64,000 bases of DNA from the NCBI GenBank assembly GCA_012519315.1, contig JAAYQM010000014.1:158-64157 (forward strand). The letters are read 5' to 3'. This stretch comes from Clostridiales bacterium. Its GTDB lineage: Bacteria > Bacillota > Clostridia > Oscillospirales > CAG-272. Shown here piece after piece: positions 1 to 64,000 of this stretch. The notes under the pieces were generated by a model, which saw only the letters and a list, made by a program, of their open reading frames with translations, was not told the origin of the DNA and did not search any database. Both the position numbers and the translations under genes were made by a program. The first letter of the stretch is position 1, and the number at the start of each line of letters is the position of its first letter.

Positions 1-271
1 GATTGCCGTATATTTTTGATACGGTTAAATGACCGGATATCAGGGTGTATTCGTATACAATTGAAACATAGCGCCAGGTGAAAAAAATAAGAATCCAGGT
101 GAAAAGCGGAATAAGCGCCCCCAATGGAATAAAATTTGATACGTAGATGGCGACAAAGAGAAGGATAACAAATAAAATGTATCCGAAAATCAGAAGAACG
201 CGTCTGAAGAGGTGCCATCCTTCATTTTTCTTGTCCACATTATATTCTACAAAATTAGGATTGTTTATCAT
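1..271 (-). CDS. hypothetical membrane protein, N-terminal part only (gene runs off the window edge)
   Basis: ATG at 269-271 follows GAGG by 5 nt. The frame is open to position 1. The translation MINNPNFVEYNVDKKNEGWHLFRRVLLIFGYILFVILLFVAIYVSNFIPLGALIPLFTWILIFF... has two hydrophobic helices. It is absent from the ORF track because it is truncated. Confidence 0.45.
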   Translation of the reverse strand, partial: MINNPNFVEYNVDKKNEGWHLFRRVLLIFGYILFVILLFVAIYVSNFIPLGALIPLFTWILIFFTWRYVSIVYEYTLISGHLTVSKIYGN

Positions 272-452
272 GATTACCTCTTTCGGTGACGTTATTAAAC
301 CGTAGAGTGTACTTTAACAGTATAACATATAATTATAGGTTTTTCAATTGTTTTTCGGTGATAATATTTTAGGTTTTTTAGCTATTAATGTTGCAAAATC
401 TTCTTTAGACAAAAAACAAAAGGATTTTAGGTAGAATTTTTTTGATGTTGGG

Positions 453-483
453 AAAAAGACTTTGCGCGATGCCTCAAAGTCTT
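453..483 (-). terminator. putative intrinsic terminator after prmA
   Basis: Stem AAGACTTTG/CAAAGTCTT (456-464 / 475-483) overlaps the prmA stop codon. It is followed by TTTTTCC on the minus strand. Confidence 0.45.
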
Positions 484-1388
484 GCAAGCATCGCGCACCA
501 GCCGTTTTCGACTATTTCTTCAATTATAGTAAAGCCGGCAGAGGAAAGAGCCTCCTCGACTGCCTGTTTGCGTTCGCAAATAATTCCCGAAACAATAAAG
601 CTTGCACCCGGATTCATATAATTTTCGATATTGGGGGCTAGCTTGATGATAATATCGGCTACAATGTTGGCAAGGACAATGTCATATCCGCCCCTTGTAA
701 GGTCAACAGACTCGAGAAGATCGGAAATATCGCAAATAATGTTATCCTGCTTTGATGCGGCGATGTTCTCTCTTGCTACCCGAACGGCTACCGGGTCGAT
801 GTCATAGGCCGCGCAAAAGGATGCGCCGAGCTTTGAGGCGCAGATAGAAAGGATTCCGCTGCCGCAGCCTATATCCAGAACACGATCCCCTTTTTTTATA
901 TGCTTTTCCATCAGAGCAATCACAAGGCGGGTTGTTTCATGTGTTCCGGTGCCAAAGGCCATGCCGGGATCCATACGGACAACGATCTCTCCCTCTTTCG
1001 GACTGTAATCCTCCCACATGGGGACAATTGTAATCCGTCCGACCGAGATCGGCCTGTAATATTTTTTCCATGAATGTGCCCAGTTTTCTTCCTTATGTCC
1101 CACAAGCGTAACAGCGGCATCAATGTTAAGGTAGGAGAGGCGCTCCCGCAAAAAGGCAACATAATCGGAAATGTTTCCCTCGGCCGGCATGAAAATCGAC
1201 ACGGCAATACGATTGGGGTCGGCCGATAAAATTGATTCGTCGATCAAGTCTCCGTAAACCCCGTCAGTTGTTATATCGCTGTAATCCTCTATCATTAAAC
1301 CGCTGTCAAGCATACTCATAACCGCACAGATCTCATCAAGATTGATGCGGTCTCCCTCGACACGCAGTTGTATCCATTCGTTTGACAA
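474..1388 (-). CDS. prmA: ribosomal protein L11 methyltransferase
   Basis: 304 aa. SAM-binding motif VLDIGCGSGILS and GTGTHETT are present. It lies directly downstream of dnaJ, the usual Firmicute position. Confidence 0.9.
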   Translation of the reverse strand: MSNEWIQLRVEGDRINLDEICAVMSMLDSGLMIEDYSDITTDGVYGDLIDESILSADPNRIAVSIFMPAEGNISDYVAFLRERLSYLNIDAAVTLVGHKEENWAHSWKKYYRPISVGRITIVPMWEDYSPKEGEIVVRMDPGMAFGTGTHETTRLVIALMEKHIKKGDRVLDIGCGSGILSICASKLGASFCAAYDIDPVAVRVARENIAASKQDNIICDISDLLESVDLTRGGYDIVLANIVADIIIKLAPNIENYMNPGASFIVSGIICERKQAVEEALSSAGFTIIEEIVENGWCAMLARL

Positions 1389-1400
1389 AGTATTTACCCG

Positions 1401-2528
1401 TTATTTATCCTTTCCGAAAATTCTTCCAAAAAAGCTCTCCCGTTTTGTGTGATTGCTCTTGCCGCAACTTTCAGCAAAGGCACGGATCAGATCCTTCTGC
1501 TGTTGGTTCAGCCCGCGGGGAACCTCGACATTCACTGTAATATGAAGGTCGCCCTTGCCTCGGGCATTGACCATTTGTATGCCCTTCCCTTTAAGAACAA
1601 AGGTGGTGCCGGTCTGGGTTCCTTCCGGAATTGTGTGCTTGATATTCCCTTCCAGTGTAGGGATTTCGATTTCGGCGCCAAGGGCAGCCTCTGCAAAGGT
1701 AATGGGAATCTCACAGTAGAGATTGTATCCGTTACGCTCAAAAATCGGGTGGGGACGCACAATAACCGTAATGATAAGATCCCCCTTGGGACCGCCGTTT
1801 TTGCCGTCATTCCCCTCTGATCTGAGAGCTATCCGCTGCTCATCATCTATACCGGCCGGGATGGATACCTCCAGCTTCTTTGAAACTTTAACATAACCGG
1901 TTGCGCGGCAGTTCGAGCAAGGAGACTTTATAGTTTTTCCCTTTCCGTGGCAGGTATCGCAGGCGCGTGTGCTTTGAAAAAGTCCGAAAGGCGTACGCTG
2001 CTGGGTTCTTACCTGCCCGCTGCCACGGCAGGTTTGACAGGTCTCCGGAGCCGTGCCTTTGGCGGCGCCGCTGCCGCCGCACTCTCCGCATCTTTCCACT
2101 CGATTATAAGTAATTTCTTTTTTACATCCGAAGGCGGCCTCTTCAAATGATATCACGATTTTTGCATAGACATCATCACCGCGCACCGGGCCGTCCCGCC
2201 GTGTGGTGCCGCCGCCGAAAAAGGTTGAAAAAATATCACCTGAGAAAATATCCGAGAAATCAAATCCCTCAAAACCGAATCCCCCCATGCCGCCGGGTTC
2301 AAAGGCGCTGTGTCCGAATTGGTCATATTTTGCTTTGCGGTCGGGGTCAGAAAGAACGGCGTATGCTTCGTTGATTTCTTTGAATTTCTGCTCTGCCTCT
2401 TTGTCCCCCGGATTCATGTCCGGATGATACTTTTTCGCAAGGGTACGATAAGCTTTTTTTATATCATTGGCATCGGCGTTTTTTGACAGACCGAGTACCT
2501 CGTAATAATCTCGCTTGTTTTCAGCCAT
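1401..2528 (-). CDS. dnaJ: molecular chaperone DnaJ
   Basis: N-terminal J domain (DYYEVLGL...KKYHPD), a G/F-rich linker and four CxxCxGxG zinc-finger repeats (CGECGGSG, CQTCRGSG, CDTCHGKG, CSNCRATG). Confidence 0.95.
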   Translation of the reverse strand: MAENKRDYYEVLGLSKNADANDIKKAYRTLAKKYHPDMNPGDKEAEQKFKEINEAYAVLSDPDRKAKYDQFGHSAFEPGGMGGFGFEGFDFSDIFSGDIFSTFFGGGTTRRDGPVRGDDVYAKIVISFEEAAFGCKKEITYNRVERCGECGGSGAAKGTAPETCQTCRGSGQVRTQQRTPFGLFQSTRACDTCHGKGKTIKSPCSNCRATGYVKVSKKLEVSIPAGIDDEQRIALRSEGNDGKNGGPKGDLIITVIVRPHPIFERNGYNLYCEIPITFAEAALGAEIEIPTLEGNIKHTIPEGTQTGTTFVLKGKGIQMVNARGKGDLHITVNVEVPRGLNQQQKDLIRAFAESCGKSNHTKRESFFGRIFGKDK

Positions 2529-2538
2529 AAAAACACAC

Positions 2539-2571
2539 GATATGTCCGCAAGTAAAACTTGCGGACATATC
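2539..2571 (-). terminator. perfect 14-bp hairpin between dnaK and dnaJ (attenuator or partial terminator)
   Basis: GATATGTCCGCAAG-TAAAA-CTTGCGGACATATC. On the minus strand it is followed by GTGTGTTTTT and then the dnaJ ATG. Confidence 0.5.
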
Positions 2572-2587
2572 CTCCCATTTGTGAATA

Positions 2588-5088
<2,501 letters not shown>

Positions 5089-5152
5089 TATCGATTATAT
5101 ATCCTTTCTAGCCTATATTGTTATCTTGATAATTAATACTTAAAGAGACGGT

Positions 5153-6214
5153 CTATTGACCACTCATAAGAACATCTTCGCTGCTTAGTATATCACATAT
5201 GCCGGTTGCAAGCTGGTCGATCATGGTGATCACCCGTGAATAATCCATTCTTGACGGACCGAGCACACCGATAGCCCCTACCACTCGCTCTTTGTTTTTA
5301 ACCATTTTAAAAACGAGGGTGGAGTTGCTCATAATGTCAACATCACTTTCAGAGCCGATGCAGACATTAACATTGTCCCGCTTTGCCCCTGAAATAATAT
5401 TGAAAATATCTTCTTTTTGCTCTAACAGGTCAAACAGATCCCGAAGCCGATTTATATCGGAATACTCGGGATATTGCAGCAGTCGGTTGAAGCCCTCAAC
5501 TCGAAGTTCCCCCTCATCAAGGTCGCTGAGGGATTCATAGATACATTTGATAACAGGGTCAACAAGCCTCCGGTTGTGTCCGAGGCGGTGCTCCATCTCT
5601 ACGATAAGGGGCAGGGTAATTCTATCAGGAGGGAGATTGGCGATGCAATCGTTTAGAACGGTGGAAAGAAGAGCGGCCTCCTCTTGCTGTATGTCAAAGC
5701 CAAGACGAAAGGTTTTCGTTCGCACAATACCGGTTGTCGTCAGCATTACAAGAACGAAACTCCTCCTGTCAAGATACAACACCTCAAAGCGGGAGATGCT
5801 GACGATAGCAGCCTTTGGTTTTACGGCAATGCCGGTGTAATTTGTTAGAAGGGACGCCAGCTTTGTTGCAAGCTGCAGTATTTTGTCAAGCTCTGACAGC
5901 TTCGCTCTAAGAAGAAGGTTGATTTTGTCAATTTCCTGCTCGGTCAAATTGTAATTCTGAAGCAAGGAATCTACATAAAAGCGATAGCCGAGGTCAGAGG
6001 GAATACGACCGGCAGAGGTGTGAGGCTGTTCAAGATAGCCGAGTTCTTCAAGCTCCGCCATCTCGTTGCGAATAGTGGCGGAAGAGCAAGAAAGACGGGT
6101 TATCTCAGCTAAATATTTTGAGCCGACAGGCTCGCCAATATTAATATGAGCGTCAACAACAGCTTTTAATATGATTTTTTTACGATCGCTTAATTCTATT
6201 TCGCCGATATTCAA
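5153..6214 (-). CDS. hrcA: heat-inducible transcription repressor HrcA
   Basis: 353 aa with the N-terminal winged-helix pattern LSDRKKIILKAVVDAHINIGEPVGSKYL...SSATIRNEMAELEELGYL. It is the first gene of the dnaK operon and has CIRCE upstream. Confidence 0.9.
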   Translation of the reverse strand: MNIGEIELSDRKKIILKAVVDAHINIGEPVGSKYLAEITRLSCSSATIRNEMAELEELGYLEQPHTSAGRIPSDLGYRFYVDSLLQNYNLTEQEIDKINLLLRAKLSELDKILQLATKLASLLTNYTGIAVKPKAAIVSISRFEVLYLDRRSFVLVMLTTTGIVRTKTFRLGFDIQQEEAALLSTVLNDCIANLPPDRITLPLIVEMEHRLGHNRRLVDPVIKCIYESLSDLDEGELRVEGFNRLLQYPEYSDINRLRDLFDLLEQKEDIFNIISGAKRDNVNVCIGSESDVDIMSNSTLVFKMVKNKERVVGAIGVLGPSRMDYSRVITMIDQLATGICDILSSEDVLMSGQ

Positions 6215-6269
6215 ACCGCAACCCTCCTTTTTGCTTTAATCCGGGTGAAAAAAGTCGCTTTTATGCAAA

Positions 6270-6296
6270 TTAGCACTCGAGATGCTCAAGTGCTAA
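6270..6296 (-). promoter_or_regulatory. CIRCE operator (HrcA binding site)
   Basis: TTAGCACTC-N9-AAGTGCTAA against the consensus TTAGCACTC-N9-GAGTGCTAA (one mismatch). It lies just downstream of the predicted hrcA promoter. Confidence 0.85.
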
Positions 6297-6307
6297 CTCT
6301 AGAATAA

Positions 6308-6336
6308 AATTTACCATTTATACAGCAAAAAGTCAA
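6308..6336 (-). promoter_or_regulatory. putative sigma-A promoter of the hrcA operon
   Basis: On the minus strand: TTGACT (6331-6336), a 17-nt spacer, then TAAATT (6308-6313). CIRCE starts about 12 nt downstream. Confidence 0.55.
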
Positions 6337-6374
6337 GTCCATAGCGGATATTTATTGTTAATTATTTGTTAACT

Positions 6375-6414
6375 CAGGGATGCTCGGGCGTCTTTGCGTG
6401 GATCGGCATCCCTG
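6375..6414 (-). terminator. hairpin downstream of uvrA (weak terminator candidate)
   Basis: CAGGGATGC ... GCATCCCTG, a 9-bp stem immediately after the uvrA stop. There is no clear U tract. Confidence 0.3.
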
Positions 6415-6420
6415 ACAGCA

Positions 6421-9252
6421 TTATTTGATATCCAATTTTCGGCGGAGAAATTGACCGGTATAGGAGGACTCACATTTTGCTACCATTTCCGGTGTTCCGG
6501 TACAGATGACCTGCCCCCCGGCGTCGCCGCCCTCCGGACCGAGGTCAATGATATAATCCGCCGTTTTGATCATATCCAGGTTATGCTCGATGACGACAAC
6601 AGTGTTGCCCCCTTCGACAAGCTGCTGCAGGACATCAATCAGCTTTGCAACGTCGGCGGTATGGAGACCGGTGGTCGGTTCGTCCAAGAGATAGATGGTT
6701 CTTCCCGTGCTGCGTCGGGCAAGCTCGGTTGACAGCTTAACCCGCTGTGCCTCTCCCCCAGAGAGGGTGGTGGAGGATTGACCGATTTTAATATAGCCGA
6801 GTCCTACTTTGTACATTGTGTCGAGCTTGCGCTGTATTGAAGGGATGCCCGAAAAAAATTCCAATCCCTCATCTACCGTCATCTCGAGGATATCGTGAAT
6901 ATTTTTGCCCTTGTATCTGATTTCCAGCGTTTCTCTGTTGTACCTTTTGCCTTTGCAGACATCACAGGTAACATAAACATCGGGCAAAAAGTGCATTTCA
7001 ATGCACTTGACACCGTCGCCGTTGCAGGCATCGCAGCGTCCCCCTTTAACATTGAAGGAAAAACGACCGGGGGTATAGCCTCTCATTTTCGCGTCCGGCG
7101 TTTTTGCAAAAAGGGTGCGGATGTCTCCGAAGAGCCCGGTGTAGGTGGCCGGGTTTGAACGGGGAGTGCGTCCTATGGGGCTTTGGTCGATGGAAATAAT
7201 TTTATCAAGATGTTCGATCCCTTCGATTTTTCTGTAAAGACCGGGATAGGTTCTTGCACCGTTCAGCTCGTGGGCCAAAACATTGTAAAGAATGGAGTTT
7301 ACCAATGAGGATTTTCCCGATCCCGACACGCCCGTCACGCAAATGAACGCTCCGAGAGGGAACTCAACGGTGATGTTCTTGAGATTGTTCTGCCTTGCGC
7401 CGATTATTTTCAGTTTTTGTCCGTTGCCCGGTCGTCTTGTTGTGGGGACGGCAATTTTCTTTGCCCCGGAAAGGTAGGCGCCGGTGATGGAGTTTTTGTT
7501 TCTTTTGATCTCATCAGGGGTGCCTTGAGCTACGATTTTGCCGCCGTGAATGCCGGCGCCGGGACCGATGTCGATTATATAATCGGCCTTTTCCATAATC
7601 TCGTCGTCGTGCTCTACTACAATTACGCTGTTTCCAAGGTCTCTTAGTTGCTTTAAAGTGTCTATTACCTTGTTGTTGTCCCGTTGATGAAGACCGATGC
7701 TCGGCTCATCAAGGATATAAAGCACTCCAACAAGGGAGGAGCCGATCTGTGTCGCAAGGCGGATGCGTTGCGCCTCCCCTCCCGAGAGAGTTCCCGCTTT
7801 GCGGGCGGCGGTGAGATATCCAAGCCCGACACTTTCTAAAAAGCCAAGGCGGGAGCGGATCTCCTTAAGGATTTCATGGGCTATCTTTCTCTCTGATTCG
7901 TTAAGCTTGAGACCGTTTGTAAATTTTAGCATATCCGAGATGGATTTGCAACAAAGCTCGTGGATATTGATTCCTCCGACTGTGACAGCGAGAGAAGTAT
8001 CGGAGAGCCGCCCTCCTTTGCACCGGGGACAGGGGGAAACATCAACAAATTCTTCATAGTATTCATTGCCCGACTGCTCAAGACGGCGGTTGACCATGTT
8101 GACGATTCCCTCGTAGGGTACACTCTGCTGTTGTCCTTTTCCCCCAAAATAACGAGTGATATGATAAATTTCCTGCCCGGTTCCGTAAAGGAGGGCATTA
8201 AGTGCTTTCTTGGAATATTTTTCGATGGGTGTATCCAGAGTGAAGCCGTATTTTTTCCCAACAGCCTCAAAGAGAGGTCCGGTCCATGTCTGTTCGTCTG
8301 CAGATTTAAATCCTGCACAGACAATAGCCCCTTGACGGAGGGATAGGCTTCTGTCCGGGATCAGCTTATCTGCCGAAATGCTTCTCTGCTCTCCCAGTCC
8401 CGCACATTCGGGACAGGCGCCGAAGGGGTTGTTAAAGGAGAACATTCTCGGCTCAAGCTCGCCAAAGCTTATCGAATGCTCTTCACATGCATACTTTTGG
8501 GAAAAGTGCAGTTCTCTCTCTTTCTGCCCGTCTTGTTCTAATATATAGATGACAAGGCGACCGTCCGAAAGATTTAGCGCGCTTTCTACCGAATCGGTAA
8601 GCCGTGAGCGCAGATCAGGGCGCATAATGAGCCGATCAATAACAATCTCGATATTGTGCTTGATGTTTTTATCAAGGCTGATAGTTTCGCTCAACTCGTA
8701 CATATTGCCGTCAACACGAACACGAACATAGCCGCTTCTTTTCGCCTCGGCAAAAACCTTTTCATGCTTTCCCTTAGCCCCGCGGACAACAGGGGAGAGA
8801 ACAAGAAATCGGGTTCCCTCGGGCAGCGTCATAATGCTGTCAAGTATTTTGTCGGTGGTTTGCTGCCGGATTTCCTTACCACAGACCGGGCAATGAGGCA
8901 CTCCCAGCCGCGCGTAAAGCAGGCGCAGATAGTCATATATTTCGGTGACCGTTCCGACGGTGGAACGGGGGTTTTTTGATGTTGTTTTTTGGTCGATGGC
9001 AATAGCAGGGGACAGCCCTTCGATAGAGTCGATATCGGGCTTGTCCAATTGACCTAAAAACATCCGCGCATATGAGGACAGCGACTCGACAAAGCGCCGA
9101 TGTCCCTCGGCGTAGAGGGTGTCAAAGGCTAATGAAGATTTTCCTGAGCCTGACAGACCGGTGAAAACGACCAATTTGTCTCTCGGTATGGTCAGGTCGA
9201 TATTTTTCAGATTGTGGACGCGAGCGCCCTTGATTTTTATGGTATGTGACAT
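6421..9252 (-). CDS. uvrA: excinuclease ABC subunit UvrA
   Basis: 943 aa. Two ABC ATPase modules (GLSGSGKSS and GVSGSGKSS Walker A, two LSGGE signatures) and zinc-finger cysteines. Confidence 0.95.
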
Positions 9253-9293
9253 ATATGCTCCGTATTAAAAATTCCTTTTGGTATGGCGGCGAT

Positions 9294-11264
9294 TTATAGC
9301 CCCCGCAATTCCTTGATTTTATCACGCAGGTAGGCGGCCTTTTCAAATTCGAGATGCTTTGCGGCTTCACGCATTTCATTTGTGTAGGTTTCTATAAGCT
9401 TTTCCCGCTCGGCTTTGGTCATGCGCTTTTTCTTGGCGGTTGATTTTTCGGGTGAGCTGTCCGGCTTTGTGCCGATTTCGATGATGTCCCGAACCGCTTT
9501 TTGTATAGATTGTGGCGTGATGCCGTTCTCCTCGTTATAGCGCTGTTGGATGGCGCGGCGCCGATTTGTTTCATCAATGGCGGCTCGCATGGAATCGGTG
9601 ATGGTGTCGGCGTACATGACAACTTTGCCCTCAACGTTTCGCGCGGCGCGACCGATGGTCTGAATCAGTGAGGTTTCGGAGCGCAAAAAGCCCTCCTTGT
9701 CGGCGTCAAGTATCGCTACAAGAGAAACCTCAGGTATATCTAGCCCTTCCCGCAAAAGATTGATGCCGATAAGGACGTCAAAATGACCTAATCTCAAATC
9801 CCGAATGATCTCCATACGCTCAATGGTTTCAACATTATGGTGAATATATTTGACCTTTATTTGATGGGAATCGAGATATTCGGTAAGATCCTCCGCCATT
9901 TTCTTGGTAAGGGTGGTAACAAGCACACGCTCTCCCCTATCCGCTCGTTCACGTATTCTGCCGATCAAATCATCCACCTGTCCCGCAACAGGACATACTT
10001 CCACCTCAGGATCAACAAGCCCGGTGGGGCGTATGATCTGTTCAACCGTTTGCTGAGAACGGGAACGCTCATAATCGGAGGGGGTTGCGCTGACATAGAT
10101 GACCTGATTTATTTTCCGCTCAAATTCGGAAAAATAGAGCGGGCGATTGTCATAGGCGGAGGGGAGTCTGAATCCAAAATCTATAAGATTTTTCTTTCGT
10201 GCGGTATCTCCACCGCTCATCCCCTTCACCTGAGGGAGAGTTACATGGGATTCGTCAACAAATATTATATAGTCGTCGGGGAAATAATCGAGCAGAGTAT
10301 AGGGTGTGGATCCGGGTCTTCTTCCGCTAAGCACGCGGGAATAATTCTCTACTCCCGAACAAAAACCGACCTCCCGCAGCATCTCAAGATCATAGCGGGT
10401 ACGCTCCTCTATTCGTTGCGCTTCAATAAGCTTGCCTGCCGACTTAAAAAACTCGATCCTTTCTTCAAGCTCGGTCTCGATTTCCTTCAATGCCCGTTCA
10501 CGTTTTTCGTCTGATACGGCATAGTGGGTTGCCGGATAAATGGCGACATAATTAAGAATTTTTGTAAGCTCGCCGGTTACAACGTTAATTTCCGAAACGC
10601 GCTCGATTTCATCTCCGAAAAACTCAACGCGAATGGCTTTTTCACCGGAGGAGGCCGGAAAAACTTCAACAACGTCTCCCCTTACCCGGAACTTATCACG
10701 GACAAGATTTAGATCATTGCGGTCATAGCTTATGCTGACAAGCTTTCTCATAAACTCGTCCCGATCCATCTTCATTCCGGGGCGGACGGCGAGGTGCAGG
10801 CTGCGGTACTCGGCAGGGTCGCCCAAGCTGTAAATGCAGGAAACGCTTGCAACAATGATGACATCTCGTCGCTCAAACAGGGCGGAGGTCGCGCTGTGGC
10901 GCAGCATATCAATTTCATCGTTGATCAGGGCATCCTTTTCGATATACATATCACGGCCGGGGATATATGCCTCCGGCTGGTAATAATCGTAGTAGGAAAC
11001 AAAATATTCCACCGCATTGTTGGGGAAGAATTCTCTGAATTCGGAACAAAGCTGTGCGGCAAGTGTTTTATTGTGCGCGAGAACAAGGGTAGGGCGGTTG
11101 ACCCTTGCAATGACGTTTGCCATTGTAAAGGTTTTCCCTGAGCCGGTTACCCCGATGAGAACCTGCTCCTTTTTCCCTCGAAGTATGCCGTCTGCCAGTT
11201 TTTCGATAGCCCTAGGCTGATCCCCTGTCGGTTGATACGGGCTGACAAGTTCAAATTTATTCAT
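9294..11264 (-). CDS. uvrB: excinuclease ABC subunit UvrB
   Basis: 656 aa. Contains [11 protein letters not shown], Walker A GVTGSGKT, helicase motifs and a C-terminal UVR domain ([16 protein letters not shown]). Confidence 0.95.
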
Positions 11265-11582
11265 TTTTGTTCCTTTCCTTGAATTTGCAGATCAATGCCG
11301 AAAGCTCCCTGTTGCGTTGAAAATACGATTGTCGATAACGCCTTTTTTATGATTTTGTAATAAAACGAAGCAGAAGCTGCTTGTCAAAAAACATTGTGAA
11401 GTTATCAATATTTTATTATACCATATTATCATGCAAAAAGGAATATGGTAAATATATGTTAATGAGTGCATTTGTCAAAACAATGAAAACCGGCAAAACT
11501 AACCGACCGGAAGTATAAATGCAGGGATATGACATAATGATATAAAAGATTGGTCATATTATGTGTTGTTTGCCTAAAAAGA

Positions 11583-11610
11583 TTGACTTCAATTGATATT
11601 CGGATATAAT
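11583..11610 (+). promoter_or_regulatory. putative sigma-A promoter for the oxidoreductase gene
   Basis: TTGACT (11583-11588), a 16-nt spacer, then TATAAT (11605-11610). Confidence 0.5.
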
Positions 11611-11673
11611 ATGATTGTTACTTTATAATCTATATACTATATAATAAAGATTTGTTGAAAAAGAGGGTTAACC

Positions 11674-12723
11674 ATGAAAAAGAAAGTAGCAATAGTCGGA
11701 TACGGCGGAATGGGCGGATGGCACGCCAGATATGCGCTGAAGAGCGATGTCATTCAACTAGCCGGCATATATGATATTAAAGAAACGCGGAATGATGCGG
11801 CTCGCACAGACGGCATACACGTTTATGCGTCTTATTCGGATATGATTGCCGATCCTGATGTTGAAATTGTTATCATTGTAACGCCGAATGAGGTACATCT
11901 TCCCCAGGCAGTTGAGGCAATGGCTGCAGGCAAGCATGTGGTTAGCGAAAAACCTGTGGCTCTTTCGTCGAAGGAGCTTGCCGAGATGATCGATGCTTCG
12001 GTCAGATACAACAGGATTTTTACTGTTCATCAAAACCGCCGCTGGGATGGGGATTTTTTGGCTATGAAGAAGCTGTATCAAACAAGCAACGATCTCGGCG
12101 AAATATTTAATATCGAATCGAGAGTTCACGGCTCTCGCGGAATTCCCGGTGACTGGCGGGGAATGAAGAAGCATGGTGGCGGAATGCTGCTTGACTGGGG
12201 AGTTCACCTTATCGATCAGATTCTTCAGATGGAAAAGAGCAAGATAAGCCGCATTTATTGCAGATTTGATCATATCACAAACGATGAGGTGGATGATGGA
12301 TTCAAGCTCGATTTAATGTTTGAAAACGGGCTTATTGCTCGTGTGGAAGTGGGAACCAGCAATTTTATCAAGCTTCCCAGATTCTATATGCAGGGCACCA
12401 ACGGAACTGCCATTATCCGAGACTGGACATCGAACTGTGAGGTTGTTTGCTGCAAGAACAACGATGAAAAGGATGTAAAGCCGGTGGTAACGGCGGCCGG
12501 TCTCACAAAGACGATGGCGCCTCGTACCGAGGATTCTGTTACACAGTACGAGTTTGAGCTTCAAAGACCGGACGTGCACGATTTTTACAGAAATGTGTGT
12601 GCCGCCATTGACGGTAAGGAAGAGTTGATTGTCAAGCATGATGAGGTCATGCGTGTCATGAAGGTAATGGAGGCGGCCATGGAGTCGGACAGGCTCGGGC
12701 AGGTAGTCGATTTTAACGGTTGA
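11674..12723 (+). CDS. Gfo/Idh/MocA family oxidoreductase
   Basis: 349 aa. N-terminal Rossmann fold (KVAIVGYGGMGGWH), the EKP motif (VVSEKPVA) and a typical family C-terminal domain. The substrate cannot be determined. Confidence 0.8.
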   Translation: MKKKVAIVGYGGMGGWHARYALKSDVIQLAGIYDIKETRNDAARTDGIHVYASYSDMIADPDVEIVIIVTPNEVHLPQAVEAMAAGKHVVSEKPVALSSKELAEMIDASVRYNRIFTVHQNRRWDGDFLAMKKLYQTSNDLGEIFNIESRVHGSRGIPGDWRGMKKHGGGMLLDWGVHLIDQILQMEKSKISRIYCRFDHITNDEVDDGFKLDLMFENGLIARVEVGTSNFIKLPRFYMQGTNGTAIIRDWTSNCEVVCCKNNDEKDVKPVVTAAGLTKTMAPRTEDSVTQYEFELQRPDVHDFYRNVCAAIDGKEELIVKHDEVMRVMKVMEAAMESDRLGQVVDFNG

Positions 12724-12766
12724 TTTTAGTGGAATAGCAATATTGCTTTGCGGTTATTTAATAATG

Positions 12767-12816
12767 AAAAGAGCCATCGGATGACATAAAATTCTCCGGT
12801 GGCTCTTTTTGTTTTT
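12767..12816. terminator. intrinsic terminator between convergent genes
   Basis: AAAAGAGCCATCGGA ... TCCGGTGGCTCTTTT stem followed by TTTGTTTTTG. Confidence 0.65.
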
Positions 12817-12818
12817 GT

Positions 12819-14186
12819 TCAGCTCTCTTTGATATAAATCCGCCCGTTCGGTGCAAGGTAGATGTTTTTGGTGGCAGAACGATAGGTGGCGGAGGATGCC
12901 TCTATTTTGACAATTGGCGGGATCTTAGATGTGGGGGTGAAGTCTGATATATCGATGTAGGAGAAGGAACCGTTATCGTCATGGTAGATATACAGGATGC
13001 CGTTTGATATCTTAAGAGTGACACTGTAAGTATTGTAGATAACAGAGCCGAGAGGAATTTGCATTTCGGGATTATCCAGCGGTATGGCGTAGATGGTTGT
13101 TTCTCTTTTGTCGTCAACTACAGAGGAGATTTGAGTATAGGCGATCCCGTTGTAGACATTGTGAATAAACATTCTGCTGTTGTCAAGACAGGAGTTTTTA
13201 CCGGTTTTGACATTGTAAATGCCGAATCCGTAGGTGGACTCGTAGCCGAAAATGTTGTAGATCAGATACGTATCATCCACAAATCCGAACAGTTTCGGAC
13301 CGTAGTTGTTAATTAGTTTGACAGAATCGGACCTTCCGGTAAATACGACGGTCTCAACTCCGGTTTTTTTGTTTTTCACGTAAAGTGTGGCGTCTCTGCA
13401 TTCCGCTATGAAGTCGGTAGTCTCGTCCTTGTAAAGCTTATAACCTCGCTCGTCATAATTTGCGCCGGCGTGCGGGAAGACGTTTTGCTTTTTCGGATAG
13501 AGGGTGGTGCTTTCTACATTCCGAACATCGCCGTTTGGCACGGGGAGGGTATAAACGATGGCGATATTAACATTGTTTTCGTACATTGATTCGACCATAT
13601 AAAGGGTCTGGTCAGCTTCCGAATAAAAGGTATTGGGTGCCTCATGAAGAAGAAAATCGCTGTCGTCCAGCGTTATGTGGGCATCGAGGAAGGTTTTATT
13701 TTTTAAATCTAAAAAATCTACGGTAAACGTGAGGGGCAACATCTGGCCGTTTCGATAGGAATAGGGCTGTTGGGCGATAATAGCTAAAATGTCATCGCCA
13801 ATTTCGGCAAACTTGACCCGCGGAGAATATCGGTGAGCCATGGGGGACTTGTGTCCAAGTGATTTCAACCGTTTGCCGTAATCCACGAAGGGACAGCCGT
13901 CATAGGGGGACGGCACGCTAGTATAGGTTCTCTTGAATTCCGTCCCGTAGACCTCATCCTTTGCCAGAATAGTATAAAACTCATCGGTATCAATACTGGA
14001 GATGACGGCGGCATCGGGCAGCAGGATTTCCAGCAGTCGGAAGGACGGGATGTTCTTGTTCCTTTTCTCAATGCCGACAAACAGCGCGCTATCATTGCTG
14101 CCGTCTTCAAAATCGAGTTGACCGATAAACCAAAAGCCGGCGACAAAGCGGTCGGTTATCTGATTGAGCGGTACGTCAGCGCTCAT
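12819..14186 (-). CDS. hypothetical protein (beta-rich, probably extracytoplasmic)
   Basis: 455-aa ORF with normal amino-acid composition. I recognise no family. There is no SD. Its ATG overlaps the stop of the upstream ORF by 11 nt. Confidence 0.55.
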   Translation of the reverse strand: MSADVPLNQITDRFVAGFWFIGQLDFEDGSNDSALFVGIEKRNKNIPSFRLLEILLPDAAVISSIDTDEFYTILAKDEVYGTEFKRTYTSVPSPYDGCPFVDYGKRLKSLGHKSPMAHRYSPRVKFAEIGDDILAIIAQQPYSYRNGQMLPLTFTVDFLDLKNKTFLDAHITLDDSDFLLHEAPNTFYSEADQTLYMVESMYENNVNIAIVYTLPVPNGDVRNVESTTLYPKKQNVFPHAGANYDERGYKLYKDETTDFIAECRDATLYVKNKKTGVETVVFTGRSDSVKLINNYGPKLFGFVDDTYLIYNIFGYESTYGFGIYNVKTGKNSCLDNSRMFIHNVYNGIAYTQISSVVDDKRETTIYAIPLDNPEMQIPLGSVIYNTYSVTLKISNGILYIYHDDNGSFSYIDISDFTPTSKIPPIVKIEASSATYRSATKNIYLAPNGRIYIKES

Positions 14187-14535
14187 CAGAATCCGGGAAG
14201 ACGCGAGAGCTTCTATACCGCTCTTTTACATAGGTAACGAGGGCATCTTCTTTGCTGGGGAAGAGCATATCCATCAGAGAAACAGGCTCAACGTTCGGGC
14301 TTGTCGTACATGTGGTTTGCGGAGGAGATGTTGTGAAGGGCTTTTGCGTTTCTGCCTTCGGTTGGGATGTCAGGGAGTCGGAGACTTCATACAACTCATT
14401 GTCCTGTTCGGTGGCAGGGGCATAATAGTTGCTGATGTTTTGACCGATTGTCACAAACAGCATGGAAAACAGTATGATAACGATACAGACGAGCATAAAA
14501 ACAACCAATTTTCGATTGGACGTAAAAAAGTTCAT
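14176..14535 (-). CDS. hypothetical membrane-anchored protein
   Basis: 119 aa. GGAGG lies 6 nt upstream of the ATG. It has an N-terminal transmembrane (TM) helix (LVVFMLVCIVIILFSMLFVTIG) followed by a T/P/S-rich linker. Confidence 0.55.
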   Translation of the reverse strand: MNFFTSNRKLVVFMLVCIVIILFSMLFVTIGQNISNYYAPATEQDNELYEVSDSLTSQPKAETQKPFTTSPPQTTCTTSPNVEPVSLMDMLFPSKEDALVTYVKERYRSSRVFPDSDER

Positions 14536-14828
14536 GATAATTCCTCCAAAAAGGGGATCGCGGATATCCTGAGAGTAAAAGGTAAGTTATTATCATAAGA
14601 CGCTCAAATTTTGGAAAGATTCCGCAATATTTGGAATTCTCATGAAACCGAAATACTCGCCGAATCGGTCGTTGATTACTTTTCCCGGATATAAAGTATA
14701 TTAATGACCGATCGGGAGATTGTGTCGGAGAGTGAACTCAAGGAGCTGAGGGATGAATATTACCGCTGAGTCGTGCGCGATTGTGATAAAGGGTATGCCG
14801 AACAGCAAAATAACGACCGCAGCAAGTA

Positions 14829-17078
14829 TCAAAACTCTTCTTTGATTTGCCGGATGCGCTTGATAACCTCGTCGGCGCGAAGGCGATCTGTGGCATAGGC
14901 CTTTCGCAGCAGTTCAGGGGGAATATAGTTGTCATATTTATCAAAAACGGGACATTCTTTTTGACCGACTAGGGAAAAAAGATCGATTCCCTCGCGGGAA
15001 AGACGGTCGTCCATTCCGGAGATGAGGGCATATTCTTTGTTTGGCTCCATTTTAAAGGTGATATAATAGCAGCCGTCGTATTCGATGCCGCTGATGTCGT
15101 ATTCCTTTGCATTAAGTGCCAAATAGCGGCGCAAGGTACGGAAGGATCGGGTGCCGAGCCAGGGGAAGAGACACCAGTTATAGCCGCCCAGATGAATAAG
15201 GGAGGATTTCGTAAGACCGGTGCTTGCGGCAAGATGACGAGCCGTTTGCAGCCTTTTTGCGGCGTTGGGCTTCAGATAGGGATAGATAGTGTCCTCTGAG
15301 AGGACCTGCTTCATCCGCTCAAGAATGCGGGTGTGAATTTCGCCGTAGTCCCCCGGCCATGAGATTTCCATTTTCCCTTCTACTGATTTGACATAGATAA
15401 GCCGTCTTTGAATGTCAAGCTCGGTAACCTCCCAAACCCGTCCGGCCAGAGCAAATCGATCGCCGACGGGGGGCGGGGTGGTGATGGTTCCGATCTCGCT
15501 TGATTCAAATCGAACGGTAAAATCCTCACTGTCTTTGAATACCGCATAAAATTTAAAGCTATTTGTAAGCCTTTCCCCGGCAAGACCGACAATAAGGCCC
15601 CGCTCGTCGGTCATTTCGATAAAATCGTTTTTAATCATGGATAGCAGCAGGGTTTTATAGTCCTCCTTGGGGATGGCTGCAAAAGGCGGGAGAGAAAAAA
15701 ATCGCTCGGCAAGTTTTTTTGGGGTGAGTTCTCCCGTAGAGGCAAGGATGCTCAAGGTTTGCTGAAAAGCAAGACTGAAGGGCAGCTTTTTTATAGCAGG
15801 CGGCTCGATAAAACGTTCTTCAATATAAAGCTGAATAATGGCGATAGCCCGTAAAAGATCCCATGGAATCATCTGTGGCAGGGGAGTGTTCGGGAGAGGG
15901 GTCTCCTCACGAAAAACCATCATCATTTCAGGGGGATTGCCCCGTCTGCCTGAGCGTCCGAGCCGCTGTAAAAAGCTTGATACAGAGTTAGGAGAGGAGA
16001 CTTGAGCAACCCTTTCCAGCTTTCCGATATCGATGCCGAGTTCCATGGTGACGGTGGCACAGGTTACGGCAGGAAGCTCCTCATCCTTCATTTTTAGCTC
16101 GGCTTCCTCACGAATGGCCGCCGACAGGTTCCCGTGATGTATAAGAAAAATGTCCGGCTCCTGCCTTTTTGCGGCGATTTGGCGGAGCGTTGCTGTGACA
16201 TATTCGGTTTCCTCCCGTGAATTTGAAAAGATCAGGGACTTTTTATCCTTCACGCAGTCGTAGAGATATTCGTAGCCGGGGTCAAGGGGGGCGTATCCCG
16301 TCCTTTCAAATTCACCTTCTTCGGTGATTTTGCCCTCGGTCTCTTGTGTTTGGTCAAGGGCGGGATTTTGGATATAGAAATGCTCAAGCCCCAGCCGCCA
16401 TTTTATTCTTTGAGATGGCAATTCCGGTGTTGATGTTTTCCGCCCGCTGCCTTCCCCCAGCCATGCGGCGGCTTTTTCAAGGTCGCCTATCGTGGCAGAA
16501 AGACCAACCCGACGGGGTGAGTATTCGATAAGGCGGGAGATGCGCATAAGTTGGCAGATGATCTGATTCCCCCGATCGCTGCCGGTTAGGGTGTGGACTT
16601 CGTCGATTATTACATAGCGAAGATCGCCAAAAATACGGACAATATCATTGGAACGGTTGATTAGCATGCTTTCAAGGGATTCCGGAGTGATTTGCAGAAT
16701 ACCCCGGGGTTCTTTCAGCATTTTTGTTTTGTGGGAGGTTGAGACATCTCCGTGCCAATGATAAACGGGGACTCCGCTTATATCAAGCAGGGCGTCCAAG
16801 CGGGAAAATTGGTCGTTGATTAAGCTCTTCAGTGGAGCGATATATAGCACGGCAATGCTGCTCGGCATATTGCCGTGCAGCTCTGTCAGAATAGGGAAAA
16901 AGGCCGCCTCAGTTTTACCTGATGCGGTAGAAGATGTTAAAAGCAGGTTGTTATCCGTTTCAAAGAGAATTTTAGCGGCGGCAAGCTGAATGTCGCGCAG
17001 GCTTTCCCATCCGTTGGTGTGGATAAATTCTTTGATATAATAGGGAAAACGTGCAAAAAGGCGATCGGCTTCGGTCAT
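14829..17078 (-). CDS. SF2 DEAD/DEAH-box helicase, Lhr-like (Shango SngC-like)
   Basis: 749 aa. Walker A TASGKT (16911..16928), motif II DEVH (16593..16604), motif VI QRLGRSGRRG, and a long (~350 aa) C-terminal extension after the helicase core. It is the third gene of the triad. Confidence 0.85.
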   Translation of the reverse strand: MTEADRLFARFPYYIKEFIHTNGWESLRDIQLAAAKILFETDNNLLLTSSTASGKTEAAFFPILTELHGNMPSSIAVLYIAPLKSLINDQFSRLDALLDISGVPVYHWHGDVSTSHKTKMLKEPRGILQITPESLESMLINRSNDIVRIFGDLRYVIIDEVHTLTGSDRGNQIICQLMRISRLIEYSPRRVGLSATIGDLEKAAAWLGEGSGRKTSTPELPSQRIKWRLGLEHFYIQNPALDQTQETEGKITEEGEFERTGYAPLDPGYEYLYDCVKDKKSLIFSNSREETEYVTATLRQIAAKRQEPDIFLIHHGNLSAAIREEAELKMKDEELPAVTCATVTMELGIDIGKLERVAQVSSPNSVSSFLQRLGRSGRRGNPPEMMMVFREETPLPNTPLPQMIPWDLLRAIAIIQLYIEERFIEPPAIKKLPFSLAFQQTLSILASTGELTPKKLAERFFSLPPFAAIPKEDYKTLLLSMIKNDFIEMTDERGLIVGLAGERLTNSFKFYAVFKDSEDFTVRFESSEIGTITTPPPVGDRFALAGRVWEVTELDIQRRLIYVKSVEGKMEISWPGDYGEIHTRILERMKQVLSEDTIYPYLKPNAAKRLQTARHLAASTGLTKSSLIHLGGYNWCLFPWLGTRSFRTLRRYLALNAKEYDISGIEYDGCYYITFKMEPNKEYALISGMDDRLSREGIDLFSLVGQKECPVFDKYDNYIPPELLRKAYATDRLRADEVIKRIRQIKEEF

Positions 17079-17119
17079 TGGTTATTTCCCCTTTACAATT
17101 GATAAAAAAGGTGCTAAGG

Positions 17120-18472
17120 TCAAAAGTCGATGTCCTCTAGAGATATATCGGCAGAGGTTGGTTTTTCATCTGTCTTTTGCTCCACAGAGGGGGTAACAAT
17201 ATCGTCAAAGGAGATATTGTCATTTTGAACAAGGATGTTGAGCACCGAAAGATAGTCTCTTATGATTTCACGCGGGGTTATAAGCTCGGAGGAGCTGGTA
17301 CGGGAAAGGCACAGATTCATAAAAGCAATCATATTTTCCTCGGTCACTCGCCCCTCGCCGTTAGGATACAATTTTGCGTGAAGCTTTGTCAGTCTTGAGA
17401 TAAGGGCAAGAAGCTCGTCGTTAGAGAGGCGACGAAGGCGGATAATCGGTCCCGAAAAGTCGATAAATGAGCCGCTCGCAAACTGGGTGTCGCAAAGGCG
17501 ACTGCGGAGAGCCTCATATCCGAAAAGACCCCGGCGTGTATCCTCGAGAAATTGGGGTGTCCCCCCGAAAACCATCATCAGCCCTTCAGCTCTTCCTCCT
17601 AGGGTGTTATTGTACATCGAGAGCAGCTTTTCATAATTGTTTTCCCGAGAGATGCGATTGGTTATTTTATAAAGATTGACGCATTCATCGATAAATACCA
17701 CAAACCCGCGGTAGCCCGCGATACGCGCAAAGAGCGCCCACAGCTTGATATAATCGTACCAATTGTCGTCGTTTATCACCCCGCCGACATTAAACCCAAG
17801 GGCTGCGCGCGCCTCTGTTTTGTTTGAAAACTCGCCCCGCAGCCAGCGCAGGCAGGCGCTTCTTTTAGCATCGTCCCCCGACATGGATGCTTTGAAATAT
17901 TGGGTCAGGACAGCGGCAAAATCAAAGCCGCCTACCCCCGATTCAAAGGTGCGAACCGTTTTGTGAATGCGGGTGGAAAGGCTCCGGTCAAAGGCGGGTT
18001 CCTCGGGGGAGAGTCCTTCCTCGACAAGCTCACTTTGCAGCGTGCTGAGCCAACGGGCGATAATTTTCGGGAGAGCGCCGCCGTCGGGAGATGCCTTGGA
18101 AGAGAGATTCTTAATCAGTTCGCGATAGGTGGCAAGTCCGGTGCCGTTGCTGCCGTACAGCCTTCTTTCGGGGGAAAGATCGGCATCGGCACAGATAAAA
18201 TCACGATCGATAGCATAGCCTCGAATCAGCTGGATCAAAAAGCTTTTACCGCTGCCGTATCGTCCGATTATAAAGCGTATTGCCGAGCCGTTTTGTGAAA
18301 CGGTTTCAAGGTCGGACAAAAGGGCGGCAATTTCCCGATGGCGTCCGATTGCGATATAGGGTGCGCCTGACCGGGGCACAACGCCGGCCGATAGGGATGA
18401 CAAAAGCGCACTGAGTATCCGTCGTGGTATGACCGGTTCTTTTGACTGTTGTGTCAAATCGTATTTAGACAT
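17120..18472 (-). CDS. P-loop ATPase, DUF2791/BrxD-like (Shango SngB-like)
   Basis: 450 aa. Walker A GRYGSGKS (18242..18265) and Walker B VVFIDE (17684..17701). GAGGAG SD lies 9 nt upstream of the ATG, inside the 3' end of the upstream gene. Confidence 0.8.
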   Translation of the reverse strand: MSKYDLTQQSKEPVIPRRILSALLSSLSAGVVPRSGAPYIAIGRHREIAALLSDLETVSQNGSAIRFIIGRYGSGKSFLIQLIRGYAIDRDFICADADLSPERRLYGSNGTGLATYRELIKNLSSKASPDGGALPKIIARWLSTLQSELVEEGLSPEEPAFDRSLSTRIHKTVRTFESGVGGFDFAAVLTQYFKASMSGDDAKRSACLRWLRGEFSNKTEARAALGFNVGGVINDDNWYDYIKLWALFARIAGYRGFVVFIDECVNLYKITNRISRENNYEKLLSMYNNTLGGRAEGLMMVFGGTPQFLEDTRRGLFGYEALRSRLCDTQFASGSFIDFSGPIIRLRRLSNDELLALISRLTKLHAKLYPNGEGRVTEENMIAFMNLCLSRTSSSELITPREIIRDYLSVLNILVQNDNISFDDIVTPSVEQKTDEKPTSADISLEDIDF

Positions 18473-20142
18473 TCTTTTAACTCCTCATAATAATCGGCGA
18501 TGATTGAGTACCCGTCTTCATCTTCAAGGAGAATATCACCGCAGATATCTACCGCAAGCTCATTAATGGTATCCGCGATTTTCTCGGGTAACTGATGGTT
18601 ATATCTCGCCATTTGTTCGGCCTCCCCTTTTGACCCGAAAACAACCAAATGCAGAAATTCGGTACATAGAGGGTTCAGCGTAGCCAGAAAGGTTTTGTAA
18701 GGGGAGCCGGAGGGGGGCGCCTGTGTTAAGGTGTTCGGTTCTATCGCCTTGTTGCCGTTCTCGTAGTCTTTAGAGTCGTTCCTCATTTGGATGGTTGAAG
18801 AGGGGGTGGCGGGGGCTTCGTCATTGCCCTCCTCTTCGGCAAAAGAGTTGATAAGCAGATGGGTTGTCTCCCAGGAGCGTTTTTCAATATTAAGGGCTCT
18901 CTCAGAAGAAAGCTCGGTGTGTTCTGCCTCGTAGCCTCTCATATAGCTTTGTTCCTCGGTAGAGGGGGGAGAGACCGCTTTTTTGCTTGGGAAGTGAATA
19001 TCAAAGTAGTGGTTGATTATCTGCTTTACTTCACTTGAAATGCCTGAGACCGCCAAACGGCTCTTGATGCCGAGACGGGCGCGTAGGCGGTTTTCCGCAT
19101 ATCTGACAAGATTAGTCACAGCCAGGCGTAGAGAATAAGATCGATTAAAGGAATAATAGTATATCTCTATTCTTCTTTTTATATTATGGGCGCATAAAGA
19201 GCCACTAAAAGCATCCCTGTAAGTTCTGCATATAGAGTCAGAGCGGGCTGATTTCAGGGCAACATTCTCTTTATCGTTGGCAAGCATAAAGGCAATCGCT
19301 CCGGCGATATGCTTTTTAAACAGGGGAAGGTTGTCCGCGGTAGCATACTTGCTGTTTCGCCAGTTATAATTTGAGGCGAATTGGATCAGCAGCTCTGCAT
19401 AGGTGTCGGAGGAGCTCTCATCAAAGTGCATATAGAATTCTTTAAAAGTGCATTTGTCGATAATTTCGGGGATGATGGGATTCAAGCGTTCTTTAGGGAG
19501 GGGAATGCGATGTATCAGACAGTAATCGCATACCCATTCGGCAAGGTATTTGTCAATGCGATGAAAAACATTTCTGTAAGCAAGCCATACATCGCACAGG
19601 AGGTAAATCCCTTCCCGGGGAGGGATCAGATCGGGGAGATTGATAATCTCGTATATATAGAGCACAAGGTAACTGTAATCGGTATGCAGGTAGATACCCA
19701 TGCGAACGTTTTTTCGCCACCATAGATACCATTCGAGCTGGGAGCGATTCAGTTGCTTATACTGGGGAGTATAGGAAAAGAAGGGGATATATCCAGCTTC
19801 TGATTCCTTTGCGCTGTGCAGTTTTGCGGCATCGGTGCGAAATCCTTCATAGAAACTGTATTGTGAGCTCCATTTTCCGACTTTAACTTTGCTGATAAGA
19901 CCGTTTTTTATCTCATACTCGAATTCGGGAATGAGACGGTTTTTTTCGGTTTCGGACGGCAAATTGAGCTTGTGTTCCTTGTTTTTTTCGGCAGGAGGAA
20001 TATCCTTCGGTTCAAAGGTGATCTCAACCGCTGTTGTGTCCGGCTTTGAGGATGACGAATAGGGGGATATTTTCTTTTTTTGAGGCAAAAGCAGATCTAT
20101 ATCCCAAAAATCATCGCGGTTATTATCCTTTTCAGACGACAA
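18454..20142 (-). CDS. TerB-N / TerB-C domain protein (Shango SngA-like)
   Basis: 562 aa. TTG start with GGAGG 7 nt upstream. TerB-N-like core PFFSYTPQYKQLNRSQLEWYLWWRKNVRMGIYLHTDYSYLVLYIYEIIN (about 19639..19794). TerB-C-like tail ...INELAVDICGDILLEDEDGYSIIADYYEEL. Confidence 0.8.
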   Translation of the reverse strand: MSSEKDNNRDDFWDIDLLLPQKKKISPYSSSSKPDTTAVEITFEPKDIPPAEKNKEHKLNLPSETEKNRLIPEFEYEIKNGLISKVKVGKWSSQYSFYEGFRTDAAKLHSAKESEAGYIPFFSYTPQYKQLNRSQLEWYLWWRKNVRMGIYLHTDYSYLVLYIYEIINLPDLIPPREGIYLLCDVWLAYRNVFHRIDKYLAEWVCDYCLIHRIPLPKERLNPIIPEIIDKCTFKEFYMHFDESSSDTYAELLIQFASNYNWRNSKYATADNLPLFKKHIAGAIAFMLANDKENVALKSARSDSICRTYRDAFSGSLCAHNIKRRIEIYYYSFNRSYSLRLAVTNLVRYAENRLRARLGIKSRLAVSGISSEVKQIINHYFDIHFPSKKAVSPPSTEEQSYMRGYEAEHTELSSERALNIEKRSWETTHLLINSFAEEEGNDEAPATPSSTIQMRNDSKDYENGNKAIEPNTLTQAPPSGSPYKTFLATLNPLCTEFLHLVVFGSKGEAEQMARYNHQLPEKIADTINELAVDICGDILLEDEDGYSIIADYYEELKECLNTI

Positions 20143-20269
20143 AACATCACCTCCGTTAATGGTCTATCGTTAAATTTTACCATACTATAGCCAAATTGTC
20201 AATCATGTAGCCGAATGACGCAGAGTTTATGCGAATTGTTTTCATTGATTTAGTCTTGTAAAAGCGATA

Positions 20270-20298
20270 TTGATTTATTTGTTCCCAAATGCTAGAAT
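20270..20298 (+). promoter_or_regulatory. putative promoter for the glycerate kinase gene
   Basis: TTGATT, a 17-nt spacer, then TAGAAT, with a TGn extended -10. Confidence 0.4.
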
Positions 20299-20359
20299 AT
20301 ATTAATAACCGGAAACATTTTCATAAACAGTTGAAAAAATATAAAATTATGAGGACTTT

Positions 20360-21484
20360 ATGATGAAAATTATCGTTTGTCCCGATTCTTTTAAGGGCAG
20401 TGTGACCTCCCTTGAGGCGGCGGTGAGTATCCGCAAAGGGCTCGCGCTGGCATCCCCCGAGTCCGAAGTTGTTGTATTGCCGGTGGCAGACGGCGGAGAG
20501 GGGACTCTTGATGCCATTGTCCCCGAGGAGAATCGTATTGTCTGTAAGGTGCGGTTTCCGATGGTGAATTCCGAAAGATCGATTGATGCAATATACGGCA
20601 CTCTTGGAGATTGTGCGGTAATTGAGATGTCTCGTGCCGCCGGATTGACTCTTATCAGAGAGGAAGAAAGAAATCCGCTATATGCTTCAACCTACGGTGT
20701 CGGCGAGTTGATAAAGGACGCTCTGGATCGCGGATATCGGCGCATATTGCTTACCGTTGGCGGAAGTGGAACTAATGATGGCGGAACAGGCTTGCTTGAG
20801 GCGCTTGGTGCAGTTTTTTATAATAGAGAAGGGGTGGTCGTTTATGGTAGCGGCGGCGCACTTTCGGAGATGGATAGAATCGATCTGTCAAGCTTAGATA
20901 AAAGATTATCCGAATGCGAATTTACGATCGCTTGCGATGTGACAAACCCTTTAACCGGTCCGAGGGGAGCCACTATGGTTTACGGAGGGCAAAAGGGCGC
21001 TGATGATCAAATGCTTGACACTCTTGAGAGGGGCATGAAAAATTATGTGCGGATTTTGCGGCGTGACTTCGGCGCCGATGTGGATAAAATCCCCGGATGC
21101 GGCGCCGGCGGCGGAATTGCAGCCTCTCTGCTTGCCTATGCTAATGCTAAGATTGTATCGGGTATTTCCGCCGTTTTGGATATTTTAAAGTTTGATACCC
21201 TTCTTGCTGATGCGGATTTTGTAATAACAGGAGAGGGAAAAACGGATATACAAAGTCTTTTTGGCAAGGCGGTCAGCGGAATTGCTTCGGCTGCGAAGGG
21301 GCGAGGGGTGCCGGTTTTTGTTTTTTGCGGTACTATCGGAGAGGGTACCGAAGGAATCTATGATATCGGAGTGAAGGGAATCTTTTCAATTGCCGAGGGT
21401 CCTTGCACACTGGATTATGCGATGGAAAATGCACCCCGGCTTCTATCCCGCCTTGCCTATCGATGGGGAAAAATGTATTTGTAA
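20360..21484 (+). CDS. glxK: glycerate kinase
   Basis: (M)MKIIVCPDSFKGSVTSLEAA..., the typical glycerate kinase N-terminus, and VITGEGKTD near the C-terminus. The second ATG at 20363 has better SD spacing (GAGGA + 7 nt). Confidence 0.9.
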   Translation: MMKIIVCPDSFKGSVTSLEAAVSIRKGLALASPESEVVVLPVADGGEGTLDAIVPEENRIVCKVRFPMVNSERSIDAIYGTLGDCAVIEMSRAAGLTLIREEERNPLYASTYGVGELIKDALDRGYRRILLTVGGSGTNDGGTGLLEALGAVFYNREGVVVYGSGGALSEMDRIDLSSLDKRLSECEFTIACDVTNPLTGPRGATMVYGGQKGADDQMLDTLERGMKNYVRILRRDFGADVDKIPGCGAGGGIAASLLAYANAKIVSGISAVLDILKFDTLLADADFVITGEGKTDIQSLFGKAVSGIASAAKGRGVPVFVFCGTIGEGTEGIYDIGVKGIFSIAEGPCTLDYAMENAPRLLSRLAYRWGKMYL

Positions 21485-21487
21485 AGA

Positions 21488-21532
21488 AAACACGAGGAAC
21501 GCAAGCATACACCGCTTGTGTTCCTTGTGTTT
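21488..21532 (+). terminator. hairpin after glxK
   Basis: AAACACGAGGAACGCAAGC ... GCTTGTGTTCCTTGTGTTT (one G-U pair), followed by a short T run. Confidence 0.5.
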
Positions 21533-21759
21533 AAAAGTTGCTTCTGACAAATAGATGCTATTTTGACATCGGAGGAAAAGAAGCATATACCTGCAAGCGG
21601 AGAGGGACGACCCCGCTAGCTTGCCTGACAAAAAATCTGCCGCCTCAACAGGGGTTACACCATGAAAGTGTGTGATTTGGTGAGACACTTGCAGTGGTGA
21701 TCGGCTGATAGAAGCTTATAGCTTGATGCGGGGCAAACAAAACGCACCCGCAAAAATGC

Positions 21760-21790
21760 GCACCCTCAAATGCTCTGCATTTGAGGGTGC
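21760..21790 (-). terminator. terminator downstream of tRNA-Arg
   Basis: GCACCCTCAAATG / CATTTGAGGGTGC, a 13-bp stem followed on the minus strand by a T-rich tract. Confidence 0.55.
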
Positions 21791-21813
21791 GGTTCGTGTG
21801 CGGCACTTGCCGC

Positions 21814-21889
21814 TGGCGCGCCCAGCAGGATTCGAACCTGCGACCTACCGGTTCGTAGCCGGGCACTCTATCCACTGAGCTACGGGCGC
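21814..21889 (-). tRNA. tRNA-Arg (anticodon ACG)
   Basis: The reverse complement GCGCCCGTAGCTCAGTGGATAGAGTGCCCGGCTACGAACCGGTAGGTCGCAGGTTCGAATCCTGCTGGGCGCGCCA folds as a cloverleaf. Features: 7-bp acceptor stem, anticodon loop CTACGAA, T-loop GGTTCGAATCC and an encoded CCA. Confidence 0.9.
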
Positions 21890-22084
21890 ATTAAATTGAC
21901 TTTTATATATTATCATATTTTATATGCTTTGTCAAGTCTGTCTGAGGATTTTTTATGTTAAGATGTAAACCTCAGAATAAGCAAATATTGTGCATGAAAG
22001 ATAAGGGGCGATTCGGATTGTCAGAAGTGTTGCCGGGTTTTTGTCAGCCTGTTGTTTTTTTATTATAAATTTTTATAAAATGTC

Positions 22085-22113
22085 TTGAAAAAAAGATAAA
22101 TATAGTATAAAAT
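22085..22113 (+). promoter_or_regulatory. putative promoter of csoR-copA
   Basis: TTGAAA (22085-22090), a 17-nt spacer, then TAAAAT (22108-22113). Confidence 0.5.
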
Positions 22114-22130
22114 ATACCCTAGGGGGGTAT
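22114..22130 (+). promoter_or_regulatory. CsoR operator (GC-tract inverted repeat)
   Basis: ATACCCTAGGGGGGTAT is a pseudo-palindrome of the TACCC-N-GGGGGTA type known from the B. subtilis copZA operator. It abuts the -10 element. Confidence 0.7.
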
Positions 22131-22162
22131 GTTTTATATAAAAGAAAAATCAGGAGGATAAA

Positions 22163-22483
22163 ATGAGGGATAAATCTTGCAGTTGTGATTGCAATCATAG
22201 CGGCGACAGAAAGACCGCAAGGGAGGATAAGCTCCGCGCATCCTTGATTTCACGAATAAACCGCATTGAAGGGCAGGTTCGCGGGATTCGGGGTATGATT
22301 GAAAAGGATGTCTATTGCGATGATGTGCTAAATCAAATTTCGGCGGCACAGGCGGCTTTGGGTAGTGTGAGCAGGCTGCTGCTTGAGAGCCATATGCGCG
22401 GATGCCTTGCCGAAAAAATCAGAAACGGCGATGACAGTATCATCGATGAGCTGATTATTACCATCGGAAAGATGATGCGTTAA
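22163..22483 (+). CDS. csoR: copper-sensing transcriptional repressor, CsoR/RcnR family
   Basis: 106 aa. Contains RINRIEGQVRGIRGMIEKDVYCDDVLNQISAAQAAL...SHMRGC (the Cys/His/Cys copper ligand pattern). It lies upstream of copA. Confidence 0.85.
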   Translation: MRDKSCSCDCNHSGDRKTAREDKLRASLISRINRIEGQVRGIRGMIEKDVYCDDVLNQISAAQAALGSVSRLLLESHMRGCLAEKIRNGDDSIIDELIITIGKMMR

Positions 22484-22519
22484 AAAATAATAAAATCACA
22501 AGAAAAAGGGGGGATTCGA

Positions 22520-24985
22520 TTGAATAATGAGATTATTAAAATCGGGGGCATGAGTTGTGCCGCCTGTGCTCAGCGTATCGAAAAGGAGACGTCGAGACTT
22601 AACGGCGTTGAAAGGGCATCGGTGAATTTTGCCACCGAAAGTCTTCATGTGTTCTACGATGAGGAAAAGATATCATTGTCTGATATAAAAGATAAAATTG
22701 AAAATATGGGTTATACGGTGACAGAGGAAATAAAAAACAGCCAAATTGTCTTACCGATTGGCGGCATGAGCTGTGCCGCCTGCTCGACCCACGTTGAGCG
22801 AGCCCTCAACAAAACCGAGGGGATTGTACATGCCTCGGTCAATCTTGCCACCGAACGGGCAACTGTTGAATATGATCCCGGTAAAATTCGTCTTTCCGGC
22901 ATTAAGGAGACAATTGAAAAATCAGGATATACTGTGCTTTCTCTCGAAAGTATTGATAAGAATAAGGACGAGGAACGTAAGGAAAAGGAAATCCGCATTC
23001 TGTGGATAAAGTTTATTGTGTCCGCACTTTTTGGGTTGCCATTGCTCTATATTGCTATGGCTCCTATGATTCCTTGGCTGTCTTTGCCCCTTCCGGCGTT
23101 CTTGAACCCGGATAATCATCCGTTGACCTATGCCATAACTCAGCTTGTTCTGGTTGTACCGATTATCGTTGCGGGATATCGCTTTTATACGGTTGGATAT
23201 AGGGCTCTTTTCTCCGGTAACCCGAACATGGATTCACTCATAGCCATCGGTACGACCTCGGCGGTGCTTTACAGTTTGTATGCAACCTATAAAATTGCCG
23301 CCGGGGAACATCATATGGCGCATCATGGTCTGTATTTTGAAAGCGCCGGTATCATTATTGCTCTTATTTTGCTTGGAAAGTCCCTTGAGGCAGTTTCAAA
23401 GGGAAGGACATCCGAGGCGATAAAAAAGTTGATGGGACTTGCGCCAAAGACGGCCACGGTTATTCAGGACGGCAAAGAAGTTGTTATTCCTATTGATGAG
23501 GTTGAGGTAGATGATATTATCCTTGTCAAGCCGGGGGAAAAGATTCCGGTTGACGGAGTGGTAATTTCCGGTCAGACCTCTATTGATGAGTCGATGTTGA
23601 CCGGAGAGAGCATGCCGGTTGAAAAAACGACGGGAGCCGCCGTCTATGCTGCCAGTATCAATAAAAACGGATCGATTCAGTTTTGGGCGACAAAAATCGG
23701 AAAGGATACCGTTCTTGCACAGATTATCAAATTGGTTGAGGAGGCGCAGGGCAAAAAGGCGCCCATAGCGAAGATGGCGGACATAGTATCCGGCTATTTT
23801 GTGCCGATAGTGATAGGAATTGCCCTTATATCTTTTGCTGCCTGGCTGATTGGTGGGCAAACATTGGAGTTTGCTCTGACAATATTTATCTCGATTCTTG
23901 TTATTGCCTGTCCATGCGCACTCGGTCTTGCCACTCCTACGGCTATTATGGTTGCAACGGGGAAGGGGGCTGAGCTCGGCATACTGATTAAAGGCGGAGA
24001 GGCTCTCGAGATGGCACATAAAGTTGATACGGTTATTTTAGATAAAACCGGAACGATTACAGAGGGGAATCCAGAGGTTACCGATATTATCCCCGCTGAG
24101 GGAATATCCCGGGATAAGCTTCTGCAGATTGCCGCCACTGCCGAAAAGGAATCGGAGCACCCCTTGGGCAGGGCAATTTTCAGCCTTGCACAAGAGAGGC
24201 AGCTTTTGTTGCTGGAGTCGGAGAATTTTACAGCACTTCCCGGTCATGGCATCTCGGTGAGGATTGACGAAAAGGCAATACTGATCGGTAACAAAAAGCT
24301 GATGGAGGATAAGAAAGTCCCTCTTGGGGAGTTCGGCAGCATATCAGACCGGATTGCCGACGAAGGAAAAACTCCTATGTTTGTCGCTGTGGATTGGAAA
24401 ATATCAGGCGTTATCGCAGTGGCCGACGTGGTTAAAAAGAGCAGTCAAAAGGCCATTCGTCGGCTTGAATCGATGGGAGTTGAGGTGGTTATGATCACCG
24501 GTGACAATAAAAAAACTGCCGATGCTATTGCAAAGCAGATCGGCATTGACAAGGTATTGTCCGAGGTCTTGCCGCAGGATAAGGCAAATGAGGTAGAAAA
24601 GCTTCAAGCTCAGGGTAAGAAGGTAGCCATGGTCGGAGATGGCATCAACGATGCGCCTGCCCTTGCAAAGGCCGATATCGGCATTGCTATTGGGTCGGGA
24701 ACCGATGTTGCTATGGAATCTGCCGATATTGTGCTGATGAAAAGTGATTTAATAGACGTGCCCACAGCTATCCACCTGAGCAAAAGCACAATTATCAATA
24801 TCAAGCAAAACCTCTTTTGGGCCTTTGGTTACAATACCGCAGGAATTCCCATTGCCGCAGGCTTGTTGTATCTGTTCGGCGGACCGCTCCTTAATCCTAT
24901 GTTTGCGGCGGCGGCTATGTCACTAAGCTCTGTCTCGGTGCTGGTTAATGCATTGCGCTTGAAGAGGTTTAAGCCTTATATGTAA
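22520..24985 (+). CDS. copA: copper-translocating P1B-type ATPase
   Basis: 821 aa with a TTG start. Two N-terminal HMA domains ([28 protein letters not shown]), the CPC motif ([11 protein letters not shown]), DKTGT and GDGINDAP. Confidence 0.95.
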
Positions 24986-25033
24986 TTGCTATAAGGTGGA
25001 TATGACCAAATTTCAACAAAACGGTTTTTATCA

Positions 25034-25080
25034 AAATCATCCCCGATTGATTTTTCAATCGGGGATGATTTGCTTTTTAT
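25034..25080. terminator. bidirectional terminator between copA and metY
   Basis: AAATCATCCCCGATTGA-TTTTT-TCAATCGGGGATGATTT, a 17-bp stem flanked by T/A runs. Confidence 0.7.
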
Positions 25081-25113
25081 TGTGGTATAGGGGCTGAGAG
25101 TTTTAAGTGGTTA

Positions 25114-26391
25114 TTATCCGAAGGCCTCTTCGAGATCGGCAATAAGATCCTCAATATGCTCGGTTCCGATGGACAGGCGAATGGTGTTCGGCTTTATTCC
25201 CTGCTCTAGCAATGCAATCTCACTTAGCTGAGAGTGAGTTGTGCTGGCAGGATGTATAACCAGTGACTTTTGATCGGCGACATTGGCAAGGAGCGAAAAA
25301 ATCTTCAACCGATCAATAAAATCCTTAGCTCTCTGAGCATCCCCCTTTATTTCAAAGGTAAAGACTGAACCGGCGCCTTCAGGGAAATATTTCAGATACA
25401 GGTTGTGGTCGGGATGGCTTTCAAGGGAAGGGTGATTGACATTTTCGACTTGAGGATGCGCAGACAAATATCTGACAATCTTAAGGGTGTTTTCCACATG
25501 GCGCTCAACGCGCAAAGAGAGGGTTTCGAGCCCCTGAAGGAAGAGGAAGGAATGGAAGGGGCTGAGGGTGGCGCCGGTGTCTCTAAGCAAGGTTACCCGT
25601 GCTTTAGTGATGTAGGCAAGATTTCCGGCGGCTTCGGTCAGCACAATACCGTGGTAGCTGGGATTCGGCTTTGACAGTCCTGGGAATTTGTTGTTCGCAG
25701 CCCAGTCAAATTTGCCTGAATCGATAATGACGCCGCCGATAATTGTGCCGTGTCCTCCGATAAATTTTGTGGCAGAATGAACAACAATGTCCGCCCCGTG
25801 TTCGATGGGTCTGAAGAGATAGGGCGTTGCAAAGGTGTTGTCAACAATAAGCGGGATCCCGTTTTTGTAAGCTATCTCGGAAACGGCATCAACATCGACA
25901 ATGGTAGAGTTCGGATTTCCCAGCGTCTCAAGAAAAATCGCTTTTGTATTTGGCTTGATTGCCTTCGCAAAATTTTCAGGATGGCTGCCGTCCACAAGGG
26001 TTGTGTTGATCCCGAAATCGGGGAGGGTATTTGCAAAAAGGTTGTAGGTTCCCCCGTAGATTCTTCGGTCAGAAACAATGTGATCTCCGGCACAGGCGAT
26101 ATTTTGTATTGCACAGGTTATTGCGGCTGCCCCTGAGGAGAGAGCAAGGGCGGCGGCGCCGCCTTCCAGAGCGGCGATTCTTCTTTCAAACACATCGGTG
26201 GTGGGATTCATGATCCGAGTATAAATATTTCCGCTTTCCGAAAGGTTGAAGCGGCCGGCAGCCTGTTCCGAGCTTTCAAAAACATAGGAAGTGGTGGCGT
26301 AGATAGGAACGGCTCTTGCGCCGGTTGCGGGATCGGGCAATTCTTGCCCTGCGTGCAGTTGAAGTGTTTCAAATCTATAGTTTTTGTTCAT
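25114..26391 (-). CDS. metY: O-acetylhomoserine aminocarboxypropyltransferase/sulfhydrylase (PLP-dependent)
   Basis: 425 aa. Contains FETLQLHAGQ...PIYATTSYVF, NPTTDVFERRIAALEGG and the SATKFIGGHG PLP-lysine motif. Confidence 0.9.
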   Translation of the reverse strand: MNKNYRFETLQLHAGQELPDPATGARAVPIYATTSYVFESSEQAAGRFNLSESGNIYTRIMNPTTDVFERRIAALEGGAAALALSSGAAAITCAIQNIACAGDHIVSDRRIYGGTYNLFANTLPDFGINTTLVDGSHPENFAKAIKPNTKAIFLETLGNPNSTIVDVDAVSEIAYKNGIPLIVDNTFATPYLFRPIEHGADIVVHSATKFIGGHGTIIGGVIIDSGKFDWAANNKFPGLSKPNPSYHGIVLTEAAGNLAYITKARVTLLRDTGATLSPFHSFLFLQGLETLSLRVERHVENTLKIVRYLSAHPQVENVNHPSLESHPDHNLYLKYFPEGAGSVFTFEIKGDAQRAKDFIDRLKIFSLLANVADQKSLVIHPASTTHSQLSEIALLEQGIKPNTIRLSIGTEHIEDLIADLEEAFG

Positions 26392-26587
26392 TGCAAGTTA
26401 CCTCTTTCGGTTTTATTATAAGAAAAATCGATAATTTTTGACGGTTGCTTGCAATGTCACATTCGCCCGTTCCTAAAATTTTTGCGTAGCATGAGAAATA
26501 TTATCGAATACATGGCGAGTCGCCTCCCTTTGTATATATTTATTGAAAAATTATACTTAGTATCCCTATAGTAATTGTATGAAATAA

Positions 26588-26615
26588 ATTGTAAATATCC
26601 AATGCTTTTTGTCAA
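26588..26615 (-). promoter_or_regulatory. putative metY promoter
   Basis: On the minus strand: TTGACA (26610-26615), a 16-nt spacer, then TACAAT (26588-26593). This leaves a leader of about 190 nt. Confidence 0.4.
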
Positions 26616-26830
26616 GCTTAAATTTCACTTAGGCAAAAAGCATTGTTTTATGATATATTCTCATCGGGAAAAGCAACCGATTGCCCTTTGATATCAGGTG
26701 CTGCCGCTTTTTCAGAAACCGGTGTTTCTATGCGAGATTTTGACTGATTGCAGAATAGATGAGGGTTGCCGGCAGTTTTGTTCTAAAGTAGGCAAACAGT
26801 TATGGTAACATGATTTTTTCTTTATGATTA

Positions 26831-27760
26831 TTACGAGAACATAGGGGTAGAGAGGTAGCGTTCCCCGGTGTCCGGCAAAATAACAACGATTGTTTTTCCG
26901 GCATTTTGAGGACGCTTGGCAACCTCGATTGCGGCAAATAGGGCAGCTCCTGACGATATTCCCACAAGAATGCCTTCGGCGTGAGCGACGTTCTTCCCCA
27001 TATTTAAGGCATCTTCGTTTTTAATCTTTATAATTACATCATAGATGTCGGTGTCAAGCACATCGGGCACAAAGCCGGCGCCAATACCCTGTATCTTATG
27101 AGGACCTGGGTTCCCCCCTGATAAAACAGGAGAATCATTCGGCTCAACGGCGACAATCTTGATGTTCGGATTTTTCGACTTTAAAAAGCTGCCTGCGCCG
27201 GTGATCGTTCCGCCTGTGCCGATACCCGAAACAAAGAAATCAATCACACCATCGGTTTGTTCCCAGATTTCCGGTCCGGTGGTTGTATAGTGAGCGGCGG
27301 GATTAGCGGGGTTGATAAACTGACCGGGAATCAGGCTGTTTGGTATTGTCTTTGCAAGCTCCTCCGCCTTTTCGATAGCGCCCTTCATGCCGAGGGTGCC
27401 GTCGGTTAAAACAAGTTCGGCGCCATAGGCCTTCAGGAGATTTCTGCGCTCGATGCTCATCGTTTCGGGCATGGTCAGAATGACACGATATCCTTTTGAT
27501 GCGGCAACGGCAGCAAGACCGATGCCGGTATTTCCGCTTGTGGGCTCGATAATTACCGACCCCTCCTTCAGCAGACCCTCGCTTTCGGCTTGTTCAATCA
27601 TTGACTTTGCGATTCTATCCTTTACACTGCCGGCGGGATTGAAATATTCGAGTTTTCCTATAATTTTTGCCGATAGGTTATATTGCTTTTCTATATTGGA
27701 AAGGCGAAGCAGAGGGGTATTTCCTATCAGATCGACAAAGCTGTTGTTGATTTTTTTCAT
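26831..27760 (-). CDS. cysK: cysteine synthase A (O-acetylserine sulfhydrylase)
   Basis: Contains [18 protein letters not shown]..., NPAGSVKDR (PLP lysine) and the TSGNTG and GTGGT loops. The ATG at 27760 has GAAAGG 8 nt upstream. The ORF-track TTG at 27778 is unlikely. Confidence 0.9.
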
Positions 27761-27868
27761 AAAAACATAACCTTTCAAAATTATAATAGATATATTAATG
27801 ATTTGACGTTCAATATTATAAACATGATAAACATTTGTCTGATATCATATATGATTAATATGATATAT

Positions 27869-27897
27869 AGTATATACAGATGGTGTAGTAATGTCAA
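27869..27897 (-). promoter_or_regulatory. putative cysK promoter
   Basis: On the minus strand: TTGACA (27892-27897), a 17-nt spacer, then TATACT (27869-27874). Confidence 0.5.
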
Positions 27898-27920
27898 GAG
27901 GAAAAAGAAAAAAAATAAAA

Positions 27921-27950
27921 TTTTTCCCAGATGGGCGCACCTGGGAAAAA
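27921..27950 (-). terminator. terminator after the Rrf2 regulator gene
   Basis: TTTTTCCCAG-ATGGGCGCAC-CTGGGAAAAA. On the minus strand it is followed by a long T tract. Confidence 0.6.
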
Positions 27951-27975
27951 GCAAAAAAGTTAAGGTTATAAAGAG

Positions 27976-28413
27976 TCAGATAGAGAAATTAAGAACGTCC
28001 CTTGTATTGCAGGAGTCGATAAGCTGATCTAGGGTGACCGAATCGACATAGTTGTTGACAGCGTGATGCAGACCAGTCCAAAACTTCAGGGTCGGGCAAA
28101 TATCTTGACGCTCACAGGGATTAACATCAGCCTCAAGACAGGCTACCGGGGCAAGATTGCCCTCTATAGCCCGCAAAATTTCACCGATGGTATATTGCTC
28201 GGCGGGTTTTGTAAGCATATATCCTCCTTGCGGACCGCGGCTGCTCCTGAGCAGACCGGACTTTGTAAGATTAGTGACAATCTGTTCCAGATATTTTACC
28301 GAGATCGCCTGTCGTCTTGCAATATCCTTAATTGAGACCCAGTCGCTTATGCCGTGTTCTGCAATATCAATCATCATTCTTAAAGCATATCTTCCTTTAG
28401 ATGAAATTTTCAT
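27976..28413 (-). CDS. Rrf2 family transcriptional regulator (CymR/IscR-like)
   Basis: Contains MKISSKGRYALRMMIDIAEHG...SIKDIARRQAISVKYLEQIV (Rrf2 winged HTH). Three Cys (C-x8-C-x5-C: VACLEADVNPCERQDIC) suggest an Fe-S cluster. The ORF-track start at 28488 adds 25 non-family residues. Confidence 0.85.
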   Translation of the reverse strand: MKISSKGRYALRMMIDIAEHGISDWVSIKDIARRQAISVKYLEQIVTNLTKSGLLRSSRGPQGGYMLTKPAEQYTIGEILRAIEGNLAPVACLEADVNPCERQDICPTLKFWTGLHHAVNNYVDSVTLDQLIDSCNTRDVLNFSI

Positions 28414-28758
28414 AATCCGATTACCAGGATTTGTCCAACAGGTTATGTAGCGGACAAATCTTCCTTTTTTGTAGTATTCATGTTGCACAATATCTGCATT
28501 ATTATATCACTATTATACTATATGATATATATGAAATCAATATAAAAGCAATAATATTATATCCTGTAATTATATGTTGAGAAATGCGCCAATTTCTGTT
28601 AATTCGGTCGCAGGTGTTGAAAAAGGCATGGTGCTTATGTTAGAATATCAATGCGGCGGTCTCGGGCATATCCCTTTCGGGATGGCGTTGATTTGACCGT
28701 CGGATATCCTGCGCCAAGGCAAATGCGCCGGATGAAAGCTTTAGAAAGGAGTTTTTCT

Positions 28759-29607
28759 ATGAAAATCAAAAAACGCATTTTAGCTGCGGCAACGGCTGTT
28801 TTGATAATGATTGTTTCCTTTGTCGGAATGGTTACACAAGCCTTCTCGTTAAATTATAGAAGCATAGATATCTATATCGATGGTGTTCGTTACACCGGAG
28901 ACAAGGCCTTTTTAATCGAGGATACTACTTATGTGCCTGTTAGAATGTTAAGTCAGGCAATTCGGAACTGCAGCGTCTATTGGGATGAGCCCACAAGGAC
29001 GGCGACGGTATCTGCAAATGATCTGAATGTTCAAATAACTGCCGGATTTAATTATATCATAGCAAATGGCAGGTATTTGTATTCGCCAAAGCCTGTCAGA
29101 ATTTTGGAAAATGACAGAATGTACCTTCCGATTCGCCTTTTGGCGGCCGCCTTTGACACCGGGGTAGAATGGGATGGAAAAACCTATTCGGTTCATCTGA
29201 CCCGGGGGAGCGGAGCGATTCTCAGCGGCGATCAGTATTACAATGAAAATGATCTTTACTGGCTGTCTCGCATTATTTCGGCAGAGAGCCGGGGGGAACC
29301 GCTGCTTGGGCAAATTGCGGTAGGAAATGTAGTTCTTAACCGCGTGGATAATCCGCTGTTTCCAAATTCGATATATGATGTAATTTTCGACAACAAATAT
29401 GCTGTTCAGTTTACTCCAACGGCAAACGGAACCATCTATCATACACCGAGTGAGACCTCTGTGATTGCGGCAAAGATTTGTCTTGAGGGATACTCTCTCT
29501 CCGACAATATTTACTACTTCTTTGAGCCGGTTTCGGCAACAAGTGCATGGGTTTCGGCAACTCGCACCTTCCGGTTTCAGATTGGCAATCACAGATTTTA
29601 TTCATAA
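28759..29607 (+). CDS. cell wall hydrolase, SleB/CwlJ family, with copper-amine-oxidase-like N-terminal domain
   Basis: The ATG at 28759 has AAAGGAG 7 nt upstream. It has a signal/anchor helix (ILAAATAVLIMIVSFVGMV) and a stalk domain (YVPVRMLSQAI, MYLPIRLLAAAF). The C-terminal hydrolase_2 pattern is LYWLSRIISAESRGEPLLGQIAVGNVVLNRV. Confidence 0.8.
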   Translation: MKIKKRILAAATAVLIMIVSFVGMVTQAFSLNYRSIDIYIDGVRYTGDKAFLIEDTTYVPVRMLSQAIRNCSVYWDEPTRTATVSANDLNVQITAGFNYIIANGRYLYSPKPVRILENDRMYLPIRLLAAAFDTGVEWDGKTYSVHLTRGSGAILSGDQYYNENDLYWLSRIISAESRGEPLLGQIAVGNVVLNRVDNPLFPNSIYDVIFDNKYAVQFTPTANGTIYHTPSETSVIAAKICLEGYSLSDNIYYFFEPVSATSAWVSATRTFRFQIGNHRFYS

Positions 29608-29625
29608 GAAAGGTCGCAGCCTTTT

Positions 29626-29665
29626 AAAACCACCGCTGTTTCTCCGGAGAAACAGCGGTGGTTTT
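29626..29665. terminator. bidirectional terminator between the hydrolase gene and hisS
   Basis: AAAACCACCGCTGTTTCTCC / GGAGAAACAGCGGTGGTTTT, a perfect 20-bp palindrome. Confidence 0.75.
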
Positions 29666-29693
29666 GTGTATTTACGCATATCGGGAAATCAGC

Positions 29694-30944
29694 TTAACCT
29701 AAAAGGTGCTTTTCTATTTCGTCAATGGGGATTTCTTCCTGCGTGCTGCTTGACATTGAGCGGAGCTGGGCTTTCCCGCTTTCAATTTCGTTATCTCCGA
29801 GGATGAGGGTGTAGGCGGCGCCGATCTTGTCGGCGTATTTCATTTGCGCTTTGAGGCTGCGTCCGACAAGGTCACATTCGGCATAAATACCCCTGCCGCG
29901 CAATCCCTCAACGATGCTTAATGCCCGCTGTGTTGCAGCGCTGCCAAGGGAGGCGATGTAAAGAAGGGGCTTTGGCTCTTCGGGAATTTTAATGCCTGCC
30001 TGTTTGATTGCCAGTATCAGGCGGGTAATCCCCATTGCAAAACCTATGCCTGCAAGTTGCGGACCGCCAAGCTCGGCGATAAGTCCGTCATAGCGTCCGC
30101 CGCCGCAAACGGTGCTTTGAGCGCCAATGCCATCGGCAATGAATTCAAATACGGTGCGGGTATAATAATCAAGACCACGCACAATGGCGGGGTTGATCTG
30201 ATAGGATACGCTCATACTATCGAGATAGCTCTGCAGTTTTGAAAAATGATCAGAACATTCGATACAGAGGTAATCAAGAATTTTAGGCGCGCCTGCGGCA
30301 AGGGCTGCGCAGGACTCATTTTTGCAGTCAAGCAGGCGCAGGGGATTAGTTTTGAGCCTGCCTTTACAGCTCTCACACAATTGATTACGGTATTCCGAAA
30401 AATATTTAACAAGAGCATCTCTATAGGCAGGACGACAAGCGGGACAGCCGATAGAGTTGATGTGTAGTGCGATATTTGGTATACCAAGCTCCCGAATAAC
30501 CGATGACCCAAGAGAGATAATCGTTGCATCGGCGGCAGGATTGCCCGCGCCGAACATCTCAACACCAAACTGGAAAAACTCACGGCTACGGCCTGCCTGT
30601 GGCGCCTCATAGCGGAAACAGTTAATCAAATAATAAAGCTTGATAGGCATTGCATCTCCGCAACGGCCGTGCTCGATCAGGGCACGTGCTACCGAGGCGG
30701 TTCCCTCAGGACGTAGAGTGATGGACCGGTTGTCGTTGTCGAGAAAGGTATACATCTCCTTCTGCACAACGTCGGTAGTATTGCCAACTCCCCGGCGAAA
30801 CAGCTCCGTCGCCTCAAAGGTGGGGGTGCGAATCTCGGAAAACCCATATTTTTCTGCCACTTTACGGGCGGTATTTTCAATAAATCTGTAGTACGGGATC
30901 TCTTCCGGCAGAATGTCTATGGTCCCGCGTATTTTTTGTATCAT
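29694..30944 (-). CDS. hisS: histidine--tRNA ligase
   Basis: 416 aa. Contains KIRGTIDILPEE, class II motifs (FRYEAPQAGRSREFFQFG, GGGRYDGL) and a C-terminal anticodon-binding domain. Confidence 0.95.
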   Translation of the reverse strand: MIQKIRGTIDILPEEIPYYRFIENTARKVAEKYGFSEIRTPTFEATELFRRGVGNTTDVVQKEMYTFLDNDNRSITLRPEGTASVARALIEHGRCGDAMPIKLYYLINCFRYEAPQAGRSREFFQFGVEMFGAGNPAADATIISLGSSVIRELGIPNIALHINSIGCPACRPAYRDALVKYFSEYRNQLCESCKGRLKTNPLRLLDCKNESCAALAAGAPKILDYLCIECSDHFSKLQSYLDSMSVSYQINPAIVRGLDYYTRTVFEFIADGIGAQSTVCGGGRYDGLIAELGGPQLAGIGFAMGITRLILAIKQAGIKIPEEPKPLLYIASLGSAATQRALSIVEGLRGRGIYAECDLVGRSLKAQMKYADKIGAAYTLILGDNEIESGKAQLRSMSSSTQEEIPIDEIEKHLLG

Positions 30945-31105
30945 AGTGATCTCCTTAAGAATGCTCTCTTATCTTAGCTGTTTTGTGCGATAACAGTTAG
31001 AAGGCTATTGCTGTTAACAAGAGAGGGTGCCTGATTTTGCGGCTTTTAGATATATTGTGTTATTATGAATTTGATTATAGCATGAAAAAAAAGATTTATC
31101 AATAG

Positions 31106-31143
31106 AAAAACACAGGCGAAAGTCAAAAGCTGCCTGTGTTTTT
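31106..31143 (-). terminator. terminator after the DUF4097-like gene
   Basis: AAAAACACAGGC ... GCCTGTGTTTTT, followed by a T-rich tract on the minus strand. Confidence 0.6.
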
Positions 31144-31178
31144 CTGTTTCAATTAGTCTTGCGGGAGAGAAGTTCTTT

Positions 31179-32066
31179 TTAGGATAAAACAATGTTGCCG
31201 CTTTTAATTTTTATATCAAGTTTTCGGTCTTCGTTTTCCTCTCCTTGAAGCAGTACCTCTTGATATGTGCTGCCGTCGACGGTAATCTTGCCACTATCGG
31301 TTTTTGCCTCGATCATATAGGTGGTGATATCCTCTGTAAGATTGAGGTTGATATCCCCCGATTCGAGAGCGATTTTTGCCGCGTTGATTGTAATGTCTTC
31401 TGTTTTCAGCTCGCCCTTTGTTACTGTGTATTGCAAGCTTTTTATATTTCCGCCTTTGATATCTGCGGTACAGTTATCGCCGGAAAGCTTTACATAAGAG
31501 GAGGTGCTTACGTTGTTCAGATTAACCTTGCCCTCGGTGACGTTCAGATTAAAATCACCTGCAAGGGATACATCATCGATGTTAATGACACCCTCTTTGA
31601 GGGTAATGGACAGGGATTTTATTGTTTCAGAGGAAATATAGACATTTATTGTTTTTTCCTTCGGTTTAAAGGAAAAATTTCGGAAATACTGGCGCAGACC
31701 GCTAAAGCTGAAGCCGCCTTGGTCAAAAACAAAAAGCTGAGAGAGGTTGAAGTTTTCGTCTATAACATATGCTTGGCTTGTAATTCCGCGGCTGTAGCTG
31801 CCTTCGGTGAAATTGAGCAGCTCAATTTTATCCTCTTCCGAGGAGAAAACATTGATGGTAGCAGTATCAATCGCAAGTTCGATTCTATTGATATTTTCGG
31901 GATCATATTCGCAGGTATAAAGAAGATCGCCGTCAGGTGTCTTGACCTGAGAGAAGAGAGGCAGGTCGTTTCCTTTAGCCATTGCACTGGCTATTACGCA
32001 GGTGATGATTCCGCCGATTATCAGGATGAGGGATAGAATTAAAAAAATAATAGATGAAGGTTTCAT
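31179..32066 (-). CDS. DUF4097-like beta-repeat membrane-anchored protein (putative adhesin fold)
   Basis: The ATG at 32066 overlaps the upstream stop as ATGA. It has an N-terminal TM helix (IIFLILSLILIIGGIITCVIA) and a repetitive beta-strand region (GVINIDDVSLAGDFNLNVTEGKVNLNNV..., GDINLNL...). The antisense ORF 31245..32036 is rejected. Confidence 0.7.
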   Translation of the reverse strand: MKPSSIIFLILSLILIIGGIITCVIASAMAKGNDLPLFSQVKTPDGDLLYTCEYDPENINRIELAIDTATINVFSSEEDKIELLNFTEGSYSRGITSQAYVIDENFNLSQLFVFDQGGFSFSGLRQYFRNFSFKPKEKTINVYISSETIKSLSITLKEGVINIDDVSLAGDFNLNVTEGKVNLNNVSTSSYVKLSGDNCTADIKGGNIKSLQYTVTKGELKTEDITINAAKIALESGDINLNLTEDITTYMIEAKTDSGKITVDGSTYQEVLLQGEENEDRKLDIKIKSGNIVLS

Positions 32067-33133
32067 AATTTTGCACACGCCCCCTTAGCCAATATGAAGA
32101 GTCTTTTTGCTTGTCTGCATACAAAGGCGAAAAATACCGTTAGTTTTTTTATGGTGAAGGGTATCAGGCGGAGCGCAATATTATAAATGATGATTCCTGA
32201 GAACATAGCGACACCGCCCAGAATAACGCCAAAGCCAATCTCATAAAGGCCGATTGGAACCGATTTTAACAACTGTGTGAGACCGTAAATAATGCCAATT
32301 AAGGCAAGAGCGGTTCCCCCTGCCGCTACAATGATAAGGCTGCCGAGGAGGGCTACAATCAAGGCGAACAAAAACAGATATGCCGCACCGAATAAAAGAA
32401 GGATTCCAAGGGAAAGTGGAAGGGTGATCAGCAGGGAGAGAAAAAAGAAAGTCCAAAAGATTCTGTTGCCCTTACGTTCGGCTTCGGTTAGCTCCTTTTT
32501 CCTTGAAGGGGAGAAGAAGGCCTTTATCGCTGCGAAAGGGCCGGGTGCCGCAAGCTCTTCGTCATATTCCGATAGCTTATTTTGCTCCATAGACAATTGT
32601 TCGCTTGCAGGAGGGGGAGAGTCCGGCTCGACGGAGGTCACGTCTCCAGGTGGTGTTTCGTCGGGGCTGTTGTCAACGCCAACATTTCCTCCGGTACCGA
32701 CCGGCTCAGCGTCGTCAGGAGTATCATCAATGGGCGTATCATTAACAGATGTATCGTCAAAGGGTGCAGCCTCAATAGGCTCAGCACCATCAAGTGTATC
32801 ATCAACAGGCTCAGCGTCAGCCGATTCGCCGGGGTTCTCTTCTAAAGGCTGCTCGCTGTTATTTTCCGGTTGAGAAGAGAGAGGGAGTGCTATATTTTCA
32901 GAATCCTCCTGCGCTTCTGCCGAAGAGTCAGGTTCTGTGTTGTTATGGGATTCGGCGCGTTTTTTTAGGAGTATGCTGATTTCATCGGCAATAAGATCAA
33001 GATCCTCGATTTCCACAAGCAGCTCAGGCGCATATTGTTCCAGCTTTGCGATATGACGAAGGATAACTTCTTCCTCTATCCCCCGTTCACGGAGCTTGAC
33101 CGACAGTTGGGCAATAAAATCGGTTTTATTCAT
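32063..33133 (-). CDS. DUF1700-like membrane protein with acidic low-complexity linker
   Basis: The N-terminus MNKTDFIAQLSVKLRERGIEEEVILRHIAKLEQY is typical of DUF1700. A D/E/P/T-rich linker follows, then C-terminal multi-pass hydrophobic segments. Confidence 0.7.
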   Translation of the reverse strand: MNKTDFIAQLSVKLRERGIEEEVILRHIAKLEQYAPELLVEIEDLDLIADEISILLKKRAESHNNTEPDSSAEAQEDSENIALPLSSQPENNSEQPLEENPGESADAEPVDDTLDGAEPIEAAPFDDTSVNDTPIDDTPDDAEPVGTGGNVGVDNSPDETPPGDVTSVEPDSPPPASEQLSMEQNKLSEYDEELAAPGPFAAIKAFFSPSRKKELTEAERKGNRIFWTFFFLSLLITLPLSLGILLLFGAAYLFLFALIVALLGSLIIVAAGGTALALIGIIYGLTQLLKSVPIGLYEIGFGVILGGVAMFSGIIIYNIALRLIPFTIKKLTVFFAFVCRQAKRLFILAKGACAKL

Positions 33134-33455
33134 ACTGGTTTACTCCCTTGTATGTAAAATAGTATATTTGTCATCAAAGATAGAATGTTTAAAGAAATGT
33201 AAGGACGCTACTATTTCAGACGGTCGTTTGACACATGAAAAAAAACGTGATATAATAAAACGTATTTGTCAAGGAGGCTTGTCGTAGTGTGCCTTTTATA
33301 ACAAATATTGGATAATTTCGAGCTGTTGGCAAAAATCTGCATAATACCATAATTTTCCTGACAGCTTCAATAAAAATAGTGATTTTATCTAAAGAAATGT
33401 TCGCCATAGATTTAAGTATATATCTATTTTATCAAAAACAGGAACAAATAGCAAT

Positions 33456-34094
33456 ATGAGAATGCGAAAAAAAAAGAATCTTTCTCGGAGAATTTTAGCT
33501 TGTGAGCGGTTTGTTCTCAAATCGCCGGAGGAGTATTTTAAAATGCCCGAGGTTTTTGCTGCCAATAAGCTTGCAAGGCTTGAAATTGGCTGTGGAAAGG
33601 GCGGTTTTCTTTGCGAAACTGCCATGCGGGAACCGGATGTTGAGTTTTACGCAATAGAAAAAATCAGCAATGTGGTCATTTCGGCAATGGAAAAAGCTAA
33701 AGCGGCGAATTTAGACAATGTCCGGTTTGTTATCGACGATGCAACCCGTTTGCTGAACTTTGTTCCGGCGGGCTTTTTTGACAGGATTTATATTAATTTT
33801 AGTGATCCGTGGCCCAAGGCCAGACACGCCAAAAACAGGCTGACCCATATTGACAATCTTTTAATGTATAAAAGGGTGTTGCGGGAGGGAGGGCAACTCT
33901 GGTTTAAAACGGATAATGAGGAGTTTTTTGATTTTTCCATCGGACAGTTTGATGCCGCCGGATATACAGTATTATGGGAAACCCGTGACCTCCATTCGTC
34001 GGAATACGCAGCGCAAAATGTTATGACCGAGTATGAGGAGCGCTTCAGCGGTATGGGTATGAGGATTTTTTCAGCGAGAGTGTCGCCAAATTGA
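33456..34094 (+). CDS. trmB: tRNA (guanine46-N7)-methyltransferase
   Basis: 212 aa. Contains LEIGCGKGGFL, FYAIEK and IYINFSDPWPKARHAKNRL. Confidence 0.9.
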   Translation: MRMRKKKNLSRRILACERFVLKSPEEYFKMPEVFAANKLARLEIGCGKGGFLCETAMREPDVEFYAIEKISNVVISAMEKAKAANLDNVRFVIDDATRLLNFVPAGFFDRIYINFSDPWPKARHAKNRLTHIDNLLMYKRVLREGGQLWFKTDNEEFFDFSIGQFDAAGYTVLWETRDLHSSEYAAQNVMTEYEERFSGMGMRIFSARVSPN

Positions 34095-34214
34095 TAATGG
34101 CACTATCTGAGAGCAGGTGCTCTCGGCATAAAACAGAAGTTATTTGTTTTCGCAATTATGATTATGCATTTTTGTAGTTTTTCATGATTGATTCTAAGCA
34201 TACAGGAGAAAAAT

Positions 34215-35084
34215 ATGCTATCAAATTCGGTCGTTTTTGCTCCGAAACAGATTTTGACGAAAAGGCGGGAAGCAGAAGCCGCTTCTAAAGGGTCCCTGAA
34301 GGTTTTGGCAATAGGCAACAGCTTCAGCGTTGATGCTTTTAGGTACCTGTTTTAAATAGCTCGGGATGCCGGGTATGAAAATATCATCCTAGGCAATCTT
34401 TTTATTCCCGGCTGCAGCCTTCGGAGACATTGGGAGAATGCGGTATATGATAAACCGGCCTACAAATATTACAAAAATATCGACGGTGACTGGCTTTCTC
34501 TGCCGAATAAATCCTTGTATTATGGTCTAATTGACGAAGCATGGGATTTTATTACTATGCAACAGGCAAGCGCGGTCAGCGGCATAGAATCTTCCTATGA
34601 TCCCTATCTTGAGAATCTGGTTGCCTATGTGGAAAGATATAAGCAAAACCGGTCTGCAAAGCTGGCTTGGCATATGACATGGGCCTATCAACAGGATTAT
34701 GACCATGTAAAATTCGATTCCTACGGTCGGGATCAGCAGCGAATGTATAGTGCAATTGTATCTGTTGTGCAAAATAAAATAGCTTCCACGGGAAAGTTTT
34801 CAATCATTATTCCGTCGGGAACGGCTATCCAAAATGTACGTTCGAGCTTTATCGGTGATAATCTGACGAGAGATGGGTTTCATCTGGAAAAGAAGCTGGG
34901 ACGCTATGTCGCAGGACTTTCGTGTTTTTGCGCCCTGACCGGGGATAGAATTGACAATATTACATATCGGCCTGATGTTGAAAAAATTCCGCTCTCCTAC
35001 TTACCTATGATTAAATATGCTGTGCAAAGAGGGATATACACACCCTATCAGGTTGCCGATATGTCCGATTTTGCCCCTGTTTGA
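34215..35084 (+). pseudogene. DUF4886-like (SGNH-fold) gene interrupted by one in-frame TAA
   Basis: AGGAGA SD plus ATG at 34215. The frame reads MLSNSVVFAPKQILTKRREAEAASKGSLKVLAIGNSFSVDAFRYLF-TAA(34353..34355)-IARDAGYENIILGNLFIPGCSLRRHW... It continues in the same frame into ORF 34515..35084. Confidence 0.7.
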
Positions 35085-35110
35085 AAAAGAGCAGAAAACA
35101 GGAAAAATTC

Positions 35111-35148
35111 AAAAAAGCTGTGCAACGAAGATGTTGCGCAGCTTTTTC
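35111..35148. terminator. bidirectional terminator
   Basis: AAAAAAGCTGTGCAAC-GAAGAT-GTTGCGCAGCTTTTTC (one G-U pair). Confidence 0.6.
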
Positions 35149-35194
35149 TTACTTTGTTAAAATTTAGCAATCGCATTTTTGCGAGTAATGGTAT

Positions 35195-35461
35195 TCAACG
35201 GGAGGGAGGGTTATTTTCCTCTTCGTTCTTTGCCGTTATATAATCGATTAAAAGAGCGCCACCGATAAGAAGGGTTAAGCTCATCATTAAATATTCGAGT
35301 ATTGAGGGCAGAAGACGATGTATGTACCACGTTTCCCAAATAGGGGATCTTATAAAGAATAGAACAGCCAGAAAAGCTATTGATATAATTGGGAGACCGG
35401 TATGTAAGACCAGTTTTGAAATGCGATGCATTTTGTTTATTCGCCTGACAACTTTTTCCAT
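35195..35461 (-). CDS. small hypothetical membrane protein
   Basis: 88 aa. GGAG lies 9 nt upstream of the ATG. Two predicted TM helices. I recognise no family. Confidence 0.5.
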   Translation of the reverse strand: MEKVVRRINKMHRISKLVLHTGLPIISIAFLAVLFFIRSPIWETWYIHRLLPSILEYLMMSLTLLIGGALLIDYITAKNEEENNPPSR

Positions 35462-35969
35462 ATTAACTCCTTTGTATATTTATACGTTATTTTGTGCATA
35501 TTGCAACTTAAAATATGCATATCTTAATTTAAGTAATAATTATTCAGAACATTTTTATTGGAGGGGCTGATTTTTTTATAAATAGACCCCATGTATATTG
35601 TACTATTTCTTGTCGAATATTGCATCAAGTAATATATGGAATATTTGCAAACAAAGGAAAGTTGTCATTATAAGTTGTTGCAATCAATTAATTTATAAAT
35701 CTAATTTAAAAATTGAGAAAATTATAACAAAACGCGTTCCAAATAGTGGCAGCAATGCATATTTTCCAATGAATGTAAACCGAAAAAGCCGGGATGCTTT
35801 AGTTTTAGATAAATACATATTAATTCATTGCGATAAAAGGATATAATAATTCAATAAACGACAAATTAGAATAAAATTTATTGAGTTAATTCAACAAAGT
35901 TATACCTTTTTATAACAAATTTGTTATTAAATTGAAAAATATGATGAAATTATGGTCATAATCTTAATC

Positions 35970-35997
35970 TTGAAACTAATATCAGTAGTGGTATAAT
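35970..35997 (+). promoter_or_regulatory. putative promoter for the orphan gene
   Basis: TTGAAA (35970-35975), a 16-nt spacer, then TGgTATAAT (-10 at 35992-35997). Confidence 0.45.
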
Positions 35998-36028
35998 AAT
36001 ATCAATATAAAAGCGGAGGATGAACAAA

Positions 36029-36376
36029 ATGGTAGGAACAAGCATTATGACCAAGTCGCCTAAAACGTCAGCGGGCTATTCTCAGACCGCTCTTTCAGTA
36101 AAACGGCCTACGAGTGAGATTCTTCTGGTTTACCGATTGCTCAGGTCTCTGGACAAGGCCGTCGGAGAGCATCTTTTTTCAAAGGACAAGCGTGAATATG
36201 TCTATTCTCTTTCTATTGTTATGATCAGCGGGTCGGATAAGCGTGAGGAGGAGTACATATATGACATTGCAAGAAATCAGTATGATGCCCGCAAAATATT
36301 CCGTTTATTGTCCGAAAATACCGTTACACCCTGTGCTGTATATGAAGTATTGGATGATTATCTTGCATCGATGTAG
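36029..36376 (+). CDS. hypothetical protein
   Basis: The ATG at 36029 lies 9 nt after GGAGGA. The ORF-track ATG at 36020 abuts the SD. 115 aa and soluble. It ends ...NTVTPCAVYEVLDDYLASM. I cannot assign a family with confidence. Confidence 0.55.
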   Translation: MVGTSIMTKSPKTSAGYSQTALSVKRPTSEILLVYRLLRSLDKAVGEHLFSKDKREYVYSLSIVMISGSDKREEEYIYDIARNQYDARKIFRLLSENTVTPCAVYEVLDDYLASM

Positions 36377-36396
36377 GACAAGCAATTATATATAAA

Positions 36397-36425
36397 GCCG
36401 ACGAGGAGATCGTCGGTTTTTGTTT
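36397..36425 (+). terminator. intrinsic terminator
   Basis: GCCGACG-AGGAGAT-CGTCGG followed by TTTTTGTTTT. Confidence 0.7.
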
Positions 36426-36571
36426 TGACAGAGGGTGAAGCTGTTGAATACATACTTTACATATTGAAAAAAAAATGTTATAGTATAATCGGAGTAATTT
36501 TTGCGGAATTTCTATATTTAAATATTTAAGATAAGGATAAGGCCGGTTATTAACCGGTCACGGAAAGCAAG

Positions 36572-37045
36572 ATGAAATGTCCGAATTGTGGTTATCATGA
36601 AAGTAAGGTTACCGATAGCCGTCCTGTCAATGATAATACGAGTATCAGAAGAAGGCGGGAATGCCTTTCCTGTCAAAGGCGGTTTACGACCTATGAGGTT
36701 ATTGATACCGTACAGATTATTGTTGTTAAGAAAAACGGACAGAAGGAGTTTTTTGACCGAAGAAAGCTTCAGAGCGGATTAATGAAGGCTTGTCAGAAGC
36801 GCCCGGTTGATACCGAGGCCTTGGCGGCTGAAATTGAGACCGACCTTCAGAATTCGCTGCGTGCAGAAATCACTGCGCAGGAAATCGGTGAGATTGTAAT
36901 GGAAAAGCTGCGTCGGCTGGACGGGGTGTCCTATGTACGGTTCGCTTCCGTTTATCGCGAATTTAAGGATGTTGATACATTTATGGATGAATTGAGCCTG
37001 CTTCGCTCAGAATTGGAAGACAAGGATAATAACAAGGGCGAATGA
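36572..37045 (+). CDS. nrdR: transcriptional repressor NrdR
   Basis: Contains MKCPNCGYHESKVTDSRPV...RRRRECLSCQRRFTTYE (zinc ribbon) plus an ATP-cone domain. Confidence 0.95.
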   Translation: MKCPNCGYHESKVTDSRPVNDNTSIRRRRECLSCQRRFTTYEVIDTVQIIVVKKNGQKEFFDRRKLQSGLMKACQKRPVDTEALAAEIETDLQNSLRAEITAQEIGEIVMEKLRRLDGVSYVRFASVYREFKDVDTFMDELSLLRSELEDKDNNKGE

Positions 37046-37151
37046 GCGGGTTATGACAGGCAACTGAGTCAAAATATTATACTTATATATATTTATAGTA
37101 AGATTTCAGCAATAAAAGCATATCATTTTTTCAGCGAAAGGATTATCATTA

Positions 37152-38582
37152 ATGAGAAGGACAAAAATCGTATGTACGATTGGGCCGTCTTGCAATACGA
37201 AGAAGGTTTTGGAGCAAATGCTGCGCAACGGCATGAATGTTGCTCGTCTTAATTTTTCCCACGGCACCCATGAAACGCATAAAAAGGATATCGAGACTTT
37301 TCGTCGGGTGAGAGATCGTTTGGGGATGCCGGCGGCTATCATGCTTGATACAAGAGGGCCGGAGATACGTCTGCGCGACTTTAAAGAAGGATCCGCATCC
37401 TTGAAATGCGGGGAAGAATATTTGCTTACGACAGAAGAGATTCTCGGTGACGACAGATGCGGCTCCATTAATTGTGAAAGCTTGCCGCGGCAACTGTCCC
37501 CCGGTAATACGATATTGATCGACGACGGAAGGGTTTCCCTGAAGGTTATTGACGCTGATGAAAAAACCGTGCGCTGCAAGGTCGAATGCGGCGGCGTTAT
37601 CAGCAACAGAAAGGGGATCAATATTCCAAATCTTTATTTGGATCTGCCCTATCTCAGCGAGCAGGATAAAAAGGATATTCGGTTTGGTATTGAGCAGGAT
37701 GTTGATTTTATCGCCGCCTCCTTCGTCCGCCGTAAGGAGGATGTTATTACTTTAAGAAGGTTTTTAGATTATTATGGCGGTCATAGCATAAAGATTATTT
37801 CAAAAATTGAGAATCTTGAGGGTGTAGAAAATTTTGATGCTATTTTAAAACATTCGGACGGCATTATGGTGGCGCGCGGTGATATGGGCGTTGAGGTTGA
37901 TTACGATAGACTGCCCGGTATTCAAAAGCGCTTTATCAGGCGTTGTTATCAATCGGGAAAGATGGTTATTACCGCAACGCAGATGCTGGAGTCTATGATT
38001 AAAAACCCGACGCCGACCCGTGCGGAGATTACCGATGTGGCCAATGCCGTTTTTGACGGCACCTCGGCGGTGATGCTTTCGGGTGAAACTGCCGTGGGGA
38101 AAAATCCTACCCTTGCTGTAAAGGTTATGGCTAAGATTGCCGAACGCGCGGAGCATGATGCTTTCGAGATGGGGGCATACAAAGGCTTTAACCATGACAT
38201 GGATTCTACCGATATAACAAATGCGATCTGCGATGCAACCTGTACTACCGCAAGAGATATCAAGGCAAAGGCGATTGTTGTGGTGACAAAGGGCGGGCAA
38301 ACAGCCCGTCGTATGTCAAAATTTCGTCCGAACGAACCTATTGTTGCTGCTACTCCGGTTACAAAAACCTATCATCAGTTATCTCTATCCTGGGGTGTCT
38401 ATCCTGTTATGGCCAGATATCAGAGCACGACAGACGAGTTGTTTTTACATTCGGTCGATTGTGCAAAGCAGCTAGATCTTGTTGCGGACGGGGACAGAGT
38501 AGTTATTACGGCCGGAGTTCCACTCGGAATTTCAGGAAGCACAAACATTATAAAAGTACAGGTCGTCGGCGAACAGATCTGA
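37152..38582 (+). CDS. pyk: pyruvate kinase
   Basis: 476 aa. Contains MRRTKIVCTIGPS, NVARLNFSHG, MVARGDMGVE and the C-terminal allosteric domain. Confidence 0.95.
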   Translation: MRRTKIVCTIGPSCNTKKVLEQMLRNGMNVARLNFSHGTHETHKKDIETFRRVRDRLGMPAAIMLDTRGPEIRLRDFKEGSASLKCGEEYLLTTEEILGDDRCGSINCESLPRQLSPGNTILIDDGRVSLKVIDADEKTVRCKVECGGVISNRKGINIPNLYLDLPYLSEQDKKDIRFGIEQDVDFIAASFVRRKEDVITLRRFLDYYGGHSIKIISKIENLEGVENFDAILKHSDGIMVARGDMGVEVDYDRLPGIQKRFIRRCYQSGKMVITATQMLESMIKNPTPTRAEITDVANAVFDGTSAVMLSGETAVGKNPTLAVKVMAKIAERAEHDAFEMGAYKGFNHDMDSTDITNAICDATCTTARDIKAKAIVVVTKGGQTARRMSKFRPNEPIVAATPVTKTYHQLSLSWGVYPVMARYQSTTDELFLHSVDCAKQLDLVADGDRVVITAGVPLGISGSTNIIKVQVVGEQI

Positions 38583-38601
38583 CCTTATATTATATAAATA
38601 C

Positions 38602-38630
38602 AAAACGGCATGATGGTGTCATGCCGTTTT
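38602..38630 (+). terminator. intrinsic terminator after pyk
   Basis: AAAACGGCATGA-TGGTG-TCATGCCGTTTT. Confidence 0.75.
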
Positions 38631-38992
38631 GCGCATTATAGAGAGGGTGTTTTTTAGTTGCTGTTCTTTGCAGCATTAAATGTGCATTTATCTTGTGGCA
38701 CTGTGATTTATGTATGAATTGTAACAAATATAAGAAAAAGCAATGACATAGTCGGACAAAAGCAACAGTTTTTATACAGGAAAAGGGATAGAATCGGGAG
38801 ATGTTCAAGATTTATTTATAAATGTGTGTTATACTAACTTTATCTCAAAAAGTTGATTTTATACAATGGAATTAGACGATAGAACATTAGTGTATTCCCT
38901 GCAGTTTTTCGGCATGGGGCGCTTTGGGGGCTCCTTTTTCATTTGACGGTAAATTAAATAATAAAATCTTATCGGAAGGATGTACTATACGC

Positions 38993-39958
38993 ATGATAAA
39001 AATCGAAAATTTAGTGAAGCGATACGGCAACAACTTTGCGCTTGACGATATCAGCTTCACTGTTGAGAAGGGTGAGATTGTCGGATTTCTCGGTCCGAAC
39101 GGCGCCGGAAAAAGCACCTGTATGAATATATTGACCGGATATCTCTCCTCCACCTCCGGTGTCGCGTCAGTCGATGGTATCGATGTCCTTGAAAATCCGC
39201 TTAAGGCGAAGAAGCTTATCGGTTATTTGCCTGAGCAGCCTCCCCTCTATCTTGATATGACGGTCGAGGAGTATCTTAATTTTGCATACGAGCTTAAGTC
39301 ATGCACCCTTAACCGCAAAAAGCATCTTAAAGAGATATGCGAGGTTGTAAAAATAACCGATGTTTATAAGCGGGTTATCAAAAACCTTTCAAAGGGGTAT
39401 AAGCAGCGTGTGGGCATAGCCCAAGCCCTTGTCGGAAATCCTCAGGTTATTATTTTTGATGAACCCACTATAGGTCTTGACCCGAAGCAGATAATTGAGG
39501 TGCGCAATCTTATTCGAAATCTCGGCAAGAGCCACACTGTTATACTCAGCACCCACATATTGCCAGAGGTGCAGGCTGTTTGCGACCGGATTGTGATAAT
39601 TAACAAGGGTAAAATAATAGCTAATGAAAAAACAGAAAATATCACAAGAGCGATTAGGGACAATCGCCGCTTCAATATTAAGATTGCCGGTCCGCAGAGA
39701 GAGGTTTTGGCAATGCTTAAGTCAAAGCAGGGTATTGCCTATGCGGAGGTCCTTGCCGAGAGGGAGGAGGACGCATATACTTATCTTGTGGAAAGTGATC
39801 CCGGTATAGACATACGCAAGATTCTTTTTTACACCTTGGCGGAGCGCGGATGGCCGATTATGGGATTGGAGGCGGTCGGCATGAACCTTGAGGATATTTT
39901 CATTCGATTGGTCGATGCAACTGCTAATAAAAAAACAAGCAAGCGTATTATTAAATAA
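38993..39958 (+). CDS. ABC transporter ATP-binding protein (ABC-2/GldA-like)
   Basis: MIKIENLVKRYGNNF start with GGAAGGA upstream. Walker A GPNGAGKST, signature LSKGYKQR and Walker B IIFDEPT. Confidence 0.9.
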   Translation: MIKIENLVKRYGNNFALDDISFTVEKGEIVGFLGPNGAGKSTCMNILTGYLSSTSGVASVDGIDVLENPLKAKKLIGYLPEQPPLYLDMTVEEYLNFAYELKSCTLNRKKHLKEICEVVKITDVYKRVIKNLSKGYKQRVGIAQALVGNPQVIIFDEPTIGLDPKQIIEVRNLIRNLGKSHTVILSTHILPEVQAVCDRIVIINKGKIIANEKTENITRAIRDNRRFNIKIAGPQREVLAMLKSKQGIAYAEVLAEREEDAYTYLVESDPGIDIRKILFYTLAERGWPIMGLEAVGMNLEDIFIRLVDATANKKTSKRIIK

Positions 39959-40024
39959 AAAATATAACCCAGGATTTGGAAGGAGGAGGTTTTCCGTAAT
40001 AGAATTGCGGGAGACCATCGAGGT

Positions 40025-40732
40025 ATGTTAGCTATCTACAAAAGAGAGATGCACTCCTATTTTGTTACACCGATAGGTTTTGTTTATTTAGCAATTTTTT
40101 GGGCAGTGTCCGCCTGTGTCTGTACACTTACAACACTGCACGAATTTTCGATTGATACCAGCATGTATTTTTTGATTATGCTTTTTGTGTTTATCATTGT
40201 TGTTCCTATTTTAACAATGAAGCTTTTCAGCGAGGAGCGAAAGCTCAAAACCGAGCAGATGCTGATGACGGCGCCCGTTTCGATCACTTCTATGGTTGTT
40301 GCCAAGTATCTTGCGGCCTTTACGTTGTTTGCCGGTTCTCTTGTTATTTCTTGCGTAAACTTTATTCCTCTTTATCTGTATGCAAAGCCCCAATCTGCGA
40401 TTGTTTTTGGCAGCGTGATTGGCATTATGCTTGTAGGAAGCGCTTTTGTGGCAATCGGTACTTTTATTTCCTCTTTGACCGAAAATCAGCTTGCCGCTGC
40501 CGTTTCAACAACAGGAATTCTGCTCTTTCTTTTAGCGATCAGCTTTGTTAACAGATATATTGACACCTATTTTATCCGTTCGATCATAGATTGGATTTCT
40601 ATTTTCCAGAGATTCCAGGCCTTTAACTACGGAATATTTGATTTTACCGCTATTTTGTACTATGCTTCCATCAGTGCTATCTTTATTTTCCTGACAATTC
40701 GTGTTTACGAGAGACGGAGATGGGGCGCCTAG
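40025..40732 (+). CDS. ABC-2 type transporter permease (GldF-like)
   Basis: 235 aa with six hydrophobic segments. The N-terminus MLAIYKREMHSYFVTPIGFVYLAIF is typical of this permease family. Confidence 0.85.
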   Translation: MLAIYKREMHSYFVTPIGFVYLAIFWAVSACVCTLTTLHEFSIDTSMYFLIMLFVFIIVVPILTMKLFSEERKLKTEQMLMTAPVSITSMVVAKYLAAFTLFAGSLVISCVNFIPLYLYAKPQSAIVFGSVIGIMLVGSAFVAIGTFISSLTENQLAAAVSTTGILLFLLAISFVNRYIDTYFIRSIIDWISIFQRFQAFNYGIFDFTAILYYASISAIFIFLTIRVYERRRWGA

Positions 40733-40843
40733 TACGCAACAAGATGGTGTTATTAAAAGCATAATTAAATAAATTCAGAAAAAGGGTATTCTTTTTCATA
40801 GGACATGCCTTGTAGCTTATGGAAAGGAATGATGGTTATAATT

Positions 40844-42376
40844 ATGAAAAGAGCTCGTTTTGCGAGAAGCCGGCGATTTAAATACGGTGGAACGGCAATC
40901 TTGTTGACGGTATGCTTTATTGCCGTTGTTATCATTGTTAATGTGATTTTTACGGCGCTGGCCAACAAGTTTAGCTTATATATCGATATGACAAGCGAAG
41001 GGATCTATACTATCTCCGATGCGGCTAAGGAATTGTTGGAGGATGTTGACCAAGAGGTTAAGATTATTTTTTGTGAGGATCCTGATTACATTGACTCTTA
41101 TAGTGTTGAGACACGCCTCATGCGTAGTGCGGCCGAACGATTTGAAAAGGAATTTGATTTTATAAAGGTTGAGTATATCAACAGTGTTAAGGAACCGCAT
41201 CTGGTCAGCAAATACATCACGACCAAGGCCGGCGGAATTACCACCGGCATTAATCCTACAAGCATCATTTTAGAAAGCGGCACCGAGTTTCGGGTCTATG
41301 CTCCTCAGGCATTCTTTACTTATGCCGAGGAGGATAGAAGCCTTTTTGCTGACAATTCGGAACGCAAATTGGTATCGGGCATTCTGTCGGTAACTGCTGC
41401 CGAGTATCCGATTGCATATTTAACCAGAGGGCACGGAGAGTCGATAGAGCCTTCAAATCCCCTTTATATCACTCTTGCCGATGCTGGTTTTGATGTGCGT
41501 ACGATTGACCTTTCCTCCGAAGAAATTGACGAGAATACAAGGTTGATCATTATTAATGATCCCAAATATGATTTTCTCTCAGGCGGGGATAAAATGTCCG
41601 AGATAGAGAAAATTGACCGATATCTTGCTAAATACGGCACATTAATGGTCTTTAAAGATCCTAACACACAAAAGCTTCCGAATCTTGAAGAGTTTTTGTA
41701 CGAGTGGGGAATTGTTTTTGAGGATACTGTGGTTAAGGATACCAATCGCTCTATCAGCATTGACGGATATTCGATAGTAGCCGAATATGTTAAGGATACC
41801 TTGGGCGGATCGATTTTTACGGATATCAGCAAACTTGCATCCCCGCCTAAGACGATTTTTGAACGAGTATCTCCTATCAGCATTGCCCCTATTTATACCC
41901 AGGCAAAGGATGAACAGGGGAATCCCCTTGGTGCCTATACCTATTACGGCAACAATGCCAACCGTGACCTTTCGGCTATGCTCATTTCCTCGCCTACATC
42001 GGTTGCCACACGAAATAATGAGGTGGTGGATGAGAAAGGCTCTTACAATTTGATGGTGATTTGTCGTGATACAAGAATGATAGAAAATGAGAGTTACAGC
42101 TCTTATGTTATTGCGGCGGGAACATCAAATTTCACTGCTTCTAAATACCTCATCTCCAACGTTTACGCAAATGAAGAAATTCTGTATGCCACATTGCGGG
42201 CAACAGGAAGAGAAAAGGTTCCTGCCGACATTGAGTTCAAGGTGTTTAAAGAGACCAAGATCGAGAATATGACGATTGCAGAAGCAAGAAGATGGACCGT
42301 GGGGCTTGTGACTGTGTTGCCGATAGCGTCATTGCTTGTTGGTCTATATGTAGTTGTTAGGAGACGGTATTTATGA
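40844..42376 (+). CDS. GldG-like ABC transporter auxiliary protein
   Basis: MKRARFARSRRFKYGGTAILLTV... has an N-terminal TM helix, a large extracytoplasmic domain and a C-terminal TM helix (GLVTVLPIASLLVGLYVVV). The start codon is uncertain (40805, 40829 or 40844). Confidence 0.75.
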   Translation: MKRARFARSRRFKYGGTAILLTVCFIAVVIIVNVIFTALANKFSLYIDMTSEGIYTISDAAKELLEDVDQEVKIIFCEDPDYIDSYSVETRLMRSAAERFEKEFDFIKVEYINSVKEPHLVSKYITTKAGGITTGINPTSIILESGTEFRVYAPQAFFTYAEEDRSLFADNSERKLVSGILSVTAAEYPIAYLTRGHGESIEPSNPLYITLADAGFDVRTIDLSSEEIDENTRLIIINDPKYDFLSGGDKMSEIEKIDRYLAKYGTLMVFKDPNTQKLPNLEEFLYEWGIVFEDTVVKDTNRSISIDGYSIVAEYVKDTLGGSIFTDISKLASPPKTIFERVSPISIAPIYTQAKDEQGNPLGAYTYYGNNANRDLSAMLISSPTSVATRNNEVVDEKGSYNLMVICRDTRMIENESYSSYVIAAGTSNFTASKYLISNVYANEEILYATLRATGREKVPADIEFKVFKETKIENMTIAEARRWTVGLVTVLPIASLLVGLYVVVRRRYL

Positions 42377-43887
42377 TTGCGAAGCAAAAAAAGCTTATTA
42401 TCATAAGCGCGATTCTCTTTGCGGTTTTGCTTATAGTTTATTTTGCGGTGGTTGTTCCCATTGTAAATAAAACCGAGCCCGCCGAGACAACGGCCCCTCC
42501 TTCGACCTTGCCGGGGGAGGATGTCGGCGTTGGGAATCGTGTGCAGATGTTTGAGCATGTTGAAAGATCCAACATGAAATCAATAGAGGTTCACAACAGC
42601 CATGGAACCTACACCTTTTATCGCAACAGCGAAAATAACTTTGTAATAAAGGGCTATGAGAGCGCACTTTATGATGCAAGGCTCTTCTCTTCACTTGTTA
42701 CAAGCACCGGATATACCCTTTCTATGGTTCGTGTTGTGGAGAACGCATCTGCCGATATGTGGAAGTACGGGCTTGCCGAGTCGGACAATCCGGCGTGGTA
42801 CAAGCTAACGACTATGACCGGCGTTGAACACGTTGTGTATATCGGGAATCCTATTCCGTCAAAGGTAGGATATTATGTGCGTTATGAAGGAAGGGACACC
42901 GTTTATGTATTGGACGGCTCCCTTGAGGCAACAATCCTTTCCCCTATCGAGGCAATGATAACGCCCCTGCTGACCTACCCGACGGAGATGACAGACGCTC
43001 TGAATGTTGATAACTTTATGATTCTTCATGGCGAGGATGTCTTTATCAGAACCAAATTTATAGAAGAGTCGAAGCGGAAGGATTTTCTATCGGCTATCTC
43101 TCAGATTGTTGAGCCGGCTGTGATGGAAACCTCCCTAAGCTATGATATGGTATTGCAGTCTCTGGCCGGTCTTGCCGGAATTCAAACTGTAAAGCTAGGT
43201 ATTACAGAGGAGGCTCTTGAGGAATATGGACTTGCCGACCCGGCGTACACTCTGTATTATGAGAACAATGTGACCGATAAAACGACAAACGAAACCACCA
43301 AAGTTGAAAATATGTTGCTTTTCAGCGAAAAGAATGAAGACGGAACCTATTATGTCGCCTCTCCCATGTTTGACATTATTGCTAAGATCGACAGCGTTAC
43401 TGTTGACTTTCTTGAGTGGAAAATGATTAAATGGGTGGATCCTCAGATATTTGAAGTAAATATTAACAATGTAAGAAGCATTCGGTTCCAGAATTCTCAG
43501 CTAGATATACAATTTATGCTTGACGGAACCGGTCAGGACCTCGTTGTTACCGAGAAGAATTCTAAGTTCCAGCCGGATGTCAAAAACTTCAGACAGCTTT
43601 ATAAGGTGTTGCTTAGCACCTATATTGAGGATTATGCCTCTTTGACCGAAGAGCAGATTGACACCCTACTGTCAGATCAGAGCAACCTGCAACTGAAAAT
43701 GACCGTTGTGCTGAGGACGGGAGCAACCCGTGTTTACGAATTCTATCCTTACAGTGAGCGTCGTTCCTACTGTGTTATTGACGGGGACGGTAATTACTAT
43801 GCACTTCGCACCATGGTTAACAAGATTATCAGCGACGTGAACAAGGTTATGAATAATGAGCCGGTAGACTCTGAGGACCGTTATTAA
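42373..43887 (+). CDS. DUF4340-like membrane-anchored protein
   Basis: 504 aa. It overlaps the upstream stop by 4 nt. It has an N-terminal TM helix (LIIISAILFAVLLIVYFAVVV). The position after the GldG-like gene is typical for DUF4340. Confidence 0.7.
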   Translation: MIAKQKKLIIISAILFAVLLIVYFAVVVPIVNKTEPAETTAPPSTLPGEDVGVGNRVQMFEHVERSNMKSIEVHNSHGTYTFYRNSENNFVIKGYESALYDARLFSSLVTSTGYTLSMVRVVENASADMWKYGLAESDNPAWYKLTTMTGVEHVVYIGNPIPSKVGYYVRYEGRDTVYVLDGSLEATILSPIEAMITPLLTYPTEMTDALNVDNFMILHGEDVFIRTKFIEESKRKDFLSAISQIVEPAVMETSLSYDMVLQSLAGLAGIQTVKLGITEEALEEYGLADPAYTLYYENNVTDKTTNETTKVENMLLFSEKNEDGTYYVASPMFDIIAKIDSVTVDFLEWKMIKWVDPQIFEVNINNVRSIRFQNSQLDIQFMLDGTGQDLVVTEKNSKFQPDVKNFRQLYKVLLSTYIEDYASLTEEQIDTLLSDQSNLQLKMTVVLRTGATRVYEFYPYSERRSYCVIDGDGNYYALRTMVNKIISDVNKVMNNEPVDSEDRY

Positions 43888-43912
43888 CAGGAAAATATAA
43901 GGAGAAATTTTC

Positions 43913-45046
43913 ATGATAAAAAGAATTTCCGTCGTCATATTGATGCTTGTGACGATGGCGACTTGGATTTTGTCCGCATGCGGCGATGCAACTCAGGATG
44001 ATAATGATACCACCAAAGCAACAGAGGATACAACTGTGAGCGAAACAACAACCGCAGAGACCGATTATTCGGAAAAGGTTTATAAAGCAGCGTCTAGTCT
44101 TGATCTTATCAAGGTTGTAGGGCGTTCAAACATTGTTCAGCAGGCCATCACATGTGACTGGCCCGCGTCCGGTATCGAGTTTGAGGTGAACTGCAAGGGT
44201 AATGTCAAGGTAAAGATTAGATCGGACGCTTCGTGCTATTTCACAGTTTTTGTGGACGGGGAGAGACAGAATGCGCGTTACCTCGCTTCTGCGGGAGAGA
44301 TTAATCTTGTGATTGCCAAGGATCTGCCTGAGGGCAAGCATACCTTCAGATTGCTGAAGCAGTCCCGGGTTATTCATTCTATGACAAGCATTATGAGCAT
44401 AACGGTAAACGGCGTTTTATTGGATGCGCCCCAAAACAAAGAACATTATATTGAGTTTATCGGGGACAGCATCACTGCCGGGTATGGGGTTATTTATGAT
44501 CAATTGGTCTCTGGTGTCAATTATGGAACCTATGAGCATAATGACGCCACACAGACCTACGCATTCTTAACGGCTGAGAAACTCGGTGTGGATTATTCCA
44601 TGTTTGCAGTATCGGGATGGGGCATTAGCTGTGGTAATACAACAATTCCTCAGATTTACTCTAAGATTAACTGGAGACGGGGTAACGACGAGTATTCATT
44701 TGAGCGCAAGCCTGATCTTGTGGTAATAAATCTCGGTACTAATGATTACGGTAAGAGCATTACCGCTGTAAAATTTATAGCCGATTCTAAGGCATTTATA
44801 AATTCTATCAGAGAGAAAAATGGCAACGACATACCGATTATATGGGTTTATAACATGATGAATGACGGGCACCAGGTTGCTATTCGGCAGGTTATCAGCG
44901 ATATGGGCGGAGAAGGAGCAGGACTGTACGCCTTATCCGTCGAGCGGGATCGCAGCGGCGGAAGTAACCATCCGAGCATTAATGGACATAAGAAGGCTGC
45001 CGATGCCCTAACCGATTTTATTAAAGAGAAAAATTTACTGAAATAG
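43913..45046 (+). CDS. SGNH/GDSL hydrolase lipoprotein, carbohydrate esterase family 2-like
   Basis: Lipoprotein signal with lipobox LSAC. N-terminal beta-sandwich (CDWPASGIEFEVNCKG). SGNH blocks FIGDSITAGYG, INLGTNDY and GSNHPSINGH. Confidence 0.8.
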   Translation: MIKRISVVILMLVTMATWILSACGDATQDDNDTTKATEDTTVSETTTAETDYSEKVYKAASSLDLIKVVGRSNIVQQAITCDWPASGIEFEVNCKGNVKVKIRSDASCYFTVFVDGERQNARYLASAGEINLVIAKDLPEGKHTFRLLKQSRVIHSMTSIMSITVNGVLLDAPQNKEHYIEFIGDSITAGYGVIYDQLVSGVNYGTYEHNDATQTYAFLTAEKLGVDYSMFAVSGWGISCGNTTIPQIYSKINWRRGNDEYSFERKPDLVVINLGTNDYGKSITAVKFIADSKAFINSIREKNGNDIPIIWVYNMMNDGHQVAIRQVISDMGGEGAGLYALSVERDRSGGSNHPSINGHKKAADALTDFIKEKNLLK

Positions 45047-45060
45047 TCCTCCGACCTATA

Positions 45061-45108
45061 AGGTGCAGGCAATGAACCTGAAAACAGTTCGTTGCCTGCA
45101 CCTTTTTT
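45061..45108 (+). terminator. intrinsic terminator
   Basis: AGGTGCAGGCAA ... TTGCCTGCACCT followed by TTTTTT. Confidence 0.75.
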
Positions 45109-45139
45109 GAAAATTGACAGAGAATTTAGCATATGCCCT

Positions 45140-45931
45140 TTAATGGGTAAGAATTGATTCTATTTGATGCTGCTTGTCTTGGTTCTCCTTGACCGATTCT
45201 ATATCGGAGGGGATTTTTTCTTCCTTTTTTGGTATCATGCCGCGTAGAGCGGCAAGGGCAGCCGAGACTCCGCCCATCTCGTCGATCAGTCCGCATTCAA
45301 CCGCCTTTTCTCCATCTAAAATGGTGCCGATATCGTTTGCGATTTCGGCGGTATTCATCATCATGCTGCGCAGCTTTTCTTTATTTGCCCGAGAGTGGGA
45401 AACAATAAAATCGAGAATGCGCTCCTGCATACGATTAAAATAGTAAAAGGTTTGTGGAACACCGATTACAAGACCGCTTGTTCGCACAGGATGAAGGGTC
45501 ATGGTGGCGGAGGGGACAATAAAAGAGCGCTTAGCTGAAACCGCAAGGGGGATTCCGATAGAATGGCCGCCCCCAAGTACAAGGGAGACGGTGGGCTTTG
45601 ACATGGTGGCTATCATTTCGGCGAGGGCAAGTCCGGCCTCCACATCCCCGCCCATTGTGTTAAGGACGATGAGCAGCCCGTCGATGTCCTCATTTTCCTC
45701 TACCGCTACCAGCAGGGGAATTATGTGCTCGTATTTAGTTGTTTTTTGATTGTTGTCAAGAATATAATGCCCCTCAATTTGCCCTATTATATTCAAACAG
45801 TGGATAGATTCCTTTGAATTTTTTGTTACAACACTGCCCGTTTTTATGATGTTGTCCAGTTGCTGGTTAGAGTTTTCTTCTTTAGGCGTTTCGAATTCCT
45901 CTTGTGTTCGATTGTTATTTGATATACTCAT
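45140..45931 (-). CDS. tepA: ClpP-fold serine protease, TepA-like (translocation-enhancing protein family)
   Basis: 263 aa. Contains IHCLNIIGQIEGH...TKYEHIIPLL...IDGLLIVLNTMGGDVEAGLALAEMI...GGGHSIGIPLAVS. This is a ClpP/crotonase-like fold and resembles B. subtilis TepA. Confidence 0.75.
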   Translation of the reverse strand: MSISNNNRTQEEFETPKEENSNQQLDNIIKTGSVVTKNSKESIHCLNIIGQIEGHYILDNNQKTTKYEHIIPLLVAVEENEDIDGLLIVLNTMGGDVEAGLALAEMIATMSKPTVSLVLGGGHSIGIPLAVSAKRSFIVPSATMTLHPVRTSGLVIGVPQTFYYFNRMQERILDFIVSHSRANKEKLRSMMMNTAEIANDIGTILDGEKAVECGLIDEMGGVSAALAALRGMIPKKEEKIPSDIESVKENQDKQHQIESILTH

Positions 45932-46000
45932 ACATGTCTCCCATCTAAAATTAACTGATATTTCTCATTTAGTCTTAGCATTTTTATTACCTTTTAAACA

Positions 46001-46029
46001 TTTACAAAGATGCTTTAATATGCTATAAT
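46001..46029 (+). promoter_or_regulatory. putative promoter upstream of pduL
   Basis: TTTACA (46001-46006), a 17-nt spacer, then TGcTATAAT (-10 at 46024-46029). This leaves a leader of about 190 nt. Confidence 0.5.
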
Positions 46030-46227
46030 ATATAAAGAAGAGTTTGACAAATTACCACATTGCAATACAGCAGAGAGAGCAGAAGCGTTGTCTGCCGTGT
46101 CACCGGATTTTATGATGACAAAGGTAAAAAAATAAAAATTCAGCTAATAGAGGAAGAGCCTGCAGGCATACATTTCGTTATGAGCATAATGTCGCAGGGA
46201 AAAATTATTTAAGGAGCAAAGGAAAAA

Positions 46228-46800
46228 ATGGGAAAAAAGGTACTAGTTGAGACGTCGGCGCGTCATGTTCATCTTTCGGCGGAGGATTTAGAAATTTTAT
46301 TCGGCAAGGGTGCTGCCCTTACACCAAAGAAGGATCTTAGTCAGCCCGGGCAGTTTGCCTGCCATGAGCGTGTAAATCTTGTGGGACCCAAAAAAACTAT
46401 TCCAAATGTTATTATTCTCGGTCCTGTTCGTCCTAATACGCAGGTAGAGATTTCTTATACCGATGCCAGAACCCTCGGAATCAATGCTCCGCTTCGTGAA
46501 AGCGGCGATACGGCGGGCAGCGCCGGATGTACAATTGTCGGACCTGCCGGGGAGGTAGAGATTTCGGAGGGGGTTATTGTTGCAAAGAGACATTTGCACA
46601 TCACTCCGGAGGATGCCGAGGCATTCGGTCTTTCCGATAAACAGATAATCAAGGTCAAGATAGATTCGGAGCGCACAACGGTGTTTGACGATATTGTTGT
46701 TCGCGTCAGCCCGAAATTTTCAACAGCTATGCACATTGACACAGATGAATCCAACGCAGCCTGTGCCTTTGGCGAATGCTATGGGGAAATAGTTGACTGA
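46228..46800 (+). CDS. pduL: phosphate propanoyl/acetyl-transferase PduL
   Basis: 190 aa. It has a duplicated PduL core: ETSARHVHLSAEDLEILFG...LSQPGQFA...GP.R..TQVEIS.TDAR and VIVAKRHLHITPEDAEAFG. Confidence 0.9.
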   Translation: MGKKVLVETSARHVHLSAEDLEILFGKGAALTPKKDLSQPGQFACHERVNLVGPKKTIPNVIILGPVRPNTQVEISYTDARTLGINAPLRESGDTAGSAGCTIVGPAGEVEISEGVIVAKRHLHITPEDAEAFGLSDKQIIKVKIDSERTTVFDDIVVRVSPKFSTAMHIDTDESNAACAFGECYGEIVD

Positions 46801-46873
46801 GATTGTGTTATAAATCCTTTTTATGGACAAGCTTATTATTTAAAAAATATTCAGCAAACAAGGAGAATTTTGC

Positions 46874-47575
46874 ATGAGCAACAATGTATACTCCCATGAA
46901 GTGGAGTCGATGTGTAAGGTTGCCAAGGGGCCTCATCATGGTCCGGCACCGATTCCTGAGGAGGGAAGATGGGTTAAAGTTTATGAGATTAAGGATGTTT
47001 CCGGTCTCTCGCATGGTGTGGGCTGGTGTGCGCCTCAGCAGGGTATGTGCAAGCTTACCCTAAATGTTAAGAAAGGTATTATCGAGGAGGCTCTTATCGA
47101 AACGTGCGGTTGCTCTGGAATGACACATTCGGCTGCAATGGCAGGGGAGATTCTGCAAGGCAAGACCTTGCTTGAAGCTTTGAACACCGACCTTGTATGT
47201 GATGCCATTAACGTAGCTATGCGCGAGATATTCAAGCAGCTGGTTTACGGTCGTTCCCAGACAGCGTTTTCGGAGGACGGACTTCCCATAGGTGCTTCTC
47301 TTGAGGATCTTGGCAAGGGTTTGCGCTCACAGGTAGGCACTATTTTTGCCACCAACAAGAAGGGTGTTCGCTATCTTGAGATGGCTGAGGGCTACATACT
47401 GTCCCTTGGACTTGATAAGAATGATGAGGTTATCGGATATAAGTTCGTACACCTCGGCAAGATGATGGATGCTATTCGCGCCGGCGTGGATCCCGCAAAG
47501 GCTTATACAAGCAACATCAGTCAGTACGGCAGATACGACGACGCGGTCAAATATATTGATCCGCGTGCTGAATAA
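46874..47575 (+). CDS. NifU/IscU-like Fe-S scaffold-domain protein with C-terminal extension
   Basis: 233 aa with AAGGAGA SD. Contains GVGWCAPQQGMCKLTLNVKKGIIEEALIETCGCSGMTHSAAMAGEILQGKTLLEA (IscU-like fold with conserved Cys). Confidence 0.75.
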   Translation: MSNNVYSHEVESMCKVAKGPHHGPAPIPEEGRWVKVYEIKDVSGLSHGVGWCAPQQGMCKLTLNVKKGIIEEALIETCGCSGMTHSAAMAGEILQGKTLLEALNTDLVCDAINVAMREIFKQLVYGRSQTAFSEDGLPIGASLEDLGKGLRSQVGTIFATNKKGVRYLEMAEGYILSLGLDKNDEVIGYKFVHLGKMMDAIRAGVDPAKAYTSNISQYGRYDDAVKYIDPRAE

Positions 47576-47592
47576 AAGCGGGGTGGAGAAAT

Positions 47593-48603
47593 ATGTCTAA
47601 TAACATTAAATTTGAAGGATACGAAAGAAGAATAAACAAAATCAATCAATGTCTCGCTCAGTATGGAATAAAGGATCTTGAGGAAGCCCGACAGATTTGT
47701 CTGGAACGTGGCATAGATGTTGATAAAATTGTCAAGGATGTTCAGCCCATCGCCTTTGAAAACGCAAGCTGGGCATATACACTTGGCTGCTCCATTGCGA
47801 TTAAAAAGGGCGCTGTTAATGCTGCCGCCGCTGCTGAGGCTATCGGTATCGGACTTCAGGCTTTTTGCATTCCCGGTTCGGTTGCCGAAACCCGTAAGGT
47901 CGGGCTCGGACACGGTAATCTTGGCGCCATGCTCCTCAGAGAGGAGACGAAGTGTTTCTGCTTCTTGGCGGGACACGAGTCCTTTGCCGCTGCTGAGGGT
48001 GCTATCGGTATCGTTAAGACTGCCAACAAGGTAAGAAAAGAGCGTCTTCGCGTTATTCTGAACGGTCTTGGCAAGGATGCCGCTTATATCATTTCCAGAA
48101 TTAACGGATTTACCTATGTTGAAACCGAGTATGATTTCTATACCGATGAGCTTAAGGTTGTCCGTGAGGTAGCTTTTTCCGATGGAGAAAAAGCAGAGGT
48201 TCGTTGCTATGGTGCCAATGATGTACTTGAGGGCGTTGCTATTATGAAACATGAGAAGGTGGACGTTTCTATCACCGGAAACTCTACTAACCCCACAAGA
48301 TTCCAGCATCTTGTTGCCGGAACATATAAGAAATGGTCCTATGAGAACGACAAAAACTACTTCTCTGTTGCCTCCGGCGGCGGAACGGGAAGAACATTGC
48401 ATCCCGACAACATGGCCGCAGGTCCGGCATCCTACGGCCTTACCGATTCGATGGGTCGTATGCACGGTGACGCCCAGTTCGCAGGCTCCTCATCGGTACC
48501 TGCCCACGTTGAGATGATGGGACTTATCGGCATGGGCAACAATCCCATGGTCGGTGCAACCGTTGCCTGCGCTGTCGCGATTGAGGAAGCGGCAAAAAAG
48601 TAA
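47593..48603 (+). CDS. GGGtGRT-motif protein (uncharacterised family)
   Basis: 336 aa. The signature SGGGTGRT lies at 48376..48396, followed by LHPDNMAAGPASYG. The 314-aa antisense ORF 47521..48465 is judged a shadow ORF. Confidence 0.75.
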   Translation: MSNNIKFEGYERRINKINQCLAQYGIKDLEEARQICLERGIDVDKIVKDVQPIAFENASWAYTLGCSIAIKKGAVNAAAAAEAIGIGLQAFCIPGSVAETRKVGLGHGNLGAMLLREETKCFCFLAGHESFAAAEGAIGIVKTANKVRKERLRVILNGLGKDAAYIISRINGFTYVETEYDFYTDELKVVREVAFSDGEKAEVRCYGANDVLEGVAIMKHEKVDVSITGNSTNPTRFQHLVAGTYKKWSYENDKNYFSVASGGGTGRTLHPDNMAAGPASYGLTDSMGRMHGDAQFAGSSSVPAHVEMMGLIGMGNNPMVGATVACAVAIEEAAKK

Positions 48604-48640
48604 ATTAAAGGTATCGAGATAAATTTATCCGTTTACAAAC

Positions 48641-48682
48641 AAAAGAGGCGCTTGCATGCTTGCGGCAAGCGCCTCTTTTTAT
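48641..48682 (+). terminator. intrinsic terminator after the GGGtGRT gene
   Basis: AAAAGAGGCGCTTGC-ATGCTTGCG-GCAAGCGCCTCTTTT followed by TAT. Confidence 0.8.
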
Positions 48683-48771
48683 AATTGTGCGGTTTAGTTT
48701 AGTTTTCTGCTTTTTATACTTTCAAGGAAGAGAAGCGGACGAGTTTTAAGGGTAAATTCCCCGCTTTTCAC

Positions 48772-48800
48772 TTGACAAAAGAAGCTGTCGGATTTATAAT
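48772..48800 (+). promoter_or_regulatory. near-consensus sigma-A promoter
   Basis: TTGACA (48772-48777), a 17-nt spacer, then TATAAT (48795-48800). Confidence 0.65.
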
Positions 48801-48915
48801 ATAATTATAAAGTAATCTTATAATTTCGATATAAAAGGGCGGAAAAGATTGTTTGTCCTAAGGTATAGTGAAAAGCTTTGCGATTAGAAAAGCAGCAAAA
48901 GTGTTTGATAGAAGA

Positions 48916-48956
48916 AAATAAAGCTCTGCTTTGCTCCAAAGCAGAGCTTTATTTTT
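48916..48956 (+). terminator. leader terminator/attenuator upstream of the ABC exporter operon
   Basis: AAATAAAGCTCTGCTTTG-CTC-CAAAGCAGAGCTTTATTT is a perfect 18-bp stem with a T run. It lies about 85 nt upstream of the exporter start codon. Confidence 0.7.
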
Positions 48957-49039
48957 AAAGACCGAGCTTCAATGATTTGTTTTATATAGAGATTTTGATC
49001 AAAGCTACAAAAGAGTATCTTTAACGGGGGAATATTTTT

Positions 49040-50764
49040 TTGCGAAAGTTGTATTCATACATCAAGCCGTATATCTATACGTTAATCTTTGCAATGATTT
49101 GCAAGGGAAGCGCATCTGTTATTGATCTGCTGCTTTCATTTTTGCTGAGAAGTGTTATCAATGAGGGGATTGCCGAGGCGAATGTACCGAAAATAATTCG
49201 CCTTTGCATTGCAATGGTAATTGCGGCTGTAGCCGTTATTTCGCTTAACATTATTGGGCATTTTTTGTCCAGCCGCACCTCTCAGGGCGTGGGGGAAAAC
49301 CTTCGCAATGCCCTTTATGCCCGCATACAGCAAATGACCATACACAATGTGGAAACTGTTACTACATCCTCCCTGATTATGCGTGTAACAAATGATGTGG
49401 AGCATGTTCAGCGCGCTCTGATGATGATGATGCGCTTTATGATGCGGGCGCCGATTGTTGCAATTGGCGGAACGCTGTTATCATTGTGGATTGATCCGGT
49501 TTTGACGCTGGTTATTTTCCTGTCTATGATTATACTTACCGTCGGCAGTTTTTTTGTTTACTCTCAAACCCGAAAGATTTATCAGAGGGTGCAAAAAAGT
49601 CTTGACCGTATGACAACGATACTTAGGGAAAACCTTGAGGGAATAAGGGTAATCAAATCTTTTGACAAAAGCGGCTATGAGATAGGGCGTTTTGATGAGC
49701 AAAGCCGGGAGGTTCGCAAAAATGAGGTGAGGGCAGGCAATTACAATGCGGTGATGAGCCCCAGTATTGTTCTTATCACAAATATTACGATGATCGTTAT
49801 TTTATACATCAGCTCATTCCGGCTCGGTCTGTTTAAAATCGAGATAGGCGATGTTATTACCATAATGACCTATATTAACATGATTTTAAACGCTATGTCC
49901 GCTCTTCCCCGCATGTTTATTATGTTCAGTCGTGCAAACACGTCTGCCGATCGAATTGATGAGATCCTTAAAATTAGGACAACAACATATTACGGAGAAG
50001 AGGAGAGCCCTGCCGACACAGCTATTACGCTGGAGTTTTCGGATGTTACCTTCCGATATCCCAATGGCGAAAAGCCGGCTCTGCAAAACATCAATTTTAA
50101 GCTTGCGCGGGGAGAGACTCTGGCTATCATTGGTGAAACGGGCTCAGGAAAAACCAGCCTTCTTAATTTGATCTTAAGATTATACGATCCGACAGAGGGG
50201 GAGATATTTTTTCAGGGGAGACCGATTTCCTCTTACAAAAAGGATTATCTGACAAGTAAAGTCACTGCTGCCATGCAGCAATATAATATATTTGGCATGA
50301 GTATTAAGGAAAACATAATGTTGAACATTACCGAATATGACGATCGGCTTCAAAAATCGGTAAAAACAGCCCAGCTTGAGGAGATGGTGGATGAGCTTGA
50401 AAACGGGCTTGAGTATATGGTTGCGCAAAACGGAGCCAATCTGTCAGGCGGGCAAAAGCAGCGGTTAAGTATCGCGCGCACCCTGTTTCGCAATGCCGAT
50501 CTTGTGGTTCTTGACGATGTATCCAGCGCACTTGACTATACTACCGACTTGCGATTGCGCCGTGCATTGCGGAAAAATTACCGCAATACATCTGTGGTGC
50601 TTATATCTCAGCGTATTTCCAGCGTGCGGGGTGCTGATCAAATACTGGTATTGAAAAACGGGAGTATGGCGGGACTTGGAACACATGAATACCTGTTGAG
50701 CAACTGTGAGGTATATCAGAAGATCTGCGCCTCTCAAGGTGTTGAAATGGAGGTGGCGCAATGA
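49040..50764 (+). CDS. ABC exporter permease/ATPase, subunit with degenerate nucleotide-binding domain (NBD; BmrC/YheI/TM287-like)
   Basis: 574 aa. TTG start with GGGGGA 9 nt upstream. Six TM segments plus an NBD. Walker A GETGSGKT, signature LSGGQKQR, Walker B VVLDD (Asp in place of the catalytic Glu, 50516..50518), and switch SQR in place of AHR (Gln at 50609..50611). Confidence 0.9.
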   Translation: MRKLYSYIKPYIYTLIFAMICKGSASVIDLLLSFLLRSVINEGIAEANVPKIIRLCIAMVIAAVAVISLNIIGHFLSSRTSQGVGENLRNALYARIQQMTIHNVETVTTSSLIMRVTNDVEHVQRALMMMMRFMMRAPIVAIGGTLLSLWIDPVLTLVIFLSMIILTVGSFFVYSQTRKIYQRVQKSLDRMTTILRENLEGIRVIKSFDKSGYEIGRFDEQSREVRKNEVRAGNYNAVMSPSIVLITNITMIVILYISSFRLGLFKIEIGDVITIMTYINMILNAMSALPRMFIMFSRANTSADRIDEILKIRTTTYYGEEESPADTAITLEFSDVTFRYPNGEKPALQNINFKLARGETLAIIGETGSGKTSLLNLILRLYDPTEGEIFFQGRPISSYKKDYLTSKVTAAMQQYNIFGMSIKENIMLNITEYDDRLQKSVKTAQLEEMVDELENGLEYMVAQNGANLSGGQKQRLSIARTLFRNADLVVLDDVSSALDYTTDLRLRRALRKNYRNTSVVLISQRISSVRGADQILVLKNGSMAGLGTHEYLLSNCEVYQKICASQGVEMEVAQ

Positions 50765-52587
50765 GTATCGGGCAGAATATTAAGTCGCCTTCTAAAAAGC
50801 ACTCGAAACGGAGCTTTGGCTCCATCATTCGTATGATTAAATACATGATGCAATTTAAATACTTAATGCTCTGTATTTTTGCGGTGGTGATTGTATCGAA
50901 TCTGATTGCCATTCAAATTCCGGTTGCCGCAGGTAGAATGGTGGACGTAATGTCAGAGGGAATGGAAGTGGGGGCTATAGATTATATAGCTCTCGGACAA
51001 CATGCCCTGCAAATTTTAGCGATTGCACTTATCGTTTGTGTTTTAGGCATTATCCAGAATAAAATGATGCTCAATGTTGCACAAAAGATGGTTCTTCGTC
51101 TGAGACATGATGTGTTTACGGCCCTGACACGTCTGCCGGTTTCCTTTTTCGATAAAAATACAAAGGGGAATATTATGTCGGTGGTAACCGTTGATGTTGG
51201 AAATATCAGCGACACGGTATCATCCGACCTGATTACTCTTCTGTCGGGTGCTGTTACGGTGGGCGGTGTGCTTTTTAAAATGCTTGAAATCAGCCCTGCT
51301 CTGAGTTCTATCTTTATCATTACCGTGCCTGCGATGTTTATCACAGCACGCAAGATATCAAAAAACGCAAGACGTCTCTTCAGGGAGAAGAAAAACTGTT
51401 TTGGCGCCCTTTGCGGCTACACCGAGGAGATGGTTACCGCCCAAAAGACGGTGAAGGTGTACGGCATTGAGGATTACAACAACGAGCGGTTCAGGGAAAG
51501 ATCGAAGCAGTTAAAGCTGACCGGGCAACATGCCGAGTTTGTTTCGAGCACGATGATGCCCAGTATGAATTTTATCAATAATATCAATTTTATATTTGTC
51601 TGCATAGTTGGTGCTTTTTTGAAAATCATGCATGGAACTATCACTATCGGAGATATTGCAGCCTTTGTTCAGTATTCAAAAAAATTCTCCGCTCCCATTG
51701 TTGATACTGCCAATATTATCAATATGTGGCAGGCAACGCTGGCTGCCTGTGACAGAGTTTTTAGTATTATCGACCACCCAATCGAGCCGGGAATTCTTGA
51801 GGAGGAGAAGAAATTTGTCTCTCTGCCTGAGAAAATCCGCGGAGAGGTGGAGTTTCATGATGTTTCATTTTCATATATCCCCGGTGATCCGGTGCTGAAA
51901 AATGTCAACTTGAAAATTTCACCCGGGGAGAAGGTTGCCGTTGTCGGGGCTACCGGTTCAGGAAAAACAACGCTTATAAACCTGCTCTTGCGGTTTTATG
52001 ATGTGGACAGCGGAAAGATTACGATAGACGGGATTGATATCAGAGATCTTTCTCTTAGCGAGCTTAGGCGTTGTTATGCCCTTGTTTTGCAGGACAGCTG
52101 GCTCTTTGAGGGAACGGTAAGCGAAAATATCAGCTATGCGGCGCCGCATGAAGCAAAGAGTCAGGAAGAGATCGAGCGGATTTGCCGAGAGATCAGTGTT
52201 CATTCCTTCATTTCCAGCCTTCCACAGGGGTATGATACCGTTCTTAGGACTGATTCGGGCGGTCTGTCTCAGGGGCAGAAGCAGCTTATCAATATTGCAC
52301 GTACTTTTTTGTGTGATCCGCCGATTTTTATTCTGGACGAGGCCACATCCTCGGTTGATACGCTGACCGAATTGAATATTAAGGAAACTACCGAAAAGGT
52401 TACAAGAGGAAAGACGGCCATAATTATTGCGCATCGTTTGTCCACCATACTTAATTGTGATAAAATTGTAGTGATGAGGGACGGGTGTATTCAGGAAGTG
52501 GGAACCCACAATGAGCTGACAGCGCAAAATGGTCTTTACCACAGCTTGTATCAAAGTCAATTTGCCTCAACAATGGAGGCTCAGTGA
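50761..52587 (+). CDS. ABC exporter permease/ATPase, subunit with consensus NBD (BmrD/YheH/TM288-like)
   Basis: 608 aa. It overlaps the upstream stop by 4 nt. Walker A GATGSGKT, Walker B ILDEATS, switch IIAHRLS. The signature is LSQGQ (Gln in place of Gly, 52270..52272). Confidence 0.9.
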   Translation: MSIGQNIKSPSKKHSKRSFGSIIRMIKYMMQFKYLMLCIFAVVIVSNLIAIQIPVAAGRMVDVMSEGMEVGAIDYIALGQHALQILAIALIVCVLGIIQNKMMLNVAQKMVLRLRHDVFTALTRLPVSFFDKNTKGNIMSVVTVDVGNISDTVSSDLITLLSGAVTVGGVLFKMLEISPALSSIFIITVPAMFITARKISKNARRLFREKKNCFGALCGYTEEMVTAQKTVKVYGIEDYNNERFRERSKQLKLTGQHAEFVSSTMMPSMNFINNINFIFVCIVGAFLKIMHGTITIGDIAAFVQYSKKFSAPIVDTANIINMWQATLAACDRVFSIIDHPIEPGILEEEKKFVSLPEKIRGEVEFHDVSFSYIPGDPVLKNVNLKISPGEKVAVVGATGSGKTTLINLLLRFYDVDSGKITIDGIDIRDLSLSELRRCYALVLQDSWLFEGTVSENISYAAPHEAKSQEEIERICREISVHSFISSLPQGYDTVLRTDSGGLSQGQKQLINIARTFLCDPPIFILDEATSSVDTLTELNIKETTEKVTRGKTAIIIAHRLSTILNCDKIVVMRDGCIQEVGTHNELTAQNGLYHSLYQSQFASTMEAQ

Positions 52588-52610
52588 CCTTATATCAAGA
52601 CAGATAAATT

Positions 52611-52645
52611 AAACCATCGCTTCAAAAAATGAGCGATGGTTTATT
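52611..52645. terminator. bidirectional terminator between the exporter and purF
   Basis: AAACCATCGCT-TCAAAAAATG-AGCGATGGTTT. Confidence 0.7.
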
Positions 52646-52681
52646 AATATTTGCCGGAAAGTATAAGTATGAGAAGGGGTA

Positions 52682-54154
52682 TTAATCGTCTGAGTCGCCC
52701 GATTTTGTCGGGGAGTGGTTGGAAAATTGCGATTCGAAAACGGATTTTTGAGGGTGCTCAGGCAGCTCAAAGGGATAGCTTCCTGAGAAGCAGGCATCGC
52801 AACATGACAGCTTAGAGTCTTTAACAATTTCGGGCAGGTGCTCAAGCTGCAGAAAACCGAGAGAGTCCGCGCCGATTTTTTTACACAGCTCATCTTCGGT
52901 GTAAATGTTGCAGACAAGGCTGTCCCGGTCAGGGACATCAGTTCCGAAATAGCAGGGCCACAAGAATTTTGGGGAGCTGATACGGACATGGACCTCCTTT
53001 GCGCCTGCGTTTTTGATCATACGAACCAGATTTGCAATAGTCGTTCCTCGGACAATTGAATCGTCTACAAGGACTACCCGCTTGTCTTGTATATTGTGGC
53101 GCAGAACGTTAAGCTTGATAAGGATGCTCGTCTCACGCATTGATTGATTGGGTTGTATGAAGGTGCGGCCGATATAGCGGTTTTTAATAAGGCCCTCGCC
53201 GTAGGGGATGCCGCTTTCCCTCGAATAGCCGATGGCGGCAATAATACCTGAGTCGGGCACGGCTATGACAATATCGGCATCAACGGGATGTGCTTTGGCC
53301 AGAAGGCGGCCGGCGGTAATGCGTGATTCGTAAACGCTTTGCTTGTCTATCACACTGTCCGGTCGGGCGAAATAAATGTGCTCAAAGATGCAAAGGGCGG
53401 ATCTTTTATCATTCGGAGAGCAAAAATCTTCATGGGAATGAATAATATTAAACGCCCTGTCAGCGACCACGATTTCTCCCGGACGGAGATCTCGGATAAA
53501 TCGGGCTTTAAGGGTATCAAGGGCACAGCTTTCCGATGAAAAAACGGTCGTATCATCGGTCTGCCCCATGCAAAGCGGACGAATGCCGTAGGGATCACGG
53601 ACGGCGATTAATTTTTTCGGGCTCATGACAAGGAGGGAAAAGGAGCCCTTAAGCATGGGGATTACACGCTTTATAGCTTCCTCTACCGACGGTGTTTTTA
53701 CTCTTTCCCGGGCAATGAGGTAGCAAATAACCTCGGTATCGCTGCCGGTTTGAAACACGGCGCCTTCATTTTCAAGAGAGGTTCGCAGCTCTAAGGCGTT
53801 GGCAATGTTGCCGTTATGGGCTATGGTGAGTGTTCCCTTTGCGTATTTAACCACCAAGGGCTGGGCGTTTTCTCGTGTGTTGCTTCCGGTTGTTGAATAT
53901 CTAACATGACCGATGGCAATATTCCCTTGAAGCATGGAGAGCCGCTTGTCATCAAAGACATCGCCGACAAGACCGAGATCTTTATAGCATGTGACCTTTT
54001 CGGAGTTGTTGATGGCAATGCCACAGCTCTCCTGTCCGCGGTGTTGGAGAGAATAGAGACCGTAGTAAATCATCCTTGAGGCCTCGTGGCTGTTTTCAGT
54101 ATAGATACCGATAAGACCGCATTCTTCACCGATACCGGTGTATCTTTTGTTCAT
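52682..54154 (-). CDS. purF: amidophosphoribosyltransferase
   Basis: MNKRYTGIGEE-CGLIGIY is a short propeptide followed by the catalytic Cys, as in B. subtilis PurF. The PRPP loop VVLVDDSIVRGTT is present. A GTG at 54160 is an alternative start. The ORF-track start at 54256 is too long. Confidence 0.9.
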   Translation of the reverse strand: MNKRYTGIGEECGLIGIYTENSHEASRMIYYGLYSLQHRGQESCGIAINNSEKVTCYKDLGLVGDVFDDKRLSMLQGNIAIGHVRYSTTGSNTRENAQPLVVKYAKGTLTIAHNGNIANALELRTSLENEGAVFQTGSDTEVICYLIARERVKTPSVEEAIKRVIPMLKGSFSLLVMSPKKLIAVRDPYGIRPLCMGQTDDTTVFSSESCALDTLKARFIRDLRPGEIVVADRAFNIIHSHEDFCSPNDKRSALCIFEHIYFARPDSVIDKQSVYESRITAGRLLAKAHPVDADIVIAVPDSGIIAAIGYSRESGIPYGEGLIKNRYIGRTFIQPNQSMRETSILIKLNVLRHNIQDKRVVLVDDSIVRGTTIANLVRMIKNAGAKEVHVRISSPKFLWPCYFGTDVPDRDSLVCNIYTEDELCKKIGADSLGFLQLEHLPEIVKDSKLSCCDACFSGSYPFELPEHPQKSVFESQFSNHSPTKSGDSDD

Positions 54155-54388
54155 GTTCACTTTTTTGTTTCCTCCGATTAAACGGCCCATACAATCGGAC
54201 GGACCTGTATATGCCATAAGAGTTTGTATTAATATAAGGAGCGTCAGTCTGCCCAAAGAAAGGTCTCTTTAAGCTGCTGCGCCTAAACGGTTATTTTTTA
54301 TATACTGTGATAGAAATAATTATATCACAAAATGTTGTAAAAGCAATTGTACGTTTTTACATTTTTAAACAAATAATAATAAAAAAAC

Positions 54389-55318
54389 TTATACAACAAT
54401 TTTGATCGCATTATGTACCACGCCGATTTTCACCTCGGGCAGACCGCTGTGATATTCTCCATCCAAAGACCACGGGACATTTTCTCCTCCGGTGAAGGTG
54501 ATGTTGTTAGTTTGGAAGAATATTACATCCTTGCCGTTATATTTGCAATGGAGCACATCGTGGGCAATGTTGCAAAGGCTTGAAAAATTCTGGGGATTGC
54601 GAATCAGCATAACCTCAAACAGACCGTCGTTCATATTAACCGTTTTGCGATCAAGTTTTACAAGCCCTCCGATGGATGTTGAGTTTGTCACGGCGCCAAA
54701 AATAAATTCATCCTCGTATTCGGTGCCGTTGGCGATGATTTTCATATGTTTTGGTTTAAATTCCTCTGGATTAGAGAAGCTGCGGATTCCTTCAAAAACA
54801 TAAGCCAGATGCCCGATGCGGTTTTTTGATTTTTGAGGGGTGGAATAGGAAACGCTGGTGAAGGCGCCAAAGGAAGCGACATATGCAAAATAGCGCCGGT
54901 CGGCAAAAAATCCGAGATCAACAAAACGGGGGCGCCCTTTACCGATTGCTCGGGCGGCTTTTATTGGATTTTTGGAGATTTGCATGCTTTGGGCAAAATC
55001 ATTGGTGGTGCCTGCGGGAATATAGGCTAAAAGAGGACGTGCCCTTGAGCGCATGATTCCGTTAATCACTTCGTTCAGGGTGCCGTCGCCGCCATAGCAG
55101 ATGATCATATCAACACAGGGGGACAGGCTCTCGGCAATTTCCGAAGCATGGTTTCTTGATTTTGTCATTTCCATTGTAACCGATTGACCTGATTGATGGA
55201 ATATCTCAATAATGTTATCGAAAAAATGGGGGGATTTGTTTCTGCCGGCGTTAGGATTGGCGATTACCAGCAGCTTCATATCTGGCGAATCAAAAACTCT
55301 GTCCTGCCTTAGATGCAT
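54389..55318 (-). CDS. diacylglycerol/lipid kinase family protein (YegS/DagK-like)
   Basis: The ATG at 55318 has GGAGGG 7 nt upstream. Contains LVIANPNAGR and YGGDGTLNEV. Confidence 0.85.
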   Translation of the reverse strand: MHLRQDRVFDSPDMKLLVIANPNAGRNKSPHFFDNIIEIFHQSGQSVTMEMTKSRNHASEIAESLSPCVDMIICYGGDGTLNEVINGIMRSRARPLLAYIPAGTTNDFAQSMQISKNPIKAARAIGKGRPRFVDLGFFADRRYFAYVASFGAFTSVSYSTPQKSKNRIGHLAYVFEGIRSFSNPEEFKPKHMKIIANGTEYEDEFIFGAVTNSTSIGGLVKLDRKTVNMNDGLFEVMLIRNPQNFSSLCNIAHDVLHCKYNGKDVIFFQTNNITFTGGENVPWSLDGEYHSGLPEVKIGVVHNAIKIVV

Positions 55319-55435
55319 ATTCGCACCCTCCTGTTTATTTATACGATTCAAAAACATTTAGTATATATCCCTATTCATTATAGCAGATATTTACCCTATT
55401 GTACAGGAGCTAAAACTAACGATTGTAAAAAAATA

Positions 55436-55464
55436 TTGAATTTATGATAGAATGGGTTTATAAT
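55436..55464 (+). promoter_or_regulatory. putative nadE promoter
   Basis: TTGAAT (55436-55441), a 17-nt spacer, then TATAAT (55459-55464). Confidence 0.55.
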
Positions 55465-55517
55465 AAAGACATAAAGCTTTATGCATTTGCATGAAGAGAA
55501 AAAAAGGATGAATAAAA

Positions 55518-57491
55518 ATGAGAGATGGATTTGTAAAGGTCGCCGTTGCAACGCCGAATATCAGGGTTGCTGATTGTCAATACAATATTGAAGAAATAGT
55601 AAAAATCGCAAGATCGGCAGCCAAAAGAGGCGCAAAGCTGCTGGTGTTGCCTGAGCTGTGCGTGACAGCCTATACCTGTGCGGATCTCTTTTTGCAAACA
55701 AGGCTGCTTGATTCGGCTGAGAGGGCGCTTGAACATTTTGTTTCTGTAAGCGCAGAGCTTGATATGGTGACGGTGCTTGGTCTTCCGGTTCGTCATGGGA
55801 CCTCTCTTTACAACTGTGCCGCCGTTGTTTGTCGTGGTGAGCTGCTTGGTCTCGTTCCGAAAACATATATTCCTAATTACGGAGAGTATTATGAGGGACG
55901 TTATTTTGCTTCGGCGCCACAGGAGAATCAACCTGCAAAAATCGGCTCCCTTGAATGCCTGATGGGCAGTCGGCTGCTCTTTGTGTGCAGAGAGATGCCC
56001 TCTTTTGTACTTGCGGCAGAGCTTTGCGAGGATTTGTGGACGCCCGTTCCGCCTTCCTCTGCCCATGCACTGGCCGGCGCGACTGTTATTGCAAATTTAT
56101 CGGCTAGCAGCGAGATTGTCGGAAAAGCCGAACATCGCAGGAATCTCGTCTTGTCCCAATCGAGCAGGCTGATCTCAGCCTATTTGTATGCGGATGCAGG
56201 TACTGGGGAATCAACCACCGATGTGGTTTTTTCAGGAAACAACTTCATTGGGGAAAGCGGGAAAATCCTTGCTGAGAGCAAGCCTTTTTCGTTGGGGCAG
56301 AGGGACGGCGATCAAAATATTATATACAGCGAGATCGATCTTGACAGGTTGTCGGGAGAACGCCTTCGCTCGGCTGCTTATTCCTCTTTCAATATGTCGT
56401 GCTACAATATTTGCAAATTCAGCTTGACGATAGGGAAGACCGATTTGACAAGGTTTGTTGATCCTCATCCTTTCGTTCCGGCAAGCCATGAGGAGCGTAA
56501 AGAACGCTGTGAGACAATTCTCTCCATTCAAGCGCATGGTCTCAAGCAGCGCATAGAACGCGCAAAGGCTGAGTGTCCGGTTATTGCGGTTTCGGGCGGG
56601 CTGGACTCCTGTCTTGCGTTGCTGGTGGTGGTTAGAGCCAATGATATGCTTTTGCGTCCACGCAAGAATATTCTTGCGGTGACGATGCCATGTTTTGGCA
56701 CGACAAAGCGAACAAAGACGAATGCCGAACGGCTCTGTGCCGCTCTTGGTGTTACTCTCCGCTGCATTGATATAAGGGAGTCGGTAGAATTGCATTTTCG
56801 GGATATCGGACATGATCCGAAAAGCTACAATGTCGTGTATGAAAATGCCCAGGCAAGGCAGCGAACGCAAACGATCATGAATATCGCCAATGCAGAAAAC
56901 GGGCTTGTTATCGGGACGGGGGATCTCTCTGAGCTGGCCCTCGGTTGGGCGACCTATAACGGAGACCATATGTCTATGTATGGGGTGAATGCTTCGGTGC
57001 CAAAGACCTTGGTTCGTCACATTGTCGACTATTGCGCCGATTTTTACGAGGAAAAAGGGGAAAAGGAGATTGCCGAGGTTTTACGGGATATCCTTGCCAC
57101 TCCGGTCAGCCCTGAATTATTGCCGGCGAGAGGGGATCAGATAGTACAGAAAACGGAGGATATTGTCGGTCCTTATGAGCTGCATGATTTTTATCTGTAC
57201 AACATGATCCGGTTTGGATTCTCCCCTAAAAAGCTGTACCGGCTTGCCTTACGTGCCTTTGAGGGCACATATCAGCCTTCGCAGATTTTGCGCTGGCTTG
57301 AAGTTTTTATCAAAATATTCTTTGCTCAACAGTTTAAGCGCTCCTGTATGCCCGACGGACCTAAGGTTGGGACCGTTTCCTTTTCACCGCGAAGCGACTG
57401 GAGAATGCCGAGCGATGCATCTGCTGAGCTCTGGCTTGCGGAAATTGACGAGTTGAAAAGACTGTTAAATCACGAGGATATCCATGCTTAA
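55518..57491 (+). CDS. nadE: glutamine-dependent NAD(+) synthase
   Basis: 657 aa. The N-terminal nitrilase-like domain has LLVLPELCVTAY. The C-terminal synthetase domain has the PP-loop VIAVSGGLDSCLAL. Confidence 0.9.
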   Translation: MRDGFVKVAVATPNIRVADCQYNIEEIVKIARSAAKRGAKLLVLPELCVTAYTCADLFLQTRLLDSAERALEHFVSVSAELDMVTVLGLPVRHGTSLYNCAAVVCRGELLGLVPKTYIPNYGEYYEGRYFASAPQENQPAKIGSLECLMGSRLLFVCREMPSFVLAAELCEDLWTPVPPSSAHALAGATVIANLSASSEIVGKAEHRRNLVLSQSSRLISAYLYADAGTGESTTDVVFSGNNFIGESGKILAESKPFSLGQRDGDQNIIYSEIDLDRLSGERLRSAAYSSFNMSCYNICKFSLTIGKTDLTRFVDPHPFVPASHEERKERCETILSIQAHGLKQRIERAKAECPVIAVSGGLDSCLALLVVVRANDMLLRPRKNILAVTMPCFGTTKRTKTNAERLCAALGVTLRCIDIRESVELHFRDIGHDPKSYNVVYENAQARQRTQTIMNIANAENGLVIGTGDLSELALGWATYNGDHMSMYGVNASVPKTLVRHIVDYCADFYEEKGEKEIAEVLRDILATPVSPELLPARGDQIVQKTEDIVGPYELHDFYLYNMIRFGFSPKKLYRLALRAFEGTYQPSQILRWLEVFIKIFFAQQFKRSCMPDGPKVGTVSFSPRSDWRMPSDASAELWLAEIDELKRLLNHEDIHA

Positions 57492-58230
57492 CAACAATAA
57501 TTATGATGAGGCTTTTTCGCGGACGAGGCTGCTTTTAGGCGATGAGGCTATGGGAATACTATCAAAGAAGGCTGTGATTCTCTTTGGTCTTGGCGGGGTG
57601 GGCGGCTTTGCGTTGGAAGCCCTTGTCAGGGGTGGGGTCGGCAGAATAGTTATTGTCGATTATGATACCGTCTCGGTAAGCAATCTAAACCGGCAGATTA
57701 TTGCTGATACAACAACCCTAGGCCGCCTTAAAACCGATGTGGCTGCGGAACGTGCCTTGCGGATTCGTCCGGATGCTGACATTTATAAGCTTACCTGCTT
57801 TATCAACGAGGAAAACATCCCGCAGCTTCTGGAAAGCGCCGGCAGGGTCGATTATATTATTGATGCAATTGACACTGTCTCCTCAAAGCTTGCCCTCGTT
57901 GAGTATGCCACAGAAAAGGGGATTCCGATAATTTCCTCCATGGGCACGGGAAACAAGCTGGATCCTACCCGGTTTCGTATAACCGATATATCAAAAACCT
58001 CGGTCTGCCCGCTTGCAAGAGTGATGAGGCGAGAGCTGAGGGCAAGGGGAATCCATCATCTGGAGGTTTTATACAGTATAGAAGAGCCCCGTAAAGCGGT
58101 TGCCGATATGCCGGGGGTGACGCGCCATGCGCCGGGATCGGTTTCCTTTGTGCCTCCTGTTGCCGGTATGATACTTGCCGGACATGTGATAAAAAAAATG
58201 ATTGCGGGAATACCCCACGCTGAAAGCTAA
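57484..58230 (+). CDS. tcdA: tRNA threonylcarbamoyladenosine dehydratase (ThiF/E1-like)
   Basis: 248 aa. It overlaps nadE by 8 nt. Contains VILFGLGGVGGFALEALVRGGVGRIVIVDYDTVSVSNLNRQ. Confidence 0.85.
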   Translation: MLNNNNYDEAFSRTRLLLGDEAMGILSKKAVILFGLGGVGGFALEALVRGGVGRIVIVDYDTVSVSNLNRQIIADTTTLGRLKTDVAAERALRIRPDADIYKLTCFINEENIPQLLESAGRVDYIIDAIDTVSSKLALVEYATEKGIPIISSMGTGNKLDPTRFRITDISKTSVCPLARVMRRELRARGIHHLEVLYSIEEPRKAVADMPGVTRHAPGSVSFVPPVAGMILAGHVIKKMIAGIPHAES

Positions 58231-58237
58231 AGAATCA

Positions 58238-58283
58238 AATCCCGAAGAGGAAGCATAGCGCTATGCTTCCTCCTCGGGATTTT
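58238..58283. terminator. bidirectional terminator between tcdA and pflA
   Basis: AAATCCCGAAGAGGAAGCATAG-C-CTATGCTTCCTCCTCGGGATTT, a stem of about 22 bp. Confidence 0.75.
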
Positions 58284-58305
58284 AAATGCGGAGTATTAAT
58301 AATAA

Positions 58306-59019
58306 TTATCTATACCTTTCAGGCAATAAGGCGATAAGGGACTCAATTTCAGATTCGGTCATTTCGGGCGTATCCTCCAAGGGGAAAGTCATGCCGAGGG
58401 CGTCATATTTTTCCTTACACAGGGTGCGGAAGGGCAAAAGCTCAATACGCTCAACACAAGAAAAGGGGGAAACAAGCTTATAAAGGCGCAGTATATCTTC
58501 GGCACGGTCATTGATTTTCGGAACAATAACCTGTCTTATCCAAACTCTCTTGTTGGCTTTGTCAAGAAAGCGCAGATAGTCAAGGGCAACAGAGAGATCG
58601 CCGCCGGTATGCAGCTTATAGTTTTCTTCATCGTTCATCTTAATATCAAGCATAACAAGATCCGCCATATTGGTGGCTTTTGCAACCATACTCTCAGGTA
58701 TTGCGCTGGCGGTGTCAATGGCGGTATGAATGCCCTTTTGTTTGAGGAGAGAAAGGGTTTCAAATAAAAAATCGGGCTGCATGAGGGGCTCTCCCCCTGA
58801 AAAGGTGATGCCGCCGTCCTTGCCGAAAAAGGGGAAAAAACGGGAAATGCGGTCGATCAGCTCGGTCGGGGTGATTTGCTCGCCTTTGTGCGGTTGCCAG
58901 GTGTCGGGGTTATGGCAGTAGAAACAGCGCAAGGGGCAGCCCTGCATGAAGATGACGGTGCGGATTCCCGGTCCGTCCTTTGTGCTCATGCTGCAAATAG
59001 AATGAATATGTCCAATCAC
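58306..59019 (-). CDS. pflA: glycyl-radical enzyme activating protein (pyruvate formate-lyase activase type, radical SAM)
   Basis: 237 aa. Contains HSICSMSTKDGPGIRTVIFMQGCPLRCFYCHNPDTW (CxxxCxxC) and GGITFSGGEPL. Confidence 0.85.
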   Translation of the reverse strand: MIGHIHSICSMSTKDGPGIRTVIFMQGCPLRCFYCHNPDTWQPHKGEQITPTELIDRISRFFPFFGKDGGITFSGGEPLMQPDFLFETLSLLKQKGIHTAIDTASAIPESMVAKATNMADLVMLDIKMNDEENYKLHTGGDLSVALDYLRFLDKANKRVWIRQVIVPKINDRAEDILRLYKLVSPFSCVERIELLPFRTLCKEKYDALGMTFPLEDTPEMTESEIESLIALLPERYR

Positions 59020-59042
59020 GGCAACCCTCTTTTCTGCGAAAA

Positions 59043-59651
59043 TTATTTTGATCGCGACTTTATAACCTTCAGGGCGGCGAACTGGTCACGTTCCCGCTCT
59101 TCAAGGGAGCTAGAAATATAGCGTATTTTTTCCTCAAGACGGGGTATGACAATACTCTGCAGGGCGTTGGCCCGTTTTTTTGCCTGTTTAATGGCAGAGG
59201 AAAGGCGGAAAATACTGTTCTCAAGGGCGGCGGCTTGTGCCGCCATTTTTTTAGCCCAAATAAACTTTATATAGGCTTCGTCAAGGGTAATATTTGTCGT
59301 CTGAAACCCGTAGTGAGGGTGCTCGGGAGGGGGAGCAATTCTCACCTCGGGAATTTCAATTCCCATGACCGAGCGATATCTCACGCTGAGATCATTCCAT
59401 TCGGGAGTTGTTTTTGCCGCCTGTGCCACCCGGTTCTGTCCGGAAAATATATTCGCTACACGCAACGCCTCATAGGCTTCTGTAAACGCCGCTTCGATCT
59501 CTTTGCGGATATCTCCGGCCTCCTTCATCAGCCGCAGCATTTCACGCAGCATGATATTCCGCTTTCGATCCAGCAAATCATAGCCACGCTTTGCAAGCTC
59601 AAGGGAACGCATAGACTGCATGAGATTAGCTTTGGTCGGGAAATCGTTCAT
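59043..59651 (-). CDS. ntpD: V-type ATP synthase subunit D
   Basis: 202 aa. PTKANLMQSMRSLELAKRGYDLLDRKRNIMLREM is the typical subunit D coiled coil. Confidence 0.9.
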   Translation of the reverse strand: MNDFPTKANLMQSMRSLELAKRGYDLLDRKRNIMLREMLRLMKEAGDIRKEIEAAFTEAYEALRVANIFSGQNRVAQAAKTTPEWNDLSVRYRSVMGIEIPEVRIAPPPEHPHYGFQTTNITLDEAYIKFIWAKKMAAQAAALENSIFRLSSAIKQAKKRANALQSIVIPRLEEKIRYISSSLEERERDQFAALKVIKSRSK

Positions 59652-59675
59652 TATGATTTATCCCTTCTTAGATAA

Positions 59676-61046
59676 TTAAATATGGGGATTATAATAGTTA
59701 TCCAGCAGTTTTTTGTCCAATCGGTCAAGCTCCTCGATAGGAAGCATTGAAAGCAGCTCCCAGCCAAGGTCAAGAGATTGCTCTATGGTGCGGGAGTCGG
59801 TTTTTGATTGACCGATAAATTGACGCTCAAATTGCCTGCCGAAGGCTAAATAAAGCTTGTCAATGGGAGAGAGATCGGTCTCCCCGATTACGCCGGCAAG
59901 AGCGCGTGCCTCTTGCGCTTTCGCATAGGAGGCGTAGAGTTGCCCCGCTAAGGCTGCATGGTCGTCACGGGTATATTTTTCGCCGATACCGTCCTTCATC
60001 AGCCGGGAGAGGGACATGAGAACCGAAACAGGGGGGTAGATTCCCTTTTGCTCCAGACCTCGGTCAAGGACAATCTGTCCTTCGGTAATGTATCCGGTCA
60101 GGTCCGGGATTGGGTGGGTGATATCATCGTTCGGCATCGTCAGAATGGGAATTTGCGTCACTGAACCCGGACGGCCCTTGATGCGCCCCGCTCTTTCATA
60201 AAGGGAGGCGAGGTCGGAGTACATATAGCCGGGATAGCCTTTGCGACCGGGGATTTCTCCCTTTGATGAGGACAGCTCACGCAAAGCTTCGGCATAGGAG
60301 GTCATGTCGGTCATGATAACAAGAATGTCCATGCCGTGGGCAAAGGCAAGATGCTCGGCGGCTGTAAGAGCGCAGCGGGGGGTAAGGATTCTTTCAATAA
60401 TCGGGTCATTGGCCAGATTTATAAACATTGCAACGTGGGATAGCGCGCCCGATTCCTCAAAGGATTGCTTAAAGTATTCGGCAACATCGCTTTTGACACC
60501 CATGGCGGCAAAGACAATTCCGTAGCTCTTGCTCATAGTTGCTGCCTGCCGTGCTATTTGAACGGCAAGCTGGTTGTGACTCATTCCCGCGCCGCTGAAA
60601 ATCGGCAGCTTTTGCCCGCGAATCAAGGTAATTAAACCGTCTATTGAGGAAAAGCCGGTGGCGATATAATCTCTGGGATATTCGCGCATGACCGGATTAA
60701 GAGGGCTGCCGTTAATGTCCGGCTGTGCTTCGGGATATATTTCTCCAAGTCGGTCGGTCGCCTTACCAGTACCGTTGAAGACACGGCCCAGCATATCCTT
60801 GCTGACATTTATAGACATTGGTCGACCGGTCAATCTTGTTCGTGTGTTTGAAAGGGACAGACCGGATGTACCCTCGAAAACTTGAATGACAGCACGATCC
60901 CCTTCGATTGTAATGACTCGTCCGGTGCGGATGTCATTTTCATTGCAGTGAATTTCCACCAGCTCCTCATAGCAGCTTTCTCTGATGCCGTCAAGCACAA
61001 TAAGGGGACCGTTGATTTCTTTGAGTCCGATATATTCTATATTCAT
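59676..61046 (-). CDS. ntpB: V-type ATP synthase subunit B
   Basis: 456 aa. Contains [17 protein letters not shown], the regulatory beta-type nucleotide site and [22 protein letters not shown]. Confidence 0.95.
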
Positions 61047-61052
61047 CAGATA

Positions 61053-62828
61053 TCATCCTTCATTTTCGTGTTCGCTGATAACTGTCCTGATATCGGCGTT
61101 GATCTCGTCTGTCAGCTGATCAAATCTGTCAAGTTCATCGTTGGGAATCTCATATTTGCTTTTGATCAGCTTGTCAAAGATACCGCGTTCCTTAAGTCGT
61201 GTTATAGGAATTTGGCGGGCTGTGATTTCTCGCGCTCCGTTATAGAGGGCGACGATGACCTTCATAAATCGATATTGCTTGCCGATTGGTACAAAGGAAT
61301 CGTTTTGGTGCAGGGCATTCTGTTGCAAAAATCCGACTCTGATTATTCTTGCGATCTCAAGAATCAGCTTTTGGTCATCGGCCAGAAGATCCGCTCCTAT
61401 TAGCTTGACAATCTCCATCAGCTCGCTTTCTTCGTTTAATAGGCGAATTATCTCGGCACGCAGGTCAATAAAATCATCGGCAACCTCCTTTGAAAACCAT
61501 GGCGACAACTCGTCGACATATTCGCTATAGCTGAGATTCCAGTTGACGGCCGGATAATGACGAGCGTAGGCCAGAGATTTTTCCAGCCCCCAGAAGCAGC
61601 GGGTAAAACGCTTGGTGTTTTGGGTGACCGGTTCGGAAAAATCGTTCCCTTGGGGGGATACGGCGCCGATGACTGTAATCGATCCTTCACCACCGTTTAA
61701 GGTACTGACCCGCCCCGCCCGCTCATAAAAGGCGGCAAGCCTTGAGGGAAGATAGGCGGGATATCCTTCTTCCGCAGGCATTTCTTCAAGGCGACCGGAA
61801 ATTTCCCGCAACGCCTCTGCCCAACGTGAGGTGGAGTCGGCCATTAGCGCCACATGATAACCCATGTCGCGATAGTATTCGGCAATGGTGATGCCAGTGT
61901 AAATCGATGCCTCGCGGGCCGCAACCGGCATATTAGAGGTGTTGGCGATGAGAACGGTTCGATCCAGCAGGCTTTGACCGGTTCTGGGGTCGACAAGCTC
62001 GGAAAATTCGGTAAGTGCCTGGGTCATTTCGTTGCCCCGTTCGCCGCAGCCCACATAAATGATGATGTCCGCATCGCTGTATTTTGCCAATTGATGCTGC
62101 AGCATGGTTTTGCCGGTGCCAAATCCTCCGGGAATGGCGGAGGCGCCCCCTTTTGCAATGGGAAACAGGGTATCGATAACTCGCTGACCGGTGATGAGGG
62201 GCTCGTTTATCGGAAGTCTTTGGGCAATAGGGCGGGGCATTCGAATCGGCCAATGCTGCACAAGGGAGATGTTGTGTCGCTCGCCCTTATCATTCATAAT
62301 GGTTACAATTTTGTCGGTTGCTTTGTATTGTCGGCTGGAAGCGACATAAACGACCCTCCCTGAGAGATTCGGCGGAATCATAATCCTATGGATAATGGAG
62401 GGAGTCTCTTGGCAGGTGGCAATCACAGTCCCCGGAGTGACAGTATTATTAATCTTTGTCCTAATTTCAACCGACCAAAGCCGTTCGATGTCAATGGCGG
62501 GGATATCAAGCCCGGGCTTGATAAAGGGACCGCTGATATCGGCTATTTTTTCAAGGGGCCGGGCAATGCCGTCATAAATGGATCGAAGCATACCCGGACC
62601 GAGGGCACAAGCCATAAGCCCACCGCTGGGAGTCACAATCTCTCCGGGGCGAAGCCCTGTGGTGCTTTCGTAAACCTGTATGACGGTATGGTTATCGGAT
62701 ATTCCGATGACCTCTCCGATCAGTCGGTTATCTCCCACATAAACCATTTCAAGCATACCGAGGGAGGTTCTCCCCTTAATGGTGACAACTGGTCCGTTGA
62801 TTCCGTGTATTTTTAATTCAGATGACAT
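61053..62828 (-). CDS. ntpA: V-type ATP synthase subunit A (catalytic)
   Basis: Starts [19 protein letters not shown]. Walker A GGFGTGKT and [20 protein letters not shown] are present. The ORF-track TTG at 62870 adds 14 non-conserved residues. Confidence 0.95.
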
Positions 62829-62942
62829 AATAGCATGATTTTCTAGTCCCGGAGTTGAAAAATCAGGCAATGCCGGATAGCGCAGACACTGCTGCTGTTT
62901 TTCATAAGAGTTGCGGGGACTAGCCCTTTCACTGTTGGTAAT

Positions 62943-63596
62943 TCAGACAGAAGACCCCTCTTTGTCGCTTGAGCCGTAAACCGGCTTTACCAGCTTTATG
63001 AGATGCTCGTGCTGGCGTTTCAATCTTTCATCAAGTGTTTCGTTTATCAGAATACGACCGCTGTCAGATAAAAAACGGATACCGCCAAAGCAAATACTTT
63101 TTTCCGGAAGGATATCGATTATCTTCTCTTTAAGGTCGGGATGTGCGGCAACTGCCGAGAGCAGATCCTTTTTATATTGCATATCCCCCTCCGAGAGATA
63201 TAAAACAAAGGAGAGGTTTTGTTTTTTCAATATGTTGATACAAAGATCGATTAAAAAGACCTTGTAGTCCGGAGATTTAACAAAGGAATCAAGACGGGCA
63301 TGCAGCTTTTCTGCCACTGTTTTTTGTATCTTTTCGCGATAAAGCTGCAGCTCCTTTTGTTTTTTCAGGGAGTGTTGAGAAAGATGTTGCCCGCTTTTTT
63401 GGCGCAGGCTGTTAATTTCCCTTGCGAGATAATCGAGGGCGTCGTTTCGGATTTTTTCCTTGCCGGCTGCCAGCAGATGCTTGTATCTGATCTCAGTTTC
63501 GCTTACGATGCGTTTGCGCTCGGTCTCCGCCATGCTGATAACCTCGTCGGCAAAGCGTTGTAATTTTTCATTTTCACTGTATGGCATTTGTATCAA
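62943..63596 (-). CDS. ntpE: V-type ATP synthase subunit E (peripheral stalk)
   Basis: 217 aa. It has a long charged N-terminal helix and a globular C-terminus with CFGGIRFLSDSGRILINETLDERL, resembling the subunit E C-terminal motif. Confidence 0.6.
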   Translation of the reverse strand: MIQMPYSENEKLQRFADEVISMAETERKRIVSETEIRYKHLLAAGKEKIRNDALDYLAREINSLRQKSGQHLSQHSLKKQKELQLYREKIQKTVAEKLHARLDSFVKSPDYKVFLIDLCINILKKQNLSFVLYLSEGDMQYKKDLLSAVAAHPDLKEKIIDILPEKSICFGGIRFLSDSGRILINETLDERLKRQHEHLIKLVKPVYGSSDKEGSSV

Positions 63597-63647
63597 CCCT
63601 TTTTTTATTTTGACAGATTTGGTTTTGTTGCGGTATCAATTTACCGT

Positions 63648-63956
63648 TTAAATCTGTATGCCCACCGAGGATTTGACAACATCGGAGATAGAGGAGGTCT
63701 TGTCCTTATAGCCGTGGCGATCGGGGATTTCGTAAAATATTATCCGTGGGTTCCCTTCCGTTTTGCTGATGATAATATCTTCAGCAATTTCCCGTAGCTT
63801 GCTTGTGTAGAGAATCATACCGTATTCCGGGTTTTGCAGAGCCTTATCCAGAGCGGCAGAAAGTGTTTCTCGGTTGTGAACAACAACACTCTTAACGCCG
63901 GCAAGCCGCATGCCGATGGCGGTGTCGGTATTGTCGGTTAACAGAAAGATCTTCAT
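63648..63956 (-). CDS. ntpF: V-type ATP synthase subunit F
   Basis: 102 aa. Contains MKIFLLTDNTDTAIGMRLAGV... and ...IIFYEIPDRHG, a typical subunit F fold signature. Confidence 0.8.
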   Translation of the reverse strand: MKIFLLTDNTDTAIGMRLAGVKSVVVHNRETLSAALDKALQNPEYGMILYTSKLREIAEDIIISKTEGNPRIIFYEIPDRHGYKDKTSSISDVVKSSVGIQI

Positions 63957-63961
63957 ATCAG

Positions 63962-64000
63962 TTATAGTTTATCGATGATTTGAATGGAAATCAGCATACC
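63962..64000 (-). CDS. 3' end of an upstream V-ATPase operon gene (truncated by the window)
   Basis: The minus-strand frame reads ...GMLISIQIIDKL-TAA. The stop lies 5 nt before the ntpF ATG, which is operon-like packing. Too little sequence is present to identify it. Confidence 0.3.
   Translation of the reverse strand, partial: GMLISIQIIDKL

Follow-up and report, generated by a model that had tools for sequence, protein, structure and literature searches.

A three-gene operon on an uncultured Clostridia chromosome very probably encodes a complete Shango (SngABC) anti-phage system

Do three tightly packed genes, lying among housekeeping genes on the chromosome of an uncultured Clostridia bacterium, encode an anti-phage system, or do they serve the cell's own DNA? 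In the window, by which we mean the whole 64-kb stretch of DNA that was analysed, the open reading frame (ORF) listing placed three co-directional ORFs of 562, 450 and 749 aa on the minus strand at 14829..20142. As described below, sngA (18454..20142) encodes a TerB_N/TerB_C protein presumed to be a sensor or adaptor, sngB (17120..18472) a BrxC_BrxD-type (ORC/Cdc6-like AAA+) ATPase, and sngC (14829..17078) an Lhr-like SF2 DEVH helicase. The start of sngA is a TTG at 20142, the earliest in-frame start; the neighbouring ATG and GTG are not in this frame and lead to a stop codon. The ATG of sngB at 18472 falls within the 3' end of sngA, giving an overlap of 19 nt, and a gap of 41 nt separates sngB from sngC. 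Each gene has a Shine-Dalgarno-like site of its own (GGAGGTG for the TTG of sngA, GAGGAG for sngB and AAGGGGA for sngC). The coordinates, the minus-strand operon, both spacings and the separate Shine-Dalgarno sites given in an earlier note on this DNA were all confirmed from the ORFs and the sequence. Judging from the overlap, sngA and sngB are translationally coupled. When the region from 12.5 to 20.5 kb was scanned for sigma-70-like promoters, the top match (11/12) lay immediately upstream of sngA. This putative sigma-70/sigmaA-type operon promoter, at 20174..20202 on the minus strand, matches the consensus (TTGACA-17-TAAAAT, with an extended -10 TG), and probably drives the whole operon as its only promoter.

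The three proteins were compared with the PADLOC family models. SngA matched the SngA model with E = 1.9e-51 and 174 bits (residues 64-558 on model positions 65-526 of 528). SngB reached E = 2.6e-163 and 542 bits with the SngB model, as against 8e-47 and 158 bits with BrxD, and SngC reached E = 7.1e-240 and 797 bits with the SngC model (residues 8-740 on positions 6-715 of 720), with the BrxHI model clearly behind (1.1e-123, 412 bits). E-values from 1e-51 to 1e-240 rule out chance ORFs. The earlier assignment to Shango was thus upheld by near full-length matches to SngA, SngB and SngC, ahead of BrxD and BrxHI. From its sequence we are almost certain that the locus is a Shango (SngABC) encoded in one operon, complete and to all appearance intact, on an uncultured Clostridia chromosome. 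Shango homologues of P. aeruginosa PA14 as well as E. coli have demonstrated anti-phage activity (Millman et al., 2022; Johnson et al., 2023), and the literature agrees with the earlier note that the phage protection is validated. The prediction of the triad from comparative genomics in 2012 is known to us through the citations of later papers. The sngABC copy is an ordinary Shango, belonging to a system already described and experimentally validated and not to a new kind, and standard defence-finder tools would flag the locus outright. Its comparison with the tested E. coli and PA14 proteins runs through the PADLOC family models only; on this basis it shares with them the same three families, order and strand, with no methyltransferase or nuclease. 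In contrast to those systems, the Clostridia copy stands alone among housekeeping genes and not in a defence hotspot or island, and its SngA is very divergent, as the 174 bits to the family model indicate.

In SngA, Pfam gave matches to TerB_N (6.5e-18; residues 99-214, 19501..19848, minus strand) and TerB_C (8.2e-11; residues 402-556, 18475..18939, minus strand), both exceeding the gathering scores. At E <= 0.01 these were the only Pfam matches, and the TerB domain proper (PF05099) was absent. The TerB_N-like core and the TerB_C-like tail proposed earlier were thus upheld, and TerB itself went undetected. Because no TerB domain proper is detectable, the membrane-association data on TerB are not automatically transferable to SngA, and a sequence scan found no transmembrane or strongly hydrophobic segment in the protein. 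The conservation profile showed an aromatic-rich core at about residues 70-385, the most conserved part of SngA, which encloses the TerB_N match and the motif QLEWYLWW...YEIIN at 135-168; the invariant residues include Y139, R143, E165, N168, W186, W203 and D206. The TerB_C part consists of a conserved helix and, beyond a poorly conserved disordered linker (about 439-479), a helical acidic tail (480-562) that carries the motif INELAVD...YYEEL at 526-555. The AF2 model had a mean pLDDT of 84.5, with values below 50 in the linker (residues 439-477). The net charge of the tail is -11, equal to the family median (range -19 to -5), so that it is far too acidic for DNA binding. Fold searches of the PDB and BFVD returned no significant match for SngA, and the hints of a winged helix, which reached no better than E = 0.4 in the PDB and 0.07-0.09 in BFVD, were weak. 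Median identity to relatives was 37% for SngA, as compared with 63% for SngB and 69% for SngC. With the SngA of a Clostridium plasmid only two short patches were shared, and BLASTP of SngA (562 aa) against a proteobacterial (Aeromonas) plasmid SngA (789 aa) gave no match. By these sequence comparisons SngA is the variable subunit, evolving much faster than SngB and SngC. As a separate observation, stand-alone SngA-like genes in gut Clostridia are paired with PBP2.

SngB covers nearly all of the Pfam family BrxC_BrxD (PF10923, 3.9e-150, model positions 1-410 of 414), which we take to be the former DUF2791. Its Walker A (GRYGSGKS, residues 70-77 with catalytic K76; 18242..18265, minus strand) and Walker B (VVFIDE, residues 258-263; 17684..17701, minus strand) are both intact, and the sequence search found no relative of SngB among solved structures. 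The motifs quoted before for SngA, SngB and SngC were all found intact, and D262/E263 had been named correctly as the Walker B residues. In SngC, motif I (TASGKT, residues 51-56, with K55; 16911..16928) and motif VI (QRLGRSGRRG, residues 371-380; 15939..15968) are invariant in 59 orthologues, as are D159, E160 and H162 of motif II (DEVH, residues 159-162; 16593..16604), all on the minus strand. Pfam recognized DEAD and Helicase_C in SngC. Of the models named for the triad in the earlier note, TerB_N, TerB_C, DUF2791 (as BrxC_BrxD), DEAD and Helicase_C thus gave matches, and DEAD_assoc gave none.

The Lhr-like extension that had been proposed for SngC depends on the fold match to 5V9X and not on Pfam, where in addition to the missing DEAD_assoc match WH_Lhr, with 16.7 bits (E = 0.0048), did not reach its threshold of 27. 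Scores against the NCBIfam Lhr-type equivalogs were likewise far under the cutoffs. The top PDB match was Lhr 5V9X both by sequence (phmmer, E = 5.4e-27) and by fold, where Foldseek aligned the Lhr core over the whole length (E = 3.8e-23, TM 0.64). The C-terminal half (residues 430-749; 14832..15791, minus strand) is very highly conserved, and in the AF2 model it forms a winged-helix-like unit (about 434-497), a small beta-barrel of five strands (about 520-565) and an alpha+beta domain (about 583-749). The model was poor in the RecA2 lobe (pLDDT < 50, residues 342-397), and no nuclease-like domain is visible in it. By this fold match SngC appears to have the DExH core, winged helix and C-terminal DNA-binding domains in common with Lhr of M. 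smegmatis; however, its identity to Lhr and to MrfA/YprA (6ZNP) is only about 18%, and both helicases work in DNA repair with no partners resembling SngA or SngB. With BrxHI it shares the succession of SF2 core, winged helix, small beta-barrel and Lhr-like C-terminal domain, and in BrxHI the last three have been read as DNA-binding. SngC is Lhr-like in structure, and by sequence it belongs to a separate defence clade; by analogy, it is probably a 3'-5' translocase.

The spread of the triad was followed in a sample of 80 related Clostridia loci, with counts taken over the loci with enough flanking sequence. SngA and SngB co-occurred in 62 of 73 such loci, all three proteins were present in 40 of 49, and the genes ran A-B-C on one strand throughout (55/55). 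Conservation of the three genes as a unit in related genomes, on which the earlier note had made its claim depend, was thus found. The flanks varied, and no flanking family recurred in more than 13 of the 80 loci. As the flanks are non-syntenic across these loci, the triad appears to move as a unit. It is also carried by Clostridium and Aeromonas plasmids, where it is annotated as a TerB N-terminal domain protein, an ATP-binding protein and a DEAD-DEAH helicase, and of the 694 plasmid records with SngB-type genes, 542 are predicted to be conjugative.

How might such a system act? We consider the explanation as a whole, a Shango defence operon together with the mechanism proposed here, highly likely; the mechanism itself, in which SngA senses, SngB loads and SngC acts on phage DNA, is the likeliest one but tentative. 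SngA, which is soluble, fast-evolving and without an enzymatic fold, would be the sensor or specificity subunit. SngB, as a stand-alone ORC/Cdc6-type AAA+ ATPase, may use ATP to load or activate SngC, comparable to BrxD, an ORC/Cdc6 AAA+ protein with tight linkage to BrxHI, for which a role as loader or activator of BrxHI has been proposed. SngC, a helicase of the Lhr-core type, could then translocate along phage DNA or replication intermediates and block replication through unwinding or remodelling rather than cutting; in none of SngA, SngB and SngC was a nuclease domain detectable. The roles of the three proteins, the substrate and an action without nucleolysis are our inferences. The literature groups SngA with Bunzi BnzA and Dionysus DinB as TerB-containing defence proteins, for which membrane surveillance has been suggested as the mode. 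In contrast to these proteins, however, the Clostridia SngA has TerB_N and TerB_C instead of TerB and no TM helix, and whereas the partners in Bunzi and Dionysus are membrane or pore-forming proteins, those of SngA are DNA-directed enzymes.

A variant that we regard as unlikely is that SngA serves not as a membrane sensor but as an autoinhibitory tether, or that the triad doubles as a genome-maintenance module in gut Clostridia. As a tether, the TerB_C tail, conserved and strongly acidic, would on its disordered linker be a DNA mimic occupying the DNA-binding surfaces of SngB-SngC; a phage cue might displace the tail, and the basic middle region of SngA could then steer the helicase to phage DNA. 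The genome-maintenance role is suggested because the triad is widespread, occurs in housekeeping contexts and has SngA-like relatives paired with PBP2.

The defence reading has to be weighed against other explanations. The operon could be a resident module for DNA repair or replication conflicts, in which helicase, AAA+ loader and adaptor process damaged DNA or R-loops, like Lhr and MrfA/YprA. The neighbours are indeed housekeeping genes, as had been stated before, and uvrB-uvrA lie two genes away, but linkage to uvrAB was seen in no related locus. Neighbouring or inserted genes in the relatives are also of housekeeping type (AlaRS, a YbaK-type editing domain, PHP and EutH), although the flanks of the 80 loci are non-syntenic. 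At our locus an integrase and a compositional anomaly were both absent, as was any att-like repeat at the tRNA-Arg nearby, a pattern just as compatible with a resident housekeeping module; however, the triad moves as a unit and is common on plasmids, most of them, as noted, predicted to be conjugative. SngB and SngC are conserved like typical core genes across many Clostridia species, whereas SngA diverges at a rate typical for arms-race components. Among solved structures the repair helicases Lhr and MrfA come nearest and a nuclease is missing, yet the helicase clade of SngC is that of the defence helicases BrxHI, DruE and DpdJ, and homologous triads have been shown to restrict phages. On this balance we find a repair module quite improbable.

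The matches of SngB and SngC to BrxD and BrxHI might instead point to what remains of a type 2 BREX (Pgl) system, or to a satellite of one, that is, BrxD and BrxHI minus their partners, lying by chance beside a TerB_N protein. The pairs are homologous, with adjacent genes and a proposed loader-helicase relation in both, and the literature agrees with the earlier note that BrxD and BrxHI occur as a pair in type 2 BREX, where they are tightly linked. However, the Sng models score far above the Brx models, and SngB reached only 159 bits with the NCBIfam BREX_BrxD equivalog, for which the cutoff is 350. Among the PADLOC families listed for the other 45 window proteins (E <= 1e-8), no BREX-named model (BrxC, the PglX methyltransferase, PglZ or PglW) appeared. 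The other PADLOC matches in the window were generic ABC-ATPase hits from UvrA and ABC transporters, and the locus does not lie in a defence island, a point against the defence reading. In place of the BREX core proteins stands a TerB_N/TerB_C protein that is coupled to SngB, as its gene overlap suggests, and co-occurs with it in most related loci. The scores, the lack of BREX-named models among the families listed for the window and the coupling of SngA effectively refute this reading, to which we give a negligible probability. A genuine Shango could also act by abortive infection, with helicase and ATPase, once phage is sensed, unleashed on host DNA or depleting ATP, so that the infected cell is killed or arrested. 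Many sensor-plus-ATPase systems are abortive, the operon has neither a nuclease nor an enzyme for marking self and non-self (e.g. a methyltransferase), and the tethered acidic TerB_C tail could serve as an autoinhibitory plug. We nevertheless judge abortive infection very unlikely, since the reported protection is modest, with EOP falling 10-100-fold and plaques becoming smaller, as fits slowed replication.

The three genes of the Shango triad, sngA (18454..20142, 562 aa), sngB (17120..18472, 450 aa) and sngC (14829..17078, 749 aa), were found on the minus strand, where the earlier note had placed them. Reading of the junctions confirmed its 19-nt overlap between sngA and sngB and its 41-nt gap between sngB and sngC, and each start has its own purine-rich Shine-Dalgarno sequence at normal spacing, as claimed (GGAGGTG, GAGGAG and AAGGGGA, respectively). 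All of the motifs that had been quoted sit at the implied positions, including D262/E263 of the SngB Walker B motif. The start codon of sngA is TTG; a nearby ATG and a nearby GTG are out of frame and soon terminate. Directly 5' of sngA lies the top sigma-70-like promoter match of an 8-kb scan (20202..20174, minus strand; TTGACA, 17 nt, TAAAAT, with an extended -10 TG), and no intrinsic terminator was recognised 3' of sngC.

The Shango identity, which had been proposed from the sequence alone, was borne out by PADLOC, whose SngA (1.9e-51), SngB (2.6e-163) and SngC (7.1e-240) models match nearly end-to-end. The expected Pfam families were present in the case of TerB_N and TerB_C (SngA), BrxC_BrxD (SngB), and DEAD and Helicase_C (SngC), but DEAD_assoc was not found in SngC. 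PF10923 (BrxC_BrxD, which we take to be the former DUF2791) covers 410 of its 414 model positions in SngB. The Pfam scan detected no TerB domain proper in SngA and only a sub-threshold WH_Lhr in SngC, and no NCBIfam model reached its cutoff for any of the three proteins. An identical SngA sequence occurs in a 'Clostridiales bacterium' metagenome-assembled genome (MAG), and two further assemblies of this organism also have the A-B-C gene order. The locus is an apparently intact copy of the known, validated Shango system and is recognised by standard tools; its only mild peculiarities are that it stands alone among housekeeping genes and that its SngA is very divergent. Since existing PADLOC models identify the locus outright, the copy alone adds little.

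The neighbours are housekeeping genes, as had been noted: glycerate kinase, CsoR-CopA, a Gfo/Idh/MocA oxidoreductase and UvrB-UvrA, with HrcA-GrpE-DnaK-DnaJ, V-type ATPase subunits, pyruvate kinase and others farther out in the window. The GC content of the operon (0.44-0.51) is like that of the rest of the window. A gene-poor stretch with short ORFs only lies at about 35100-36500, where GC falls to 0.31 (35001-36000) versus about 0.46 elsewhere. A tRNA-Arg(ACG) gene (21814..21889, minus strand) is located 1.7 kb 5' of the operon, toward which its 3' end points; an island at this tRNA was rejected, as no direct repeat with the tRNA was present in 9-23 kb and there was no integrase.

Downstream of sngC are two overlapping minus-strand genes, orf119 (14176..14535), which encodes a 119-aa membrane protein with one strong TM helix (106 aa from the later start chosen by gene callers) and is preceded by a promoter-like site, and orf455 (12819..14186, 455 aa). 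None of Pfam, PADLOC, NCBIfam and PHROGs gave a match to either, and both were absent from 80/80 related loci. They were rejected as parts of the system and treated as unrelated neighbours; they appear to be lineage-specific genes.

For the 45 other window proteins, the PADLOC families listed at E <= 1e-8 include none recognised as belonging to another defence system. Strong-looking matches were given by mad2, mad3 and mad8, and source proteins were traced for mad3 and mad8 only. These two match UvrA (1.6e-100) and three ABC-transporter ATPases, at 6421-9252 (-), 38924-39958 (+) and 49040-52587 (+), and a second defence system was rejected because the matches reflect generic ABC-ATPase similarity. 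Used without system rules, the mad3 and mad8 models could yield false defence calls.

For the comparison with relatives, SngA homologues were sought in one genome per species; at least 514 were obtained, of which the 80 best loci were carried forward. These 80 are without exception from Clostridia MAGs, many from gut, rumen or faecal samples of animals, and the Shango family is broadly distributed among Clostridia of gut and rumen. By tblastn among these best 80 of at least 514, 62 of the 73 loci that extend 1.5 kb or more past sngA encode SngB, and 40 of the 49 that extend 6.5 kb or more encode all three proteins, in keeping with the conservation as a unit that the earlier note had made a condition; wherever both sngB and sngC occur (55/55 loci), the genes follow the A-B-C order on one strand. 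The sngA/sngB overlap is usual among related loci. Clustering of every neighbouring ORF in the 80 loci gave no family outside the triad that recurred in more than 13 of them, which indicates a self-contained module that sits in variable contexts. Vertical inheritance or synteny was rejected, as the window's own flanking genes recur in none of the best 80 loci. The triad was also found on one plasmid each of Clostridium estertheticum and Aeromonas caviae, annotated there as TerB N-terminal domain-containing protein, ATP-binding protein and DEAD/DEAH box helicase. Plasmid records with an SngB-type gene number 694, of which 542 are predicted to be conjugative, and no such gene was found among 50,697 phage records.

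Some related loci depart from the compact arrangement. Housekeeping-type genes are inserted in the triad at L004:12093-13100, L043:4118-5131, L027:12971-14955, L060:5240-7260, L006:13099-13569, L009:13094-13567, L029:13158-13685 and L073:4490-5287 (L-numbers denote loci of SngA relatives). Between sngB and sngC they encode a CBM9-domain protein, PHP and EutH, or a YbaK-type tRNA-editing domain or GNAT acetyltransferase, and between sngA and sngB a GDSL lipase. As unrelated genes sit inside some triads, the link between sngB and sngC evidently tolerates insertions of 0.6-2 kb. At L003:3347-5995 and L044:5052-7685, sngA and sngB are followed directly by alanyl-tRNA synthetase, and SngC is absent from the remaining 6-8.5 kb or so downstream; the helicase is either lost or encoded elsewhere. 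On the C. estertheticum plasmid (L083) a gene for an 848-aa 'ATP-binding cassette domain-containing protein' (12575-15121) is separated from the 3' end of sngC by 17 nt and shares its strand. A relaxase gene immediately precedes sngA, and downstream there are fragments of IS110 transposase. In that plasmid variant the ABC protein may represent a fourth, accessory gene, of which the window has no counterpart.

The SngC model (mean pLDDT 72, poor in part of RecA2) matches, along its full length, the Lhr core of M. smegmatis (E = 3.8e-23, TM 0.64), followed by MrfA, Hel308 and Brr2. Past the RecA lobes it shows a unit resembling a winged helix, a small barrel of five strands and a C-terminal alpha+beta domain, the same domain order as that published for BrxHI. 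As modelled, SngC belongs to the Lhr-core type of helicase and shares the domain order of BrxHI; in the literature it forms a defence-helicase clade together with BrxHI, DruE and DpdJ. No nuclease-like domain was seen in the SngA or SngC models, and no nuclease family in SngB by sequence. With no recognisable nuclease, toxin or DNA-modification enzyme, Shango is unusual among validated defence systems.

Across the related loci, median identity to the window protein was 37% for SngA, 63% for SngB and 69% for SngC. The Clostridium plasmid proteins share 47% identity with the window in the case of SngB and SngC, and only two short patches in that of SngA, and BLASTP of the window SngA against Aeromonas SngA gave zero matches. 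The contrast between a fast-diverging SngA and a tightly conserved SngB and SngC suggests that SngA is the specificity subunit. Neither SngA nor SngB has a relative of solved structure by sequence. The SngA model has a mean pLDDT of 84.5 (>90 at residues 70-385 and 480-560) and gave no significant fold match in PDB or BFVD (viral predicted structures); the recurring matches are weak and local, of about 70-87 columns, to LysR/MarR/ModE-type winged-helix domains, the aligned part of SngA not being given in the output. A helix-helix-helix-hairpin-helix pattern appears in two segments of the model, ~242-356 and ~491-560, the second of which is the TerB_C tail, tethered by a disordered, poorly conserved linker (439-479). 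In all family members this tail is strongly acidic, with a net charge of -11 in the window copy and a family median of -11 (-19 to -5), and the middle region 236-385 is basic (+8). Given these charges, the middle region is the candidate if SngA binds DNA; for the tail, binding of protein or metal, or mimicry of DNA, is more likely. The otherwise disordered and poorly conserved N-terminus carries an acidic-aromatic motif, DDFWDIDLLLP (residues 9-20, window 20083-20118, minus strand). In 103 homologues, conservation of its residues D10, F12, W13 and P20 is 90% or more, and the motif may serve as a peptide on which a partner protein docks.

Two groups described Shango in parallel, from E. coli (Millman et al.) and from P. 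aeruginosa PA14 (Johnson et al.). Our literature search found no mechanistic study of the system, and according to a 2025 preprint, how TerB-domain defence proteins work is still unclear. Millman et al. suggested membrane surveillance, extrapolating from TerB; for SngA this idea is weakened, as it is soluble, has no TerB domain proper and, like SngB and SngC, showed no TM-like segment. The pairing of BrxD with BrxHI in BREX type 2, which the earlier note had mentioned, is tight in a 2026 comparative study, where BrxD is described as a stand-alone ORC/Cdc6 AAA+ protein and proposed to load or activate BrxHI. We tentatively infer a scheme in which SngA would act as the sensor or specificity subunit, SngB would use ATP to load or activate SngC, and SngC would translocate on phage DNA or replication intermediates, blocking phage replication without cutting. 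A direct block is favoured over abortive infection because homologous Shango protects at high phage doses and no nuclease or toxin is present.

The most serious rival is that the triad is a housekeeping repair module. The likeness of SngC to Lhr and MrfA, the conservation of the triad and its housekeeping context would all suit such a role, but a repair module is contradicted by non-syntenic flanks, carriage on plasmids, the fast evolution of SngA and the anti-phage experiments on homologues. A remnant of BREX type 2 is excluded: the PADLOC models for its ATPase BrxD (8e-47) and helicase BrxHI (1.1e-123) came a clear second to the Sng models, and no BREX core gene was among the PADLOC families listed for the 45 other window proteins. 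The comparative results are of modest use to Shango researchers: the spread of the family, the divergence of SngA beside conserved partners, its solubility and missing TerB domain proper, its acidic tail, and the domain order of SngC, whose model shows no nuclease domain, together suggest concrete mutants and binding tests.

SngA-like genes also occur on their own, at L024:9878-11764, L033:9974-11836, L058:9812-11719 and L028:9959-11875, and in L026, L031, L041, L045, L050, L056 and L059, with neither SngB nor SngC in the flanking DNA, which spans at most 10 kb per side and is shorter where contigs are short. Their products are about 600-640 aa long and about 35% identical to the window SngA, and the L024 copy has TerB_N and TerB_C by Pfam. 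In 10 of these loci a PBP2-type transpeptidase gene (PBP_dimer and Transpeptidase domains) lies directly 3', and other neighbours vary; the stand-alone genes could have a separate, undescribed role tied to cell-wall synthesis.
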